A stretch of 64,000 bases of DNA, from positions 1 through 64,000 of the forward strand of contig CAXUUL010000015.1 in NCBI GenBank assembly GCA_964255285.1, read 5' to 3'. The translations under genes were made by a program, and so were the position numbers. Positions within the stretch are counted from its first letter, which is position 1. Every line of letters begins with the position of its first letter. This document shows, in pieces, positions 1 to 64,000 of the stretch. The notes under the pieces are model-generated. The model did not search any database and was not told the DNA's origin. It saw nothing but the letters and a program-made list of their open reading frames with translations. Source of the stretch: Ionaspis alba (taxonomy: Eukaryota).

Positions 1-3000
1 CTCATCTCCCTCCCCCTCACTCCAACCTCCACACCCCACTCCCTCCAAGCCTCCCACTCTTCCCTCTGTCTGGCCAACTGCCACCTTGGCTCCTCCCGCA
101 CAGGCCGCCACGTCAATCTCTCCTCCCTCTTCCTCTCCTTCAACCGCACAACCTGGTTCTCCGGTCTAGTGATAAGCTCCAGCAAAGATCTAAGCACATT
201 CTGGGCTTCATACGCGAGCTGTTTCTTTGGTGAAGGAAGAGGCGTGGGAATGAGGGGGGTGGCGAGGAAGGAGGAAGCAGACGAAAGGGAGGAGGTGGAG
301 GAGGAGAGGCGGAGATGGCGGATTGTGGCGTGGAGGGTTGAGATATCGGCTTTGAGAGTCGCGATGGTGGATTGAGCCACGGGATCGTTTCTCATTATAT
401 TTTGCCCTGGGTCGTTTGGGTCTCGGGTGCCAGATTGAGCTTTGGATTGCGCGGCTTGCTTTTTCCAGTTCTCGCGGTCGGCTTCCAGGGTCTTGAGATC
501 TTGCTCCAAACGGATCAATCTCTGAGCCGTCTCTTTCTCTTTCGATCGGGACGACTCGACCTGGCCTTCCAGCTCGCGGAGTCTTTCGCGCCGGCCACCG
601 GATTCGTTGATGCGTTTCGAGAGGACCTCGACGTTGACGCTCATTTCTTCGATTGTTTTGTCCTTGACAGCAAGGGCAGTGTGTTTTTCTGAGAGATCGG
701 ACTTTAGACGAGTTACTTCTTGTTCGCGAGATGCGCACAGGGTGGTTTCGGCACGGAGCTTTTGGGAGAGGAGGACCCATGGTGGTGGTGGAGATGGGGA
801 AGGAAATTCGACGGTTTGGGAGAGAGTGGTCGTGAGGTTGTAGAAGGCTTGGATCTGAGAAGTGGTGGTGTTGAGTTTGGATGATATGTTTGAAAGCGGG
901 GAAGAATCGTTCGAGGAGACTGCTTTGGCGATTTCGTCAACGGTGAAGGATGAAGTGCGGCCCTCCTCGTTGACTAGGCTGAACAATGAAAGTCCAGATT
1001 GCCGTGTAATCAATGCGAGTTCCTGTGCAGAGTTTTGTGATTGCTCAATGGTTGGGAGGGTCGTTGGGTTGAGAGTCAATGATCGAGATTTGAGTTCCTC
1101 GAGTTGGTGTATTGCCTTGCTGGAAATGACTTTTGCACTTCGCATCTGTGAAATCAATGCGTCTGCCTTCTGGAAGAGATGCTGTGCTTCTGCTTCTTCT
1201 TCGGCGTCCTCCTCATTGTTGAAAGCAACTTTGCCTTGTACTATGGTTTTGATATGTGATAACGCAGCTGCCGAGTTCTCAAGGTTGCTCTGCATTACAG
1301 TTCCTCGCATCTGTATGTCTTCAGCCCAGGCCTGCAGGTTCTCGCTTATATGTGTCTCTGCTAAATGGGTCATCAAGGCAATGGATCTAAACAAAGAAAG
1401 TTAGCCAATAATCCCTGAAAAGAAATGTTGTAGAATCACCTTTGAAGCTCGGCGGAGCACTGCTGCCCTTTGAGCTCGTCCTTCTTCAATCCGTCGATCC
1501 AGCCATTCAGGGCCCACTCGACCGGTTCGAGGTCATACAGTACTCCGTGGAGCCGCTTGAATTCTTCAAGAGAACAAGTTTGGACGTGTTTCTCAAAACG
1601 AGCACTCATGGCAGATATCCACGTGAGCTTGTCTAGGATGTCGCAACAAGCGAATATTTCATCCTCGTGACCTAGAGTCGCTGAACCATTCACACGCTCC
1701 TTGACAAAGCTATGGAAAAGATTCGATTTGAATGCGATTCGCTTGAGACAGAGTAAAGCACTGACAGAGTCGCGACTAGACCCAAATGACTCTGGTAAGA
1801 ACATCTGAACGATGGCAAGATGTTCTGCCGACTCCTGCGCATCCAGCCTGCGCAACTCAAGATCGATCGCCTTGACTTGTGCCTTGGAAGCCGAAACTTG
1901 CAGGCGCATATTGAGATCCAGCATCGCCCTGGATCGACTGGTCAGCTCGTTAGCTTCCGTCTCGGTAATCTGTTGAGAAGCTCTCATGTCCTCGAGATCG
2001 CTTTGTAGATTCGTGACGAGGTCGCGGAACCTGGAAACAGTATACTCGAGGTCTTGTATACTTTCATCTTGGATTCCGGAGTTCCGGACTTGTTCCTGGA
2101 ACAAGGCGTCTTTGTAGTCAATCTCGTCTTGCATCTGTTTCTCGGTCTCGACATGATTGGTTTCGAGTTCGTCGTTGAGCTCTTTCAGACTTTCCAGATC
2201 TTCAACAGCGGTTTTGAGGCTGTCGATTTGCTCACTCAGAGACATGTTCTTCTCCGTCAATTCCTCAATCATCTCTTCTGCTCCCAGAGCACTTTCCAGC
2301 TGTTGTCTGAGATCCTCAACTGCTTCATCGGACTGAGCAAGACGCTCCTTGGTATCCTGATATTTCGCTCGAAGGTCACCAAGCTCCTCAACATCTCGCT
2401 GCAATTCCTTAATTTCCTCCTTCAAGGCAGCTTCTTGGTCTCGTGCAACGTCTCTAAGACGTATCAACGCTTCCCGTAGCCTCTCATTGCTTCTTTCCAT
2501 TTGCATCCATCCTTGGCTTGACTTCTCCTCTGGACTCATCTCCTTCCCCAATTCCGTATTCTCCTCTCTCAAGATATCCACTTCCAGTTCCAGCTCTTCG
2601 TGCTTTTGTCGCAAAGCTTCGAGCTCAGTCTTCAACGCTTCAGCGGTCTCTTCGGCCATCTCTCTGTCAAGTGTTGCAACCTCCAGTGCTTCATCAATAT
2701 CCGCCTGCTGGTTCTCCCGAGCATCGAACTTCGCCTCTGCTTCCTTGATCTGTTTCTTAAGCTCCGCGATTTCTTGTTGTTGTGGTTGATATTTTGCCTG
2801 CAACTTTTGAATAATGCTCTCAAACTTGTCTCTCTCCCCTTGTATCTTGTCTAGCGCTTTGAGCTTGTCTCTGTCCTCCATTCTTTTCTTCTCGATTACT
2901 CGAAGCTTGGTCTTAAGATCATCAATCTCCCTACTTTGGGCTGTACTCGATAGGGCCGGCCTTTGAGTGGCGGCTGGCGATAACCTTTCATGAGTTAAGC

Positions 3001-3943
3001 TGTTGTGGGACGACGTAGGGACTCGACTGTCGGCAGACACTCGAGATAACGAGGGACTGAGTGCTGATCGAGAGCGATCATCCTGTCCGTCGCTCAGCGG
3101 AGGAGACAAGAAGTCGGCTGCCTGGCTGTCCACCGGGGACTCTGTGCCACTCTGCCAACTGGCCTGACTATTACCGCTTGTGGAGTCGGATCTTCTCGGA
3201 TTTTGTTGTAACGTCGAGAGTCGATTGACCGGTCTCCTTGTAGGAGGTACGATAGGCCGTCCAGCACCATTGATTGCGCCAGAAAGGGATTGGCGAGGTG
3301 CTCGAGACGTAGTGGCGGATGAGGGGGCGATAGAGGAACGTCCAGAGATGCTAGTTCGAGGTTTTGGTGCAAGAGAGGCAGGCTTCAGACCAGGTAGGGG
3401 TTGACGAGGTGTCGGACTTCCTGACGAAGGTCCGGAAGCAAGTTGCTTAGTTGGAGACTTGCTAGGAGACTGTGATACATGAGCTAGATATAAGAAATTG
3501 GTAGAAATTTCTGTTACCCTCGAAACACGAGAGAGAGCAGCAATCCTCCCTCCGGGCGTAGGACTGCCAGCATTGATGCTCTGCCTCTTCGTCGCACCGG
3601 CATCAAGCACGCTTTTCCTCCGTAGGTCTCCGGCCGTGCTTGAAGGTCTGGACTTCGCGGCAGCCCCATTTGCAGTCCCATTTGTCTTCTTCGTAGGCTT
3701 TGGCGTAGGTTGATCAATGATGGTAGCCACGGAGGGTCGAACGAACATGCCATGCCCGGGTTGACAATCAAAATATCTCTGACTTTGCACGGAACCATCA
3801 TTCTTGCCCGAAGCATCTTCCAGCTCCACTCCCACCCAATACCCAGACGCAAAGTGGGTGTTACCGGCGAACCGGACTGTTGCCAATCGCCCGTCTTGAA
3901 GCTCGACGGTCTGGCCGATCACAAAGTCGGAAAGGTCGCTCAT
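1..3943 (-). CDS. NIP100: Dynactin p150Glued subunit (CAP-Gly + coiled coil); 3' end runs off the window
   Basis: N-terminal CAP-Gly motif WVGVELEDASGKNDGSVQ...YFDC..GHGMFVRP, a Ser/Pro/basic region and a long coiled coil. GT-AG introns at 3470-3517 (in frame) and 1387-1439; the frame then stays open to position 1. Confidence 0.95.
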
Positions 3944-4288
3944 TTCTTCTCGCCACGAGTGTAGGCATCAGTCCTTTGGTATAGAGTAGATCGGGTTCCC
4001 CTTCGACAGCGGTGAATGTGGTGGCTCTCTGTTGATCTGAATGCAGGACAAATGCATAAGGCGCGAGTGATCCCTGAATTCGTAGTGGAAAGTGACGCGA
4101 CTTGTTTGAAGTGTTTGCAACATCCCGCTTTCTGAAACGCTGCAGCCATGCAAGCCTCAACTGTCGGGGGCCGGCTGCTTCAGACTTTATTCCGCCAGAA
4201 ACATCGAATAGTAATGATCTAGGCTTTCTTCTACAGCAGCAACACCTTCAACATACCATTGGCACCACGATCTTTCTACCTCACCACA

Positions 4289-5280
4289 ATGTCTGCTCAG
4301 GCAATTACTCTCTACATCTCTCCCCGTGGCAAACCTATCAAGCAGCTCCCTGAAGAACTAACCATACCAAGGAATGCTTCAACCTCTGAATTGTACTACC
4401 AGATTTCTTCATTTTCCGGTCTCCCAATCAATCAACTCCGGATCACAAAGGGAAGTGATGGCAACCTCGTCCACAATGACAGAGACCTTCCAATCGGGTC
4501 AACGGGGTTAATGAACGGCAGCAAGGTCATTGTTAAGGATCTAGGTAAGCCAATATGGTGGGCTTTACAACAGACCAAGTGCTTACCATTTTGGGTCTAT
4601 CAGGGAAACAAATCGATTGGAGAACCGTTTTTGTAGTCGAATATATCGGGCCATTGCTCATTCATCCCTTCATATACCTGCTGCGACCATACATATACTC
4701 ATCACCCAACACATTTTCCTTCCCAGCACCGTCGACTGCTCAGAAAGTCTCGCTCTTGTTGATATGTCTCCACTTCTTGAAGCGGGAATACGAGACTCTC
4801 TTCGTTCATCGATTCTCGGCAGCAACAATGCCCTTCCGCAATATTTTCAAGAATTCGTTCCACTACTGGGTTCTCGCTGGCCTGAACATCGCTTACTGGA
4901 TCTATCGACCCAATGCACCTGCTGCCAAACCAATCAATCCACTCTTCGCCTACCCAGGGCTGATACTGTTTGCCATTGGAGAGCTAGGCAACCTCAATGC
5001 GCATCTGACACTACGAGGTTTGAGGAGCAGTGGAGGGAAGGAGCGGGGAATACCACATGGACTAGGCTTCGATCTCGTCACTTGCCCTAATTACCTGTTC
5101 GAGACTCTAGCGTGGATTGGGATATGCTTGGTGACACGGGATTTGGCGACAGTCCTTTTCAGTGTGGTATCGGTGGGACAAATGGCATTGTGGGCGAAGA
5201 AGAAGGAGAGGAACTACCGAAGAGAGTTTGGGGACAAGTATAAAAGGAAGCGATATGCTTTCCTGCCGGGAGTTTACTGA
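4289..5280 (+). CDS. TSC13: Very-long-chain enoyl-CoA reductase (steroid 5-alpha-reductase family)
   Basis: Ubiquitin-like N-terminus, VKDLG|KQIDWRTVFVVEYIGP across intron 4545-4603, HFLKREYETLFVHRFS and VTCPNYLFE motifs. Confidence 0.95.
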
Positions 5281-6093
5281 TGCTTATTTTGGACCTTGAT
5301 CATCGCACATTCTGCGTGCCCGAATGTTTGTACGTAACATCGAATCCTGGTGCGACCATGATGTTTTCCGTATATTGTAACAGGCACTGTCGGCTTTTGT
5401 GGCACAAGCTTGACTTGATAACAGCCAACTCTGACATTCATGAAGGGTACAGACTTCAGTCGCGCCGAGTGCGTATAAAATAACCCTGCATTTCATAAAC
5501 TACCAGACCTTCTTTCATAGACACTGTCAGTCGTGCATGATGCTCGGACATCTTGGAGGTGGCTAGTACTGTACCGTGGGTCCCAGCCAACATATTATGT
5601 GGGAGCAAGCGCTCGAATGCCAAGGAGCCACAAATTTAGCGAGGATCAACAAGTCGTCAAAACCGGGAATTCCAACTTAAAGATCAAGGACCTACTCGTA
5701 TCTACGACATCAACATGGCTTTCGTCTATCCAGTGATCAAGTGTATATGCTTCTCAGCATATACACTTGACTAGTATTCGAATTTGCCAAAGACTTGTGC
5801 TTGTGAGCGTGATCAGTTCACATGTCCAGAGGAGCAAAATCAGGGCACAACAACTGGTGCGACCGCAGAACAGCGATCACGGATTACAGTCGTCAAGTCC
5901 AACGGCCTTGGAAAATCCCATGTTTCTAGAGACAGTCGAAGTTAAACATGATGCACTTTCACGTGTCGCATTCAGATTTAGAGGTTGTGGTAGCGTTGTG
6001 CTCGTTTTCCCGCCACTTCATCTCTATTTCATAAGAGGCTGGTAAATCCTCACGATCCCAGCCACACTGCAAGCAGCCCACCACATTCTCTGA

Positions 6094-6099
6094 TATAAA
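6094..6099 (+). promoter_or_regulatory. Candidate TATA box of the GPI-protein gene
   Basis: TATAAA about 130 nt upstream of ATG 6227, followed by a pyrimidine-rich leader. Confidence 0.4.
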
Positions 6100-6226
6100 C
6101 CCTACCCATGATCCTCACCCAGCATTTTCAACTCACATTCCAATATCTGATCTTCCAGTGGAGAAGCTTTACCCTCATACTGCTGCCAATTCTCTCACTG
6201 CCTTCTCATAGCAGGCCCCAGCCACA

Positions 6227-7552
6227 ATGTTTTCTTTCCCTCGCTTAGGCCTCGCCCTAACCCTTCCCGCCTTTTCTCTTGCTCAATCCCTTATTACATA
6301 CTCCCTCACGGTGAATGGACAACCAACTGCTATCGCTCTTCCAGCTCCACCGACTGTCGTCACAACTACAGTCTATGTGACTCTACCAGCGACCGTTGTC
6401 ACCACAACTATCGGCTCCGGCCCAGGCGCAACAGTCACAATCACCCAACCCGCTGCCTATTTAACAACCACCGTTGGTGCAGAGTCACCCGCAGCTTCTC
6501 CACCTGCGGGAAGTGTGAGTGTTCCACCAGGAGGAGAGGTCGTGCCGGTCACGATCAATGGCTTCGCGACAACCATCATTGTCCCATCCTCAGTGTTCAC
6601 TGCAGCTCCTACCACCCCACTCACACTTGAGCCAATCACACCCATCGTTTATCCCGGTACCTACGCACCAGCGCCTCCAGCCCCCTCCGTCTCAGCCTCT
6701 ATCTCTTCAGCAGTAGAATCGGCCTCCTCAGCTGCAGCATCAGCCATTTCCTCCATCTCCACTGCAGCAGCAGGCTCCGAATCTAGCATTGCCGCCGCTG
6801 CAACCTCCGCCGTCTCCTCTATCTCAACAGCAGCAGCTGCATCAGAATCATCAATTGCAGCCGGAGCTTCAACTCTCACGACCGCAACCGTCAACGGCAG
6901 CCCTACAATCATTCCCATTCCAATACCAATTCCCAACCCCGTGTCAGGCGCTTCAACGGCCATTGCAGGAGCCTCATCTGCCATCTCCAGCGCCGCCGCG
7001 GGAGCCTCATCCGCCATCTCAACGGCAGCAGCAGGTGCCTCCTCAGCCATCTCAACCGCCGAAGCGGGCGCCTCTTCCTCCATCGCAGTGGCATCCTCCT
7101 CCGTTGTAAGCGAGCTAAGCACGGCTTCAACCGCTGCGGGTGGCATCGCAACCACAACCGCGACCTTCGCCGCCGTCGAAACAACCATCACAACCACCGA
7201 TTCCGCTGGTGTTGCCACAACCCTGACCACAGCCGCCATCGTCGCTCCTATCTCCCCGTCATCTTCCGCCGTCGAGACAACTCTTGTCACAACCGATGTC
7301 CACGGCAGCACAGCCACTCTGGTGACTTCTGTCCCTGTACCTATCACAACCGCGACGGGCTCGCCTTCCGTAACTCCCATCACGACTACGTCGACGGAAA
7401 GTGCAACGAGCAGCACAGCGCCAGCGAGCAGTAGTACGAGGCCGGCCCAGACGACCAGTACTGCGGCGCCAGTTGCTGCGGCTGCAGGGCTGGGTGCACC
7501 TACGTGGGTTGGGGTCTTGGTTGGGGTTTTGGGATTGGTTGCTGTGGTATAA
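6227..7552 (+). CDS. Secreted Ser/Thr/Ala-rich, probably GPI-anchored cell-wall protein with internal repeats
   Basis: Signal peptide (MFSFPRLGLALTLPAFSLA), low-complexity S/T/A/P body with AGASSAISTAA repeats, and a hydrophobic C-terminus (AAAAGLGAPTWVGVLVGVLGLVAVV). Single exon. Confidence 0.85.
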   Translation: MFSFPRLGLALTLPAFSLAQSLITYSLTVNGQPTAIALPAPPTVVTTTVYVTLPATVVTTTIGSGPGATVTITQPAAYLTTTVGAESPAASPPAGSVSVPPGGEVVPVTINGFATTIIVPSSVFTAAPTTPLTLEPITPIVYPGTYAPAPPAPSVSASISSAVESASSAAASAISSISTAAAGSESSIAAAATSAVSSISTAAAASESSIAAGASTLTTATVNGSPTIIPIPIPIPNPVSGASTAIAGASSAISSAAAGASSAISTAAAGASSAISTAEAGASSSIAVASSSVVSELSTASTAAGGIATTTATFAAVETTITTTDSAGVATTLTTAAIVAPISPSSSAVETTLVTTDVHGSTATLVTSVPVPITTATGSPSVTPITTTSTESATSSTAPASSSTRPAQTTSTAAPVAAAAGLGAPTWVGVLVGVLGLVAVV

Positions 7553-8407
7553 GCAGATGAGGAGAGCTATGGGGCGCATTGGATTTGGCTTTGGTTTTGG
7601 AATTTAGCGAGGCGCTGAGGATAGGGGGTTTCTTTTCCGGGTGGACGTGGGTAGGAGGTTTGGATATGTTTATATGAGTGGACGTGATGTATATATGGGA
7701 TATGAGAGAGAGGGTTGAAACAGTTTATTTTTATACTCCATAATCTAATCTAATAATAGTTGTTGAAAGCTCGCTCTATCGCAATTCTGGTCTATAGCTC
7801 CATGCACCTCGTCTAAGAAATCTGGGGTCTTATTCCAATGCATTTTCCCACAGAGATGATGACTCAGAGCTTTTCAAGTATTCACTAGTAGCCCAATACG
7901 CGCCAACTACCACGTTCGGACGAGAATGAAGCCACGCGTGATAGTCGTCGTGCGAGAAGGAGAAACTCTCCTCCGCCAGGGACAAAGCCTATAAGGCCAT
8001 CATGGTCGAGCTTAAAGGACTCGGGAGTGGAAGTATGATCGGATCTAGGCTACCGGCACATTAGTTCGAGTAGTCAATATCATAAATCAAACAAACGATT
8101 GTACGGTCATGTTGATGTCTCAGACAGCAGTTGGTAACAAATATGTTTATCCACATGATATTTCAGAACAGGTCTGTGTTGTGATTTGTGCTTCATCAAA
8201 GAAGAATAAAGGAGTGAAGGGAGCAGGAAGAGACGAAATCAGACGTACTAATGCGATCATATTTTGGGAGCTTCGAAACGGGATAAACCGTTCCCAGCTA
8301 CAAAGAGGACGCCTTTACTAAGCTCGGGTGGTAATGCTTGTTGGCTCTGAGGAAGTGTCGTGCGCTCGACGAAGAGCTAGAGCAAGAGTGTGTGTGCCTC
8401 CATTCAA

Positions 8408-9395
8408 TCACACCTTACGCCTCTTGAAGAACGTCTCGATAGTCTTCTGGCCCTCGTCGAACTTAGAACTACCAACACCTCCGCCAGTGCGCTTAAGTCC
8501 TTTAAGATGATCTGTGTTATTGATGGACCTCACAGTCATCGTCCAGCCGTCAAGCATTGCAGTCGCGCCAGCGTTACTTAGCACGCGGTAGCGGGTAGTC
8601 TCGCCTGAGATTGCAATTGCCCCGGTGCTATCGGTTATACGATAGCGTATAGTCCCTCCTGAGGTCTCTGTCCGAGTCGTACTAGTGGGGCAAGCAATTT
8701 CGAGCTCCAGATATCCAGTATTTGACCAGGAGCCAAGGTGCTCTAGGGCTGTTGGATTTCTGTTCGAAGCTGAATGTGTTGAACTTAACCGCACGCTTTG
8801 TGCTCCAAATCGTTTGAGCAGGCATTTCCACAAGACTGAAAGGATAATACCATGTGACACAATGGCGATGTGTAGTTCATCTGCACCATTGGCGTTGTGT
8901 AACAGTGGCAATAGATGATTATCGAGAAATCTGTTCATTCTCACGGCCATGGCATCTTTCGACTCCACATCTTGAAAACGTGGGTCATCACGATACCGCT
9001 CTCGATGATCGTCCTTGCCAGACTTACTGGATGTTCGAGATTTGGCGTAAAAGGGCTTCCCTTCGTAAAAACCAAAATCTTGCTCACGTAGTACAGGTAG
9101 CCGCTCGACTGTTGTAGATTTTCCATCTCTTTTGCCGGCTCGACGGACAGCTTCCGCGGTCTTGTAAGCTCTTTGCAGATCAGAGGAGAAGATGTTCGTG
9201 AATTTGTAGTCATTTCTTGCAAGAGCATGGCCGAGTTTATCTGCTTGAAGGGAGCCGTGATTCGTCAAAGCTGAATCCCTAACGCCTGCACTTCGTAGTT
9301 ATTAGTTGCTTGGCTTTCGAAGTGGTGCAAACATCTCACTATACTTGAGCTACATTATCGACAGTCTCCCCGTGGCGGATGAGCAGGAGCTTCAT
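8408..9395 (-). CDS. Histidine phosphatase / phosphoglycerate mutase-like (TIGAR-like) protein
   Basis: Exon 1 MKLLLIRHGETVDN, intron 9291-9339, then YAGVRDSALT, SSDLQRA, LREQDFG, IVSHG and SNTG. C-terminal KRRKV. Confidence 0.9.
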
Positions 9396-9475
9396 CCTGC
9401 ACAGGATGTTGACGATGTCCAAAACTTAGTGATCGATAGAGAAAGAGAGCCAAGGATTGACCCATAGTGAGGAAA

Positions 9476-9685
9476 TATGGCGGCTTGGCATCATTTAGCC
9501 GATCCAGGATATTTGGACGTCGCCTCGTCCNNNNNNNNNNNNNNNNNNNNNNNNNNNNNNNNNNNNNNNNNNNNNNNNNNNNNNNNNNNNNNNNNNNNNN
9601 NNNNNNNNNNNNNNNNNNNNNNNNNNNNNNTATGGCGGCTTGGCATCATTTAGCCGATCCAGGATATTTGGACGTCGCCTCGTCC
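9476..9685. other. Scaffold gap (100 N) with exact 55-nt flanking duplication
   Basis: 9476-9530 is identical to 9631-9685. Confidence 0.95.
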
Positions 9686-10012
9686 TTACTCGGGACAAGA
9701 AAGCCAACATCGATTGATGAAGACCAGGTAGGTACTCCCTTCATACATCAAGTAGTTGAGACCCGCCTTGTTGTACTGCCTGAGCTATCTGCTGAAGTCA
9801 ATGCATGTTTGTTGCAGGGAACGAATCAATTGACCGCCCACTCCATTGAGGAAGGGGCAGACCAGTTTCAACCATAGGAAGAGTTCTATGTTACAGCGAC
9901 CTGCTACCGCTGTATTGCGTACTACCGCTGTTTCTGCAGGCTGTATAACTCTTGAGTATCCCACCACTGTCCAAAGTGTGATAAGCAGAACCTTTGAAAT
10001 TGCCTGTATCAT
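9686..10012 (-). CDS. Possible small secreted protein (~82 aa)
   Basis: Signal-peptide-like start MIQAISKVLLITLWTVVGYS. A putative intron at 9785-9862 (weak donor GTCTGC, branch TTGAC, TAG acceptor) joins to LRQYNKAG...CWLSCPE*. No recognisable homology. Confidence 0.25.
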
Positions 10013-10492
10013 TTTATTAGCGTTTGACTTTAAGTCTCAAGCGAATTCTGAGTATAATCAACTTATCTTCTACTAGTCTCTTAGCTGTAGCTGATGTTTC
10101 TTGTATGTGTGCGTCGTGTTTGAGTCATGCGGAACAAAACTACCATGACAAGACCGAGGGTATGTGGAGAATTGACCAATAAGCAGTCTAAGTTCAGCCA
10201 TGGTGGAGTCTTCCTCTGCCTAGTCAGACTACAGCGCCATGATTTCCTGCTATAGGTCATGTTGTGGTGTTGGCGCTAAGTCGCGGGAAATCTTAGGTCA
10301 AGGGAATCAATAAATCAGAATTGCTATTGGTGAGGACCGAACTCACGACTCGAGAATCGATCTTCTGATCGCATCGAACCCCGTGCCTACCTCCATAGTA
10401 CCCTTCAATGTGCTCGAGAGCACTGTTCGATCAGGGCCCGGCTGCTCGACCATGTGTCAGGATCCTGGTTACCATTTGGCCAGGTATGGTGT

Positions 10493-10765
10493 AAAAAATG
10501 GCAAAAGAATAAGCGGTGTTGCCGGGGGAGCTACCCCTTTGTTTTCACTAGGCCCTAAGGAAACCCCGCCGAAGGCAGCCGGATTTGCTTTTAACTTCAA
10601 TACTGCTTCAGCTAGATTTCAGGGGGCCCTTAGAGAGTATGGTTTACCTTCCTTGCTCTGGGGAGTCGAACCCCACGTGAGTTGCGGCGCAGCCCACGGC
10701 TCCCGCTACAGGCCAGTCAAGGAATGGTATAACCGAGAATCTCTAACCTGAGCTAATTTGGCTGA
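10493..10765 (-). ncRNA. Unidentified structured, tRNA-like, putative RNA polymerase III transcript
   Basis: On the minus strand: TATA-rich tract (10792-10806), A-box-like TAGCTCAGGTT (10755-10745), and B-box GGTTCGACTCC (10672-10662) inside a perfect T-arm TGGGG-TTCGACT-CCCCA. A 17-bp bulged stem closes a four-way junction (10641-10734), a second ~13-bp stem follows (10553-10635), then a T6 run (10493-10498). G.U wobbles form only on the minus strand. Confidence 0.55.
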
Positions 10766-11869
10766 TTTCCGTTTGGTGGCAGAACAAGCCCTATTATAAT
10801 TATATACTTACAATACACAACTACATTATATTCTTCGCCTTTAGAAAAGCATCATTGCCCCGGGCTGTCATCATGTTTCTATCGGCCATCCAGTTTTCCT
10901 GCGGTTGACCATGGCATTGACCTATTGCTTAATGATGCCAGCGAGTCCACGATGGGTCTACTTTCAAAGCTTTACCTTATCCGCCACGGCCAGAACGTCG
11001 TCATATACCAGGGAATTATGGTCAGCAAGAAGTCATTGGAGCCTGCCACGATGTCTTATGCACAATGGCCCATGGAGATTTTTGGCTTCGACGATAAGTT
11101 GACAATACCAGCAGTCGTTTGCCGAAACGGCCGATCTGCGACACTTACCCAACAATGCTTGCCTCTAATTTCAGGCTTTACACAAATCCCTACGGTTCTT
11201 GATCCTAAGCTACACCTTCGCCATCGTCGACTGTTAGTACTTGACCGATTTTATCAGAAATCTACTGTCCTTTTGTTTGGTCTTCACCACTGTTCAGGAA
11301 ATGTTTGAGAAAGTATTCTTGTCCGAGCTCACAATTGGTATGGAATTCGCAGCACTTAGTAGACTACACCATGGACTCGGTCCTCGCCTTGCTTTCTTCT
11401 TGGGATGTTACGTCTCCGCATCATCAATGTCAATTAAAATAGCGACTGCTGTTTATGGTTCTGTGACATCGTGTGCTTGTCACCTGTTCTTCCAAAAAAA
11501 ACACGACTCAGATCTTCTGCACTCAGTCTGAGACCTCCGGATCTGTTCAGCACTTTCTACGGCTTCAGCGGCTACACTATCTCACCTCATGATTTACGAT
11601 CACTATTTCACTTCAAGTTGCTCGGGAATTCGCTGTCATTTATATCTCCTCGACTTAGACAAGCGACCTACCGACGAACGCTGGCCTGTGCAATTAATCT
11701 CATGCTTCTTCGCAATTTTCACCTTGATCTTCCAGTTGGTGCTACTCTTATTCCATGACAACGCCTTGATATCCTTTGCCGTTCCGTTAAACTTCTCTGT
11801 GTTCCAAGGTATGATCTTAGAAGTCGTTATCATGTTATCCTAACTTTGTTGATAGTCTGGGTAGCAACA

Positions 11870-13744
11870 ATGGCTACATCCGAGGTAGAGATGGAGCACA
11901 CCCTTACTTCTCTAGGCTCAGGGTATGGCTTTAGCACCGAAAATTTCGATCGGAGCTTTTCCATTGGTGTAGACCGCCAGGACTCGGAAGGCGCACAGTT
12001 CAACTTTGGTCCTGACGATGTCTGGTCTGCACGGAACTCTTCAAATGTCGGGAGAGAAAACCCTACTTTGAAGTACGAATTCAGACCCGCAGTCCGCACT
12101 TCTCAGCCAGCATTCTGCACATGGGTAGATGAAGATCCAAGCGGCGATTTTGATCCTTCGTGCAAAAGGAATCAGCCAAAGATTACCCCAGAGAAAAGGC
12201 GGTACAGGCCTGTGTATGAAGACAATTCGTCAGAAGAGTCTATCGCGAAGAAGCAAAAGGTGTATACTTGGCAGCTTGGAAGACGAACGGGATCAAGCTT
12301 TCCGATAACTCTCAGACTTGCTTCAGATGCTGGTCACACTTTACTCTCAAACCTTGGTACCTCATCCGACTACTGGCCTTCGCCTCAGTGGGTGGATCAG
12401 TTTTTCGAACCAGATCTTACAGAGCTAAATATTGATGCTGTCCAGCCACACCGCCTTCGTACACGCGAGGCAAACGGATTTAGAGGCACCCGGTCACAAC
12501 CTGACTTACCCTGCTTCCTCCACAATGAGCTCACGCTTGGACACCCAGCCGCAAGAGGCTGCAAGTCTTGCGCCGAGATTGATCTACATTGTAGTCTGCT
12601 GCAGGAAGGTGAAAAGTATCCCTGCATTGCTTGTTGCGAAGATGAGAACGACTGCGAGCTTGTGATACCTCCAGTCCACAAGCGTGCCTGTGCGAGGTGC
12701 CATCGTCGAAGGATCGTATGCTCCTATCGTGTTACTGAAGACCATAGCGGACCATGCAAAGATTGTGCCAGCTCCGACCAGAAGTGCATAGCTGGTCCAC
12801 GCAGTGGCAGAACTCGAACCGGCCCTTGTCTAGATCAGGACCCAGCCTCCCTTGCCCTGTTGCTGAAAAGTCCAGAACGGCTGTACAAGAGCTGTACTCA
12901 ATGTCGTGAATCGAAAACGCGCTGCTCACTCCTGTCGAAGCCCGGTTTCTCCAATTGTAGTCGTTGTGAGGACAACGGGGTGGACTGCACATTCAACACC
13001 GTCCAAACTCGACCAAGAAGAATCGCCAAAAAGCATCCGGAAGGTCTACCTCAACAGGGTCCGCTAAAGGCACCGAAAATTTCCGCCAGCTCCACTAAGC
13101 TTATCAAGACAAGACTTCCGCATCCGATCCGTTTTAATTATATGGACCCTGAGGACGGCTCAGTTCCTTGCAGCTGGTGCAACGATCTAACCTATGGCCT
13201 TCTGGGGCTCGGTCGCGTGAATGTCGAAGTTGCCGACTACCACGATGGTCAAGGCTATCTTGAGATTCGAGGAGGTCATGTAGGCAGAGGTGCCGAGCCC
13301 AGTCGGATGTGCCAAGAATGTACCTTGACCCGGTTAGAGATCGTGGCTTGTGGAGAGCACCAGATGACCATGCTAGAAGGAGTAGACACAGATACTTTGG
13401 ATCCAGACTATGTCGATGGCTTCCTTCTCCTAGGTGTGGCATCTCAAGCTACTTTTGAATGGTGTTCTGTATGTCCAACTATTGCGTCGTATGGCTGCGC
13501 AAAACCCAAGACTGTGGGCCCTGTTCAAAACCTCTCTGAGGAAGACGACGATGAAGTACTCGGCTGTGGACTACTTCTTTGCGAAGACTGTAGGAAGAGA
13601 ATGGCTTCAGATTATTGTGGTAGTTTGACAACCATGATAACGGACATGGAGGACGACGAGGAAATTCATGATTTTGCGCTAAGAGCTGACGCAAATTTTC
13701 TGCGCTCAGATGGTCATCTTGTGAGTCGTATTTACGGTTCATGA
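11870..13744 (+). CDS. Protein with three Zn(II)2Cys6-like clusters and a Cys-rich C-terminal domain (putative transcription factor)
   Basis: Three CxxC-x6-C-x9/10-CxxC-x6-C motifs (CKSC..., CARC..., CTQC...) plus CSWC, CQEC, WCSVC and GCGLLLCEDC. It may extend upstream to ATG 11589 via intron 11809-11855. Confidence 0.8.
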   Translation: MATSEVEMEHTLTSLGSGYGFSTENFDRSFSIGVDRQDSEGAQFNFGPDDVWSARNSSNVGRENPTLKYEFRPAVRTSQPAFCTWVDEDPSGDFDPSCKRNQPKITPEKRRYRPVYEDNSSEESIAKKQKVYTWQLGRRTGSSFPITLRLASDAGHTLLSNLGTSSDYWPSPQWVDQFFEPDLTELNIDAVQPHRLRTREANGFRGTRSQPDLPCFLHNELTLGHPAARGCKSCAEIDLHCSLLQEGEKYPCIACCEDENDCELVIPPVHKRACARCHRRRIVCSYRVTEDHSGPCKDCASSDQKCIAGPRSGRTRTGPCLDQDPASLALLLKSPERLYKSCTQCRESKTRCSLLSKPGFSNCSRCEDNGVDCTFNTVQTRPRRIAKKHPEGLPQQGPLKAPKISASSTKLIKTRLPHPIRFNYMDPEDGSVPCSWCNDLTYGLLGLGRVNVEVADYHDGQGYLEIRGGHVGRGAEPSRMCQECTLTRLEIVACGEHQMTMLEGVDTDTLDPDYVDGFLLLGVASQATFEWCSVCPTIASYGCAKPKTVGPVQNLSEEDDDEVLGCGLLLCEDCRKRMASDYCGSLTTMITDMEDDEEIHDFALRADANFLRSDGHLVSRIYGS

Positions 13745-14982
13745 AGCATGATGGTCGACCGGCAAGGGAAAAGGTGGTTTCGTCTATGGTAATCTCCGGC
13801 ATCAAACCCATACACATTAGTGCCTAGCACAGAAACAAATGAGAAAACTATTACATGCTCTAGTCATGTCACCTACATGCTATACCAGATGCTATGAGCT
13901 TTCTAGAAGAGAAATAATCTTCCGTGTTAGTGCTTGATGACAGTCGCCACGATACTCGCCGTAATGATGCACAGCGTAAAGCTGGCTACGGAAGTAGTCG
14001 CACTCTTGCCAGCTACAACATCGCCGGCTGAGAGCGATAAGCTGTATATGGTCCACGTAGGTCTGCAAGCGGCAATGAGCATTATTATCAAACCAGTCCA
14101 GGGATAAAGCAGATGTCGAGGCTGCCGGATTCGGAAATTTCTTTACTTTGGCGTAGCAATACACCTCTCATGGAAATCGAAGGAGGCAATCGGTAGCAGC
14201 CATAATCGAGTTTGAACGCAGATACAGTACCTCTATTTACTATAGCCTGTGATCGCCAGTACAATATCACCCTTATATTGTGCTTATGTAGCCTGGTGAG
14301 CTCGTCGGTAGGAAACAATTTATCTTTGTTTGTCAATGCACTTGCTCGTCCCAGAGACTATCACATTCCTTGCCTATATGTTGTGTTATAAGATGTGGCA
14401 CACTGACTAGTGGAGAGTGGCGGATCAGAGATCAAAGAGGATAGCCGGATGAGGCTCGAAGTGCTTTGCTGTGGTGGAAATAAGGATGCGGCGTCCTACC
14501 TTGCCAAGAGAACGAATAATGGAATCCTTGTAATATCGTAGCTTGACAGTATCGAAATACTTCGCCTTTATGATCAACTCAACTTTCCCCTCCTTCTTCA
14601 CTTTCTTCCACTTTACGCGAGAGCTTCCTTCAACACGTACTGGAAGCTTTTGATTACTGACTGAGAGGCTGTTGAATAGCAAAAACCGGCGACTGCACCG
14701 CCGGACTATTTGTCTTCAAATCAACACCTCGCACGTCAATCATCTTTCGCGGCTGCGGTCAGAGTACACAACATCACAGTTTCAAGCACATCTCTTGAAT
14801 CACGAAACTCTTCGGTAAAGCTTATCTGTTCCCTGGAACTGACATCAGAGAGGATCAGTTAGGACGAGCAAAAAGGTTTTTGAGGCTCGAGCTGCCAACA
14901 GTACATCTCAACCCTTCTGGTATTTGAACTCAAGTGAGGGCGTGCCTTCACATGAGGTGTTCAATTCTTCTGAGTCGTTACG

Positions 14983-17900
14983 ATGGGGAGAATCAAGAAG
15001 GCAGCGGGGCCTAAGCATGAAGCAACTTTGGTATGTCGTGTCGACTGAGTACATCTTCTGGTTACCTAGCTAAATGCGATGTCTCCGCAGTCTCCAGCAC
15101 TATCGGAATTTGTGACCAAAGCCACAAGCCTACCGCTGTCACAGTTACCGAAGCATCTCCAGTCCTTTCCCCCAAGATGGCCATTTCCACGAGGCGATCT
15201 CTATCACTGGATTCCCCTGCTCGACCACTTTGACTCCATTCTGGAACAGTTCATCCGAGAATATGGTTTGAATAGGGGACCGCAAACGCAGCCTTTTGCC
15301 AGGCGGCTGTTGGAAAAGGACATTTCAAGTACTGAGTCCGAGTTGTCTGCGGCAGCAACAGATTTCGGACCCGAAGGTGACCTCGACCTGGTGGAGACCA
15401 TATTGACGTTCTCGAGGTCATTACTCGAGAATTGTGGCAACAGAAGCCTGTACAGTAGCAGTGATCGCTTAGGAGAACTTCTCAACACCACATCCCTATC
15501 GCTCTTGTCCACCACACTTCGTCTTGCTACACGTCTGGCTCAACGGTATTACGCGTCACGTCAGCGTGGATCAACGTCGAGCCAACATCTCAACAATGCT
15601 CTCCTGGCAAGCCACTACAACATCAATCTTGATCATGTCCAACAACTGGCCGACAAACACGTAAGACCAAATCCACTAGCCGCCTACGCGGCCATGTCTA
15701 CCTCGGCGACACCCGCTGCGCCTTCGGGAGCCAAAGGAAAGAGGAAAGATTCCTTAGAACACGGCAAACCAACTGCGTTGACAAATGGTTGTGATCTGTT
15801 CTCAGCAGTCAAAGAGACTATTCCATCTGTCAACAGTTCTATCAGTCATGGAGGCAAGGCTTCTGGTGATTCCGCAAGGTTCGAGGACTGTGGGGAGGTC
15901 CGACTCCTCTACTACCAAACTGCCAGAGAATCGGAAGACGACAAAAAGGTCGCAGTCCCAGAGGAGAACAAGGCGCCAGACACGCCTGAAACTCCCACCC
16001 CCGTGAGACGAACTTCGGGTGTGTCACGGCCGAGCAGGCTTTCGATGTCAGAGGACTCGTCCAGTAGCACTCATGCCAATGCTCCCGTCAAATTGGAGGA
16101 CGCTAGTACAGGAGTACTTCGAGTGGTCGTGATTCCTGCTACCACGATTGCTTCCACTCCCATAGAAAAGATTCTTGACTCGAATCTTAACGATCTTCCT
16201 AAGCATTGCCATTACGAATTTCTTTGTAAGATTCGAGCTGCCCGAGCCATGACAGAGTCACTTTTCACTCGCCGCCAAATCATCGCGATTCGGATTCTGG
16301 CTATCACCAACCTTGCTTACGTCTATCCGGAGACCATGTTCCAGCAAAAAATATTGCAACAAGATTCGGAAGAGCCTCGACGCCTTCAGCTCACCTATCA
16401 GCTTGCAGATATTATACATCCTCCGGGGGGTGACCACGTTGGTATGCCCATTTACCTCAAGACGATAGCCTTGGGTGCACTTGAAGCTCTATCGAAACAC
16501 AAGAGCAGAGCGCCTGATGTTTGTACAGCGCTTAGTGTCAATGTCAACCATGGTGTTCTGCTCTATATGCTGCGGAAAACTTTAGCCGATTTGGCGGTGG
16601 AAGTCCCTGAAGAAGACACGATAGAAATGGAAGAATGGCGTGATGCTTTGTTCTCTCTCCTTGAAGCACTCCCCTCGGCCGCTCCCCGGACCGCCGAATC
16701 CTTACTTAGTGCCGGGCTGTTTGATGTCCTGGTCGAAGTCTTGACTCTTCGTACCAGTAAAGCGGAAAGAACACATCCGAAGGCGTTGATGTTCATGAAC
16801 ACAATCATCTATACCGTTCGTGACGCGTTTCAAAGCTTTGCCAACGCCAAAGGTCTGGACGCCATTGCTGATTTGATCTCATGGGAAGTTTCGACAGCAT
16901 TGCAGCGAGTGAAGCAGGGTGGTGGTCTACCGGAGCAGTTCAAGAACCAGGTCATGGACTACCAGATGCCATACTTTCAACAGCAGACACTACGATGGCT
17001 TCTCAAGTTTGTGAACCACATGATGCAACACGGCAACACAAACTTCGATAGGCTCCTCCGAAATTTGATCGACTCTCCGCAACTATTGAGTGGGCTGCGC
17101 CAGATCATTGCAGACGCCAAAGTATTCGGTTCCAATGTCTGGAGCGGAGCCGTCAATATTCTTAGCAGTTTCATTCACAATGAGCCGACAAGCTATGCCG
17201 TGATCGCGGAAGCTGGACTGAGTAAGGCATTACTTGAAGCAATCACCCTAAAACCCGTTGAAATGGGCTCTCAACCACCCGAGTCAGGCGAGGCCGCGGT
17301 TGGTGAACATATCGAGTCCGCAGAAACTGTGACCGTTCCTATAGGCGATGGAGAGGATTCCCAACCAAAGCAGAAGGTCAAGGTTGCACGCGCTGAAGGT
17401 AAGATACTTGCACAAGGCATCCTACCGGCTACCGACGCTATTGTAACAATACCCAATGCTTTCGGAGCAATTTGCCTCAATACCTCCGGCTTAGAGATGT
17501 TCCTCCGCTCCGGAGCACTCGAAAGTTTCTTCGAGGTCTTCGAAAGTCCCGATCATGTCAAATCCCTGGCTTCTGAGACCGATTTACCAAGAATACTAGG
17601 CAATGCATTTGACGAGCTGGTTCGACATCATCCTAAGCTAAAATCTGCAGTCCTGGCCTCCGTGATCCTCATGCTAGCACGCGTTGTCCGCCTGTGTCAA
17701 AGCCAAGCTCGAAACGGTGTTGGCGCTAAGCTATGGACCGAGGAGAAAAATGGAGGTGTTGTCGTCAGCGGTGGCAAAGAAGCTCTGCTAGGTGATATTA
17801 CTGAAGCTTCCCTCAAACTTTCGACCACCGACATCGACAACGACGTTGTAATGGGCGGTCAGGCTCTGTGGAAGCTTGACGAGACCACCGCTTCAGAGCC

Positions 17901-20900
17901 TGCGAGCAAGGAAACGAAACCGCCTGAGCAGCACAGCCTACCGGTGTCTACTTATATCAAAGTGACGACCAAGTTTCTCCTTGGCTTCTTCGAGAACAAC
18001 ACTCTGTGTACTCTCTTTATCGAAGCTGGCGGATTTGAATCCATATTGGACTTTGCAACGCTGCCAAGTCTTCCGTACGACTTCAACAATCACGCCGCAA
18101 GTCACGAGGTTGCCAGGGTTGTCCATATGCTCATCGAGCACAAACCTCACATTGTACTACCTTCTCTTATACACAGGACTATGAAGACATTAGACTCACT
18201 TGAGCCTCTTATGAGCTACTCCGGTGGCTCGTCCTTCTTTTCACAGTTTGTCTTGCAAAGTCCAAACACAACAAATTCTTTACAAGTGGACGAGAGTCGG
18301 ATGGATGAACGATTGAATGGTACTTCCATCATCAAAGCATTGGTCAATGTTCATACTCTGTGCAACATGTTCTATGAAACATTTACACCTCCAGCTTTTT
18401 CCCACCGAGCTCAGCACCACACCTTGTTCAGCCAAGTCAATCTAGCTGATTTGTACGTCTACCTGGTGAAAAGGCTGGGGTACTTGCATCGGTCTTGCGT
18501 TTGGCAAGAGATTTTACTACAAAATAGTATCTCTGAATCTCTACAAGAAGCAACGAGAATCAAGGGCTATGGTATGGGTAGTGATGAAGCGGATGAAATC
18601 TTCGGCTTTATCAACAGAGATCGCCCCACTACTTTCGCTGGCCAAGCAGTACCTACTGCATCTTCATCTCCCTCTCCAAGCCGATCAAACTCTGCTACGG
18701 ATGTCTTCCCGAAAGGTGATACCTTATCTTCGACTGCGTCCAAACTCGAAGATACCGCTCTCTTTCAAAATGTACAGTCACTGCGTTATCTTTTGAGCCA
18801 GATTCCTTCCTCCATTACACCTTTCCTCCAAGGCCTCGGAAAATCGCTCGTACCCAAGCGTAGACTTGATTCGTATTTACGTCAATGTGCTTACATGGTG
18901 GCCGATGCTCTGGCTGAGTCAACGCTGGAGCAGCTACGGTACGAGCTACCAAAGAAGTCTTCGTCCATGAAGGATCAATATGCTTACTGGATCGTCATTA
19001 TGACATCAATTTCGCAACTGATAATGGAAGGTTGGTATCGGCTTTAAGTCCATTGTAGTCGACATACTAATGGTTATGCTAGGTCCTCTCGAACGACCCC
19101 ATTCTCAGTGCCTAACCCTCGTCCTTCAGTCATTCAAGAATCATGGAGGCATGGATGCAATCAAAGATCTGCTCGTGACATTTTTCGACGAAGTAAAAGC
19201 CTTGTCCAACGTCTCAGATGAAGCAAATCGTGGCGTGGAGGATGCTGGCAGACTGGCATCCGCGTATGGAGGGATCAAGATCATCCTTACTTTCTATTCT
19301 CAGATCACGACGTCGAAGAACATCGTTGAATCGCAGCAGACGACTGGCATGTCCAGTCAAGACCGGGATCGCGAGCATCCTTACTATTTTTCAGCCAGCC
19401 AATTCCTTGTCGAGCTACGAATGGCTGTTCTTCCTGTGGTGAGATCTATATGGGACTCTGATTTCGCTGACCGGGCGTCAAGCTCGATTTTGAAGTGCTT
19501 GATCGGGATCCTTGGGACGATATTGGATGCCGAGCACGAACATGGAGCTCTCAAGAGAACAGATACAATCCCGATGCGTGGAAAACCCCAGTACAGAATC
19601 TACAATATCAATAGGGAGCGGGAGAAAGCGTTGGTAGCGAAAGGTATCAAGCCAGAGCTTGCTCGTGAAGCTCTTTATCGATGTCTGAACAATCGAGAAG
19701 CAGCGGAAGAATACTGCAAGGCTCGTAACGAGATTGAAGGCTACACAGAAAATCCGATTCCATCGTACGATGTCGAGAAGTCCAAGTCTCCGTCTCCTAT
19801 TCGGACGCCGCGTCGCGAAGACTCTCAAGCTACTGTTCCTGATGCAGATAGCATTTCGCAGACTGACAGAGTGTCGTTACCTTCGACTGCTTCTCCTGTT
19901 ATACGGCCAAGTTCGACTCAAAACCCACAAGTCGAAATCGAAGAAACCGGCGACAACGGACTTATCACTCCCGCAATGCTCCCTCCACCAGCTCCTGAAT
20001 GGCCACCGGAAACCGAAGTCGATGATGGAGAAGATATGCCTATGAACATTGATAATCTACTCAGCATCACGAATCTTCTCAATCCTACCACAGACGCTGA
20101 GCATGATCGTTCAAACTCCCGTGAGCTTTCGACACCCGCTTCGGCTACCGTTGTTGAGGCCACCAAACTTCAAGAAATGACGACAGTCGACGATCTGGAG
20201 GATGAACGTTCAGCTGTGCGGAAAAACCTCATCGATCGAGCTCTGGATGTGCTGGCTGTACATGGAGATGTGACCTTTGAGCTCGCGGACCTCATCACTA
20301 CGGCCGCAGCCAAAGCGCCAGATGCTGCCACTATGCGCAGGGAAATAGGCGAGACTCTAATTCAGTCACTAATATCATTCCAGATGCCAGAGGAGGATGG
20401 GGAAGACCTTAAATCAACAGGGAAGAAAATAGCCGCGTATGCCAATCTTCTGGCCCTAGTCCTGCAGGAAAAGGAGTTTTACGACGCAAGCTTGGACGAG
20501 TTGCGAAGTAATCTACCAATGCTCCTGACTTTTATCAAGATTTCTCCTATTTCCTCGGAACAGACCTCCGAGGATGCTTCTCCATGGGTTGGACAGATAC
20601 TGCTCATTGTTGAGAAGCTACTTGCCGAGGATGTGCAGCCACAACAGATAAAGTGGACACCACCTAATAGCGATGGATCAGTCCAAGGCGACACGATCGT
20701 CGAGATGGAAGAGCCCGGGGTTTCGCAGGATGATAAGATGCAACTCATGGAAGCGATAATCGATATACTACCTCGTATTGGCAAAGATGATTCACTTGCT
20801 TTATCGGTTACTCGAATCTTGGTCATCTTGTCAAGGAATCGTGATATCGCTAACATTCTGAGCGAAAAGCGGAACTTGCAGAGACTCTTTGTCATGGTGA

Positions 20901-23900
20901 AGCAGCTCGCCGGTATCAATAGTGAGAAACTACAGAGCTCGTTCATGCTTGTGTTACGGCACATTATTGAAGATGATGACACCGTCAGACAGATCATGCG
21001 CAGCGAAATCGTGGCAAATTTCGAAACACGTTCCTCACGACCAACAGATACTACTGGCTACGTTCGACAGATGTATCATCTGGTACTTCGTTCTCCAAGT
21101 ATCTTTGTGGAGGTTACGAATGAGAAGCTGAAGCTACAGAGTTTTGATCCAAACCAGAGACCACAAGTTCTCATCTTGAAGTCCGAAGGGAAGGAATCAG
21201 CCGGAATTTCTGAGCAGAAAGAGGATGCAGCAATCCAGAATCCTGCTGAGGATGGTGATGCTTCATCGAAGGATGACATCAAGCTATCGACAGAGGAGAC
21301 GAACACGTCTGGCCCGCTCGAAAAGTCTAAAACTCAGGACGTCAAGGCCCCTGTTGTAGAGCAACCGGACGGCGTTATCCATTATCTGCTGTCACAGCTA
21401 CTCTCTTATAAGGATGTTGAAGACAAAGATTCTGAATCAGGCACAAAGGATGCGGCAAAAACTTCCACTCCAGCACCAGCATCGGATGTGGAAATGACCA
21501 ATGGATCCACACCTCCACCACGAACTTCTTTACCGTCCGCGGAGAATGACACGGAGAAGAAGAACGAGAAAACAGCTTTCAAATCCGAACAACATCCGAT
21601 CTTCATCTATCGATGCTTTCTCCTAAGCTGTCTCGCTGAGCTTCTCTCATCATACAATCGGACCAAGATTGAGTTCATCAACTTCTCCCGTAAAGCTGAT
21701 CCTAAAGCAATGACACCATCTAAACCCCGATCTGGCGTTCTCAACTATCTGCTCAATGTCTTGATTCCCATTGGCACTCTAGATGTCAGCGAATCACATT
21801 CGCATAGGAAGAAGGCTACCACTTCGAGTTGGGCAATATCAACTATTGTTTCGCTTTGTATGCGGACTGGCGAGAGAGGCTACGAAAAGAGCGGTGTGGT
21901 CCTCAGCGAGGAACAGGAGCCAAATCTGCTCTTCGTTCGGAAATTCGTCCTGGAGCATGCTCTGAAAGCATACAAGGATGCCCACGCATCGACTGAAGCA
22001 CTTGACGTCAAGTATGCCCGCATGCTCAGTATCGCTGATCTTTTCAATCGTCTACTCGCCGGCAGACCCACAACGAGTAACGCACAGCATGTGAACAATA
22101 TGACATCCGCGACGCAGAGAGAGCTGGCTAAGATCATGTTTGAGAGAAGTTTTATATCTTCTTTGACAGCTTCAATCGCAGACATTGACCTCAATTTCCC
22201 CGGCTCCAAGCGAGCCGTCAAGCACATCTTAAAGCCTCTCAAAGTACTGACAGAAACCGCCATCTTTCTCAGTGAAAACTCTAGCATATCCACTACTCCA
22301 GGTCTGACTTCCGATGACGAGATCTCTACTGCTTCCTCGGTGTCTGATATGGACGACGAGCGAGAAGAAACGCCTGATCTGTTCCGCCACTCGACGTTGG
22401 GCATGCTGGAACCAGGACGAGAAGACGAATCGAGCTCTGAGGCTTCGGACGAGGACGAGGACATGTATGAGGACGAATATGATGATGATGGTATGGCGGA
22501 TTACGATGAGGACATGGATCGAGACGGTGACGAGGTAATCAGCGACGAGGACGATGAGATTGAAGGTGCTGGGCATGTGGAAGGTCTATCTGGTGATGTT
22601 GGAATGGATGTCGAAGTCGTAATAGATGGGGACGATGAGGACGACGATGATGAAGATGATGACCCGGATGATTCTGAAGACATGGACGATGGTGGAGAAC
22701 TCGAGATTATCGACGAGATCAATGGTGATGGTGACAATGATAGCCTAGTGGAAGGGGATGAGGAGGAATGGCAAGATGAAGATGATGAAGGCGACGTCTA
22801 TCCTGACGAGGATGGAATGGACCAGGAGTCTAGTGACACGCACGATCATCAACACCATCACCATCACCATCACGACGAGGATCTTGGGCCTCCCCCAAGA
22901 AACCTCGTGCAGGATATCATAGGAGCTGGACCTGATCTATCTGACCTCAATGCACAAGGATTTGCGGACCTGACAATGGACATCGAGAATGAGGTCTACA
23001 TGGATGATGTTGTTCGTGAAGATGATGGTAGGCTAGAACATATTTCCTGTTTCATTACTCGCTAACGCTAAAGAAGACGACGATGATGACGATGAGGAAG
23101 ACTTTGAGGACGAGGACGTAATATACGAACCCGAGATGGATGGTAAGTGTTCGGTATGCTTTGAGGGAATGTCCCGCAGCTTACATACCCTAGATGAAGA
23201 CTCGGGGCTTCCTGATCCACCGTGGGGCTGGGATACTGAAGACGATGCTTCCATGCAGCGTGGCCAGCCTCACCACCATGGTCGACGTTTGAATCCATGG
23301 ACCATCTTCCCTACTGGCGAGAGAGGCATGCTTGGTGAGCTTTATAAGAGTATTTTCGTGTCAAGTGCTTATTGTTTGAACAGTCCCTGCATACAATCGT
23401 TCTCACCGTATTGCGGGTGCGCCCCGAGGCACTGATGACGGGGTGAATCCCCTGTTGCTTCGGCAAGGACAAGCAGGAACTCCTGCCGGCCACGCTCGTA
23501 ATCGACATCCTCCACCAGACGCCGGCGCTTCTATGAGTGACTGGGTGCATGCCATAAACTCTAGAAACCAAGCAGACGGTGCCGTTTCCTTCATCAACAG
23601 CATCGTTTCTGCTGTGGGCCAGGGAGGTCCTGCTATTGGTACGATTGGAGGCCCCGGTGCTTTGCACTTTCACATTGGTGGCACCGCTCCCAATGGCCGC
23701 ATACCCCCAGAGGTTCAGGCGGTCTTGGGCCTCCGACGACCGATGCCAGAGCCCGTCAGATCAGTCAGAGAAGATCCACTCCAAATGGTCGATTTCGTGC
23801 CAACTTCGACCGTGATTCGATGGCAAGAAGAGGCAAGATTGCTCTATGGAACTAGTTACAACGAGAAGACACAGCGGGTAGTGAACTCTTTGCTTAAGAT

Positions 23901-26900
23901 TCTCGTTCCGCCCGTCATCGAGGAGGAGAGGGTACGGAAACAGAAAGAGGCTGAAGCGGCTGAAGCTCTCAAGAAACAAAGAGAGGAGGAAGCTAAGGCG
24001 AAGGCTGTGGAAGAGGAACGTCTAGCGAAGGAGAAGGCTGAGAAAGAAGCCCAAGAGAAGCAAGAGCAAGAAGAACGTGACGCTGCAGCTCTTGCTGCAG
24101 CTGAGGATGAATCTGCTCCTGAAGAGGCTCCGGCACAAGCTAACAATTATGGTGCAGCAGGAGAGGCTATGGAAGGCGTTGAGCCAACTGAGCCTCCAGC
24201 GCCCACCGTGGCCACTGTTACTACCACAATCGAAGACATATCGCACGAAGCGGGACCATCCGAGCAGCCTGAGCGTGTACGAGCGACATTCCGGGGCAGG
24301 GAAGTTGACATTACGGGACTTGGAATCGACTTGGAGTATCTCGATGCTCTACCGGACGAGTTAAGAGAAGAGGTTCTAATGCAACAATTGGCAGAGCAGC
24401 GATCACAAGCTGCCGCTGCTGGTGAGGAACCGACCGAGATCAGCCGCGAGTTCCTTGAAGCTCTCCCTGCTGAGATTCGAGAGGAGCTCCTACAACAAGA
24501 GGCTCAAGAACGGCGGCGTCGAGAGCGAGAAGAGAACCGACGACGATCAGCAGGCAACGGTGCGTCAGCAGTTGCCCGTGCTGAAGAGATGGATCCGGCT
24601 AGTTTCCTTGCATCTCTGGATCCACACCTGCGCGATGCTGTGCTCGCTGAGCAGAGTGATGCCGTCATTGCTCAATTACCAGCCGACCTCGCTGAGGAAG
24701 CTCGAAGACTTGGCCGTAGTCGTATGATGCAGCATGGCTACCCATCCATCAATCGTTTGGGTGTACAAATTGCGCGAGCTGATCCGGATCCTGAGTCCGT
24801 CACGAAAAAGCCTCCACGCCGCCAAATTGTGCAAATGCTCGACAAGGCTGGGGTCGCGACGCTTCTTCGCCTCTTGTTCGTCTCACAGCAAGGTAGTTCT
24901 CGTCAAACGCTTAACGAGATATTGCACAATGTTTCGCAAAACCGTCAAAACAGAGCTGAAGTCGTTAGCCTACTCCTTTCGATCTTGCAAGATGGCAGCG
25001 CGGACATCAATGCCGTTGAACGAAGCTTTGTTCATCTGTCCCTGCGTGCAAAACAGCCAGCTTCGCAAAAGACACCACAACCGGTCAAGCGCACCTTGAC
25101 TGGTCAGATGGCTGCTCCTCTAAGTGCCGAAATGACACCTCTCATGGTCATTCAGCAATGCTTGAACGCCCTCGTCTATCTTACTGAACTCAACCCTCAT
25201 ATCCCTTCCTTCTTCCTCACCGAGCACGAAACATCAACAGGGCTGAAAGGAAAATCGAGTAAGAAGGGCAAAGGCAAAGAGAGTCGCGCTTCCAAGTTTG
25301 CCCTCAATGCACTACTAAGTCTACTGGATCGTAAGTTAATCATGGAAAGTTCTGGTTGCATGGAGCAGCTGTCTACTCTCCTCCAAAGCATTACTCACCC
25401 CTTGACTATGCTGCTCCGGAAAGACAAGGACAAGACGACCACAGAAGTCACAAAGGACGAAGCGCCAACAACAGAAGCAGTAGAAGGAGCATCCACAGCT
25501 CCACCCACTGTCTCTGAAGGGGCCGATATCCAGACGGACGACACAAACATGGCCGATCCAAGCTCCGCTAGTCCAGAGGCACAGCCTGAAGCGGCAACAG
25601 CGACAGAGGCTATCGACAACGCTGACAATACAATTACTCCAGAAGTTACTGCAGTCCAGGGAGAGGTCAGGAAAGATGATGCTGACAAAACCGAGGCTAA
25701 AGAGACACCCAAGAAACAACGCAATCTCACTCCACCCGTTGTTCCCGAGTACAATCTTCGGCTAGTAGTAAACATCCTTGCCGCTCGAGAGTGTAGCGCC
25801 AAAACTTTTCGTGATACCCTGTCTACCATCAACAACCTGTCGGCAATCCCACATGCGAAAGAGATCTTTGGCAAGGAACTGATCAAGCAGGCCCAAGATC
25901 TTGGAGACTCCATTTCGCAGGATTTGGATGATCTGATACCTCAGATTAAGAGTGCTGGGTCTGGTACCGATATTCAAGGAATGGCTCTTGCTAAGTTCTC
26001 TCCCTCCTCATCCGACCAAGCGAAATTGCTGCGAGTTCTTACTGCTCTCGATTATCTCTTCGATCCAAAGAGAAATGGTGGCAAGACGAAGACTCAGGCC
26101 AAAGGCGGCTCGTCAAAGGATGAGCCCAAAGAGGATCTTTTGACTACTCTGTACGAGAATCCAACGTTCGGCCCTCTTTGGACCAAGCTGAGCGATTGCC
26201 TGAGCTGCATCCGCCAACGGGATAACATGGTCAACGTTGCTACGATTCTGTTGCCTTTGGTAGAAGCACTGATGGTTGTATGCAAGAACACCACTCTCAA
26301 GGATGTTTCTTCTATGAAGATGATGAAAGAATTCACAGTCGCAAGTCCACCTCCAGAGTCGCCGATGGAAAACCTGTTCTTCCGCTTTACAGAAGATCAC
26401 CGAAAGATTCTCAACGACCTTGTTCGACACAATCCTCGTCTTATGAGTGGCACCTTCTCACTACTTGTCAAGAATCCCAAAGTCCTTGAATTTGACAACA
26501 AGCGAAACTACTTCACTCGCCGACTTCATACCAGGACTGATCAGCGACACCCTCAGCCCCCGCTACAGCTATCCGTTCGTCGCGACCAGGTCTTCCTCGA
26601 TTCCTTCAAGTCTCTCTACTTCAAGTCCCCAGAAGAGATGAAGTTCGGAAAGCTAAGCATTCGTTTCCATGGCGAGGAAGGTGTTGATGCTGGCGGGGTT
26701 ACCCGAGAGTGGTTTCAAGTCATGTCAAGACAGATGTTCAACGCCGACTACGCTCTCTTCATTCCAGTGGCCTCTGATCGAACAACTTTCCATCCCAACG
26801 TACTGAGTCATATCAACCCGGAACATTTGATGTTCTTCAAATTCATTGGTCGTGTTATCGGCAAGGCTCTCTACGAAGGCCGTGCTCTAGACTGCCACTT

Positions 26901-27759
26901 CAGCAGAGCGGTGTACAAGAGGATACTCGGCAAGCCTGTATCAATCAAGGATATGGAGACTCTGGATCTTGACTATTACAAGTCATTACTGTGGATGCTG
27001 GAGAACGATATCTCTGACATCATCACCGAGACATTCTCCATTGAGACCGAAGCATTTGGTGTCACTCAAATTGTGGACTTGATCGACAATGGTCGCAGTA
27101 TTCCAGTGACGGAAGAGAACAAGCAAGAGTACGTGCAGTTGGTGGTTGAGTATCGCTTGACAGGATCAGTAAAGGCGCAGCTGGAAGAGTTCCTCAAAGG
27201 TATGACTAATCTGCGCTACCATCACCGGGGCATAAACTAACAATGGTGACCAGGTTTCCATGACATTGTTCCCGCCGAGCTCATCTCAATCTTCAATGAA
27301 CAAGAGCTCGAACTCCTTATTTCTGGTCTCCCGGATATTGACGTCGACGACTGGAAGAACAATACCGAGTACCACAACTACCAAGCCTCTTCCCCACAAA
27401 TTCAATGGTTCTGGCGCGCCGTCCGCTCCTTCGACAAAGAAGAACGAGCTAAGCTACTACAATTCGTCACCGGAACTAGCAAAGTACCCTTGAATGGATT
27501 CAAGGAATTGGAGGGCATGAACGGCTTCAGTCGGTTCAACATCCATCGAGACTACGGCAACAAGGATAGGTTGCCCAGCTCACATACTTGTTTCAATCGT
27601 AAGTTATCGCCGTTTCGTTTTCCGGAACCTGTTATGGCCGACAGAGTGCTAATTCGCGCAACAGAACTTGACCTCCCCGAGTACGAGAGCTACGACGCGC
27701 TACGACAACAGGTCTACACGGCCATGACAGCGGGTAGCGGGTACTTTGGCTTTGCATAA
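14983..27759 (+). CDS. TOM1: HECT E3 ubiquitin ligase Tom1/HUWE1 (~4,100 aa)
   Basis: MGRIKK start, [17 protein letters not shown]-terminus, acidic tract, UBM-like repeats ([26 protein letters not shown]), and HECT domain [15 protein letters not shown]...[14 protein letters not shown]...GFGFA. Introns at 15031-15090, 19031-19082, 23028-23073, 23143-23193, 23335-23383, 27200-27253 and 27599-27664. Confidence 0.97.
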
Positions 27760-28581
27760 GCGTGCATCTACCTGCGTTCTGTTTGCGCGAGTCGGGCATT
27801 TATGTGGGCGTGGGGGCTAGCACTGGTGGCTTGTAATTTGTGAAGTAACGGGTGTGCATGGAAATTTGATGATGGTGGCATATGGTTGCTTTGGCGGATG
27901 TGTACTTGTGCAGCTGGGATCATTGCGTTTTGAAGGCGGTCCAAGGCCTCGAGTCTCTTTGCGTGCGGCGTGCAGGTCGTAATGCTGGAGCTTGAAGCTG
28001 GTTGAGGTTGGGGAATTTTTGATTCGCTTTGTAGATAGCTTTTGGGGGAACACAGATTGCTCTTAGTCTCAGTCCATTTTCTTGTGCCGCACTGGAGAAG
28101 AAATGATAGGAGCGGATAGAGAAGAGGTTCGATTCGAAGACCCAATGAAAGGTACTGGCAAGAGCTAGGCTAGCTACCGAAAGACTCCTGCATCCAACAA
28201 CTAGTTTTGGCCTGGCATGGCCCTTCTCCCTGCATAGCAACCTGTCCTTACCCGAGTCCTCGCCCACTAACTTACATGAGTTTTACAGTCGACTTCGAGG
28301 GCAGTTTTACTGATCAGCCAATGAAGAATGCAGACCGACAACGGTTGCTTCAAGCATCCTGCTGGGTTACGGCTGTGCGTTAAGCCTAAAATTAGTGATT
28401 TTCAATGCGAATGGCAGGCACTCTGACTCTCCGCTGAAGGTAGGCCTGAGGAACACCTCAACGTTTTCTGTAGAACGGCTTCCATACTGCCTTCTTTTTT
28501 CTCTTTTTTCTATGACTTTCTCTTGTGCCCAGCGATGCAATCGAATTTTGTTTTTCAATTATTTATTGAAGTATACTCGCG

Positions 28582-29952
28582 ATGATCTTCCTCAGGAGAT
28601 TATTGTACCATATACCTGTTGTTTTTCTCTGGCATGTCCCTCTCGCAGCATGCTTTAGCCTTAAGGTCAGGTTTACTTACAAGTCGTATATGAACGATGT
28701 CAGCGTCTGGTTTACAATGTTTACCCTCTGCCTAGCACCTCTTGTCTCACATATCGCCCTCGGCCTTCCAAAGATCGTTGTCATGGACTCTTCCGAAGAA
28801 TCAGCGGATACCAACCTCCCATCAAAATTATTATATCCACCATGGACTGAACGCATCACCCTTTTCAATCCCGTTACTATCGTCTGGCGGTACTACGCAA
28901 TTGCATACTTCCGTTTACGCAATCGGTCATGGGACGCTACAGAACTTGCTGCCGTAAACGCAGCATTTTGGGATTCTACAACACGTCGCTGGGACGGGAC
29001 AGACACAACTGTACTCTCTGCTCGCAAATACCTCACTAGTCCTCCCGAAGCAAGCCATGTCAAAATTATATCTGGATCGACCCTGGCTACTGTTCTTTTA
29101 GTGCTGCAAGGTGTGCAGGCACTGTTGTATATGATCTCATACCTTTCCACATCTTCAGCGCCTAAGCTCCTACCGTTCCCAGACGGGTTGCCGTATCTGT
29201 TCGTGCCGATCGGGTTGCTAGGTTTAGTAAGACTACCCGCTGCCGCATGGGTCAGTAATGAATGGGGATACGATTTCACCAATTTGGGAATAAGAAAAAT
29301 CTGTATGGAATCATTGCAGTTCCGCAACAAAGCACCAAACAGAACCTTCAGAATAATGCGCAAGCCGGTCCCTGGGCAGTATATAGCGTGCAAGATGAGA
29401 GGGTTACCAGATACAGAACACGGTATTGTATCAACACGACTGACTGAGAGAAGGCAAAAACTCCTTCACATTGGAAATTGGAAATGTTACGCCTATCGTG
29501 GATGGTGGATAGTTTCCAATATAACGATCTCGGCTCTCGGCGTCAGAGACGTTGCCACCAGTTTCGTACCGAGCCATAGCCATCGCCCGCTCAGCGCCTC
29601 GATGATTATATACCTGATGTTGTACCTTGAACTGTGCGGGGGGTTCCTATTAATCACTCCGGTGCTCGTATTGCGACGGAACCACACATCGACACTAATC
29701 CCTTGCCTCCAAAACTGGTGGTACAAGCTTTATACATGGCTCATAGTCCTGACGGCACTCGCGGCATTGGTATTTGCCAGTCTAGAGACTGTACAGTTAC
29801 CAGATGGCACTTATATGAGCACGGAGCTTGTGACTTGTCATTGGGACCAGTGCAGAGTGTGGAACAAAACAAGCCTACTAGAAGGTGTAAGAAAGGAGTG
29901 GGAGCGATATTTGAACATATCGCACATCGATGCTTCATCAATCACTGATTAG
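28582..29952 (+). CDS. Uncharacterised multi-pass membrane protein (456 aa)
   Basis: Long single-exon ORF with several hydrophobic helices and Trp-rich motifs (TLCLAPLVSHI, NPVTIVWRYYAIA, AAVNAAFWD, WDGTD). No function recognised. Confidence 0.7.
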   Translation: MIFLRRLLYHIPVVFLWHVPLAACFSLKVRFTYKSYMNDVSVWFTMFTLCLAPLVSHIALGLPKIVVMDSSEESADTNLPSKLLYPPWTERITLFNPVTIVWRYYAIAYFRLRNRSWDATELAAVNAAFWDSTTRRWDGTDTTVLSARKYLTSPPEASHVKIISGSTLATVLLVLQGVQALLYMISYLSTSSAPKLLPFPDGLPYLFVPIGLLGLVRLPAAAWVSNEWGYDFTNLGIRKICMESLQFRNKAPNRTFRIMRKPVPGQYIACKMRGLPDTEHGIVSTRLTERRQKLLHIGNWKCYAYRGWWIVSNITISALGVRDVATSFVPSHSHRPLSASMIIYLMLYLELCGGFLLITPVLVLRRNHTSTLIPCLQNWWYKLYTWLIVLTALAALVFASLETVQLPDGTYMSTELVTCHWDQCRVWNKTSLLEGVRKEWERYLNISHIDASSITD

Positions 29953-30886
29953 TGTGGAAATGGACTCGGTTCTGCAGAGGAGTTTTGATGCTTTGGAATC
30001 CGTGAAACCTCATGCTGAGGAAAGCAGATAGTCAGAGGAAAAAAAGATACGGTCAAGTAAGCCGGCGACCTCGAATTGTATGGTTGATATATACATCTCA
30101 AGACGATGGCTCGATGGGAGCTCAGTCTCATCGAGTTTATTAGAGATAATGTCCCGCAAGGCACTATTTTTGCATATTTGGATCTATGCCTTGTTTGTCT
30201 TCAGAACCACAGCTTTTCAGGTGACACGTTTTCTTGGCGCTCGTGCGACTTCGCCGACCAGTTTTGAGACCTTCAAAGCACAGTAAACAAACGTATATTA
30301 GTCCTTCATATCCTTCACGACACAAGCAGAGCCGTCAAGTTCCTACAATATAACACTCGATATTGAGCAACACCTTTTCAAGATCTCATCTAGCGTGATT
30401 AGCCCTTGGCAATCATGACATGTTAGTACCATTCTTTCCTTGTCGAGGAAGAGAGCAGCCACTGGAGTAACCACGATAGGCGTAGATCCCGACGTGCTCG
30501 GCGACCACCCTTACGATCGATAAAGCATGACGAACGGGATCTGGAGTGAGGGTTTACTTCCCATGGCGGTCGGCGAAGGGTTTGTAATGTCTTTCCATGA
30601 TGTAGAACCATCTCTTCGGCATGGAAATCCGGGACGCCGGTTGTTGCTTCTAGGCCGTCAGAAGCTGATAGTTCTGGTCTCGTGAATCTCTGATATCTTG
30701 TCTCTCCTTTGTACATATTTTCTACCTGTGCGATATTGGAGTCTTCTCGTGCATACTACATTATGATGTTATTGCTCCTAATATAATCATTACTATCACG
30801 TTTCCCTCATTCCTCCATCGTCCTTCGAAGGTTTCATCTCGAGCTTCATCACTTCTTTGCTACTTCTCCCGACTCCCACCTGCAAT

Positions 30887-31991
30887 ATGCCATCCTCAGT
30901 CCTCTCCACCCTCACAACTACCGCATCCGGTGCCTTTTTCGGTGCTGCTCTCGCCTATTCGGTAGTACACCCTCCGGCCGTACTATTCGCACAGATGCGG
31001 TTACAAAGTTTCCACGTTCTGAAAGTCTTCCTGACCGGAAGCGGCTGCAGCGCGTATGTCCTCTCACCACCTACTGTGACCAAGCTTCAGAGAACTCTGA
31101 CCTCATGACCATCGCCTTGTTACTGACTCCCGGTCCAGCATAATCCTAGGCGCCTTCCAGCGTCTTAATCTCGCATCCTACACTCCCCGCACACCCAGCA
31201 CAATCAACCTCTTCTCCGCCTACGACGCGAACATCATCGGCGGCCTGCTCATAGGCATCGGCATGGCGCTCACTGGCGCCTGTCCCGGGACTGTGCTCGT
31301 GCAGGCAGCGACAGGCGTTTCATCGGGAATCTTGGTCCTCTTCGGCGCACTTCTGGGAGGAATAGCGTGGGCTAGGTGGGGACAACAGTTGAAGCGATCC
31401 CCACACCCTAAATCGACAAACGGCAAGGGTGTCCAAAGCACGTTGACGATCCAAGAGAAATTGGGATGGAGCTACGCGCAGGCACTGCTGGCGTACGAGG
31501 TGATGGTCCTTGTCTTCGTGGCCGCTAGCACTTTCCTGGGACCAGTGGAAGCAGGAGGGAGGCTGCAGCCGGTGGTTGGAGGACTACTAATCGGAGGCGC
31601 GCAGGCAGCGAGTCTACTATTAACGGGAAACTCGGTTGGGGTGTCGGGAGCTTATGAAGAGGCTGGGAGGTGGTTCTGGCATCTGAAACGAGCTCGTGCA
31701 GGGTCATCACCGTCGTCGCAAGCGCTGAAGTTTGCGTCGGGTATCATGCTTGGAGCGGTGATTCTGTCGCGATCGATGCCAAGCGTTGTGGCTGCTAATG
31801 ATGATGCGACTGAGGTATCGAATATGGCGGCTGTGATTGGGGGCGTGCTGTTGGCTTTTGGGGCCAGGATGGCTGGAGGGTGCACGTCGGGGCATGGGAT
31901 AAGTGGGATGGCGATGATGAGTGTGGCAAGTGTCGTTACGGTACCGGCGATGTTTGTTGGAGGAATGATAGTAAGGGCAATTTTGGGATGA
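30887..31991 (+). CDS. YeeE/YedE family sulfur-compound (thiosulfate-type) transporter
   Basis: GIGMALTGACPGT and FGARMAGGCTSGHGISG signature motifs. Intron 31054-31138 keeps the frame. Confidence 0.9.
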
Positions 31992-32294
31992 GGGACTTGC
32001 AACGGCGAAAGAGATTCAGTTTCTCACTTTTTCTTGGCGACCTTCATGTCCATGGGACAACAGAAGACTAGAATGGTCTTCGCAGAAAGCAACATTCTGA
32101 ATGTGGAAAGAATATCGAGCATGCCTTAACGGCCCTCCAAGATAGGGACTGCGTCACCGTACCACGATATTGGGCTAGACGGCGCTGTCGAGAAAAAGGG
32201 GGCCTTAGTCAAAAATCCAGAATGCTGATAATCAACCACTACAACAGCCGTCAAAAAGAATGTAATCCAACAAGCTCTTACGCCCCAACCAAGT

Positions 32295-34860
32295 TCACCT
32301 TATAACCTCCCCGCCCTCCTTCTCAATTCCCTCCAATCCTTCCAGGATATCGCTTCCTCCCAACAACCCCGCCACCCCACCAGTCGACTTCCTCGCCTCA
32401 CTCCACACCTCATGGAACTTGACCGACTCATCCGACGACGCCACGACGATACATCCTTCCTCAGCCGTCCTACTCCACCACCTCCCGCCCTCGCCGCCCC
32501 TCTTCTTCCCATCGTTCGGCCCTCCAGGATACGCGACGGCGTACAGTGCTCTAATTTCGCCGATCCAAGGGATTGCAACGACCTGCTTGCAATCCGGCCA
32601 TGAGAAGACAGCGATACGGTAGGGATGCTCGGGCTGGGCATAGCCAAATGTAGCGGCAATTTCACGGCGGGTAGTCGACCAGATGAGCGATGTCACCTGT
32701 GCTTGCACGTTGATAGTCGCCAGACAGGCGCCGGAGAATGCGTGATAGAAGTGAATGGCTCGGTCATTGGAGCCGCCACCTGTAGCGAGAAGACCGCGCT
32801 GCCATGGACAGAAGGCGATGGCTTTGACGGCGGCGCTGTGAGGCCATTTGTGTCGTTCGCGGCCGGCAGGTACATTCAAGACAATATTATTACTACCGGG
32901 AATATAAGCGGGCCGTATCGGCCTATTGAAGACGTTGTTGAAGGCTGGTTGGGAAGTGCTGCCGAGAATGCTACCCAAGGTTTGGTGCGATGGCGCACTG
33001 GGTACGAAGTCTGGAATTAGACCTGTCATCATGGTTTGGAGGGGCCCGCCTGGCATCATTGAGACGGTCGGGGGGGTGAGTACATCGCGAACTTCAAAGA
33101 GGCAGCAGGCGTTGTCATTTCCACCAGATGCGAAATAGTCGCCGTCTGGCGACCACGCTAGACCACAGATCTGCTGGGTGTGGGTGCTGATTTTAGCCAT
33201 CAAGTGCATTGCGCCCTGCCAGCCGGGATCGCTCGAATTAGTTCCCCATTCGATGTAGTAATAGTATACATTCCCGGCCTCGTCGCCGACCAACAGTTCT
33301 TCCATAGCAACGTTGATGCCTAGTCGTTCGGATGGACGGCGAGTTGTGACAGGCTTGAAAGTGAGACAAGCTACCGAAGTAGGATGTTGAGCCGAGAAGC
33401 GTTCTTCTTCGTCGAAAAGACTCCAGAGACCAACTTGTCCGCTGTTGCGCCCGACTGCGAGGATGGCTTGACGACCTTCGTTTGAGGAGAACGATAATGA
33501 AGTGACATATGAGTTTCGACGATTCTCATCGATACGAGGATATTGCACTCCACTTGCTTCTGACCAGAGATAAACTCGAGTGTGTAATCCAACTGCGAGC
33601 GTATTTGTGATGCGACAGTAGGCTAGGACGGAGCAGTAAAAATCGTCACGAAGTTGGGGTGCATCCAGAACTGTGCTTGATATAAGCCCGTACGCACAAA
33701 ATTAGAGAACAGACAGCACATATCTAAATGGTGTGGAAGGCACTGGTATTCTTTCAGTCTTCTGAGACTTACGTGTTGCTGCATGAATGAGACTGTCAGA
33801 AAACTCTTCAACAGACCCGGTGAACCGTGATTAATGTGATACTCAGGTCTCCATGGCAGAACTCACGCGACTCCGTATCCTCGTTGTGCCACCTTCCATC
33901 CCGCCAAAACGTGCCAGCCTGAACTCGGCGCTTACCATTCTTGATTGGACTCTTGAAGACTTCAGGCTCGGGAGATTGCGAGATCGATAGGGTTCTGCTG
34001 GTCTGGTCAATGTCCAAAGCGACTGCCAATCTTCCCTCGAATCGTTCTCGACTCTGGTCAGGCGTCTCAGTTTCGAAGAACCGGGAGCTGAACATCGGTG
34101 CATTAGTGCCAGTGCCAAGCAGTCCCCCACGACCATTGGAAACTCCAGTGATCGGTCCGGGTGAAGAAGCTACAGAGCCTCCCACATTCCAGATAGCGCC
34201 AGCACTCGGTCTTCTGTCTGCAATCCCGATAGAGCCTGGACGCACGCCAAGAACATCTCCTCCACCAACCGTAAACGGCCTTGAAGGTGAAGGAGTGGGA
34301 GAGCCATTGTAGATTTCGTGAGAGGGTAGCCCACCTTCGTCTATCCTACTTGGAATCCGAGTGCTGAAGGGATCCTGGCTTACAGATTGATGCCGAATCA
34401 GTTTCTCGATAGTTGTCAATTGATCTGATGGCTTGCTCAGGTGGAAGCTTTTCGCGGAGGACTCAGGTGATCGACGAGTGGGTATGAACCGATCTGGCGA
34501 CGTCGGCGGTGTAAGGTATGGCGAGTCGTTACTTACGCATCTCCGCTTGGGTGATGAGACCTCATAACGCGTATGTCCGGTCTCGGCTGTAGCCTTTGAA
34601 ACAAGAGCTGGCTGTAGAGGAAAGGGAAAAGCATCTCGTGCTCGACTGGCTTGCACCAATGGTGTGGGATCGACAAAAGCAGGAGGGGAAGGAAATGCCG
34701 CCTGAACAGGCTGTGTGAGGTCGACAGACTTGGGACGTTCGACTTGCAGTGCAAAATTATAAGACGATGAACGTGGAGGTAAAGATGGACAAAACAAGCT
34801 GTTCCTCGAACAGTTATTTGAAATTGGAAAGTCCTCCACTGATACTGACTCTCGCGGCAT
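32295..34860 (-). CDS. AMA1: WD40 APC/C activator, Cdc20/Fizzy family, Ama1-like
   Basis: C-box DRFIP, VLDAPQLRDDFYC, HTQQICGLAWS..FASGGNDN, HSAAVKAIAFCPW...ATGGGSNDR, and a C-terminal IR tail. Intron 33779-33866 plus a probable AT-AC intron at 33673-33723. Confidence 0.85.
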
Positions 34861-35312
34861 GTTTGCTGTTGAGCGCAAAGAGAGAGAACGAATACTTGAC
34901 CGGTGAAACAACGGTAGAGAAAGACTGCCGACAATATTGATACTTGAAAACCTGCTGTTAGCTCCACAGCCAAAAAGAATGGCAATAGACGGCCTGCTCG
35001 CGCAGGCAATGAGTGTCTAATGAAGTAATTGGACGTCGCGCCCACTATTGTTTTGTTTGGCCAGCGTCACAGAGCCGCGCTAGTCCAAATTGAGCGGAAG
35101 CATATAATCGAAGGTCGCTGCCTATGCAAGAGTAATAAATGGTTTTGCCATGAAGAAGCAGGAACAGTCTCGAGCAAAGTGAGATTTCGCTAAAGAAATT
35201 CGAAATATTGATTTCGTTAGCAACCTAAGAATCATACTGGGTGCCTAATACTTTGTTCCTTGCTGGTCTCCTCAAATACTTCTAGACGACTATTCAAATA
35301 CAGCAATTCAAA

Positions 35313-36623
35313 ATGGCTAGTGTGAGTGAGTCTAGGTCTATACAAAAGAGTTCTCTGAGATATCTCAATAGCATGGGGTACCTCGAGTCCGCGAACTCGA
35401 GCCAAGAACAGAGCAAGCAAAACAAAAAGAAATCAAAAAGATTGAAGAATATATGGCTTTAGTAGATCTTGTGAATCTAAAGGTCCGTATCAAAGTCATC
35501 AGCCATTACCTCTCCGCTGAAATGTTCATCAGATACAAGAAAGAAACTATACGATTGAAGTCCTCGATCTTACTGCCCGGCTTCTGACCCTCAATCCCGA
35601 ATTCTACACAATATGGAATCACCGCCGACGAATCCTCAACCACCATTTCAACCTCCATTACTCGCCCCTGGCTACCGATCCCGTCTCCAATTCCTCCTAT
35701 GATCCCGAGTCTCCATTCAACAAGCCCTTCGAGGTCATCACGCGTTTCCTGAAAGCCGACTTAGCATTTACCTTCCCCCTGCTTTTAAAATTCCCCAAAT
35801 GTTACTGGATTTGGCTGCATCGGCAACACCTCCTTCTAACATCCACTCGACTTCTTCCCCCTCTTGCTTCTCGTGCTCTCTGGACTTCTGAATTAGTACT
35901 CACAACAAAGATGCTCTCTCGAGACGCCCGCAACTTCCACGGCTGGGGCTACCGCCGCACGATAGTAGAGGCGCTGGAGAGTGAGGCGCTGAATCCTGGC
36001 AAGGACCCGAGGGAGAGAAGCATGGTGAAGGAGGAGTTTGACTACACGACTAGGATGATCAAAAGTAATTTGAGTAATTTTTCGGCATGGCATGCCAGGA
36101 GTCAACTTATCCCGAGATTGCTGGATGAGGCTGATGCCGGAGATGTGAAGAGGAGGAAGATGTTGGATGACGGTTCGAATTCTCCTCCTCGAATGACTTT
36201 GTGGTAATGCACTAATACCCGCCCTCTTCCAATGCAGAAATCTCTCTCATAACAACAGCGCTCTACACTGACCCCATGGATCAATCCCTCTGGTTCTACC
36301 ACCAATTTCTTATTCAAACCATATATCCAACCAACGCTCATCATTCATTCGTCCGTTTCTCGGCCAAAGACAGGATACGGTATCTTGAGAATCTTCTCGA
36401 TGAGACAATCGAGTTACTCGACGGCGCCGAGGACTGCAAGTGGATTTATCAGGCTCTCATACAACTTTGCTTATCGTTGCGTGCCGAGACCGATAAATCA
36501 TGGGCTGATATTGCTGGAGAAGGGAGGATAGAGAAGTGGATGGCGGAATTGAAAAGATTGGATCCTTTGAGGTCGGGAAGGTGGCGGGACCTGGAGAAGG
36601 AGCTGAGATTTGGGTTAGGATAG
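35313..36623 (+). CDS. BET4: Rab geranylgeranyltransferase (type II) alpha subunit
   Basis: MAS|HGVPR start and PPTA repeats NPEFYTIWNHRR, PKCYWIWLHR, RNFHGWGYRR, SNFSAWHAR, DQSLWFYH; C-terminal LDPLRSGRW. Introns at 35322-35371, 35483-35532 and ~36173-36237. Confidence 0.93.
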
Positions 36624-37109
36624 GTACAATGAACTTTGTGACGATTCAGGATCCTGCGAATCGATCCTCTTGGATACAGCCATTTGTTAATGTACCTGAA
36701 GAGATATGAAGTAGAATGTCATCAAGCTAAAAAATCTCCAAAAGCTATAACAGCTAGCCATATCACCCACTCCTCGTCCAGACTAGCGCTACATATACGT
36801 GTACAAAGTTACTAGAAAATACAAACCACATCGTTGTACACATGAGCCTTGCCAGCAGCTCCGAAGCGAAAAGTGCAAGCTTGAAACCCAGAACGCCGTG
36901 CCCACCAGTCCCCGGGAGTATCATGCACAACCTGATGAATGCTGCTCAAACCGCTGAAAAACAAAAACCGCACCTATGCCATGATGGCAACATTTGTTTA
37001 AGTACGACAAAAGAAAGAGGAATGCCGCGCTGAGATGCATGGACGTCGAGCGAGGATGCTAACAGATCCTTGAAGAAAGCTACTTGTTCGCTGTCGTGGA
37101 TCGCGATGG

Positions 37110-40100
37110 CTAGTCGCCAAGCGCTTTGCGTAAATCCGTCCATTTCTGCTTCAATGTGTCGTGGTCGGAATTGATCTGACCACCACTAAGTCAATACTGG
37201 AGCATTCGAGCAACGCAAGAAAAGAACACTCACCTCAGCAAACCTCATCTTCGTCTCCACCAAGTCCCTCTCCATCTCCCCCAACTGCTCCTCGAGAGCG
37301 CGGTTTTCATTCTGGACTTCGATATTCCTAGCCATAGTCCTCTCCATCTCATCCCTCAATCGCTTCTCCACCTCCTCTGGTTGCTTCGCCACGGTCGCTT
37401 TCAGCTCCTCGATCTCAGCCTTGAGCTCTTTATTCGAGTCACGTAGCTCCTCGTTCTCCATTTTCGACCGGATCATCTCCGTCGCCATCTGGACATGATC
37501 GGTATCTGATTTCTCGGCACGCTCTTCTAGCGAGCGGATTTTGTTGGCCAGAGAGGCGTTAGCGGATCGAAGCGTTTCAAATTCAACTTCTCGCTCTCTT
37601 TCGAGACGTATTCGAGTTTCATAATCGGTTGTGTAGTCTTTCAATAGGTCTGGGGTGATTTTGACTGCACAGGCGTCCTGGACAAGGAGATCCGCGCGGT
37701 AGACCTCTTTGTCCTGTTGGCCAGCGGAGTGGCCAAAGAAGCCAGATTCGAGTATGGAGTTGGCAGAAGGTGCTTGGTCGATGTAGACGTCGAAGAGGCG
37801 CTCGTTGAGAAATTGTTTTAGTGCAGTCATGTCTTGCAGGGCAAGAAGCGTATCAGCATTCTTTTGCATGAGGGCGATTCCAAACTTTAGGATTGCTCCA
37901 TCAAGACCTTCACTGAGGATAAGGTCGTAGACACGGAGCACGAGCTGTAAAGGGAAGCGGTAAGCAAAGAGCGTGAGAAACCATTGAGTGGCATAGATGG
38001 ACGGATTGATTCCACGTTTGTGAAGATGATAGCACAGGGCGGGTTCGACGTCCTCTAAAAGACGTTCGAATTGGTAGAGGTGAAGGTGGAGACCTGGCAT
38101 GTCTTGCGTGAACATGTCCCGGAGGCGGTAGTGGTTCATCAGCCGGACGAGGAGGCAGAAGGCTTCTTCCTCTGGCATCTGTATACCTGATCAGTATGAC
38201 GAGAACGGGAGCATGAGAAGAGCCTTACGTTGAAGAGCAATGGCATGACGATGAAATTCATGCCTTGAGCATAACCTACGCCTTCGTCGAAGAGAGCGTA
38301 CGCCTTACATACTCCAAACAGACCTTCTTGGAGACCCGCTGCTGCAGCATATTTGGAGTAATTTGATCTCGAGCCAAGATCCTTGCGAATGGTCTTCTCT
38401 AGCTTTTTCAGGGCAGCAGTGTCTTCTTTAGCCTTCTTCGCTCGTTCTGCGTTCATGGCGGCTTGTAGCTTCGCAGTATCTATATCTTGTGACAGAGAAG
38501 GCGAAGTCATACCATTCGTTGTGGCTGGTGTAGAATGTTCTGAGTGTATCGATGAAGCAGAAGAAACGATTGAGTCTTTGTGGGTTCCATTGCTAGCAAG
38601 ACTGTTTGCAGAATGCGGACCGCTCGAGAGATTCGGAGACTCCTTTTGAAGCTCCTTGTCGGTTCCCCGAAGGACAAGCTCTCGATAAACCCCCTCAAGT
38701 TCCTCGTTCTTGCTTTGCGCGAGAACTTGCCATACCACGCCTCTGATCGCGCTTGGGATGCCACTGGCGATAGCTCGATTGAGCTCATCTGCACTAGTCT
38801 TTGCAACGGCTGCGGGTCCTTCGTAAACCACCGATTGCCATAGATCCCAGTCAACCGGAGCTTCGGGATCTTGCATAGCAGATGGACCAGAAGAAATTCC
38901 AGACACAGTCCCCGGCGCAAGATTTGGATCAAAACTGGAAGCAATCGAGTTCGTTCTACTCATCGTGCTTCCAATTGGAGCGTCAGCTTCAGACACTGGC
39001 GGCGGGCTTGACATGAGCGCAGACTCCTCTTCTTCCCTTGCACCTTTGGGCGCCTTGATACCGAGTCCGACATCTTCGGCGGAACCTGCTAATGCTGCTG
39101 TAGAATCCTTCTGACTTCCGTGGCTTTTCAACTCTGTATCAACAAGAGTTATCCCAGCTTCTTCTCTCATGCGCAATATCTTGAAGCGCTCTTTCAGGGT
39201 TTCCCTTGCGGGTATTCTTGCCCCAGTAGGACTGTCCGCTGGCTCCTCGTCCAGTCGTTTGAGCATCAAGTCTGGATTTCCTCCGAGGCTTCCGGCCGTC
39301 ACAGCTGTATAGCGTCTAGCCGAGTGTTGTTGTGGCGCTGAAACACTATCAACGGGGGCTGATTTCTTTCTTGAAAGCCATGCAAAAGGACTCGATAATT
39401 TTCTGGATATGCCAGCCGGCATCGGTTGCTTGGGTTGTGGAGAAGGGCCCCAAGGTACTGAGCCCGTAGACACAGACTGCGAATGCAGAACATTTGAGGT
39501 TTTAGGATTCAAGGGTGGTCTGGAGGCTGAAACGGAGGAATGAGAGCGTTCGGAGTTGTTCGAGCTGGTGGTAGTGGACCGTCCGCGTGGCTCATTTGTG
39601 TCCCCATTCTCCTTTAGCTCGCTCAACTGGACTTCGTCAAAGGCGGTTGACGTTCGTCTGGCCGTCAGTGGTGGGGAGATGCCAGATCCTCCAGGTGCAA
39701 GCGAAGTGTTCTTCGGACTGACCATGTCGTTACCCATTGTAGTGATATCCTGCTCATGGTGCATTACTCCTAACGTCTTTGTAGCCCTAGGCGTTACTTC
39801 TTCAGAAATCGTCTCTGAAGGGCGTCTGTCTGCTAGTATGTGCGACGGTCGATGTTCCACAGGCGTAGTGGAGGAATCTCTTCGATCTGTCAAGGAGCGT
39901 ATAGAGGCAGATGAAGTCAGCGATCGAGCCGAAGCATTAGAGCGCGATCTCGTATGTTTTGGTCGTGGCCTGATAACTTCGTCGGAGGCATCTTCAAAGG
40001 TGTCCTATCCCCCAGAATCAGCCCAACGCCAAAAATATTCCACATTCTCCGACTCACCCCCTCCCGATCTGAATTGTCCGCACTGGACAGCTTCATATCT

Positions 40101-40111
40101 GACACATCCAT
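37110..40111 (-). CDS. GYP5: TBC-domain Rab GTPase-activating protein with C-terminal coiled coil (Gyp5/Gyl1-like)
   Basis: GIPSAIRGVVWQ, IRKDLGSR, GYAQGMNFI and YATQWFLTLFAYRFP motifs. Introns at 40005-40057, 38179-38228 and 37176-37233. Confidence 0.88.
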
Positions 40112-40913
40112 ACCTACTCCCTGAACAAGGCGTTGAAGTCGTAGTGTTCCTCGAAATCACAAGGTAAAGAGTTGTCTCTAATGACTCGAACGTGGAAAGC
40201 GCCTCCCAGCAGTCGCTGTTGTCCGAATCCGGTTCGGCAATCATAAAAGCTCCGTCAACACTATCAAAGGGCCTGAAGAATCAAAGTGAAGATAGCAAAA
40301 CCAGTCTTTTCGAAGAGACCGTATGGTCAAGCACTTTCTGAATCATAGCTGGTCAGTTGGAATGGTTGTTGGATTGGAGCGTGCCTAGGGAGGCTGAAGC
40401 TCTTAATGCCAACGCTTAGGTTATCCCCACAAGTCGCCGTGTCAAAATGATCAAGCAGGGATTATCGTGTCAAGAAAGAACACGCGGCGGAGATCTTAAT
40501 TCTAATATTCTTTGTCTTCAATGCTGGTCTACATGTGTTACAGCGAAGATGATCGTCAGCTCCTGAATACTAAGTAGCATCAATCGTTCTATGATAATGC
40601 ACTCGCAACATGCCACTTTCTCCATGCTTTCACTCCTGTTCGCGATTCGCGATTGGTGCTACAAGATTAGCGTCCACCACACAGTCAGGTACAGGATGAG
40701 TCGCCAAATGGTCAAATCAGAGAAGAGTTCATGTAGCTATACACGTCGATAGCCAATATCGAGCCTAGCTAGTTACAACTTGCATGCATGATGTTCTGCA
40801 GCTTTTATCGCACAGATCCTCCCTCCCTAGCTCGACAATTACACGGGTAAGCAAAGCACATGTCCAACAATTGACATGCATGTACAGCACGTTATTCCTT
40901 CTGCTCGTTGCAA

Positions 40914-42212
<1,299 letters not shown>

Positions 42213-42856
42213 GACGGAGAGACTTGCAGAGCAGGATGGCAGGGTAGAAGGGAATGATGCGGTTGTGGAACCAAAGATATAGCAGCAGGCTACATCAATG
42301 GTGTGTAGATATCACGAGAGACCGCATGAGGTGTGGCAACAGATCTCACAGGTAAGGAAGGTGCACTTGAAGGAGGAGACACACAGAAGACTAGCACATA
42401 GAGAAGGACGGGATGCAGTGCAGAATAATAAAAAAACAAGCAGTCCTCGGTAGGTTCCTTCCTTTTCCAACACTGTTGGAAGTTCCAGGGATATGTGCTA
42501 TGTTACTTGTCTCATGCTCCTTTCTTTTTCGCACGTGTAACGTAAATGATATTCCTGAAGGAACACCGAAGGGTGTTATTATTGGTGTGCCGCGTATGCG
42601 CCTATCGTCGGCTCCACCGGACGAGTCGATTCTAAACGCGTCCATGTCATAACAGCTTTGTGTCTACAACGGAACCACACCATTTTTACTCAACCAACCC
42701 CTTGTCTTGCCGACTATCCCTAAAGTTCGGCGTGACATATCATGCCGATGGATTGGATCAGGGCGGTGTCAATTAACCCATTGATACTAAGCTCACGTCA
42801 TCTCACAGCTGCCAATCCTTATCGTCCTCTCAACTATCTCAGCTACAACATTCGCG
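42213..42856. promoter_or_regulatory. Bidirectional promoter shared by hppD and the TTC36-like gene, with a CGG-N14-CCG inverted repeat
   Basis: Divergent ATGs separated by 644 nt; imperfect palindrome TCGGCGTGA-cata-TCATGCCGA at 42727-42748. Confidence 0.5.
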
Positions 42857-43642
42857 ATGGAAGACACTTCTAGAGATAGTTCCTTGTCGTCCAACGACAA
42901 TGCAATACTCTCAAAGCTTTTTGATCCAGAGTCTGCTCCTTCCAGTGGAGTTCTTGTTGATGCGTCTCTTCCTAGTGATCCGCATGTAGTGGATGCCCAG
43001 GACCTCGCGACGATTAAGAGCAAGGAGAAGAGAGTGATACAGTCTGTGGAGAGTGTACTACAGGATCCCAGGCTCTCTGATCAGAGAGAAGATATCCTAG
43101 CATCTGCCTATGCTGAAATGTCAATCCTGATCGATCAATACCCACGATACGCGTCCCTACGCAACAATCGTGCCCAGCTCTTCAGATTACGATATGGAGA
43201 CGAAGTGCTGGTACCTAATAATAGGCACTCTCTCGAGGATATATCACTGGCGGCTACTGCTTTGCAGGACCTCAATACGGCAATCTCGGTACTCACACCC
43301 ACTTCGACACAATCACCTATTTCACCTGCTCAATGTCAGACGTTAGCCCAAGCTCACACCCAGCGCGGGGCTCTTTACTATGCGGCAGCTAAAGCATTGG
43401 ATGCGTCCCAAAGAGATCAATCACTAGGACCAAGACAGACGAGCCCTTTGAAACCATTGGAGTCGTGGACAACCCTAGATTTTGAAGAGGCGGCAAGTAA
43501 GGATTTCTTCATGGGTGGCAGGTACGGAAACGAAATTGGGAAAGCATTGGCTGTCCATGTCAATCCGACCGCCAAGCTTTGTGGGCAGATGGTGCAAGAG
43601 GCCATGAAACGGGAATTTGCCCCTGCTTCTGTGCCTACCTGA
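42857..43642 (+). CDS. TPR protein, TTC36 homologue (probable HmgX-type HPPD accessory factor)
   Basis: NDNAILSKLFDP, PRYASLRNNRAQL, ALQDLNTAI, QAHTQRG and DFFMGGRYG..VNPTAKLCGQMV are colinear with TTC36 motifs as I recall them (NDQAVLQAIFNP, ASAYNNRAQ, QSFVQRG, LNPYAALCNRML). Confidence 0.85.
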   Translation: MEDTSRDSSLSSNDNAILSKLFDPESAPSSGVLVDASLPSDPHVVDAQDLATIKSKEKRVIQSVESVLQDPRLSDQREDILASAYAEMSILIDQYPRYASLRNNRAQLFRLRYGDEVLVPNNRHSLEDISLAATALQDLNTAISVLTPTSTQSPISPAQCQTLAQAHTQRGALYYAAAKALDASQRDQSLGPRQTSPLKPLESWTTLDFEEAASKDFFMGGRYGNEIGKALAVHVNPTAKLCGQMVQEAMKREFAPASVPT

Positions 43643-44110
43643 CGGTCAAGGTTGGCCCGGACCCGTGGACTGGGATTCCGTAACGCTACAAAGTTCTGAG
43701 ATAACTCAGTGCTGGCCTGAATTTGATGAATTCAAGTTCGTGGCCAAGGTCCATATGAGAGTCACCTGGACCAAATATCAATTGGCTATCTAGATTTGGA
43801 ACTAACATACTTGCAAACATATGTGACCATAAAGTCCCTTTAAATTGCTGTCAAACTAAGTAGAGATTTCTACTACCGTCTAAATGGAACTAAAGCATTC
43901 AAGAAAGCAAGTTGAGCAGAAACCACATCAGCATCTATTGAAACTCCAGTTCAATGCTTGGCATCACCTCTTGCACAAATGCCCTTTGTCTAAGCCCAAA
44001 ATCATCGATAAGGTGCTAGCTTTCTTTTCCGGTTCTCTCGTCTTGTCGGAATTTCTAGCGTATATTGGTGGTGAACTTCGATCATATCTTACAGAAAGAA
44101 CAGGGCGACT

Positions 44111-45423
44111 TCAACGTCCACGAGGAAATCTCTGACCTGTGTGCATGATATTAAAGTCCTGCGCCTGATTGACTTCCAGGAACGGGTCATAGTATTCTTG
44201 CGTAACAAATGCACCATCCAGACCGCGGGAGTGTCCTTGTGCATTGTGGTCGCCTAATGTACGTCGTCGCAGCATACCAGATGTGGGATGACGGTTGAGC
44301 TGACTTGATATGCCGGGCCAATCTGTTGGAGGCGATCCTAGGGTTTGGTCCGTTGGATTCGTCGATTGACGACTCCTGCCTGGTAGCTCCCACATTTGGG
44401 CATTGTTGTCCATTGTATCGCTGATCCTGCTGCTATTTGCTGATGCTGGTCTCCATTCAATCCGCAATGGATTCCGAGCTCCACGGGAAGAATCTTTCGA
44501 CTTTCGGTCAGTGTCATGTCCCGAAAAGGGTACTGCGGTGTTCCAGAAAGAACAGGTACTGCACATACTTTCTGAATAAAGATTATGCTCCCAGCTCACG
44601 GTGAAGCCAGCATCCGCTGGCGTTGGCGCTCCAGAATGTTGATCCATCCACTTAAGCTCCTCAGGATTCTCTGTGAACANNNNNNNNNNNNNNNNNNNNN
44701 NNNNNNNNNNNNNNNNNNNNNNNNNNNNNNNNNNNNNNNNNNNNNNNNNNNNNNNNNNNNNNNNNNNNNNNNNNNNNNNGGCGCTCCAGAATGTTGATCC
44801 ATCCACTTAAGCTCCTCAGGATTCTCTGTGAACATCTTCACTGGCATTTGGGACAGGGCAATTTCATCTTCGAGAGTCCAGCAGATGCTCCGGTCGTACA
44901 CCGGGTTGACCCGGTCCAGCTCATATTGTTCCAAGAATGCTTTCTGCTTCCAGACGACAGTCTCGTTACCCGGAACTCTTGGCACTGGCAAGAACCGTTT
45001 GAACCCAGAAGTATGTCTTTCGTCGCCCTCCTCTTTGTATTCGTCCGCTGTCGGCCACGGAGCCATGGGGCGATTCTGTTCAGGCCCGAACCAAGGAGCC
45101 CAAATCGACGGCAAGGACAATACAGCGCTGCGGTTGTCGTGGAACTGCTTACCTTCGAAGGGTATAAGGGGAGGTCGGTTCGTTCTTCTGGCGAGCTCTC
45201 TGTCTTCCAAGATATTCTCCATGCGCTTCCTTGCTTCTTGGGCTCTGTCTTCGGCGAATGCTGCAGTATGCTCCCGGAACTCGGCAAAAGTATGAGGTAC
45301 GAACGGTGATCGATCAAATCGCATGCGGGCCAGGTTGGATTCCACGGTCAGCCAGCGGCTGTACAACGCGTCTCTCTCGTAATCTCGCGGCGATACCCAC
45401 ACTCTTGAGTTGCCGTGTGCCAT
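44111..45423 (-). CDS. Uncharacterised fungal protein (split by a gap artefact; true start may lie upstream)
   Basis: The ORF is continuous once the 55-nt duplication and gap are collapsed. Ordered-looking block RSPFVPHTF...APWPTADEYKEEGDERHTSGFKRFLPVPRVPGNETVVWKQK. Confidence 0.7.
44625..44834. other. Scaffold gap (100 N) with exact 55-nt flanking duplication
   Basis: 44625-44679 is identical to 44780-44834. Confidence 0.95.
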
Positions 45424-46507
45424 TTCTTCCTCGTGATAGCCCAGAACGCTTCTTGCCTCCGCCACCACCCTCAAGTTTGGATCAACTCTTGGTTCGTTCG
45501 TAGCCTACAGCGTCGAAGTGCTGAATACGACGTGATCCTGTCGGGTGTGATATTGAAGTCGGTGGCAGTGATTCCAGATGATTTCCTCTGTGCAGCGCTG
45601 TGAGAGCGCACCACCAAGGCGGGTCCGACTTCTCGACACTTTCCCAAGCAACGACGATATGTCAAAAGCAATGACCACGTCCTCCAAAAAGATCTCGATA
45701 AGGTGCAAAAGATATCACAATACCAGCGGACTGTCAGAGAAGTTGTCGAGAGGCCAATCCGGGTCGACCTTACGATCTGCTTGGTTCAGGTATGCGTACA
45801 CCTATGCTAATTATCTGGTCTGAAGAGGAAAGGGTTGCTCATGAAGTGGGAACATTAATACTTGATTCAGCGATGCGGACAATGGGATTATTTTTGACGT
45901 ATGAACAATGGCTTTATTCACTACAAAGGCAGTGTACCTCGGCTTTGCCAAGGTGAATGATTGCTGAAAGAGAGTGCAGCATCGCTGCAGACAAGGTGCA
46001 TAGGCCATTCCAATAAGCTCAGGACGTCGTTGTTCTGTATTCTGGTGTAGTGAAAGATCATGTCGAGGAACTGGGAGTTGTGTTGAGAACAATAGCCCTA
46101 GCCTGACAGTAGGCAAGTGATCGTAGACAGCTCTCTCAAAAGATCTATTTGAGCTTGCTTGGCCGAGCTCAACACATACACCTTAAACGTAATTCAGCAA
46201 AGCTCTCGCAGAGGTCATTACTACTTTCATCGTGTGACTAGGAAAACAGCAAACTCTACCACAAGGGACCCCACCTCACGATCACTTCAGCACCGCTATT
46301 CCATATAGAGTTAGTACTAGGGCTTCTCGCCTAACTGCCATATCTTCCACCTTGCTTCCACATCCCATATCGATCTATCAAGCACATGTTCGAGGTAGAC
46401 TACTCAAACCCACGAGTCTTTTGATTCATCGACGCGATCATCGGGGCATCTCGGACATCACTCGAAGCGACCAACCTTCTGCTTTATTTCACCAGCCTTT
46501 CTAAACA

Positions 46508-47035
46508 ATGCCTACTATTCCTCTTTATCCCCCTTCACCGTCCCGCACTGTCCCCTCACCACTTCCTCAACTTCTTCAGACACCATCCGGGCTCGCTATC
46601 CTAGAACTTCAAGGCAGTATCAATATACCTCTACCTCCACATCAGTCATCGTCTACTTCGTCCCCTCAAAAAACTCGGATTGGGCGTATAACCTTTCCAG
46701 ACTACCATCCACCTAAAGAAGGTGCTGTAAGCAGTGAAACTGTGAATGAGAAATGGATGAAGCGGGTGTACCTATATGTGGGGCAGCATCAAAGACTCCA
46801 AGGAGAGGTGAAGAAGCTAGCGAAGCCACTTGGTATTATTCGTCGGAGAAGAAAGAGGGAAGATGACTGCAGTGAGGTCTCTGTCATGAGTAAAGCTGCT
46901 TCAACGAGCGAGAGTGATGTGAGATTGGGTGGGGAGCACGGAAAAGACGATTCAGATGAGCTGGAGATTGTGGAGATTATCAGGTGGAAATTGGTATTTT
47001 CGAATCGGCCTGAGCCTGTGGGTATAGGAGATTAG
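46508..47035 (+). CDS. CTF8: Chromosome transmission fidelity protein 8 (Ctf18-RFC subunit)
   Basis: LAILELQG, LYVGQHQRLQGEVKKLAKPLGII and EIVEIIRWKLVFSNRPEP motifs. Confidence 0.9.
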   Translation: MPTIPLYPPSPSRTVPSPLPQLLQTPSGLAILELQGSINIPLPPHQSSSTSSPQKTRIGRITFPDYHPPKEGAVSSETVNEKWMKRVYLYVGQHQRLQGEVKKLAKPLGIIRRRRKREDDCSEVSVMSKAASTSESDVRLGGEHGKDDSDELEIVEIIRWKLVFSNRPEPVGIGD

Positions 47036-48041
47036 GTCGTGAGGATTTGACAGCACTGATTGATGGAAGGACAAAACTGCTTCTCTGCATCAAATTTTGG
47101 AGATAAAGCGGTGTAGCTATAGTGAGATGGCTGGGGACGTGGATACCGCCCGTTCTTATTATCTATATTATTATTTGACGTAATATTCGAAAATTATGCA
47201 GCTCTACCGCGTACTTGATCTCTCCGATACCCTAAGCTAATCAATCCCGTTATGTATATTCTGAAGCTCTTCTAGCATTCCCTGCAACCATCTCTGGTCG
47301 TATAGGAATTCATCGGCTGCATTCAAACCTGAATAGCGACATTTCTGTCGGACTTCCCGAGTGCAATATGATTAATTTGATCTTATATCTAGAGTTGGAA
47401 TCAAAACTAAAAGTATACTATGTATTGCTTCAATGTGCTCCAGGTCATATGCAATCCTCGTTCCCCACCGCTGCTCTCCCATGGTATCGTAGGTGAAATG
47501 ATGAAGAACCTTGATCCATACCCTCTACGCTTATGGCGGTTCTTCTATTCAACATCACGACGAATCTTCGATTGATCAGAATATTCGTTACAAAGGGGTA
47601 GCAACGGAGGTCTGAGAAGCCGTTGACACTTCCGCCTGTAACCGTTCGGCTCGGCTAGAGACGGGACGGACCGAAATGGATGTCTTCGGCTCACTGAGCA
47701 CGATCAAACATTCGTTCACCGGTTGAGTTAGGAGATGGGGTTGCATGAGGAAATGTATGGATTGGGCAGTAACTCCTCATGTCTGCTTGACTTGCGGGGT
47801 CAGGCTGGACAGATGATGTGCTTTCCGTTAGCACTTGATGGACCTTTCTTCGAAGATTCCCTTCGTCACTCACATTCCCTTTGTCTCTCCTGCACTGATG
47901 TGAATGGTCTTAGCACTTGTCTCTTAAGACCACTTGGATTCAATCGTTCATCACAACTCTCGTGACCCAATTTTCCAGTGCTTCTAGTTTGACTGACAGC
48001 CTCTTCTGTGTGGCAATGAGCACGCTACAACCGTTTCCGTC

Positions 48042-49814
48042 ATGTTCTTCAATACTGTCGTCCTTGCCATCCACAATCCTTCCCATGCCTTGCTCCTTCT
48101 CACGCTCTCCGCTGCCAGCTGTGTAAGCTTCCACTATCTGGACTACAAGCTCAATTGCTGATAGGAGCAGCTCCTTGCCTTCGTAATCTACCGCCTTCAC
48201 TTCCACCCTCTAGCCCAATACCCAGGTCCTCTCCTTGGCCGCGTGACAGACCTCTACTCGGTCTACCACGCCTGGACCGGACATCGACACCTCAATTTCT
48301 ACCATCTCCACCAGAAGTACGGCGATATAGTCCGCTATGGCCCGAATTCCATCTCCATAAACACAAACACTGCCTTGCAGAGCATTTACAGTTTCAAAGC
48401 CAATGTCCGGAAAGCCAGTTTCTACTCGGTCTTCCCGGCTTCCAAAGGAGCATGGAGCACTCACAGTGCCATTGACAAGAGCCTTCATGCTCGGAAGCGG
48501 AGAGTGCTCTCGCAAGCATTCTCCGACAGTGCGATGAGAGGGCTGCAGCCGCACATCCTGCAAGTCATTGAGACGTTCTGCTGTGCCGTGGGCGATTTCG
48601 CTGCTGGAACAGATTTGGACAGTATGAAGCAAGATGCATGGTCTAAGCCAAAGAATATGGCCGCTTGGGCAAATTATATGTCCTATGACGTCCTCGGCGA
48701 CATTTGCTACGGTGCCAGCTTCGACACTTTGACCAGGGACACCAATCGCTTTGCCGTCAAGCTCGTACAGACCAGCTCCCGTTTCCACTATCTGACAGCT
48801 CAGATGCCGGTCCTCAAAAAGCTCGGACTTGATCGTCTACTTTTCGGGGATATGAGAACAGAGAGGCAGAGGTTCATGGGCTATAGCCGTGCGAGGTTGG
48901 CAGAGAGGATGACATTGGGCGTGGACAACGAGAGGAGAGACTTCTTCTACTATCTTCTGAAAGCTCGGGACCCAGAAACGGGACAAGGCTTTGGTACACA
49001 GGAGCTTTGGGGCGAAAGTAACGTTCTTTTGATTGCAGGTACTTCATTCGCTCCGTCCTACACATCCCTCCTTCAGTGAGCTCTACTTTTTCGCAGAGAA
49101 GTCTTTGTGCTCTTCTCGCTAATTGAGCTGTCTCCCTTAGGGTCGGACACAACATCCACAGCCCTCTCCTCCACCCTGCACCACCTCTTGTACTCCCCTT
49201 TCCATCTCACTCATCTGACCAATCTCGTTCGGCACACCTTCTCTGATCTCGCATCCATTACTCCAAACGCTGTCAATCACCTCCTCTACCTCCGTGCCTG
49301 CATTGACGAAAGCATGCGCCTAGCGCCGCCTGTGCCTGCACTCCTGCCTCGTGAAACTCTCACTGGCGGAATTGATATCGATAGTCACCACTTTCCAGCT
49401 GGCACTGTCGTTGGCGTGCCCACCTATGCCTTACATCATAAGGAAGAGTATTTTCCCTTGGCTTTCACGTTTAAGCCTGAGCGGTGGCTTCACGAGGACC
49501 CTGATGCTGACGCTGATCCGGCGATGAACGGCCACATGGAAGAGAAACGAGACATGATAGGCGATGATAAAGTGGCCATCGAGAGTTTAAAGCTTGCTCA
49601 GTCAGCTTTCTGTCCTTTCAGTATTGGTCCAAGAGGGTGCATTGGGAAGGGAGTAGCATATGCGGAGGTGGGAGTTGCGGTTGCAAGGTTGTTGTGGTTG
49701 TACGATTTGAGACTCGTTGAGGAGGCACCCATGGGGTGCAGAGGTTATGCTATCAGGGATCTATTCGTAGCTGGGAAGGATGGTCCAGTCGTACAGTTCC
49801 GGCTGAGACTCTAA
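48042..49814 (+). CDS. Cytochrome P450 monooxygenase (benzoate 4-monooxygenase-like group)
   Basis: TM anchor, FHPLAQYPGP, AG|SDTT I-helix, ESMR, PERW, and heme motif PFSIGPRGCIG. Introns at 48123-48170 and 49039-49140. Confidence 0.93.
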
Positions 49815-50189
49815 GGGATGTGAAGCAGTAGTCAAAGGTCAAGACGTGGCCGAGAGTGCGATGACGGGAGCGTGGATTATCGTCAGCGAAGCATGACCAT
49901 TGTAGTTCTAATTTAATCTTCAGCTCTATATCTTGACTGGCCTATGGAAACGAACGTGCTAGGTTTTGGCCCGGCTACCCTTTTGACAGCGCACCGATTG
50001 CTCTAATCAAGCATGAAATGCCAAGAGAAAGTCCCGTGCTTTCTTGTGGGTAAAGCACCAGTTATTCTGTGCACTTTTGTTTTAAACTGTCCGTAGACCT
50101 CAAATTCGGGTGTAGACCTAGACTTCAGAATTGTAACGACAGCCAAGCCCTCAATGCCAACGGTGAACGGAGAACGACCGAAAGGTAAA

Positions 50190-52606
50190 CTATGTGATGA
50201 TGATCCATTCGTCGGCTATTTTCTCACCAATTTCGATACATTTTATAAGAGAAGCTTCGTTTTGAATGACTGGAAACGCTTGGGGCAAGGAAAGCTGGTA
50301 GAGGCTGGCTATAGTATCTTGGCACGTCCTGGCTATTAGCTTTCTAATGGGTTTCCTCGGATACCGTTGCATAGGGCGTCCTGAGAAGGGCAAGATCCAT
50401 TGAAGTAGATTGAGCATCTCCGGTTGGTTTACCAGCANNNNNNNNNNNNNNNNNNNNNNNNNNNNNNNNNNNNNNNNNNNNNNNNNNNNNNNNNNNNNNN
50501 NNNNNNNNNNNNNNNNNNNNNNNNNNNNNNNNNNNNNGAGAAGGGCAAGATCCATTGAAGTAGATTGAGCATCTCCGGTTGGTTTACCAGCAATTTTCTC
50601 GCTAGTCCTTCTTCATCATGGGTAGTCATAATGTGTTCAATCCCCATCTGTTTGGCTATGACTAGGCCGTCGGAAACATTGATCCACGAAAACTCTCGTG
50701 CGATCTTGCTGCTATTATTTGATAATAACACGGCATTATTTTTGCCAGGAGATGGTACGGTGCTCGTCGTGAAATTCAATATGGTTTTGACGGCCATTGC
50801 CGTGCCCGTAACGCTAGATAAGACTTCCAAGCCCACATATTGATGAGCTGGCTGGATCACAGGTCTCACAAACCTATCGTCTGCAAATAGTTGGACAGCA
50901 CCTGTAGAATCGATTTGAGTTCCTTTTTCAGCATACATTTCCATCACGACTGAAAATCGTTCTGCGCCTTTCCTTATGGCTCCATGCCGAATTTCAAGAC
51001 TGAATCCAGACTTCGTCCTACATCTTGGCTCTGAAATGAGGGAAGGGTATATAACGTGGCCGTTTCTGCTTAGAATGAGTGGTTCTATGCCGGGGCCGGG
51101 CCCTTGACCTTGAGCAAATGGACACAACAGACTCAGGATGAGGTTCCGGAGGGCATGAATCGAAACGGGAAGCTTAAGCAAGAATCGTGCGACTATATCA
51201 TGAGAGAGCTGCCCTTCATAAATTGATGTGCCAAGGGCCTCAGCGCCTTCCCAGCTGGAAACGCTGTCTCGTGCAACAAATACAAGAGCGTCAGCGGCAA
51301 GATTGACAGCAAATTCCATGCACTGTTTCATAATCGGGTGATCAAGAAAGGATCCATGTAGTTCAGTCGCGAGCTTGCAAAGATGTTCCTCGAACATAGT
51401 CTCAACCACATCAGTTGTGTCCTGTCCCGGGCATTCCCACCTCTGAAGAAGTTGACAGAGCTCAACCTGACCTGGGATGAGTTCATCTACAGACTAGCCA
51501 TACTGCAGCATGATCGTGGGGTACTCTTCACAAAACCAGGTCCCGGCTACCTCAAGCAACGACGTGACAGGAGTTTTCCCGACCTCCGTAGGGAGGTGTT
51601 TTCCAATTCCGCCATGGAATAGGCTGCCACATTCCACGAATAAACGCAGAACTGCTCCTGCGAAATGACCGATAATAGAAGTTTGCGACGCAGAGAGTTT
51701 GTAGAGACTTTGAAAACGATGTTTGGTGACCATTCGTGATGCGCATGTCCTAACCACAAGTTCTGAACCAGCAGAGATCAAAGTCTGCAGGGAAGATTCT
51801 CTTTTCCACTCAACAATCTCCCAGTCATAAAGCGTAGTGATAGGAAGGCCCAATTCTATCACAACTCGAGATTCTTGGGGACCAATGATCTGACAACCTC
51901 CAGCAACAACACAAACAGTATCTGGTATTATCCAGGTGAGAATTGCGATTAGCCACATGGCGGAGGTCGCCCCGTTGAGGGATACACGCTTGACATCGGC
52001 ATTTTGAAGACTTGTAAAAGTATGGGTAAGAATATCTGCTAGTGCCTCGGTGGAGATCTCCTTGTAAAGGACTTGTCGGGTAGCATCATCGATGCCGGCA
52101 GAGAGAATTGCGCTACCTATTTCACACAGGTGATTGACGGGTAATATTGTCCCTGCATGCCCTGCGACCGCATCAACAGCGTCGCAGAACTGTTGCGACG
52201 AAGCAGGCCAACGAGAGATGACACCAGACTTGACTGCCATTCTGTGGAGGATTATGCCGACGTCGTTGTCAATGTGCCACAATTTCAACGCACAGATCAG
52301 AAGGAACACTGCCAAACCTGGAGTCGTCTGGCGAAGATGTAGAGCAGTTCCACCGATTCTCAAGCCAATGGCAAGCTTGAGGTTCTCTAATTTGACATTC
52401 TTCGTCCCACCCAGTGCATCCACTGCAGTCCCAATCAGTTCAGGGGACGGATGTATGATGCTTCCGAGGGCACATAATGCAAGTACGGCTTGAGGTTGGA
52501 CATTGTCTTCGGATGCAGCTGCGATCAATTCTAGCAATTTTTGGCTGGAGGCGATAGAGGTCGCTGAAACATCCCATTGTTTCTGAACAGCATCAGAGCT
52601 CGACAT
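50190..52606 (-). pseudogene. ~750-codon uncharacterised fungal gene with one in-frame TAG (pseudogene, or a recoded/edited stop)
   Basis: ORFs 51494-52606 and 50429-51409 share a frame and are separated only by TAG at 51494-51496 (YG*SVDEL). After collapsing the gap duplication the frame ends at 50190. Confidence 0.6.
50383..50592. other. Scaffold gap (100 N) with exact 55-nt flanking duplication
   Basis: 50383-50437 is identical to 50538-50592. Confidence 0.95.
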
Positions 52607-53172
52607 AGCGGAGTCGAAGGATCGGGGTCCCCTGGCACAGACGTTCCCTTCCAGCGTGGCAGACTCGACACATTGTCAAGGAGAGCTGAGATCTATATAC
52701 TCTTCCAGGCTCTAATCTTACCCATTGGCAATGGCCTGCTGACAACGATCTGCGAATAGCCGTCAAACCATTCCGCATTGCAGACGCCTGGACCCCAGCA
52801 TGTGTGACAGCCTCCTTGGAGGACATCATTGGGCAAATCAATGCCCTCAGCGGCAGCGAAGTGCCTTTTTCCATTGAAGCCTAATTCCAGGTTTGTTGCC
52901 TCGACAAATTCTTATCGAGTGTGTGGACCGTGACATGATGTGATGGTACCCGTTGTGCACAAACTTCGTTGGTGTTCGTTCAATCCGTCCGTCTGAATTG
53001 TCATTTATGGTTGAGGGTTGTTGCGACTCAAGCGTCTCGAGCACGGTCCCTCTATCGGCTACAGTAGCCTAGTTAACTTCCACTTGTCTCGCCCCCGTCC
53101 ATCTTCCGCCATCATCGAAAATTCTTATCTCTAAGCTTCAAACTTTGCATTTCCATCGGCGAAATCGTCGAA

Positions 53173-53567
53173 ATGTCTTTTTACGAAGAGGTTGAAATCG
53201 AGGATATGGAGTACGACTTTGACGACCAAAAATACTACTCCCCTTGCCNNNNNNNNNNNNNNNNNNNNNNNNNNNNNNNNNNNNNNNNNNNNNNNNNNNN
53301 NNNNNNNNNNNNNNNNNNNNNNNNNNNNNNNNNNNNNNNNNNNNNNNNGAAATCGAGGATATGGAGTACGACTTTGACGACCAAAAATACTACTCCCCTT
53401 GCCCCTGCGGTGACAGATTCGAAATCAGCCTTCGAGATCTTAGCGAAGGCCACGATGTCGCCGTCTGTCCGACTTGCAGTCTTATGATCAAGGTTATTTT
53501 CGATATGGATGACTTGCCGAAACTCAAGACAGAAGTATTGGGACAGCAAGTGGTTGTCAAGGCTTGA
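53173..53567 (+). CDS. DPH3: Diphthamide biosynthesis protein 3 (CSL zinc finger); ~79 aa after collapsing the gap
   Basis: [12 protein letters not shown]...[14 protein letters not shown]...[14 protein letters not shown]. 53194-53248 is duplicated at 53349-53403 around the N gap. Confidence 0.93.
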
Positions 53568-54180
53568 GATGAGACAAAAAGAAGGCGCATACTTCGAAGA
53601 CACGAGATAAATGATTGGAACGCCGCAGACGCAAGAAATTCGGGGATACGGCCCGGCGCCGAATGGACTATCATCATGGGACCGACACGCTACATTTGGG
53701 CATCTGATGGAAGAATCTTGGTCCACGAAGCTAATCGTCACCGACACTGAGTGAGGGGAGGCGAAAAGGATAACTGCAGGACGGTCGAGAGTATCGTTGA
53801 CAGGAGGAAGGGCAGTGAGACCAGAACATTGTGGATTGTCAGCATTGCCTAAAACATCGAATATCTATGAACGCCATCACTCGAGGACAACAGCCATATC
53901 GCAAATCGGATCGCCAATTCCGAAGAGTTCTGACCTGGCTTTTGGTGTTTAAGATTCAGTGTCGACGGCTGATCACCGCAGCAAGCTGTTTGATAAATCA
54001 AGCTATTCACTTAAGCAATGGCTGAGATGCATGCGTTGGGAGATATATGAGGTATTAGCTCTGTGGAAGCTGCTGGTCATATTGTGTACTTGCGCAGTGA
54101 AATCCCTACCATACAAGTGGTTACTTTGTATCGATCAAGCATGTAACATAGTCTTTGGCTCTACAACATTGTCGAAGTCA

Positions 54181-54871
54181 TTAGTTGACACCCCTAAGAC
54201 CAAAAGGTCCAACTCCCAAGAATCCTCCCCCTCCTCTTCCACCAGAATCTCCCGGTCTCTTAACCACCTTCCCTTGTTCCCTAACCCCCTTGACCACCCT
54301 ATCCAATCCTGTTTCTATCACCACACCACCTACAATCATCTCTCCAAGCACCGCATGTAGTGTTTCGAAATTGAAGATCAAATCCAGCTCGCAGACGTTC
54401 TCGAACAGCGCATCTAGAGCTTCGACAAACACTTGAATCAAGTCCAGTAAAGCAAGAGGTGATTCCGTGGATGTGGAGATGAGGATGAAGTAGAGGGTTG
54501 CGTAATGGCGGTATGTTATGAGGGAGGGTGCGTCATTGTGTTGTGTGTTTGGTTGTGGGGAAGTTGAGGCAGGGGCTAGAAGCGGCGGGAGTCTGCAGGG
54601 CAAATCAGTTCGGCTGTGAAATCGACTGGGCAAACAGTAAGGAAAGTGCGACGGCATACGGAAGGAAGTTGCAAGAGGAGTTTGGGCGGTTGGCTACAAG
54701 TGTGAATATCTCGGATATAAGCCGTTGCTGCACCGAGGTGTCCTGGCAAGAACCCACCCATTAGTATATATGAACCTCAGCAGGCCAGTCAGTGCCACTT
54801 ACAAGCTGTGTATAGAACTTGGTTAACCGGGGCTGTCCAGTGTTGTTGAACACCAGGACCGCGTTGATCAT
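54181..54871 (-). CDS. APS3: AP-3 adaptor complex sigma subunit
   Basis: MINAVLVFNNTGQPRLTKFY, YRHYATLYF, LIQVFVEALD..FENVCELDLIF and GGVVIET. Introns at 54743-54802 and 54593-54659. Confidence 0.93.
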
Positions 54872-54920
54872 GGCGATTCTCACTCATCCACGGGCTTGTC
54901 AAAGCCCTCAAGCAGCAAAA

Positions 54921-55020
54921 NNNNNNNNNNNNNNNNNNNNNNNNNNNNNNNNNNNNNNNNNNNNNNNNNNNNNNNNNNNNNNNNNNNNNNNNNNNNNNNN
55001 NNNNNNNNNNNNNNNNNNNN
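54921..55020. other. Scaffold gap (100 N) without flanking duplication; sequence is really missing
   Basis: The flanks differ, and the frataxin start and targeting peptide must lie inside the gap. Confidence 0.85.
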
Positions 55021-55509
55021 CCAACCATGCGACTGAGCCAAGCGGACTTTCGATATCTGAATACCACAAGCGTGCAGACACCTACATAGACGCATTGGTC
55101 GCTGAGCTCGAAGAATTGCAGGAGGAGAGGGAGGATGTGGATGTTGAGTACAGCGTATGATCTTCCTTGTCGGTCTTGTACTTATCCTTTTTATGATACT
55201 ATTTATTGCATCACCTATCCCAGTGATGTACCAGATTTCCACTCTACACTCAATTAATATTTTATGTAAATGTAGGCCGGCGTCTTGACTCTGATCTTCC
55301 CACCACTCGGAACCTACGTCTTGAACAAACAGCCACCGAACAAGCAGATATGGTTGAGCTCGCCAGTCAGTGGACCAAAGCGGTATGACTATGTGAGCCC
55401 GGCAGATGGAGGAGGTGATGGAGCAGGGGAGTGGGTGTATCTAAGAGATGGCAGTACGCTGAGTGGTCTACTGCGGACTGAGGTTGGTGTTGGACTAGAG
55501 CTAGCGTGA
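55021..55509 (+). CDS. YFH1: Frataxin (5' part lost in the gap)
   Basis: [12 protein letters not shown]...[38 protein letters not shown]. Intron 55155-55275. Confidence 0.93.
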
Positions 55510-55875
55510 GAATCGCACAGCTGGCACGGTTTCAAGAGTGGGGTATGGAGCCTGCGTGTTGTGATGAACACATGTGATGAGGATGAATGCATAGCGTGGT
55601 GTTGGCTGTCCGGATCTTAACAGCAAGTGTGGAGTCCATTGGAGTTGTGTCATGATCTGTACATAACAGACGCCTACATATGAGATGATATGCAAAAATC
55701 CCATGCATCGAACGTGACTTTTTCCCCCTAAGAGAACTGGTGTTCTGTGTCCAAAGCACTCGCGATCCATGGTATTTAGCTCCCTGTAATTGAAGCAGCC
55801 ACCACTCCATTGACCAGTCATAACGCCTGCACCATTCACTTGCCCGTCCTCTATAGTCCCAAGACCTCAATGAGC

Positions 55876-57035
55876 TCATGAAGGAGCATGACTAAACAAA
55901 AAGCTCACACTCTCCCCATTATGCGTCCTTCGACACGCTTCTGCCAGCGTCGGACTAATATCAATAGTCTCCAACCTCGAACATTTCTCCTTCTTCTCCT
56001 CATGCGGCACTGTATTCGTGACTACCACTCTGGCCAATTGGCTTCCATTCAGTGTTTCAATTGCTTTTCCACTTAGAATGCCATGTGTGACAATAGCCAC
56101 CACTTCCTTGGCTCCATGCGCCATTATGGTATCAGCCGCTTTTACGAGTGTGCCGCAGGTGTCTGCCATGTCGTCCACTATGATGGCTATTTTGTTTTTG
56201 ACATCGCCGACGAGGACCATACGAGAGACTTCGTTGGGTCGAGAGCGTTCTTTGTGTATCAGGGCGAAGGGAAGGTCGAGCCGATCAGCTATTGATGTTG
56301 CTCTGTTGACGGAGATCAGCCTTTCCATTCCAGTTCTGGACTTAAGATCACGATGATCCTGTGTCGTACGTACCTCTTTGCGCCTCCGGCGTCTGGGCTA
56401 ACGATAACCGCCTTCTGCACATCCAGATTTGATCTGATCCACCTTAACGTACTTGGTTCAGCATAGAGATTGTCCACAGGCACATTAAAAAATCCTTGGA
56501 TCTGACTGGCGTGCAGATCCATGGTAATTATATGGTTGCATCCTGCTGTCTGCAGCATATTGGCCATCAGTTTCGCCGTTATTGGTGCTCGAGATTTGTC
56601 TTTTTTGTCTTGGCGGGCATATGGAAAGTTGGGAATCACGGCTGTGATTCGCCGTGCCGAGGCGGTCTTGCATGCAGAGATTATAATAAGAAGTTCCATT
56701 ATGCCGTCATTTATGTCGCCGGGGGCGGTGGTTTGGAGGACAAACACTGGGAAAAGAGGTGTAAGCGGGAACGGACATGATTAGAGAGAAGTAGGATCAA
56801 TAGTAGCAGAGGATATTACCATCTTCATCACGGACTGATTCACCAATAGTCACCGAGGTTTCTTGGTTGGAGTACTGGAGGACCATGATCTTAGTCAATT
56901 CAATGCCCAGACTGGAACATCGCATTAGTGGGGCTCGAGTCTCGTTTGCAGATGTGAGACATACTGGTCGGCCACCAACTTGGCTAATTGAGGGTGACTG
57001 TTGCCAGTCAGAAGTTTGATAGAGTTGGTCGCCAT
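55876..57035 (-). CDS. PRS3: Ribose-phosphate pyrophosphokinase
   Basis: [46 protein letters not shown] and [11 protein letters not shown]. Three introns at about 56912-56964, 56747-56819 and 56304-56373. Confidence 0.93.
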
Positions 57036-57802
57036 ATTCGGCGCGTTCGAAGAATGTTCAAGGTCTCATGGTGATACGAGAAGGATCAGGTCAGGATCGA
57101 GAAAAGCTGACGGAATGCCGATGACCTGACAGCCGAGATTCACCCGGTGACCCACGTGGCGCCGAGGGTGTTGAGAGCACAGACCTTCGAGCACAGCAAA
57201 GGTTCATATAATCTCAGCGTTGTCTCCTTTCCCAACGACACAAGACTAGTGCCAGATCCTTTCATAACTGAAAGCAAGTCATAATATAGAGATATGCTCA
57301 TCCCGAGCTATAGTATTTGTTCTTCTGTTCAGCATCTTATTCACCATGCATGATCCCCAAAACTTCCAACTTATATACTTTGCTCCAATCCTCTCTAAGC
57401 TCCTTAGGATTCCATCAAAATCTCTATCGATCGCCAGAGAGTACTAGTATATACAGATACCCGTCAAGTTTCTTTGAAATGACTTCACTGGTAAAGAATA
57501 GGAGTATCGAGAGGATGCCACCCGTTCCACCAGCGTCTGAACAAAGGGGCTGACGAGCGCCAATCTTCATCGTGAGGCTCAGATTCGACTTCAGCATGTG
57601 CACAAATACTATTACATGGCGATCAGGATGTCGGGAAAATCTGGACAATGTTTTTGGTGGTTATCAGAACCACAAATAGCGTGCTGTACAGAAGTTCGAA
57701 CAGAAAGCTGGGTATTCTATAGATCAAGAAACTCCATGCCGCAAATGCCATACCCATCCTTATTTCCGTCCAGTCCATGCATGACCCAAAACATAACAGC
57801 AT

Positions 57803-59183
57803 CTAAACATGATTATCCGTCCTTTCCGTAGATTCCACCTCCCAACTCCTTACAACCCTAATCCTATCCGGATCGCCCTTTAACCTCGCCTGTTCTTCCT
57901 CGCTCGCGTCCAGATAAAGTGACTGGCTCGGCGAACTCGCCCCTTGCAGCTCCGGCACTTGATAACTCTTATCCTGCAGCTCCGCAAGCGGGTACTGGCC
58001 CTCCCTCAACTTGACGAAACTCCTTTTGTCCCCTACACTCGCACCATTCGAAGCCGTATTTCGACTGCCTTGCAAGCGAACCTTGTTGGATTGATTGTGG
58101 CTATTGGATTTGCTGCCCCAGGAGGTGAATCTATCCCTGAAGATCTTGCGCAGGACGGGTTGCATAGTGGGTAGGCAGGCGTTGACGATGCCGAGGGAGG
58201 GTTCGAGGATGCTCCAGTAGTCGCCGCCGACGGAGGTGTAGGAGGTGTCGGTGACGTCCCAGTTTTTGAACCAGAGGACGCGTTGGAGGGAGATGATACA
58301 GATTCTGTATAAGGAGAACATGCATCAGTGGTCTTGCTTGGGCAATGGAAACGAAGGGAAAGGAAGTAAAAACTAACATTGCACCCAGACCAAACATGCC
58401 CATGACTTGCAACTTCCTCGAGAGCGTCAATTGCAGTTTCCACAACATCGGCATCGGCAGTGCCACCACGAGAAGATCGATTACTAGGTTCGTAACGCCC
58501 ACCGCAAAATTGGTCTGATTTTGATTCTCGCAATGGCCACCCGGGATCGACTTGTCCCAGTTATAAGCGATCGGATGGCATGGTAGAAAAGGCTCCATGA
58601 GGACACCACCGAAGTAGCAGATAGTGATACCAATTGTGACATAGCATATCTTGCGGAAGATGGGGTTGGGGAATATGCGAATGTAGAGAGAGACGATGGA
58701 GAGCTTGACGCATGTATTGGCACCGCCCCAAAGGAGTGGTTTGGGTATGAAGAGCTGATGCTTATGTTAGTCGGCTGGAAAAGAAAAACACCGCCTTCTA
58801 GACTTCTCACCTTTAGAAAAGCTTCCTGCTGGGATGGAGATAAGTCATTGAAATGATAGCCTAGACCTCCCATTGTTATGGCTGAAAAGTTCCTTGTAAG
58901 CATTGGCCAGCCATGATTGTGCATCGCAAGGGGCTCACTGAGGAAGAATACGGTAGCCAGGCCAGTTGCAAGGACCTATCCTCAATCAATATACGGATAT
59001 GGAGTAGCCCTGGCCAAAGACACAAGAACTTACTGTCGCCGTGATAACGGCATAATCGTCGAACGCCAACCTCAACTTCATGATCCTCCTCGACCATAAC
59101 CGCGCCCCCAGCGCCAGATATGCTATACAGAGGCAGATAACAGATATAATGATCACAGTAACGGCACCTCCGGGGAGGCCCAT
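57803..59183 (-). CDS. Pth11-like / fungal rhodopsin-domain 7-TM protein (no CFEM)
   Basis: LGARLWSR...DDY, GLGYH, VKLSIVSLYIRIF, CHPIAYNWDKSIPGGHC, DLLVVALPMPMLWKLQ and WSILEPSLGIVNACLP. Four introns. Confidence 0.9.
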
Positions 59184-62012
59184 GGCTGCGAACAAAGGAG
59201 CGTTGAGGGCAGAAAGGTAACGAGGACTGCTGTAGCTGTCGAAACACTTGCAGTGCACAAGAGGAATCAATTAAGATTCAATCAACGTCACGAACCCGAG
59301 TCATGGAAGTATACACGAGGGAATCTCGTTAGCCAAAAAAACAGAGGACGAGCGAAGGATCAAAAAGAATTCCACTTTCCGGGAACGACATGCACGACCA
59401 ATGGCGCACAGGTGTGCCTAGTCATCTCGACAACTAGACCAACCGTTACCTCATCCCCTCGAACCCCTTCACACAGCATAAGTCTTTTCATCCTGGACTA
59501 AACACAGCCTCTGCGCCGCTTCCCCACGTATCTCCAAAGCACATTACCCAGGGACCCCAACTGGTAGGCTGCATTCAAAGCCTTAAAGTCCAACACTAGC
59601 CTCGAGCAATCGAGCCAAATGATTGGTCTAAATGCGAGGGCTAGGGCTCGGAAGCAGAAGATAACCGTGGTCGACATGGATCCGGATCCCTTTTGAAGAT
59701 CGGCGAACTGGACCCCAAGCCCAGAACCCAGAATTTGAACACTTCCCGAGATACTGGGAGCGGCCCGTAAAGCATCATTTCGGGGCTTGTGGAGATCCTT
59801 GTTAGAGTGGTGACTATAAGGGGAACCTCAGTTGGAAGGCTGTTATGTTGTGCTCTGGAATAGCGGCGAATCACGGATGGATCAGAATCAACATATTGCT
59901 CGTTGGACCCCTTCATGCGCGTGAAGTGAATCAGCAGCAAGATGAAGACTGTGGAGGCGGAGATTGAGCTGGCGTGCTCATTTATGCCCAGGATCGAGGA
60001 AGTTTAGAGGCGGCACAACAATTGAAAGTCTATGACCAAAGGCTTTCAAAGGCCAGCATCTGCCGGTTCCACGGCCACATTCGCGACATGTCATCGTCAC
60101 AAATTTGCGCAGGGTCGCGTTGTGCTACATATATGAAGCGGCCACATGCATGAATATCATTGTATGCATCTTATATCAGAGGATGAGGCTGATGCGAGCA
60201 TGCGGCGGTTGTCAGGAAGGGCTGCTTCGATTGGCGATAGTTGCACCTTGTAGTCATGACGAGATGGTAAAGGATTAGGATGAAAATCTGCCCTGCATTG
60301 CTTGACGGAATTGTCATACGCATAGACCATTAGGATTTTCCGAGGGCTTAGGAGGAAGTATGTCATTTTGGTGTCATCACTATGATTCTGTGAGCATCGG
60401 ACGGCTTGGAGATAACGACACAAACGATAAATGCCAATTGCTTTTGATTTTTGATTGACCAGTAAACAAATTGGTAGGTGATTGGCGCCCTCGATTGCAT
60501 TGGTGCAGGGAGGAAATAGGCGGAGCAGCCGCTAGGTGCGTCGTGGCGCATTGCGGTTGTTTTGCTCGGCGTCGCTACGCGGCCCTGGTTTTGAAAGTTG
60601 CGGCGACCTTCTCGGTGCCTTTATAGGACTGATGCAAGATAGGCTGTAGGATATCATTATAGTATTCGCCGACCAGTCGCCTACTACATAAGAGCTCCTT
60701 TCAGCTTCGCCGAAGGCGCGCAGGTGTGATGCAATTGATTGAATGAATGCCCGTCAAATGTTAGGAAGAACTACGTGTCCACATTTTTGTTCCGATATTG
60801 AATTTTTCTATATACACGCAGCCTACCTTCTCCCTTTTCTCGGATAGCTTTGCTTAGATTTGGTAGAAGTCAAGAACGAGTTTGAGGACAGGTCGTTGAA
60901 GACAATTGCTTTGATCCTCGCCAAGCTGTCGGGCGAACACAAAAGCTTGTTCTGTACGATTGCGCTTTTAGAAATGTTGGCAGTGGACGGACTGTTATTA
61001 TTGTCAGCCAGAAACGCAGCCGAAATCGTCTGCGATGAAAGACTCGCTAATTCTCTTGATGGCTCCTGCCATAATATATTTCACCGTGGTGGCCTCACTG
61101 GTTCACGGGTGCCATAGACGCGATCCAGAACTGGATCTGTGACTATCGATATCCGTGGCTGCTCCATAAGAACGACAGGCTTGACAGCCGTTAAGTTGAT
61201 GCCGAAGAAAAGGTCTGCTCTGAGAAGGTCGCAAGATGGTAAGTGGGTAGGAACGTAGTCATTGGAATCGCAGAGGAAAAAGCAGAACCTCCGAACTAAT
61301 GAATCCCGCGAAAATTTCCTAGACAAAGCTCTGACGATAGGGGGCGGGAAGCATTGAGCCCTCCACGCGTGATAAAGAGCGTTGAATGTCTTTGTGGCCG
61401 ACCTCGATCAATTCAATCTGTACGAAACGAGATGTCAAGAGTAGAAGAGCCTGTGACCAGGCCATTATCACCACCAGAATTCTGGGTGACAGGCTGTGCT
61501 TTTGTCATTGAATTACAAAAATTCGTCCTGACCTGACAACACAGAGACCGTGGTACAATCGGAGGAGCCTCCCAGTAACCCTCACCAATGTTGTATACAG
61601 CGGAGGAACAGTAGAGGCAACTGTACTAAATACAACAGCTCCAATAAAACGGTACACGGAGCCAGATAACATTGAGTCACCGGTTCCAGGACAAGCCAAG
61701 GGAGCGAAGAATTAGTATGGTTTAGAAGTCAAGTGGTAGTGAAATATGATGCCCAGTGATTATAACATCTTCGATGACGGTCCTGTAGGCTGAACCACAA
61801 AGAGCAGATTGATGAAAAGCACGAAGCAAGCAGTGTTGCCTATGAGCAATTCATGGTCGGCACAACGAACTCTAGCGTGATGCTCTACTAGCGCCTCGCT
61901 TAGCTCCCACACATCGAAATTGCTTGGAGCTGCAAACACCAAGGCGAGTCTCACACCACGACCACAACAACAGCATCACCACAGTTCCCATCTTGACCTT
62001 ACCACCGTCAAG

Positions 62013-62864
62013 ATGAAGCTCAACATCTCCTACCCGGCGAATGGCTCGCAAAAGCTCATCGAAATCGAAGACGAGCGCAAACTCCGCATCTTCATGGACC
62101 GCCGCATGGGGGCCGAAGTCCCCGGAGACAGCGTCGGCGACGAGTTCAAAGGCTATCAATTTCGCATCACCGGTGGCAACGACAAGCAAGGTTTTCCCAT
62201 GAAGCAAGGGGTTATGCATCCTACGCGTGTGCGTCTATTGCTGGCGGATGGGCACTCGTGCTATCGTCCCCGACGGACGGGCGAGCGCAAAAGGAAGAGT
62301 GTGCGTGGGTGCATTGTGGCGATGGATTTGAGCGTGTTAGCTCTCAGTATCGTGAAGAAGGGCGAGGGCGAGATTCCTGGATTGACGGATCGGGTAGAGC
62401 CAAAGAGGTTGGGACCGAAGAGAGCAACCAAGATAAGGAGATTCTTTGGATTGACGAAAGAGGATGATGTGCGTTTCGACCGGATATTTGTTGCTACTGG
62501 ACAAGATACTGATGGTTTGTGTCATCCAGGTTCGCAAGTTTGTGATTCGTCGTGAAGTCCAGCCAAAGGGCGAGGGCAAGAAACCATACACCAAAGCACC
62601 GAAGATCCAGCGTCTCGTTACTCCTCAGCGTCTCCAGCACAAGCGTCGTCGTATTGCCCTTAAGCGCAGACAGGCAGAGCGTGTCAAGGACGCAGCCGTA
62701 AGTCATACACTTTACGTGCTTTGATTTGCAAGGGTAACACAAATACTAATCAATCTTCTTTTACTTAGAACGAGTACGCCGCGATCCTCGCGAAACGGGT
62801 CCACGAAGAAAAGGAGAAGCGCACGGAGCTCCGCAAGAGGAGAGCCAGTTCAATGAAGAAGTAG
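62013..62864 (+). CDS. RPS6: 40S ribosomal protein S6 (eS6)
   Basis: [39 protein letters not shown] and C-terminal RRASSMKK. Introns at 62469-62529 and 62698-62768. Confidence 0.98.
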
Positions 62865-63207
62865 GGGGGAATAGTGTTGGAATGAAGGAGAGCAATGGAG
62901 CACAGTCGAGTTTGGAGGACGACGCGGTTGATTCTTGCTGTGCTGTATCTGTCTAGTGTGATAGAGAACAGCGAACGGCCTGATGACCATGCTTGCTATT
63001 CGCTATCTAGACTACGGAAAAGTCTTGTAGCATAAAGCTGGTTGAATCTGATAGACACTTGCATTTCAGATTCCGATCTCCACACTTGCTCCATGGACTC
63101 TTCTATACGCGTTCTATGTGTAATCATCACACGTGCAAACATTTCCGTGAACTTTTTCCATGCCAAGAAAGCCATTTCAACCCACTCTGATCGTCCTCCA
63201 CCATCAC

Positions 63208-64000
63208 TCAGACATTCTCAAACTGAAAGGTCGGACAACCCGGCACCGCAGCCTCCGCACTCGACCCCAATCCCTCTCTGATACCTCCCTCGCCATCACC
63301 AACCACTACTCTCCCATTCCCGCCCTCCTCGACGGCCACAACATCCACAGCCTTACACCCCGTCGTCCTCCTCAAACCAGCCACCATCTCCTTGAGCGTA
63401 CCCAACTCATCAAACGCCAACTTCCTTTCAAAGACATGTTCCGGCTTCTCCCCACCCTGCACCAACCTCTTCCTCAACGCTTGCACAAACGGCATAGCCT
63501 TCTTCGTCTCTCCCATCTTAGCAACACGACCGACAAGCTCCTTCTCGTTGGCCAGGTGTGTCTTCTCAAATTCTGCCCGCACGAGATCAATGTACTTTTC
63601 CTGCCAGGTGGGATAGGCAGTGGCGGCGTAGATGGTGAGCTTCTTCGGGAGTTTGGGATCAAAAGCGATGGTTTTGCCTTTGTCTTTCTTCTTGAGCTGG
63701 GAGGCTTCGGCGGACGTGATGGCGGAAGAGGTGGTGCGGACGTAGTCGCGAGCGGCAGAGATTGCAGGGTCGGAGGGAGGACAAGTCGGGTAGAGGGCAT
63801 TCTGGATTGTGGTGGGCTGTTGGATTTATAAGGTTTAGAAGCTTGAACATAGATGCAGCACGCTATCATTGCTTACCTTTTGCAAGATTTCTTGCCAGAT
63901 ATAATCGGACCAATGGGGGGCAATAGGTGTGAGGAGGAGCGCTTGCAATTCGATGTAACGGAACACGAGGTCGTGGTGCATGCCGACTTGAGCACCAGCG
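63208..64000 (-). CDS. CDC60: Cytoplasmic leucyl-tRNA synthetase, C-terminal part
   Basis: [17 protein letters not shown]|..[22 protein letters not shown] and [13 protein letters not shown]. Intron 63817-63876. Confidence 0.9.

What the first reader, a model, noticed from the sequence alone, without database searches (positions are those of the whole stretch)
10493..10806. Unannotated tRNA-mimicking structured RNA with a full Pol III promoter/terminator layout
Seen on the minus strand: GGTT-a-TACC-a-TTCCTTG-a-CT pairs with AG-CAAGGAA-GGTA-AACC (17 bp, three single-A bulges). This stem closes three hairpins: GGC..GCC enclosing a D-loop-like AGCGGGA, GTGGG..CTCAC with an 11-nt non-anticodon interior, and a perfect T-arm TGGGG-TTCGACT-CCCCA. 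A second domain follows (CTCTAAGG-GCCCC / GGGGT-CCTTAGGG), then two small hairpins and T6. Upstream lie an A-box-like TAGCTCAGGTTAGAG and a TATA tract. Three G.U pairs become A.C mismatches on the plus strand, which fixes the orientation. Established: A/B boxes plus a T-run define type 2 Pol III genes, and D-loop GG / T-loop contacts form the tRNA elbow. Inference: a ~270-nt Pol III ncRNA with a tRNA-like module. It is not a canonical tRNA (no 7-nt anticodon loop, no variable loop, over-long acceptor stem), and I could not match it by eye to U6, 5S, SRP or RNase P/MRP.
Basis: partly seen in the sequence, partly recalled or inferred. Interest (0 to 1): 0.85.

Follow-up and report, generated by a model that had tools for sequence, protein, structure and literature searches.

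The report
Single-copy tRNA-derived Pol III-like element
A fungal intergenic region holds one tRNA-like sequence laid out like an RNA polymerase III gene, most likely a tRNA-derived relic or SINE-like unit rather than a proven new RNA gene.

Summary
The window is ordinary fungal nuclear DNA. The candidate lies on the minus strand in a non-coding gap of about 2.5 kb between two divergent genes.

What holds up:
- The T-arm holds the window's only exact B box.
- T>=6 runs are rare in this window.
- Two tRNA covariance models built here pick this site as the window's best hit, on the minus strand. The acceptor stem does not align, and the score (18.9 bits) lies at the low end of genuine tRNAs.

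What does not hold up:
- ARAGORN calls no tRNA, and Rfam matches only T-arm fragments.
- The A-box match is poor.
- Fold energies fix the strand only for the second hairpin.

Copies: I found none in the window, and contig depth showed no excess.

Untested: conservation and transcription. No relative's DNA and no RNA run were reachable.

Best reading (0.5): a single-copy, tRNA-derived Pol III-type unit, like the low-copy tRNA-related SINE-like sequences of Aspergillus fumigatus. A selected, lineage-specific tRNA-like ncRNA remains possible (about 0.2).

The parts
10792..10806 (-). AT-rich TATA-like tract (TATATAATTATAATA), centred about 26 nt upstream of the inferred start near 10772
   Evidence: Sequence. 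Its role as a TFIIIB site is inferred.
10740..10762 (-). Piece resembling the 5' part of a tRNA (GCCAAAT-TA-GCTC-AGGTTA-GAGA).
   Evidence: Sequence. It is not within one mismatch of the recalled A-box consensus. No matching 3' half was found by eye.
10715..10745 (-). 5' strand of the closing helix: TAGAGA (10745-10740), a 5-nt internal loop, then GGTT-a-TACC-a-TTCCTTG-a-CT (10734-10715)
   Evidence: Pair probabilities 0.63-1.0. All pairs are Watson-Crick, so at the DNA level this is also an imperfect inverted repeat.
10698..10714 (-). D-arm-like hairpin GGC-CTGTAGCGGGA-GCC. In the canonical tRNA register it reads D stem CTGT/GCCG with D loop AGCGGGA.
   Evidence: The same 12-nt TGTAGCGGGAGC occurs at tRNA spacing in 19 of 19 ARAGORN-called tRNAs found with the pattern.
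10677..10697 (-). Anticodon-arm-like hairpin. The lowest-energy fold gives GTGGG/CTCAC with an 11-nt interior. The tRNA models prefer GGGCT/AACTC with the 7-nt loop GCGCCGC, which has C where tRNAs have U33.
10659..10675 (-). Perfect T-arm TGGGG-TTCGACT-CCCCA. It holds the only exact B box of the window (GGTTCGACTCC, 10672-10662).
10631..10657 (-). 3' strand of the closing helix: AG-CAAGGAA-GGTA-AACC (10657-10641), a 4-nt loop, then TCTCTA (10636-10631)
10550..10629 (-). Second domain: a long imperfect hairpin rich in G-U pairs. It folds at -33.0 kcal/mol on the minus strand and -22.9 on the plus strand.
10500..10537 (-). Two small, weak hairpins (GGGG/CCCC and GGCAA/TTGCC)
   Evidence: z -0.3; 71 of 200 shuffles fold as well
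10493..10498 (-). T6 run, the inferred Pol III terminator. One allele in run X1 carries an extra base here (T7).
   Evidence: 12 runs of T>=6 in 128 kb; table 4 (insertion behind 10492, depth 33.8 of 119)

Best explanation
This is a single-copy DNA sequence derived from a tRNA. It is either a relic of a tRNA gene or a low-copy tRNA-related SINE-like retroposon. It keeps the layout of a type 2 RNA polymerase III unit.

Inferred mechanism:
1. TFIIIC binds the intact B box in the T-arm (10672-10662) and a degenerate A box.
2. TFIIIB sits on the AT-rich tract at 10806-10792.
3. Pol III starts near 10772 and stops at the T6 run (10498-10493), giving an RNA of about 275-280 nt.

That RNA would fold into a long bulged helix capped by D-like, anticodon-like and T arms, followed by a second G-U-rich hairpin.

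Shown: the sequence elements, their order, the predicted fold, the partial tRNA likeness, and the absence of any known-family match. Inferred: transcription, factor binding and origin. No selected function for the RNA is shown or assumed.
For: - Context: fungal intergenic DNA. Zn2Cys6, His_Phos_1 and HECT/DUF908/DUF913 genes flank it. The 9785-11843 ORFs have no Pfam domain at the curated cut-off. The 145-aa frame across the candidate has no homologue.
- The T-arm holds the only exact B box in the window.
- The 24 specified bases of the D-loop plus T-arm pattern, at tRNA spacing, hit 19 metagenome loci. All 19 lie inside ARAGORN-called tRNAs: Gly 5, Ala 5, Thr 4, Asp 2, Trp 1, His 1, Arg 1.
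- Covariance models built from those tRNAs rank the site first in the window, on the minus strand only. R1 gives 28.2 bits. R2 gives 18.9 bits, E about 0.03, with the next hit at 9.9 bits.
- T>=6 runs are rare, at 0.09 per kb per strand, yet one lies about 165 nt behind the B box.
- No second copy is in the window, and summed contig depth shows no excess.
- Precedent: tRNA-related SINE-like sequences of 140-493 bp in Aspergillus fumigatus, with degenerate A and B boxes. Three are single copy and five of eight are transcribed (PMC5063351: abstract, sections 16 and 20 read).
Against: - No transcript is known: no RNA run holds the stretch.
- No relative's DNA was available, so neither decay nor conservation is shown.
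- The 3' end is T-rich, not the A-rich or LINE-like tail of a SINE.
- The flanking 7-nt repeat GCCAAAT is no better than chance (643 of 2000 shuffles).
- A plain decaying tRNA gene does not explain a closing helix of 17 bp (23 bp with the outer helix) in place of the 7-bp acceptor stem. It also does not explain a 17-nt T-arm kept perfect while the acceptor is unrecognisable. Both could point to selection, which favours rival 1.
- R1 and R2 were built from tRNAs chosen with the window's own motif, so their scores lean towards this site.
- The depth is, by the tool's own warning, not a copy number.
Confidence: 0.5

Rival explanations
1. It is a selected, lineage-specific Pol III non-coding RNA gene. 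The long bulged helix and the tRNA-like D/anticodon/T domain would form a functional unit, for example a protein-binding stem plus a tRNA mimic handled by tRNA enzymes, with the second hairpin as a further domain.
For: - The T-arm is perfect while the rest departs from tRNA.
- The closing helix has high pair probabilities, and its three bulges are all a single A on the same strand.
- The second hairpin is about 10 kcal/mol more stable on the minus strand, through G-U pairs.
- TATA tract, B box and a rare T6 run lie in the right order.
- The site looks single copy, as a gene would be.
Against: - No conservation, covariation or expression data exist.
- z-scores are only -1.2 to -2.5.
- The helix is all Watson-Crick and folds equally well on the plus strand, as a DNA inverted repeat would.
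Confidence: 0.2
2. It acts at the DNA level only. The intact B box would be an extra TFIIIC site of the ETC type, sitting between two divergently transcribed genes and serving as a boundary or insulator, with little or no RNA made.
For: - An exact B box combined with a poor A box.
- Its position in a 2.5-kb gap between a minus-strand His_Phos_1 gene and a plus-strand Zn2Cys6 gene.
- Extra TFIIIC sites and tRNA-gene barriers in yeasts are recalled from the literature. PMC2040200 was seen only in a search listing.
Against: - A lone TFIIIC site needs only about 11 bp. It explains neither the D loop at tRNA spacing, nor the long helix, nor the T6 run.
- No such sites are documented here for filamentous fungi; I ran no search for them.
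Confidence: 0.1
3. It is a chance resemblance in neutral intergenic DNA, picked out because very many windows were read.
For: - Fold z-scores are unremarkable.
- Strict T-arm-like hairpins occur twice in this window alone.
- B-box sites within one mismatch are not enriched: 6 found against 3.99 expected.
- The A box is off consensus.
- Rfam's tRNA model does not report the site.
Against: Several features coincide on one strand: an exact B box, a perfect 5-bp T stem, a D loop at the exact tRNA spacing also found in real tRNAs, the top model hit of the window, and a rare T6 run. Such a coincidence is unlikely in a single window.
Confidence: 0.12

Closest known systems
tRNA-related SINE-like sequences of Aspergillus fumigatus (AfuSINE2; PMC5063351; abstract and sections 16 and 20 read)
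   Same: Filamentous-fungal setting. A tRNA-related head with A and B boxes, the A box the more degenerate of the two. A body unrelated to tRNA. Size within 140-493 bp. Very low or single copy number. Location in gene-rich regions.
   Different: The paper says the AfuSINE2 heads could not be folded into cloverleaves, whereas here a D/anticodon/T module folds well. There is no convincing target-site duplication here and no A/T-rich or trinucleotide tail. No sequence comparison with AfuSINE2 was made.
Canonical cytoplasmic tRNA
   Same: T-arm and T loop. A D loop with GG at tRNA spacing. A 17-nt anticodon-arm-sized segment. An overall body of about 61 nt that aligns to tRNA models.
   Different: No 7-bp acceptor stem in register. 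C at the U33 position, or an 11-nt loop in the lowest-energy fold. A 3-nt variable region. No terminator within about 160 nt. Not called by ARAGORN or by Rfam's tRNA model.
Y RNAs with a tRNA-like domain (Deinococcus Yrn1, Salmonella and Mycobacterium YrlA; PMC4201824, passages read)
   Same: Works-like resemblance only. A long helix formed by distant 5' and 3' segments closes a multi-helix domain with D-like and T arms. In Yrn1 there is also an 'anticodon arm' with a non-standard loop.
   Different: Those are bacterial RNAs encoded next to the Ro60 gene rsr. No Rfam Y RNA or YrlA match was reported at E<=10. No TROVE domain turned up among the window ORFs scanned. A 2020 review states that Y RNAs have not been identified in fungi (PMC7281143, passage read).
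mascRNA/menRNA tRNA-like 3' modules (Rfam RF01684)
   Same: A tRNA-like module with a canonical T-arm but no decoding anticodon loop.
   Different: Only the 17-nt T-arm aligns (12.8 bits against a gathering score of 42.5). That family is from animals, where RNase P cuts the module out of a Pol II transcript (recalled).
Yeast Pol III genes with promoter-bearing leaders (RPR1, SNR52) - recalled, not tested
   Same: A and B boxes lie in a 5' part, followed by a downstream RNA body and a T-run terminator.
   Different: The downstream 170 nt match no RNase P, MRP or snoRNA model. By eye I found no C/D or H/ACA box arrangement there.

Membership tests
tRNA (ARAGORN; Rfam RF00005) | Called by a tRNA finder, or reaches the family's score | tested here: not met
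   ARAGORN found 0 genes in the window. With loosened thresholds it gave only implausible calls with 8-335-nt 'introns'. Rfam at gathering scores gave 0 hits. At E<=10 on 166 nt the only tRNA-clan row is a partial tRNA-Sec match of 11.8 bits.
tRNA (ARAGORN; Rfam RF00005) | T-arm with a TTCRANY loop and a 5-bp stem; D loop with GG at the standard distance | tested here: met
   TGGGG-TTCGACT-CCCCA at 10675-10659, and AGCGGGA 24 nt before the T stem. The same pattern occurs in 19 of 19 genuine tRNAs found with it.
tRNA (ARAGORN; Rfam RF00005) | 7-bp acceptor stem in register, and a 7-nt anticodon loop with U33 | tested here: not met
   Models R1 and R2 delete most of the 5' acceptor strand and part of the 3' strand. 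They align the loop as GCGCCGC, with C at position 33 and one C-A mismatch in the stem. The R2 score is 18.9 bits. The 69 matches in 7 of the 19 tRNA loci score 13.3-79.4 bits, and most of those were training members.
tRNA-derived SINE | tRNA-related 5' head with internal A and B boxes, followed by a body unrelated to tRNA | tested here: met
   B box exact. A box degenerate. About 165 nt of body with no tRNA or Rfam likeness.
tRNA-derived SINE | Several dispersed copies | tested here: inconclusive
   No copy elsewhere in the 64-kb window. Summed contig depth in run X1 is 141-146 over the candidate against 98-138 in the bins from 10814 to 12019, at 80% likeness, but the tool warns this is no copy number. 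No whole genome is held. Single-copy members are reported for AfuSINE2 (PMC5063351, section 20).
tRNA-derived SINE | Target-site duplication and an A-rich or LINE-related 3' tail | tested here: not met
   The best flanking direct repeat is 7 nt (GCCAAAT), and 643 of 2000 shuffles match or beat it. The 3' end is T-rich.
Type 2 Pol III gene | B box, A box 30-90 nt upstream, and a T-run terminator on the same strand | tested here: inconclusive
   B box exact at 10672-10662. The A-box-like element lies 83 nt upstream but is more than one mismatch from the recalled consensus. T6 is present and T>=6 runs are rare.
Type 2 Pol III gene | A Pol III transcript of the predicted size | not testable with these tools
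   No RNA run was listed for the stretch.
SRP RNA, RNase P/MRP RNA, U6, Y RNA, vault RNA and other curated families (Rfam 15) | A match to the family's covariance model | tested here: not met
   nothing beyond T-arm fragments and junk of at most 15.2 bits. As a control, the same lax search recovered an snR56-type snoRNA elsewhere in the window at 46.1 bits.
Y RNA with a tRNA-like domain | A Ro60 (TROVE) protein in the organism, and a Ro-binding helix motif | not testable with these tools
   No genome is held. No TROVE domain turned up among the window ORFs scanned.

The most novel reading that the evidence does not exclude
A fungal, Pol III-made structured RNA in which a long A-bulged helix closes a tRNA-mimicking D/anticodon/T domain. 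That is the architecture of tRNA-like Y RNAs, seen here in a kingdom where a 2020 review says Y RNAs have not been identified. It would be an exapted tRNA that serves as a protein tether or as a decoy for tRNA-processing and tRNA-modifying enzymes.
Probability: 0.1. Interest if true: 0.7.

Novelty: new member of a known kind. Interest (0 to 1): 0.3.

Why it matters
Few Pol III products other than tRNA, 5S, U6, SRP RNA and RNase P RNA are known in filamentous fungi. If this one is transcribed and conserved, it would be a clear case of a tRNA turned into a structured RNA with a new closing helix. It would also be a handle on tRNA mimicry in fungi.

As things stand it is one unreplicated locus of a kind already reported: low-copy tRNA-related Pol III-like sequences. 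It matters mainly as an annotation note and as a candidate for a cheap northern blot or small-RNA check.

Tried and rejected
- **Whole-genome search:** no genome is held for this window.
- **Sequencing runs:** 1 holder (X1, kind not on record) and no RNA holder listed, so expression could not be examined.
- **Laying X1-X3:** X2 and X3 gave no cover over 10412-12019. X2's pieces elsewhere are near-identical low-depth copies of the window, not a relative. This says nothing about conservation. The rows for X1 pieces and variants inside 10277-10757 were not shown, so allelic variation in the candidate could not be read, apart from the T6/T7 indel.
- **Metagenome scan with a D-loop plus T-arm pattern:** 19 loci, all ordinary tRNAs, many of them in long tRNA arrays. 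None has the long helix or the second domain, so none is a homologue.
- **Exact 24-mer across the T-arm/3'-stem junction:** 0 hits in genome contigs and 0 in viral contigs. These collections hold no fungal genomes, so the blanks mean little.
- **Earlier findings of this scan:** nothing by place, sequence or relatives. The word searches gave nothing relevant.
- **Protein route:** the 145-aa open frame over the candidate has no homologue and no Pfam domain at the curated cut-off.
- **Readings considered by eye and dropped:**
  - A tRNA-Ile(UAU)-like gene split by a long intron. The upstream piece has no matching 3' anticodon-stem or acceptor strand.
  - A permuted tRNA.
  - A retrotransposon primer-binding site on the plus strand. 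The TGG start is lacking.
  - A C/D or H/ACA snoRNA in the 3' domain. No box arrangement was found.
  - An SRP Alu domain. The hairpin order is wrong and there is no S domain.
- **Paper searches:** 'tRNA-like' + 'polymerase III' + 'Pezizomycotina' gave 2 papers, both general reviews seen in the listing only. I found no description of such an RNA, but this one search is not a thorough survey.

Full report
**Setting.** The window is ordinary fungal nuclear DNA.
- Its long ORFs carry dynactin, a HECT E3 ligase with DUF908/DUF913, CDC20, RabGAP, cytochrome P450, ribosomal protein S6e, a fungal Zn2Cys6 cluster and similar domains.
- No whole genome is held for it.
- The candidate (10493-10806, minus strand) lies in a gap of about 2.5 kb between a minus-strand His_Phos_1 gene (to 9298) and a plus-strand Zn2Cys6 gene (from about 11846).
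- The ORFs in that gap have no Pfam domain at the curated cut-off. The 145-aa open frame across the candidate has no homologue. The region is therefore non-coding.

**Observation.**
- The 17-bp helix with three single-A bulges has pair probabilities of 0.93-1.0, apart from the innermost CT/AG pair at about 0.65.
- It encloses a weak GGC/GCC hairpin (about 0.55), GTGGG/CTCAC (0.81) and a perfect T-arm (0.72-0.89).
- The helix extends outward by a further 6 bp, TAGAGA/TCTCTA.
- A long hairpin at 10629-10550 does exist, but with other pairs.

**Strand.** Fold energy does not set the strand for the whole region (-101.4 against -101.7 kcal/mol) or for the module (-38.7 against -38.1). It does for the second hairpin (-33.0 against -22.9), which has six G-U pairs. 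The strand is better fixed by the polarity of the tRNA-like features and by the covariance-model hits, which are on the minus strand only.

**Weight against chance.**
- Fold z-scores are modest. The whole region gives -1.2. The module gives -1.9, or -2.5 with the outer helix. The second hairpin gives -1.9 and the 3' hairpins -0.3.
- The exact B box is the only one in 128 kb of both strands. Sites within one mismatch are not enriched: 6 against 3.99 expected.
- Strict T-arm-like hairpins occur twice in the window.
- Runs of T>=6 are rare (12 in 128 kb), so one about 165 nt behind the B box on the same strand carries some weight.
- The flanking 7-nt repeat GCCAAAT does not (643 of 2000 shuffles).

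**Relation to tRNA.**
- A metagenome scan used the module's D-loop segment and T-arm core, with a free gap of 15-36 nt. It returned 19 loci.
- All 19 matches lie inside ARAGORN-called tRNAs of seven isotypes, many of them in long tRNA arrays. They make 16 distinct sequences. These are not homologues of the element. They show that its D loop and T-arm, and the distance between them, fall within real tRNA sequence space.
- I built model R1 from 15 of the 16 distinct sequences, leaving out the 83-nt L014. I built R2 from the 120 matches of R1 in the 19 loci, where ARAGORN had called 157 tRNAs.
- With filters off, both models rank the module first in the window. R1 gives 28.2 bits. R2 gives 18.9 bits, rough E of 0.03, with the next hit at 9.9 bits.
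- The alignments give a canonical register:
  - D stem CTGT/GCCG and D loop AGCGGGA.
  - Anticodon stem GGGCT/AACTC with one C-A mismatch.
  - A 7-nt loop GCGCCGC with C at position 33.
  - A 3-nt variable region and a perfect T-arm.
  - The acceptor strands largely deleted.
- Under R2, the 69 matches in 7 of the 19 loci score 13.3-79.4 bits, and most were training members. The module sits at the very bottom of that range.
- Both models derive from tRNAs selected with the window's own motif, so they lean towards the site.
- The independent tests fail. ARAGORN calls nothing. Rfam reports only T-arm fragments: mascRNA 12.8 bits and tRNA-Sec 11.8 bits.
- The module is tRNA-related, but it is not a tRNA.

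**Other known families.** Rfam at gathering scores finds nothing in 64 kb. Lax searches of the candidate in three pieces give only junk. The lax search does work in this genome. It recovered an snR56-type C/D snoRNA at 8118-8203 at 46.1 bits, below that family's gathering score of 54.

**Copies.**
- There is no second copy in the window.
- In the one run that holds the stretch, summed contig depth at 80% likeness is 141-146 over the candidate, against 98-138 in the bins from 10814 to 12019. The tool warns that this is no copy number, so it is only a weak sign of single copy.
- One allele has T7 instead of T6.

**Conservation and expression.** Neither could be tested.

**Mechanism.**
- The most economical reading is a tRNA-derived type 2 Pol III unit. 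TFIIIC would bind the B box and a weak A box. TFIIIB would sit on the AT-rich tract about 26 nt before an inferred start near 10772. Transcription would end at T6, giving an RNA of about 275-280 nt with the predicted fold. All of these steps are inferred.
- Such units are described in Aspergillus fumigatus as tRNA-related SINE-like sequences of 140-493 bp with degenerate A and B boxes. Three are single copy and five of eight are transcribed (PMC5063351: abstract, sections 16 and 20).
- Against a plain relic: the acceptor is replaced by a helix of 17 bp (23 bp with the outer helix), and the T-arm is perfect while the acceptor is unrecognisable.
- This keeps open a selected RNA. Its architecture recalls the Y RNAs with tRNA-like domains of bacteria (PMC4201824, passages read). 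A 2020 review says Y RNAs have not been identified in fungi (PMC7281143, passage read).
- The helix is all Watson-Crick and folds equally well on the other strand, as a DNA inverted repeat would.

**Verdict.** This is a real, tRNA-related, Pol III-like sequence feature of a kind already reported in filamentous fungi. It is unproven as a gene. Interest is 0.3. The bolder reading, a fungal tRNA-mimicking RNA with a Y-RNA-like layout, has a probability of about 0.1.

Noticed in passing
window 8118-8203 (-): An snR56-type box C/D snoRNA. It has the C box TGATGA, a D' element and a terminal CTGA, and its guide segment matches the family consensus. It scores 46.1 bits, below Rfam's gathering score of 54, so the default scan missed it. 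Contigs of the two other organisms in runs X2 and X3 cover 8120-8198 with unlike flanks, so it is conserved beyond this species.
   Followed up: partly
window 9476-9685, 44625-44834, 50383-50592, 53194-53403 (also N run 54921-55020): Exact 55-nt direct repeats spaced 155 nt apart flank four of the window's five 100-N gaps. A contig of run X1 joins 9475 directly to 9631. The gap plus duplicate is therefore an assembly artefact, not biology.
   Followed up: yes
window 10330-10346 (-) and about 10211-10411: A second T-arm-like hairpin, GTGAG-TTCGGTC-CTCAC (G where tRNAs have A58), lies about 150 nt beyond the T6 run, and a GGGGTTCGATG motif lies nearby. Summed contig depth in this bin is about twice that of its neighbours (230.9), which may mean a repeated segment.
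   Followed up: no
window 9886-10276: Run X1 holds two haplotypes that differ at several per cent in this intergenic DNA, for example 8 differences in the 171 nt of 10106-10276. The sample is heterozygous, heterokaryotic or mixed.
   Followed up: no
window 15070-27756 (+): A very large Tom1/HUWE1-type HECT E3 ligase gene (DUF908, DUF913, UBM and HECT domains), split over several open frames by introns.
   Followed up: no
L012 1426-3518; L001, L011, L013, L017; L008 341-414: The metagenome contigs fetched by the pattern carry dense arrays of 17-24 tRNA genes. One call in L012 (2096-2167) has a 4-base anticodon (ggta), and one in L008 has a tta 'stop' anticodon.
   Followed up: no

What the first reader, a model, noticed from the sequence alone, without database searches (positions are those of the whole stretch)
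33673..33723. Probable non-canonical AT-AC intron in the meiotic APC/C activator AMA1
Seen (minus strand): ...CCA TTT AG|atatgtgctg...gcttatatcaagcac|A GTT CTG GAT GCA CCC. Removing this 51-nt AT..AC segment gives VPSTPFRVLDAP, the family-typical motif; retaining it gives an in-frame TAA. The donor ATATGT is the U2 consensus GTATGT with G1>A, not the U12 consensus ATATCCTT. Established: most ascomycetes lack the minor spliceosome, and budding-yeast AMA1 is controlled by Mer1-dependent meiotic splicing. Inference: a weak U2-type AT-AC intron could gate Ama1 production to meiosis. Canonical in-frame alternatives exist (GTAAGT donor at 33772, or exon skipping to CACAG at 33671), but they delete the VPSTPFRV segment.
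Basis: partly seen in the sequence, partly recalled or inferred. Interest (0 to 1): 0.7.

Follow-up and report, generated by a model that had tools for sequence, protein, structure and literature searches.

The report
Conserved AT-AC intron in AMA1 gene
A lichen fungus's meiosis-linked cell-cycle gene carries a rare intron that starts with AT and ends with AC instead of GT and AG, and the same odd intron sits at the same spot in many other fungi, where it has misled automatic gene prediction.

Summary
On the minus strand, 33723..33673 is a 51-nt ATATGT...CAC segment. Removing it joins PFR to VLDAP in an 809-aa Cdc20/Fizzy-family APC/C activator with a C-box, a WD40 domain and an IR tail. Retaining it gives an in-frame TAA.

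Comparative data make it a real intron. In 80 orthologous metagenome loci plus the window, 62 carry an intron at this exact codon phase, with 44 distinct sequences: 27 AT-AC, 14 GT-AG, 2 AT-AG and 1 AT-AA. Eleven loci are intronless and encode PF[RK]VLDAP contiguously.

The AT-AC introns look U2-type. They read AT[A/G]NGT with +5G and +6T in 27 of 27, have a CTRAY branch site 10-11 nt from the 3' end, and end in YAC. None looks U12-type.

Exon 2 shows codon-periodic conservation right up to the AT. AT-AC occurs in lineages matching Lecanoromycetes, Dothideomycetes and Leotiomycetes; loci matching Sordariomycetes are GT-AG.

Many deposited gene models skip exon 2. No RNA run was available. The meiotic-gating idea remains untested, although AMA1 is post-transcriptionally gated in budding yeast (Mer1) and in Fusarium (A-to-I editing).

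The parts
33867..34860 (-). Exon 1 of the AMA1-like gene (ATG at 34860..34858), 331 codons plus 1 nt
   Evidence: Open frame and translation. The N-terminus aligns with the Xylographa models P0003 and P0004 and with the close relative P0401.
34474..34494 (-). C-box DRFIPTR, the APC/C-binding motif of Cdc20-family activators (motif name recalled)
   Evidence: Coordinates. The same motif class (DR[FY][IVL]..R) was found upstream in 11 of 13 loci checked.
33779..33866 (-). Intron 1, canonical GTGAGT...CTGAC...CAG, 88 nt, phase 1
   Evidence: Its removal joins TES to PTRK in frame.
33724..33778 (-). Exon 2, 55 nt, encoding (P)TRKSQKTERIPVPSTPF(R)
   Evidence: In the AT-AC lineages the last six codons are conserved with third-position wobble. 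The motif xVPxxPF[RK]VLDAP is present in 63 of 147 family representatives.
33767..33772 (-). GTAAGT inside exon 2, a potential competing canonical donor
   Evidence: Pairing it with the AG at 33672..33671 is in frame but deletes RKSQKTERIPVPSTPFRV (and reading of the sequence).
33673..33723 (-). AT-AC intron, 51 nt, phase 2, splitting the R codon AG|A
   Evidence: The orthologous position is AT-AC in 27 distinct introns.
33718..33723 (-). 5' splice site ATATGT, the fungal U2 consensus GTRNGT with G1>A
   Evidence: in the AT-AC set +1A, +2T, +5G and +6T are each 27 of 27, and +3 is A in 24 and G in 3.
33701..33705 (-). CTAAT, the best consensus branch-site match, with its A 29 nt before the intron end. 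It contains the in-frame TAA (33704..33702) that is read if the intron is retained.
33682..33686 (-). CTTAT, a degenerate branch-site match at the position conserved in orthologues (A followed by 10 nt to the intron end)
   Evidence: In 23 of 27 AT-AC introns and 10 of 14 GT-AG introns a YTRAY has its A 10-11 nt from the 3' end.
33671..33675 (-). 3' splice site CAC|AG. The intron ends at C 33673. A canonical CAG ends 2 nt further on, at 33671.
   Evidence: In the AT-AC set -3 is C in 20, T in 6 and A in 1; -2 is A and -1 is C in 27 of 27.
32295..33672 (-). Exon 3: one nt, then VLDAP... the WD40 propeller ... EVIR, then stop TGA at 32297..32295
   Evidence: Pfam PF24807 (CDC20/Fizzy WD40 domain) scores 220.7 bits against a cut-off of 200. 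PDB CDC20 matches at E=7e-40 and FZR1 at 5e-34.

Best explanation
The segment 33723..33673 is a genuine spliceosomal intron with AT-AC ends. It is removed by the major (U2-type) spliceosome from the pre-mRNA of an AMA1-like APC/C activator in a lichen-forming ascomycete. Apart from its first and last bases it has ordinary fungal U2-type signals: AG|ATATGT, a CTRAY-like branch site and YAC|. The likely mechanism is as follows. An A at +1 still allows 5' splice-site recognition and the first catalytic step. The second step normally needs the non-Watson-Crick G1-G(last) contact, and here it is rescued by the matching A1-C(last) pair. Exon ligation therefore happens at CAC| rather than at the CAG two bases downstream. 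The intron is ancient and orthologous across several classes of Pezizomycotina. It is AT-AC in lineages matching Lecanoromycetes, Dothideomycetes and part of Leotiomycetes, GT-AG in lineages matching Sordariomycetes, and has been lost repeatedly elsewhere. What is shown: the sequence anatomy, the conservation, the coding constraint across the junction, and the failure of canonical alternatives. What is inferred: actual splicing in this organism, use of the major spliceosome, and the A1-C rescue mechanism. Whether the intron is inefficient or regulated is unknown.
For: (1) Anatomy and frame.

(2) Orthologous DNA. Of 80 loci plus the window, 62 carry an intron at the same phase-2 position. These give 44 distinct introns: 27 AT-AC, 14 GT-AG, 2 AT-AG, 1 AT-AA and no GT-AC. 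Eleven loci are intronless and encode PF[RK]VLDAP contiguously.

(3) Retaining any of the 30 distinct non-GT-AG introns gives a frameshift (21), a stop (8) or an open frame (1). In 13 of 30 no canonical GT/GC..AG in-frame alternative lies within 24 nt of the junctions. In the other 17 every alternative deletes or inserts residues in the motif.

(4) U2-type signals. +5G and +6T are 27 of 27. A YTRAY branch A lies 10-11 nt from the 3' end in 23 of 27. None of the 44 introns has [AG]TATCC or TCCTT[AG]A.

(5) Protein-level selection reaches up to the AT. The exon-2 V, P, P and F codons have entropy of 0-0.73 bits at positions 1-2 and 0.98-1.86 bits at position 3. The split codon stays basic through five spellings: AGA 18, CGA 4, AAA 3, AGG 1, AAG 1.

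(6) Protein run-ons. Among the 120 best homologues of exon 3, all 26 ORF-type proteins that run into the intron have T (codon ACN) before VLDAP. P0010 retains a whole intron in frame as PFR-YVLL...TFTT-VLDAP. The closest relative P0401 (87% identical) reads ...LTKST-VLDAP.

(7) Paraphaeosphaeria minitans. Run-on models read ..TSLTIQMSSDF...TSHT-VLDAP. This is compatible with only one exon-2 end (CCAGTCTTACCATTCAG) followed by an intron starting ATG and ending AC. Another deposited model (P0438, four accessions) joins ..LPVLPFR-VLDAP exactly.

(8) One Lecanoromycete cluster holds a 901-aa joined form on contigs of about 3.3 kb. It also holds the split pair P0512 (ends ...PFR then stop) and P0513 (starts at the VLDAP V codon), which are 442/444 and 456/456 identical to the joined form. 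This is the pattern expected of mRNA versus unspliced DNA or RNA.

(9) Literature, passages read. A1/C-last rescue in yeast and the RPL30 AT-AC intron: PMC11585973, PMC5029451. The AUA(A/C)GU 5' splice site of Aspergillus telomerase RNA supports step 1 and blocks step 2 at an AG: PMC4299874. An AT-AC junction is listed among non-canonical sites in Fusarium graminearum: PMC3577648. No minor spliceosome in Dikarya: PMC10639083.
Against: No RNA of this organism, or of any species whose AT-AC DNA I hold, was seen. Splicing at AT/AC is inferred, not observed.

In the window the branch-site match at the conserved position is degenerate (CTTAT), and the consensus CTAAT lies 29 nt from the 3' end.

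Two strong canonical donors (GTGAGT at 33866, GTAAGT at 33772) can pair in frame with the CAG ending at 33671. An exon-2-skipped isoform could therefore coexist or even dominate.

Three distinct orthologous introns are AT-AG or AT-AA in intact genes. The simple A1-C(last) rule does not explain them.

The joined P. minitans model could come from protein-homology annotation rather than from transcripts. I could not check whether the 901-aa joined contigs are RNA-derived, because the tool that would show this is closed.
Confidence: 0.87

Rival explanations
1. The AT..AC segment is never excised as such. The functional mRNA uses canonical sites (GTGAGT at 33866 or GTAAGT at 33772 to the CAG ending at 33671), skips exon 2 and encodes ...TES-LLDAP.... 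The PFR/VLDAP match is a relic.
For: Both canonical pairings are in frame in the window. Deposited gene models of Xylographa, Lambiella, Letrouitia, Pycnora, Agyrium, many Pleosporales and Pseudogymnoascus have exactly this skipped form.
Against: Those models come from predictors that allow only canonical sites. Exon 2 is under codon-level purifying selection up to the AT in 27 AT-AC lineages. Intronless and GT-AG orthologues all encode the segment contiguously. In 13 of 30 non-GT-AG introns no canonical in-frame alternative lies within 24 nt of the junctions.
Confidence: 0.07
2. It is a U12-type (minor-spliceosome) AT-AC intron.
For: It has AT-AC termini, and the branch-to-3'-end distance in orthologues is short at 10-11 nt. 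That distance resembles the spacing of U12 introns (recalled).
Against: None of the 44 introns has [AG]TATCC at the 5' end or TCCTT[AG]A near the 3' end. +5G and +6T are invariant, as in U2-type sites. The GT-AG orthologues have the same 10-nt spacing. Surveys find no minor introns or snRNAs in Ascomycota (PMC10639083, passages). The window's own genome is not held, so its snRNAs could not be searched.
Confidence: 0.01
3. It is a sequencing or assembly error, or a dead gene: the terminal bases are wrong, or the gene is a pseudogene.
For: None beyond the rarity of AT-AC introns in fungal annotations (PMC7072748, passages).
Against: Contigs from two runs match with no differences (same study, and one may be the source). 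The same termini occur in 27 distinct orthologous introns. All three exons are open and conserved.
Confidence: 0.01
4. The intron is real, but its AT-AC state is a frozen accident without regulatory meaning. Once both ends had changed, returning to GT-AG needs two changes through a poorly spliced intermediate, so the state persists by constraint.
For: The intron was lost at least four times on the gene tree, and loci matching Sordariomycetes are GT-AG. So neither the intron nor its AT-AC state is required. +5G and +6T are invariant only in the AT-AC set, as expected for simple compensation.
Against: AT-AG and AT-AA forms persist in intact genes of Helotiales-like lineages. This suggests either that intermediates are tolerated, so there is no deep valley, or that splicing of this intron has help. 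AMA1 is post-transcriptionally gated by other means in yeast and Fusarium.
Confidence: 0.6

Closest known systems
U2-type (type II) AT-AC introns, e.g. human SCN4A/SCN5A (Sheth et al. 2006, PMC1557818, passages read)
   Same: AT-AC termini on an otherwise U2-type 5' splice site. The metazoan consensus is /ATAAGT (PMC5029451, passage), which is the same pattern as ATAAGT, ATATGT, ATACGT, ATGAGT and ATAGGT here. The borders are conserved between distant species.
   Different: It is fungal, about 50 nt long, and has a CTRAY branch site 10-11 nt from the 3' end. The orthologous series also contains GT-AG, AT-AG, AT-AA and intronless states. Splicing by the major spliceosome is not shown experimentally here.
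Engineered A1/C-last actin intron and the natural RPL30 AT-AC intron of S. cerevisiae (Parker & Siliciano 1993, as cited in PMC11585973 and PMC5029451; passages read)
   Same: An organism without a minor spliceosome splices /AT...AC/. The first and last bases covary.
   Different: The RPL30 AT-AC event accounts for 1-2% of transcripts and does not resemble the /ATAAGT class (PMC5029451). The AMA1 intron interrupts a conserved coding motif and must be removed for a full-length protein.
AUA(A/C)GU 5' splice site of Aspergillus telomerase RNA (Kannan et al. 2015, PMC4299874, passages read)
   Same: The same non-canonical 5' splice-site sequence class in Pezizomycotina, recognised by the spliceosome for the first step.
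   Different: There the A1 blocks the second step at a normal 3' site and serves 3'-end formation. Here the 3' end is C, which should permit exon ligation. The AT-AG orthologues (L040, L046) resemble the telomerase arrangement and are unexplained.
Mer1-dependent intron of S. cerevisiae AMA1/SPO70 (PMC11585973, passages read)
   Same: The gene family is the same (source names call the homologues AMA1). The intron has a non-consensus 5' splice site in a meiosis-linked APC/C activator.
   Different: The yeast intron is GT-AG class and has a Mer1 enhancer. I recall that it sits at a different place in the gene but did not test this. No Mer1-type regulation is known or tested in Pezizomycotina.
Restorative A-to-I editing of a premature stop in Fusarium graminearum FgAMA1 (PMC11156358, PMC10776026, passages read)
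   Same: An AMA1 orthologue whose full-length protein depends on an RNA-level event tied to the sexual stage. The defect has arisen repeatedly (six independent origins in Sordariomycetes, per PMC10776026).
   Different: The mechanism is base editing of UAG, not splicing. Editing cannot turn AC into AG, so it does not explain AT-AC introns.
U12-type AT-AC introns
   Same: The terminal dinucleotides, and a short branch-to-3'-end distance.
   Different: There is no ATATCC 5' motif and no TCCTTRAC branch motif in any of the 44 introns. The host phylum lacks the machinery (PMC10639083).

Membership tests
U2-type (type II) AT-AC intron | Intron begins AT and ends AC | tested here: met
   Also true of 27 distinct orthologous introns.
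U2-type (type II) AT-AC intron | 5' splice site matches the U2-type consensus apart from position +1 | tested here: met
   ATATGT in the window. The set reads AT[A/G]NGT with +5G and +6T in 27 of 27.
U2-type (type II) AT-AC intron | U2-type branch site (fungal CTRAY) rather than TCCTTRAC | tested here: met
   The window has CTAAT at 33705..33701 and CTTAT at the conserved position. 25 of 27 AT-AC introns contain a YTRAY, and in 23 of them it lies 10-11 nt from the 3' end.
U2-type (type II) AT-AC intron | The junction is actually used in mRNA | not testable with these tools
   No RNA run was listed for this organism. There are indirect hints only: the joined P. minitans model and the 901-aa joined contigs.
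U2-type (type II) AT-AC intron | Removal depends on U1/U2/U4/U5/U6, not on the minor snRNPs | not testable with these tools
   Inferred from the motifs and from the reported absence of minor snRNAs in Dikarya (PMC10639083). The window's own genome is not held.
U12-type intron | 5' splice site [AG]TATCCTT | tested here: not met
   0 of 44 introns.
U12-type intron | Branch site TCCTTRAC 10-15 nt from the 3' end | tested here: not met
   0 of 44 introns contain TCCTT[AG]A.
Cdc20/Fizzy family APC/C co-activator | Seven-bladed WD40 domain of the CDC20/Fizzy type | tested here: met
   PF24807 at 220.7 bits, cut-off 200. PDB CDC20 at E=7e-40 and FZR1 at 5e-34.
Cdc20/Fizzy family APC/C co-activator | N-terminal C-box (DRFIPxR) and C-terminal IR tail (motif definitions recalled) | tested here: met
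   DRFIPTR at 34494..34474, and the protein ends ...EVIR.
AMA1 (meiosis-specific activator) orthologue group | Closest named relatives are AMA1, not Cdc20 or Cdh1 | tested here: inconclusive
   Source names on homologues include 'meiosis-specific APC/C activator protein AMA1' (Nannizzia, Emmonsia, Paraphoma, Dothidotthia, Rutstroemia, JGI entries), 'putative AMA1 protein' (Sordaria) and 'Meiotic fizzy-related protein 2'. No tree with yeast Ama1, Cdh1 and Cdc20 was built.
AMA1 (meiosis-specific activator) orthologue group | Expression or function restricted to the sexual stage | not testable with these tools
   There is no RNA data. In F. graminearum the orthologue acts in ascosporogenesis (PMC10776026, passages).

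The most novel reading that the evidence does not exclude
The AT-AC intron (and its AT-AG and AT-AA variants) may be a splicing lock that keeps a potentially harmful APC/C activator from being made outside the sexual stage. On this reading it is removed efficiently only in ascogenous or meiotic cells. It would be a third, independently evolved RNA-level gate on the same gene, beside Mer1-dependent splicing in budding yeast and restorative A-to-I editing of FgAMA1 in Fusarium. It would also be a natural series for studying how the spliceosome handles A at +1 with C, G or A at the last position.
Probability: 0.18. Interest if true: 0.85.

Novelty: new member of a known kind. Interest (0 to 1): 0.6.

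Why it matters
1. Gene annotation. Predictors limited to GT/GC-AG mis-model this gene. Of the 111 longer homologues newly returned, 29 lack the PF[RK]-VLDAP junction against 70 that have it; 12 showed no motif. The mis-modelled ones include named models from Lecanoromycetes, Pleosporales, Botryosphaeriales, Pseudogymnoascus and Botrytis. A key meiotic regulator is therefore wrong in many deposited proteomes.

2. Splicing biology. This is a single orthologous intron that exists as GT-AG, AT-AC, AT-AG, AT-AA and absent across related fungi. That gives a natural covariation series for the contact between the first and last intron bases, in organisms without a minor spliceosome.

3. Regulation. 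Because AMA1 is gated at the RNA level in two other fungal lineages, the intron is a concrete and testable candidate for stage-specific splicing in lichen fungi and other Pezizomycotina.

My full-text searches for AT-AC with U2-type and fungi, with AMA1 and intron, and with filamentous fungi found no report of this intron.

Tried and rejected
RNA evidence. The search for sequencing runs listed no RNA holder. Only two DNA-like contig sets of one study were laid, and they confirm the bases only.

Own genome. It is not held, so the U11, U12, U4atac and U6atac genes could not be searched.

Earlier notes of this scan. Three look-ups found nothing.

Same-species pairs of run-on and joined proteins. 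The first two attempts found none above 93% identity. Cluster look-ups then gave P. minitans and the P0412 cluster. Their RNA or DNA origin stays open.

A-to-I editing as an explanation. I rejected it for AT-AC, because editing cannot make AG from AC. For AT-AG and AT-AA it would give GU-AG. However, the edited A would follow A rather than the preferred U (PMC11156358), and the editing system is reported to have arisen in Sordariomycetes (PMC10776026). I keep it only as a low-odds idea.

Short canonical alternative in the window (GTCTGT..CAAG, 39 nt, giving PFRYVLTVLDAP). It is not conserved in other loci and inserts four residues.

Tree. Before building it I dropped loci with an exon-3 ORF under 400 aa (L029, L033, L043, L057, L067, L074) and exact duplicates.

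Two literature calls failed on term syntax. One search was rephrased. One search was not repeated.

The hit PMC3091305 for 'AT-AC' turned out to be polyketide-synthase domain strings (KS-AT-ACP) and is irrelevant.
Full report
**What is in the window**

The gene lies on the minus strand and starts at the ATG at 34860. Its parts are:
- Exon 1: 34860..33867.
- Intron 1: 33866..33779, canonical GTGAGT...CTGAC...CAG, 88 nt.
- Exon 2: 33778..33724, 55 nt.
- The flagged segment: 33723..33673, 51 nt, reading ATATGT...CAC.
- Exon 3: 33672..32298, followed by TGA.

Removing both introns gives an 809-aa protein. It has a C-box (DRFIPTR, 34494..34474), the motif ...IPVPSTPFRVLDAPQLRDDFY, a WD40 domain and a C-terminal ...EVIR. 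The WD40 domain passes Pfam's cut-off for the CDC20/Fizzy family (PF24807, 220.7 bits against 200). It also matches solved CDC20 (E=7e-40) and FZR1/Cdh1 (E=5e-34).

Retaining the 51 nt gives PFRYVLSVL and then TAA. The nearest GT..AG pair (GTGCTG..CACAG) shifts the frame.

One contig from each of two public runs of one study matches the stretch without a difference. One of the two may be the source sample.

**Who the organism is**

The best homologues of exon 3 are from Xylographa (75% identity) and Lambiella (72%), followed by other lichen-forming Lecanoromycetes. An unnamed relative reaches 87% (P0401). On the gene tree the window sits with Xylographa and Lambiella.

Sources name homologues 'meiosis-specific APC/C activator protein AMA1', 'putative AMA1 protein' or 'Meiotic fizzy-related protein 2'. 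I did not build a tree with yeast Ama1, Cdh1 and Cdc20. Family membership is therefore shown, while AMA1 orthology rests on those names.

**Comparative DNA evidence**

A scan of metagenome contigs with an alignment of 28 homologues matched 160 stretches. Of these, 109 encode relatives, and the best 80 were kept as loci. I located the VLDAP codon in each locus and parsed the sequence upstream.

Of the 81 sequences (80 loci plus the window):
- 62 have an intron at exactly the window's position, in phase 2 inside the R/K codon before VLDAP.
- 11 are intronless and encode PF[RK]VLDAP contiguously.
- 6 matches begin too late to show the site.
- 2 lack upstream DNA.

The 62 introns collapse to 44 distinct sequences: 27 AT-AC, 14 GT-AG, 2 AT-AG (L040, L046) and 1 AT-AA (L049 = L050). 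There is no GT-AC.

**Anatomy of the AT-AC introns**

The AT-AC introns are 46-53 nt long.
- 5' end: A and T at +1 and +2 in 27 of 27, A (24) or G (3) at +3, and G and T at +5 and +6 in 27 of 27. The donors are ATATGT, ATACGT, ATAAGT, ATGAGT and ATAGGT. This is the fungal U2-type GTRNGT pattern with only the first base changed.
- 3' end: C (20), T (6) or A (1) at -3, then AC in 27 of 27.
- Branch site: a YTRAY motif has its A 10-11 nt before the intron end in 23 of 27. The same spacing holds in 10 of 14 GT-AG orthologues.
- None of the 44 introns has the U12-type [AG]TATCC donor or a TCCTT[AG]A branch motif.

The window itself has CTTAT at the conserved spot and a consensus CTAAT 29 nt from the end.

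**The AT-AC boundaries are the only consistent solution**

Retaining the 30 distinct non-GT-AG introns gives a frameshift in 21, a stop in 8 and an open frame in 1 (L051). For 13 of the 30 there is no in-frame GT/GC..AG alternative within 24 nt of the junctions. In the other 17 every alternative deletes or inserts residues in the motif.

Exon 2 is under protein-level selection right up to the AT. In the 27 AT-AC sequences the V, P, P and F codons before the junction have entropy of 0-0.73 bits at positions 1-2 and 0.98-1.86 bits at position 3. That is the same periodicity as in the first codons of exon 3. The split codon stays R or K through five spellings: AGA 18, CGA 4, AAA 3, AGG 1, AAG 1.

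**Independent protein-level survey**

Many database proteins are ORF calls on fungal contigs that run backwards from exon 3 into the intron. In such a call the residue before VLDAP reports the last two intron bases: ACN gives T, while AGA or AGG gives R.

Among the 120 best homologues of exon 3:
- 26 have T before VLDAP.
- None of the ORF-type calls has R or S there without the PF motif.
- 17 carry PF[RK] joined to VLDAP (Teloschistales and a second group, intronless in the DNA loci).
- 7 are full gene models that skip exon 2.
- The remaining 70 start at or after the motif.

P0010 retains a whole intron in frame: PFR-YVLL...TFTT-VLDAP. The 87% relative P0401 reads ...LTKST-VLDAP.

Among the 120 best homologues of a Helotiales-like locus, 10 have T and 18 have R before VLDAP. 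The Botrytis cinerea model P0343 reads ...LIFST-VLDAP.

**Taxonomic spread**

The quick gene tree has 60 rows; short ORFs and duplicates were dropped, and the careful search did not finish. The loci themselves are unnamed metagenome contigs, so each class below is assigned from the closest named protein. AT-AC falls in three class-level groups:
- Lecanoromycetes, including the window.
- A group whose nearest named proteins are Dothideomycetes (Lindgomyces at 67-77% identity, Saccharata) and an Arthoniomycete (Chrysothrix).
- The basal branches of a Leotiomycete group (Stipitochalara at 94% to L040; Cadophora, Clarireedia, Botrytis).

Inside that Leotiomycete group the states are mixed: AT-AC (L034, L042, L054), AT-AG, AT-AA, GT-AG (L041, L047, L048) and intronless. 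Its sister group is uniformly GT-AG (10 rows), and its nearest named proteins are Sordariomycetes (Podospora, Cercophora).

Eurotiomycete and Teloschistales gene models all carry the joined motif.

The simplest reading is an old AT-AC state with later reversion and repeated intron loss. Without outgroup DNA the polarity is not settled.

**Hints that the junction is used**

First, Paraphaeosphaeria minitans has deposited models of two kinds within one 90% cluster. Run-on models read ...TSLTIQMSSDF...TSHT-VLDAP (P0553-P0555). A joined model reads ...LPVLPFR-VLDAP (P0438, four accessions). Back-translation shows that the two peptides are compatible with a single exon-2 end, CCAGTCTTACCATTCAG, followed by an intron beginning ATG. 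The T codon shows that the intron ends in AC. By codon count the intron is 47 nt long. Someone's pipeline therefore annotated exactly this AT-AC intron. I cannot tell whether it did so from transcripts or from protein homology.

Second, a Lecanoromycete cluster holds a 901-aa joined protein on contigs of about 3.3 kb (P0412, P0515). It also holds a split pair from the same organism. P0512 ends ...VVPSTPFR then stop and is 442/444 identical to the joined form. P0513 starts at the VLDAP valine codon and is 456/456 identical. This is what mRNA beside unspliced DNA or RNA would look like. I could not fetch the contigs. The split pair does not reveal the intron's terminal bases.

**Mechanism**

All papers in this section were read as passages only.

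Yeast genetics showed that a G1-to-A change blocks exon ligation and is rescued by changing the last G to C. A natural AT-AC event exists inside the RPL30 intron (PMC11585973 and PMC5029451).

In Aspergillus telomerase RNA a natural AUA(A/C)GU site undergoes the first step but not the second at a normal 3' site (PMC4299874). Filamentous-ascomycete-type A1 sites are thus recognised by the major spliceosome.

Metazoan U2-type AT-AC introns share the /ATAAGT pattern. Such introns were hypothesised long ago for some fungal xylanase genes (PMC1557818, PMC5029451). An AT-AC junction is listed among the non-canonical sites of F. graminearum (PMC3577648). Ascomycota show no minor introns or snRNAs (PMC10639083).

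Taken together, the most likely working of the window's intron is ordinary U2-type splicing. The A1-C(last) pair replaces G1-G(last) and directs ligation to CAC| rather than to the CAG two bases downstream. This mechanism is inferred, not shown here.

**What remains open**

- No RNA of this organism was available. An exon-2-skipped isoform through the strong canonical sites cannot be excluded.
- The AT-AG and AT-AA orthologues lie in genes with intact exon-3 ORFs (427 aa). Upstream C-box exons were found for L040, L049 and L050; L046 was not checked. By the telomerase precedent these introns should stall after step 1, and I have no tested explanation for them.
Yeast AMA1 needs Mer1. F. graminearum FgAMA1 needs sexual-stage A-to-I editing of a premature stop, which arose six times independently in Sordariomycetes (PMC11156358, PMC10776026). 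But repeated intron loss and the GT-AG state in loci matching Sordariomycetes show that the AT-AC state is dispensable. A frozen two-base change is at least as likely.

**Verdict**

The intron is real with high confidence and of a known, rare kind (U2-type AT-AC). Its depth of conservation, its mixed orthologous states and the widespread mis-annotation it causes appear unreported in the library I searched. The regulatory role is an open and testable question.

Noticed in passing
L040 and L046 (AT-AG); L049 = L050 (AT-AA): Helotiales-like orthologues carry ATAAGT...CAG or ATAAGT...CAA at the same intron position. Their exon-3 ORFs are intact at 427 aa. Upstream C-box exons were found for L040, L049 and L050; L046 was not checked. 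Their sisters L047 and L048 have G at +1 but weak GTAAAA/GTAAAC donors. An A at +1 with G or A at the last base should stall after the first step, so these are unexplained.
   Followed up: partly
All intron-bearing loci: The branch-site A lies 10-11 nt from the intron end in 23 of 27 AT-AC and 10 of 14 GT-AG orthologous introns. This is a strikingly fixed and short spacing across fungal classes. The window departs from it, with a degenerate CTTAT there and a CTAAT 29 nt from the end.
   Followed up: partly
Deposited proteins P0003-P0008, P0024, P0118, P0123, P0126-P0130, P0133, P0343, P0402, P0417, P0419, P0421-P0430, P0517 and others: Public gene models of this gene in many Lecanoromycetes, Pleosporales, Botryosphaeriales, Pseudogymnoascus, Botrytis and Oidiodendron skip exon 2 or read through the intron. 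This is presumably because predictors do not allow AT-AC.
   Followed up: partly
P0412/P0515 versus P0512 + P0513 (cluster look-up): The same organism yields a 901-aa joined protein on contigs of about 3.3 kb and a split pair whose first half ends exactly at ...PFR then stop. This may be spliced and unspliced transcripts in public assemblies. This species also lacks intron 1.
   Followed up: partly
window 33671..33866 (-): Intron 1 is phase 1 and the AT-AC intron is phase 2, and a CAG ends 2 nt after the AC. Skipping exon 2 to that CAG is therefore always in frame. This explains why predictors choose it, and it would allow a natural exon-skipped isoform.
   Followed up: partly
L051; P0010: In these two orthologues the AT-AC intron is a multiple of three with no stop, so retention would insert 16-18 residues instead of truncating the protein.
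   Followed up: no
window 31101..31991 (+): Neighbouring ORF of 296 aa with the Pfam Sulphur transport domain (PF04143, E=1.3e-32), convergent with the AMA1-like gene.
   Followed up: no
window 35521..36623 (+): The divergent upstream neighbour encodes protein prenyltransferase alpha-subunit repeats (PF01239, E=2.4e-32). It is split over at least two open frames, so it probably contains an intron.
   Followed up: no
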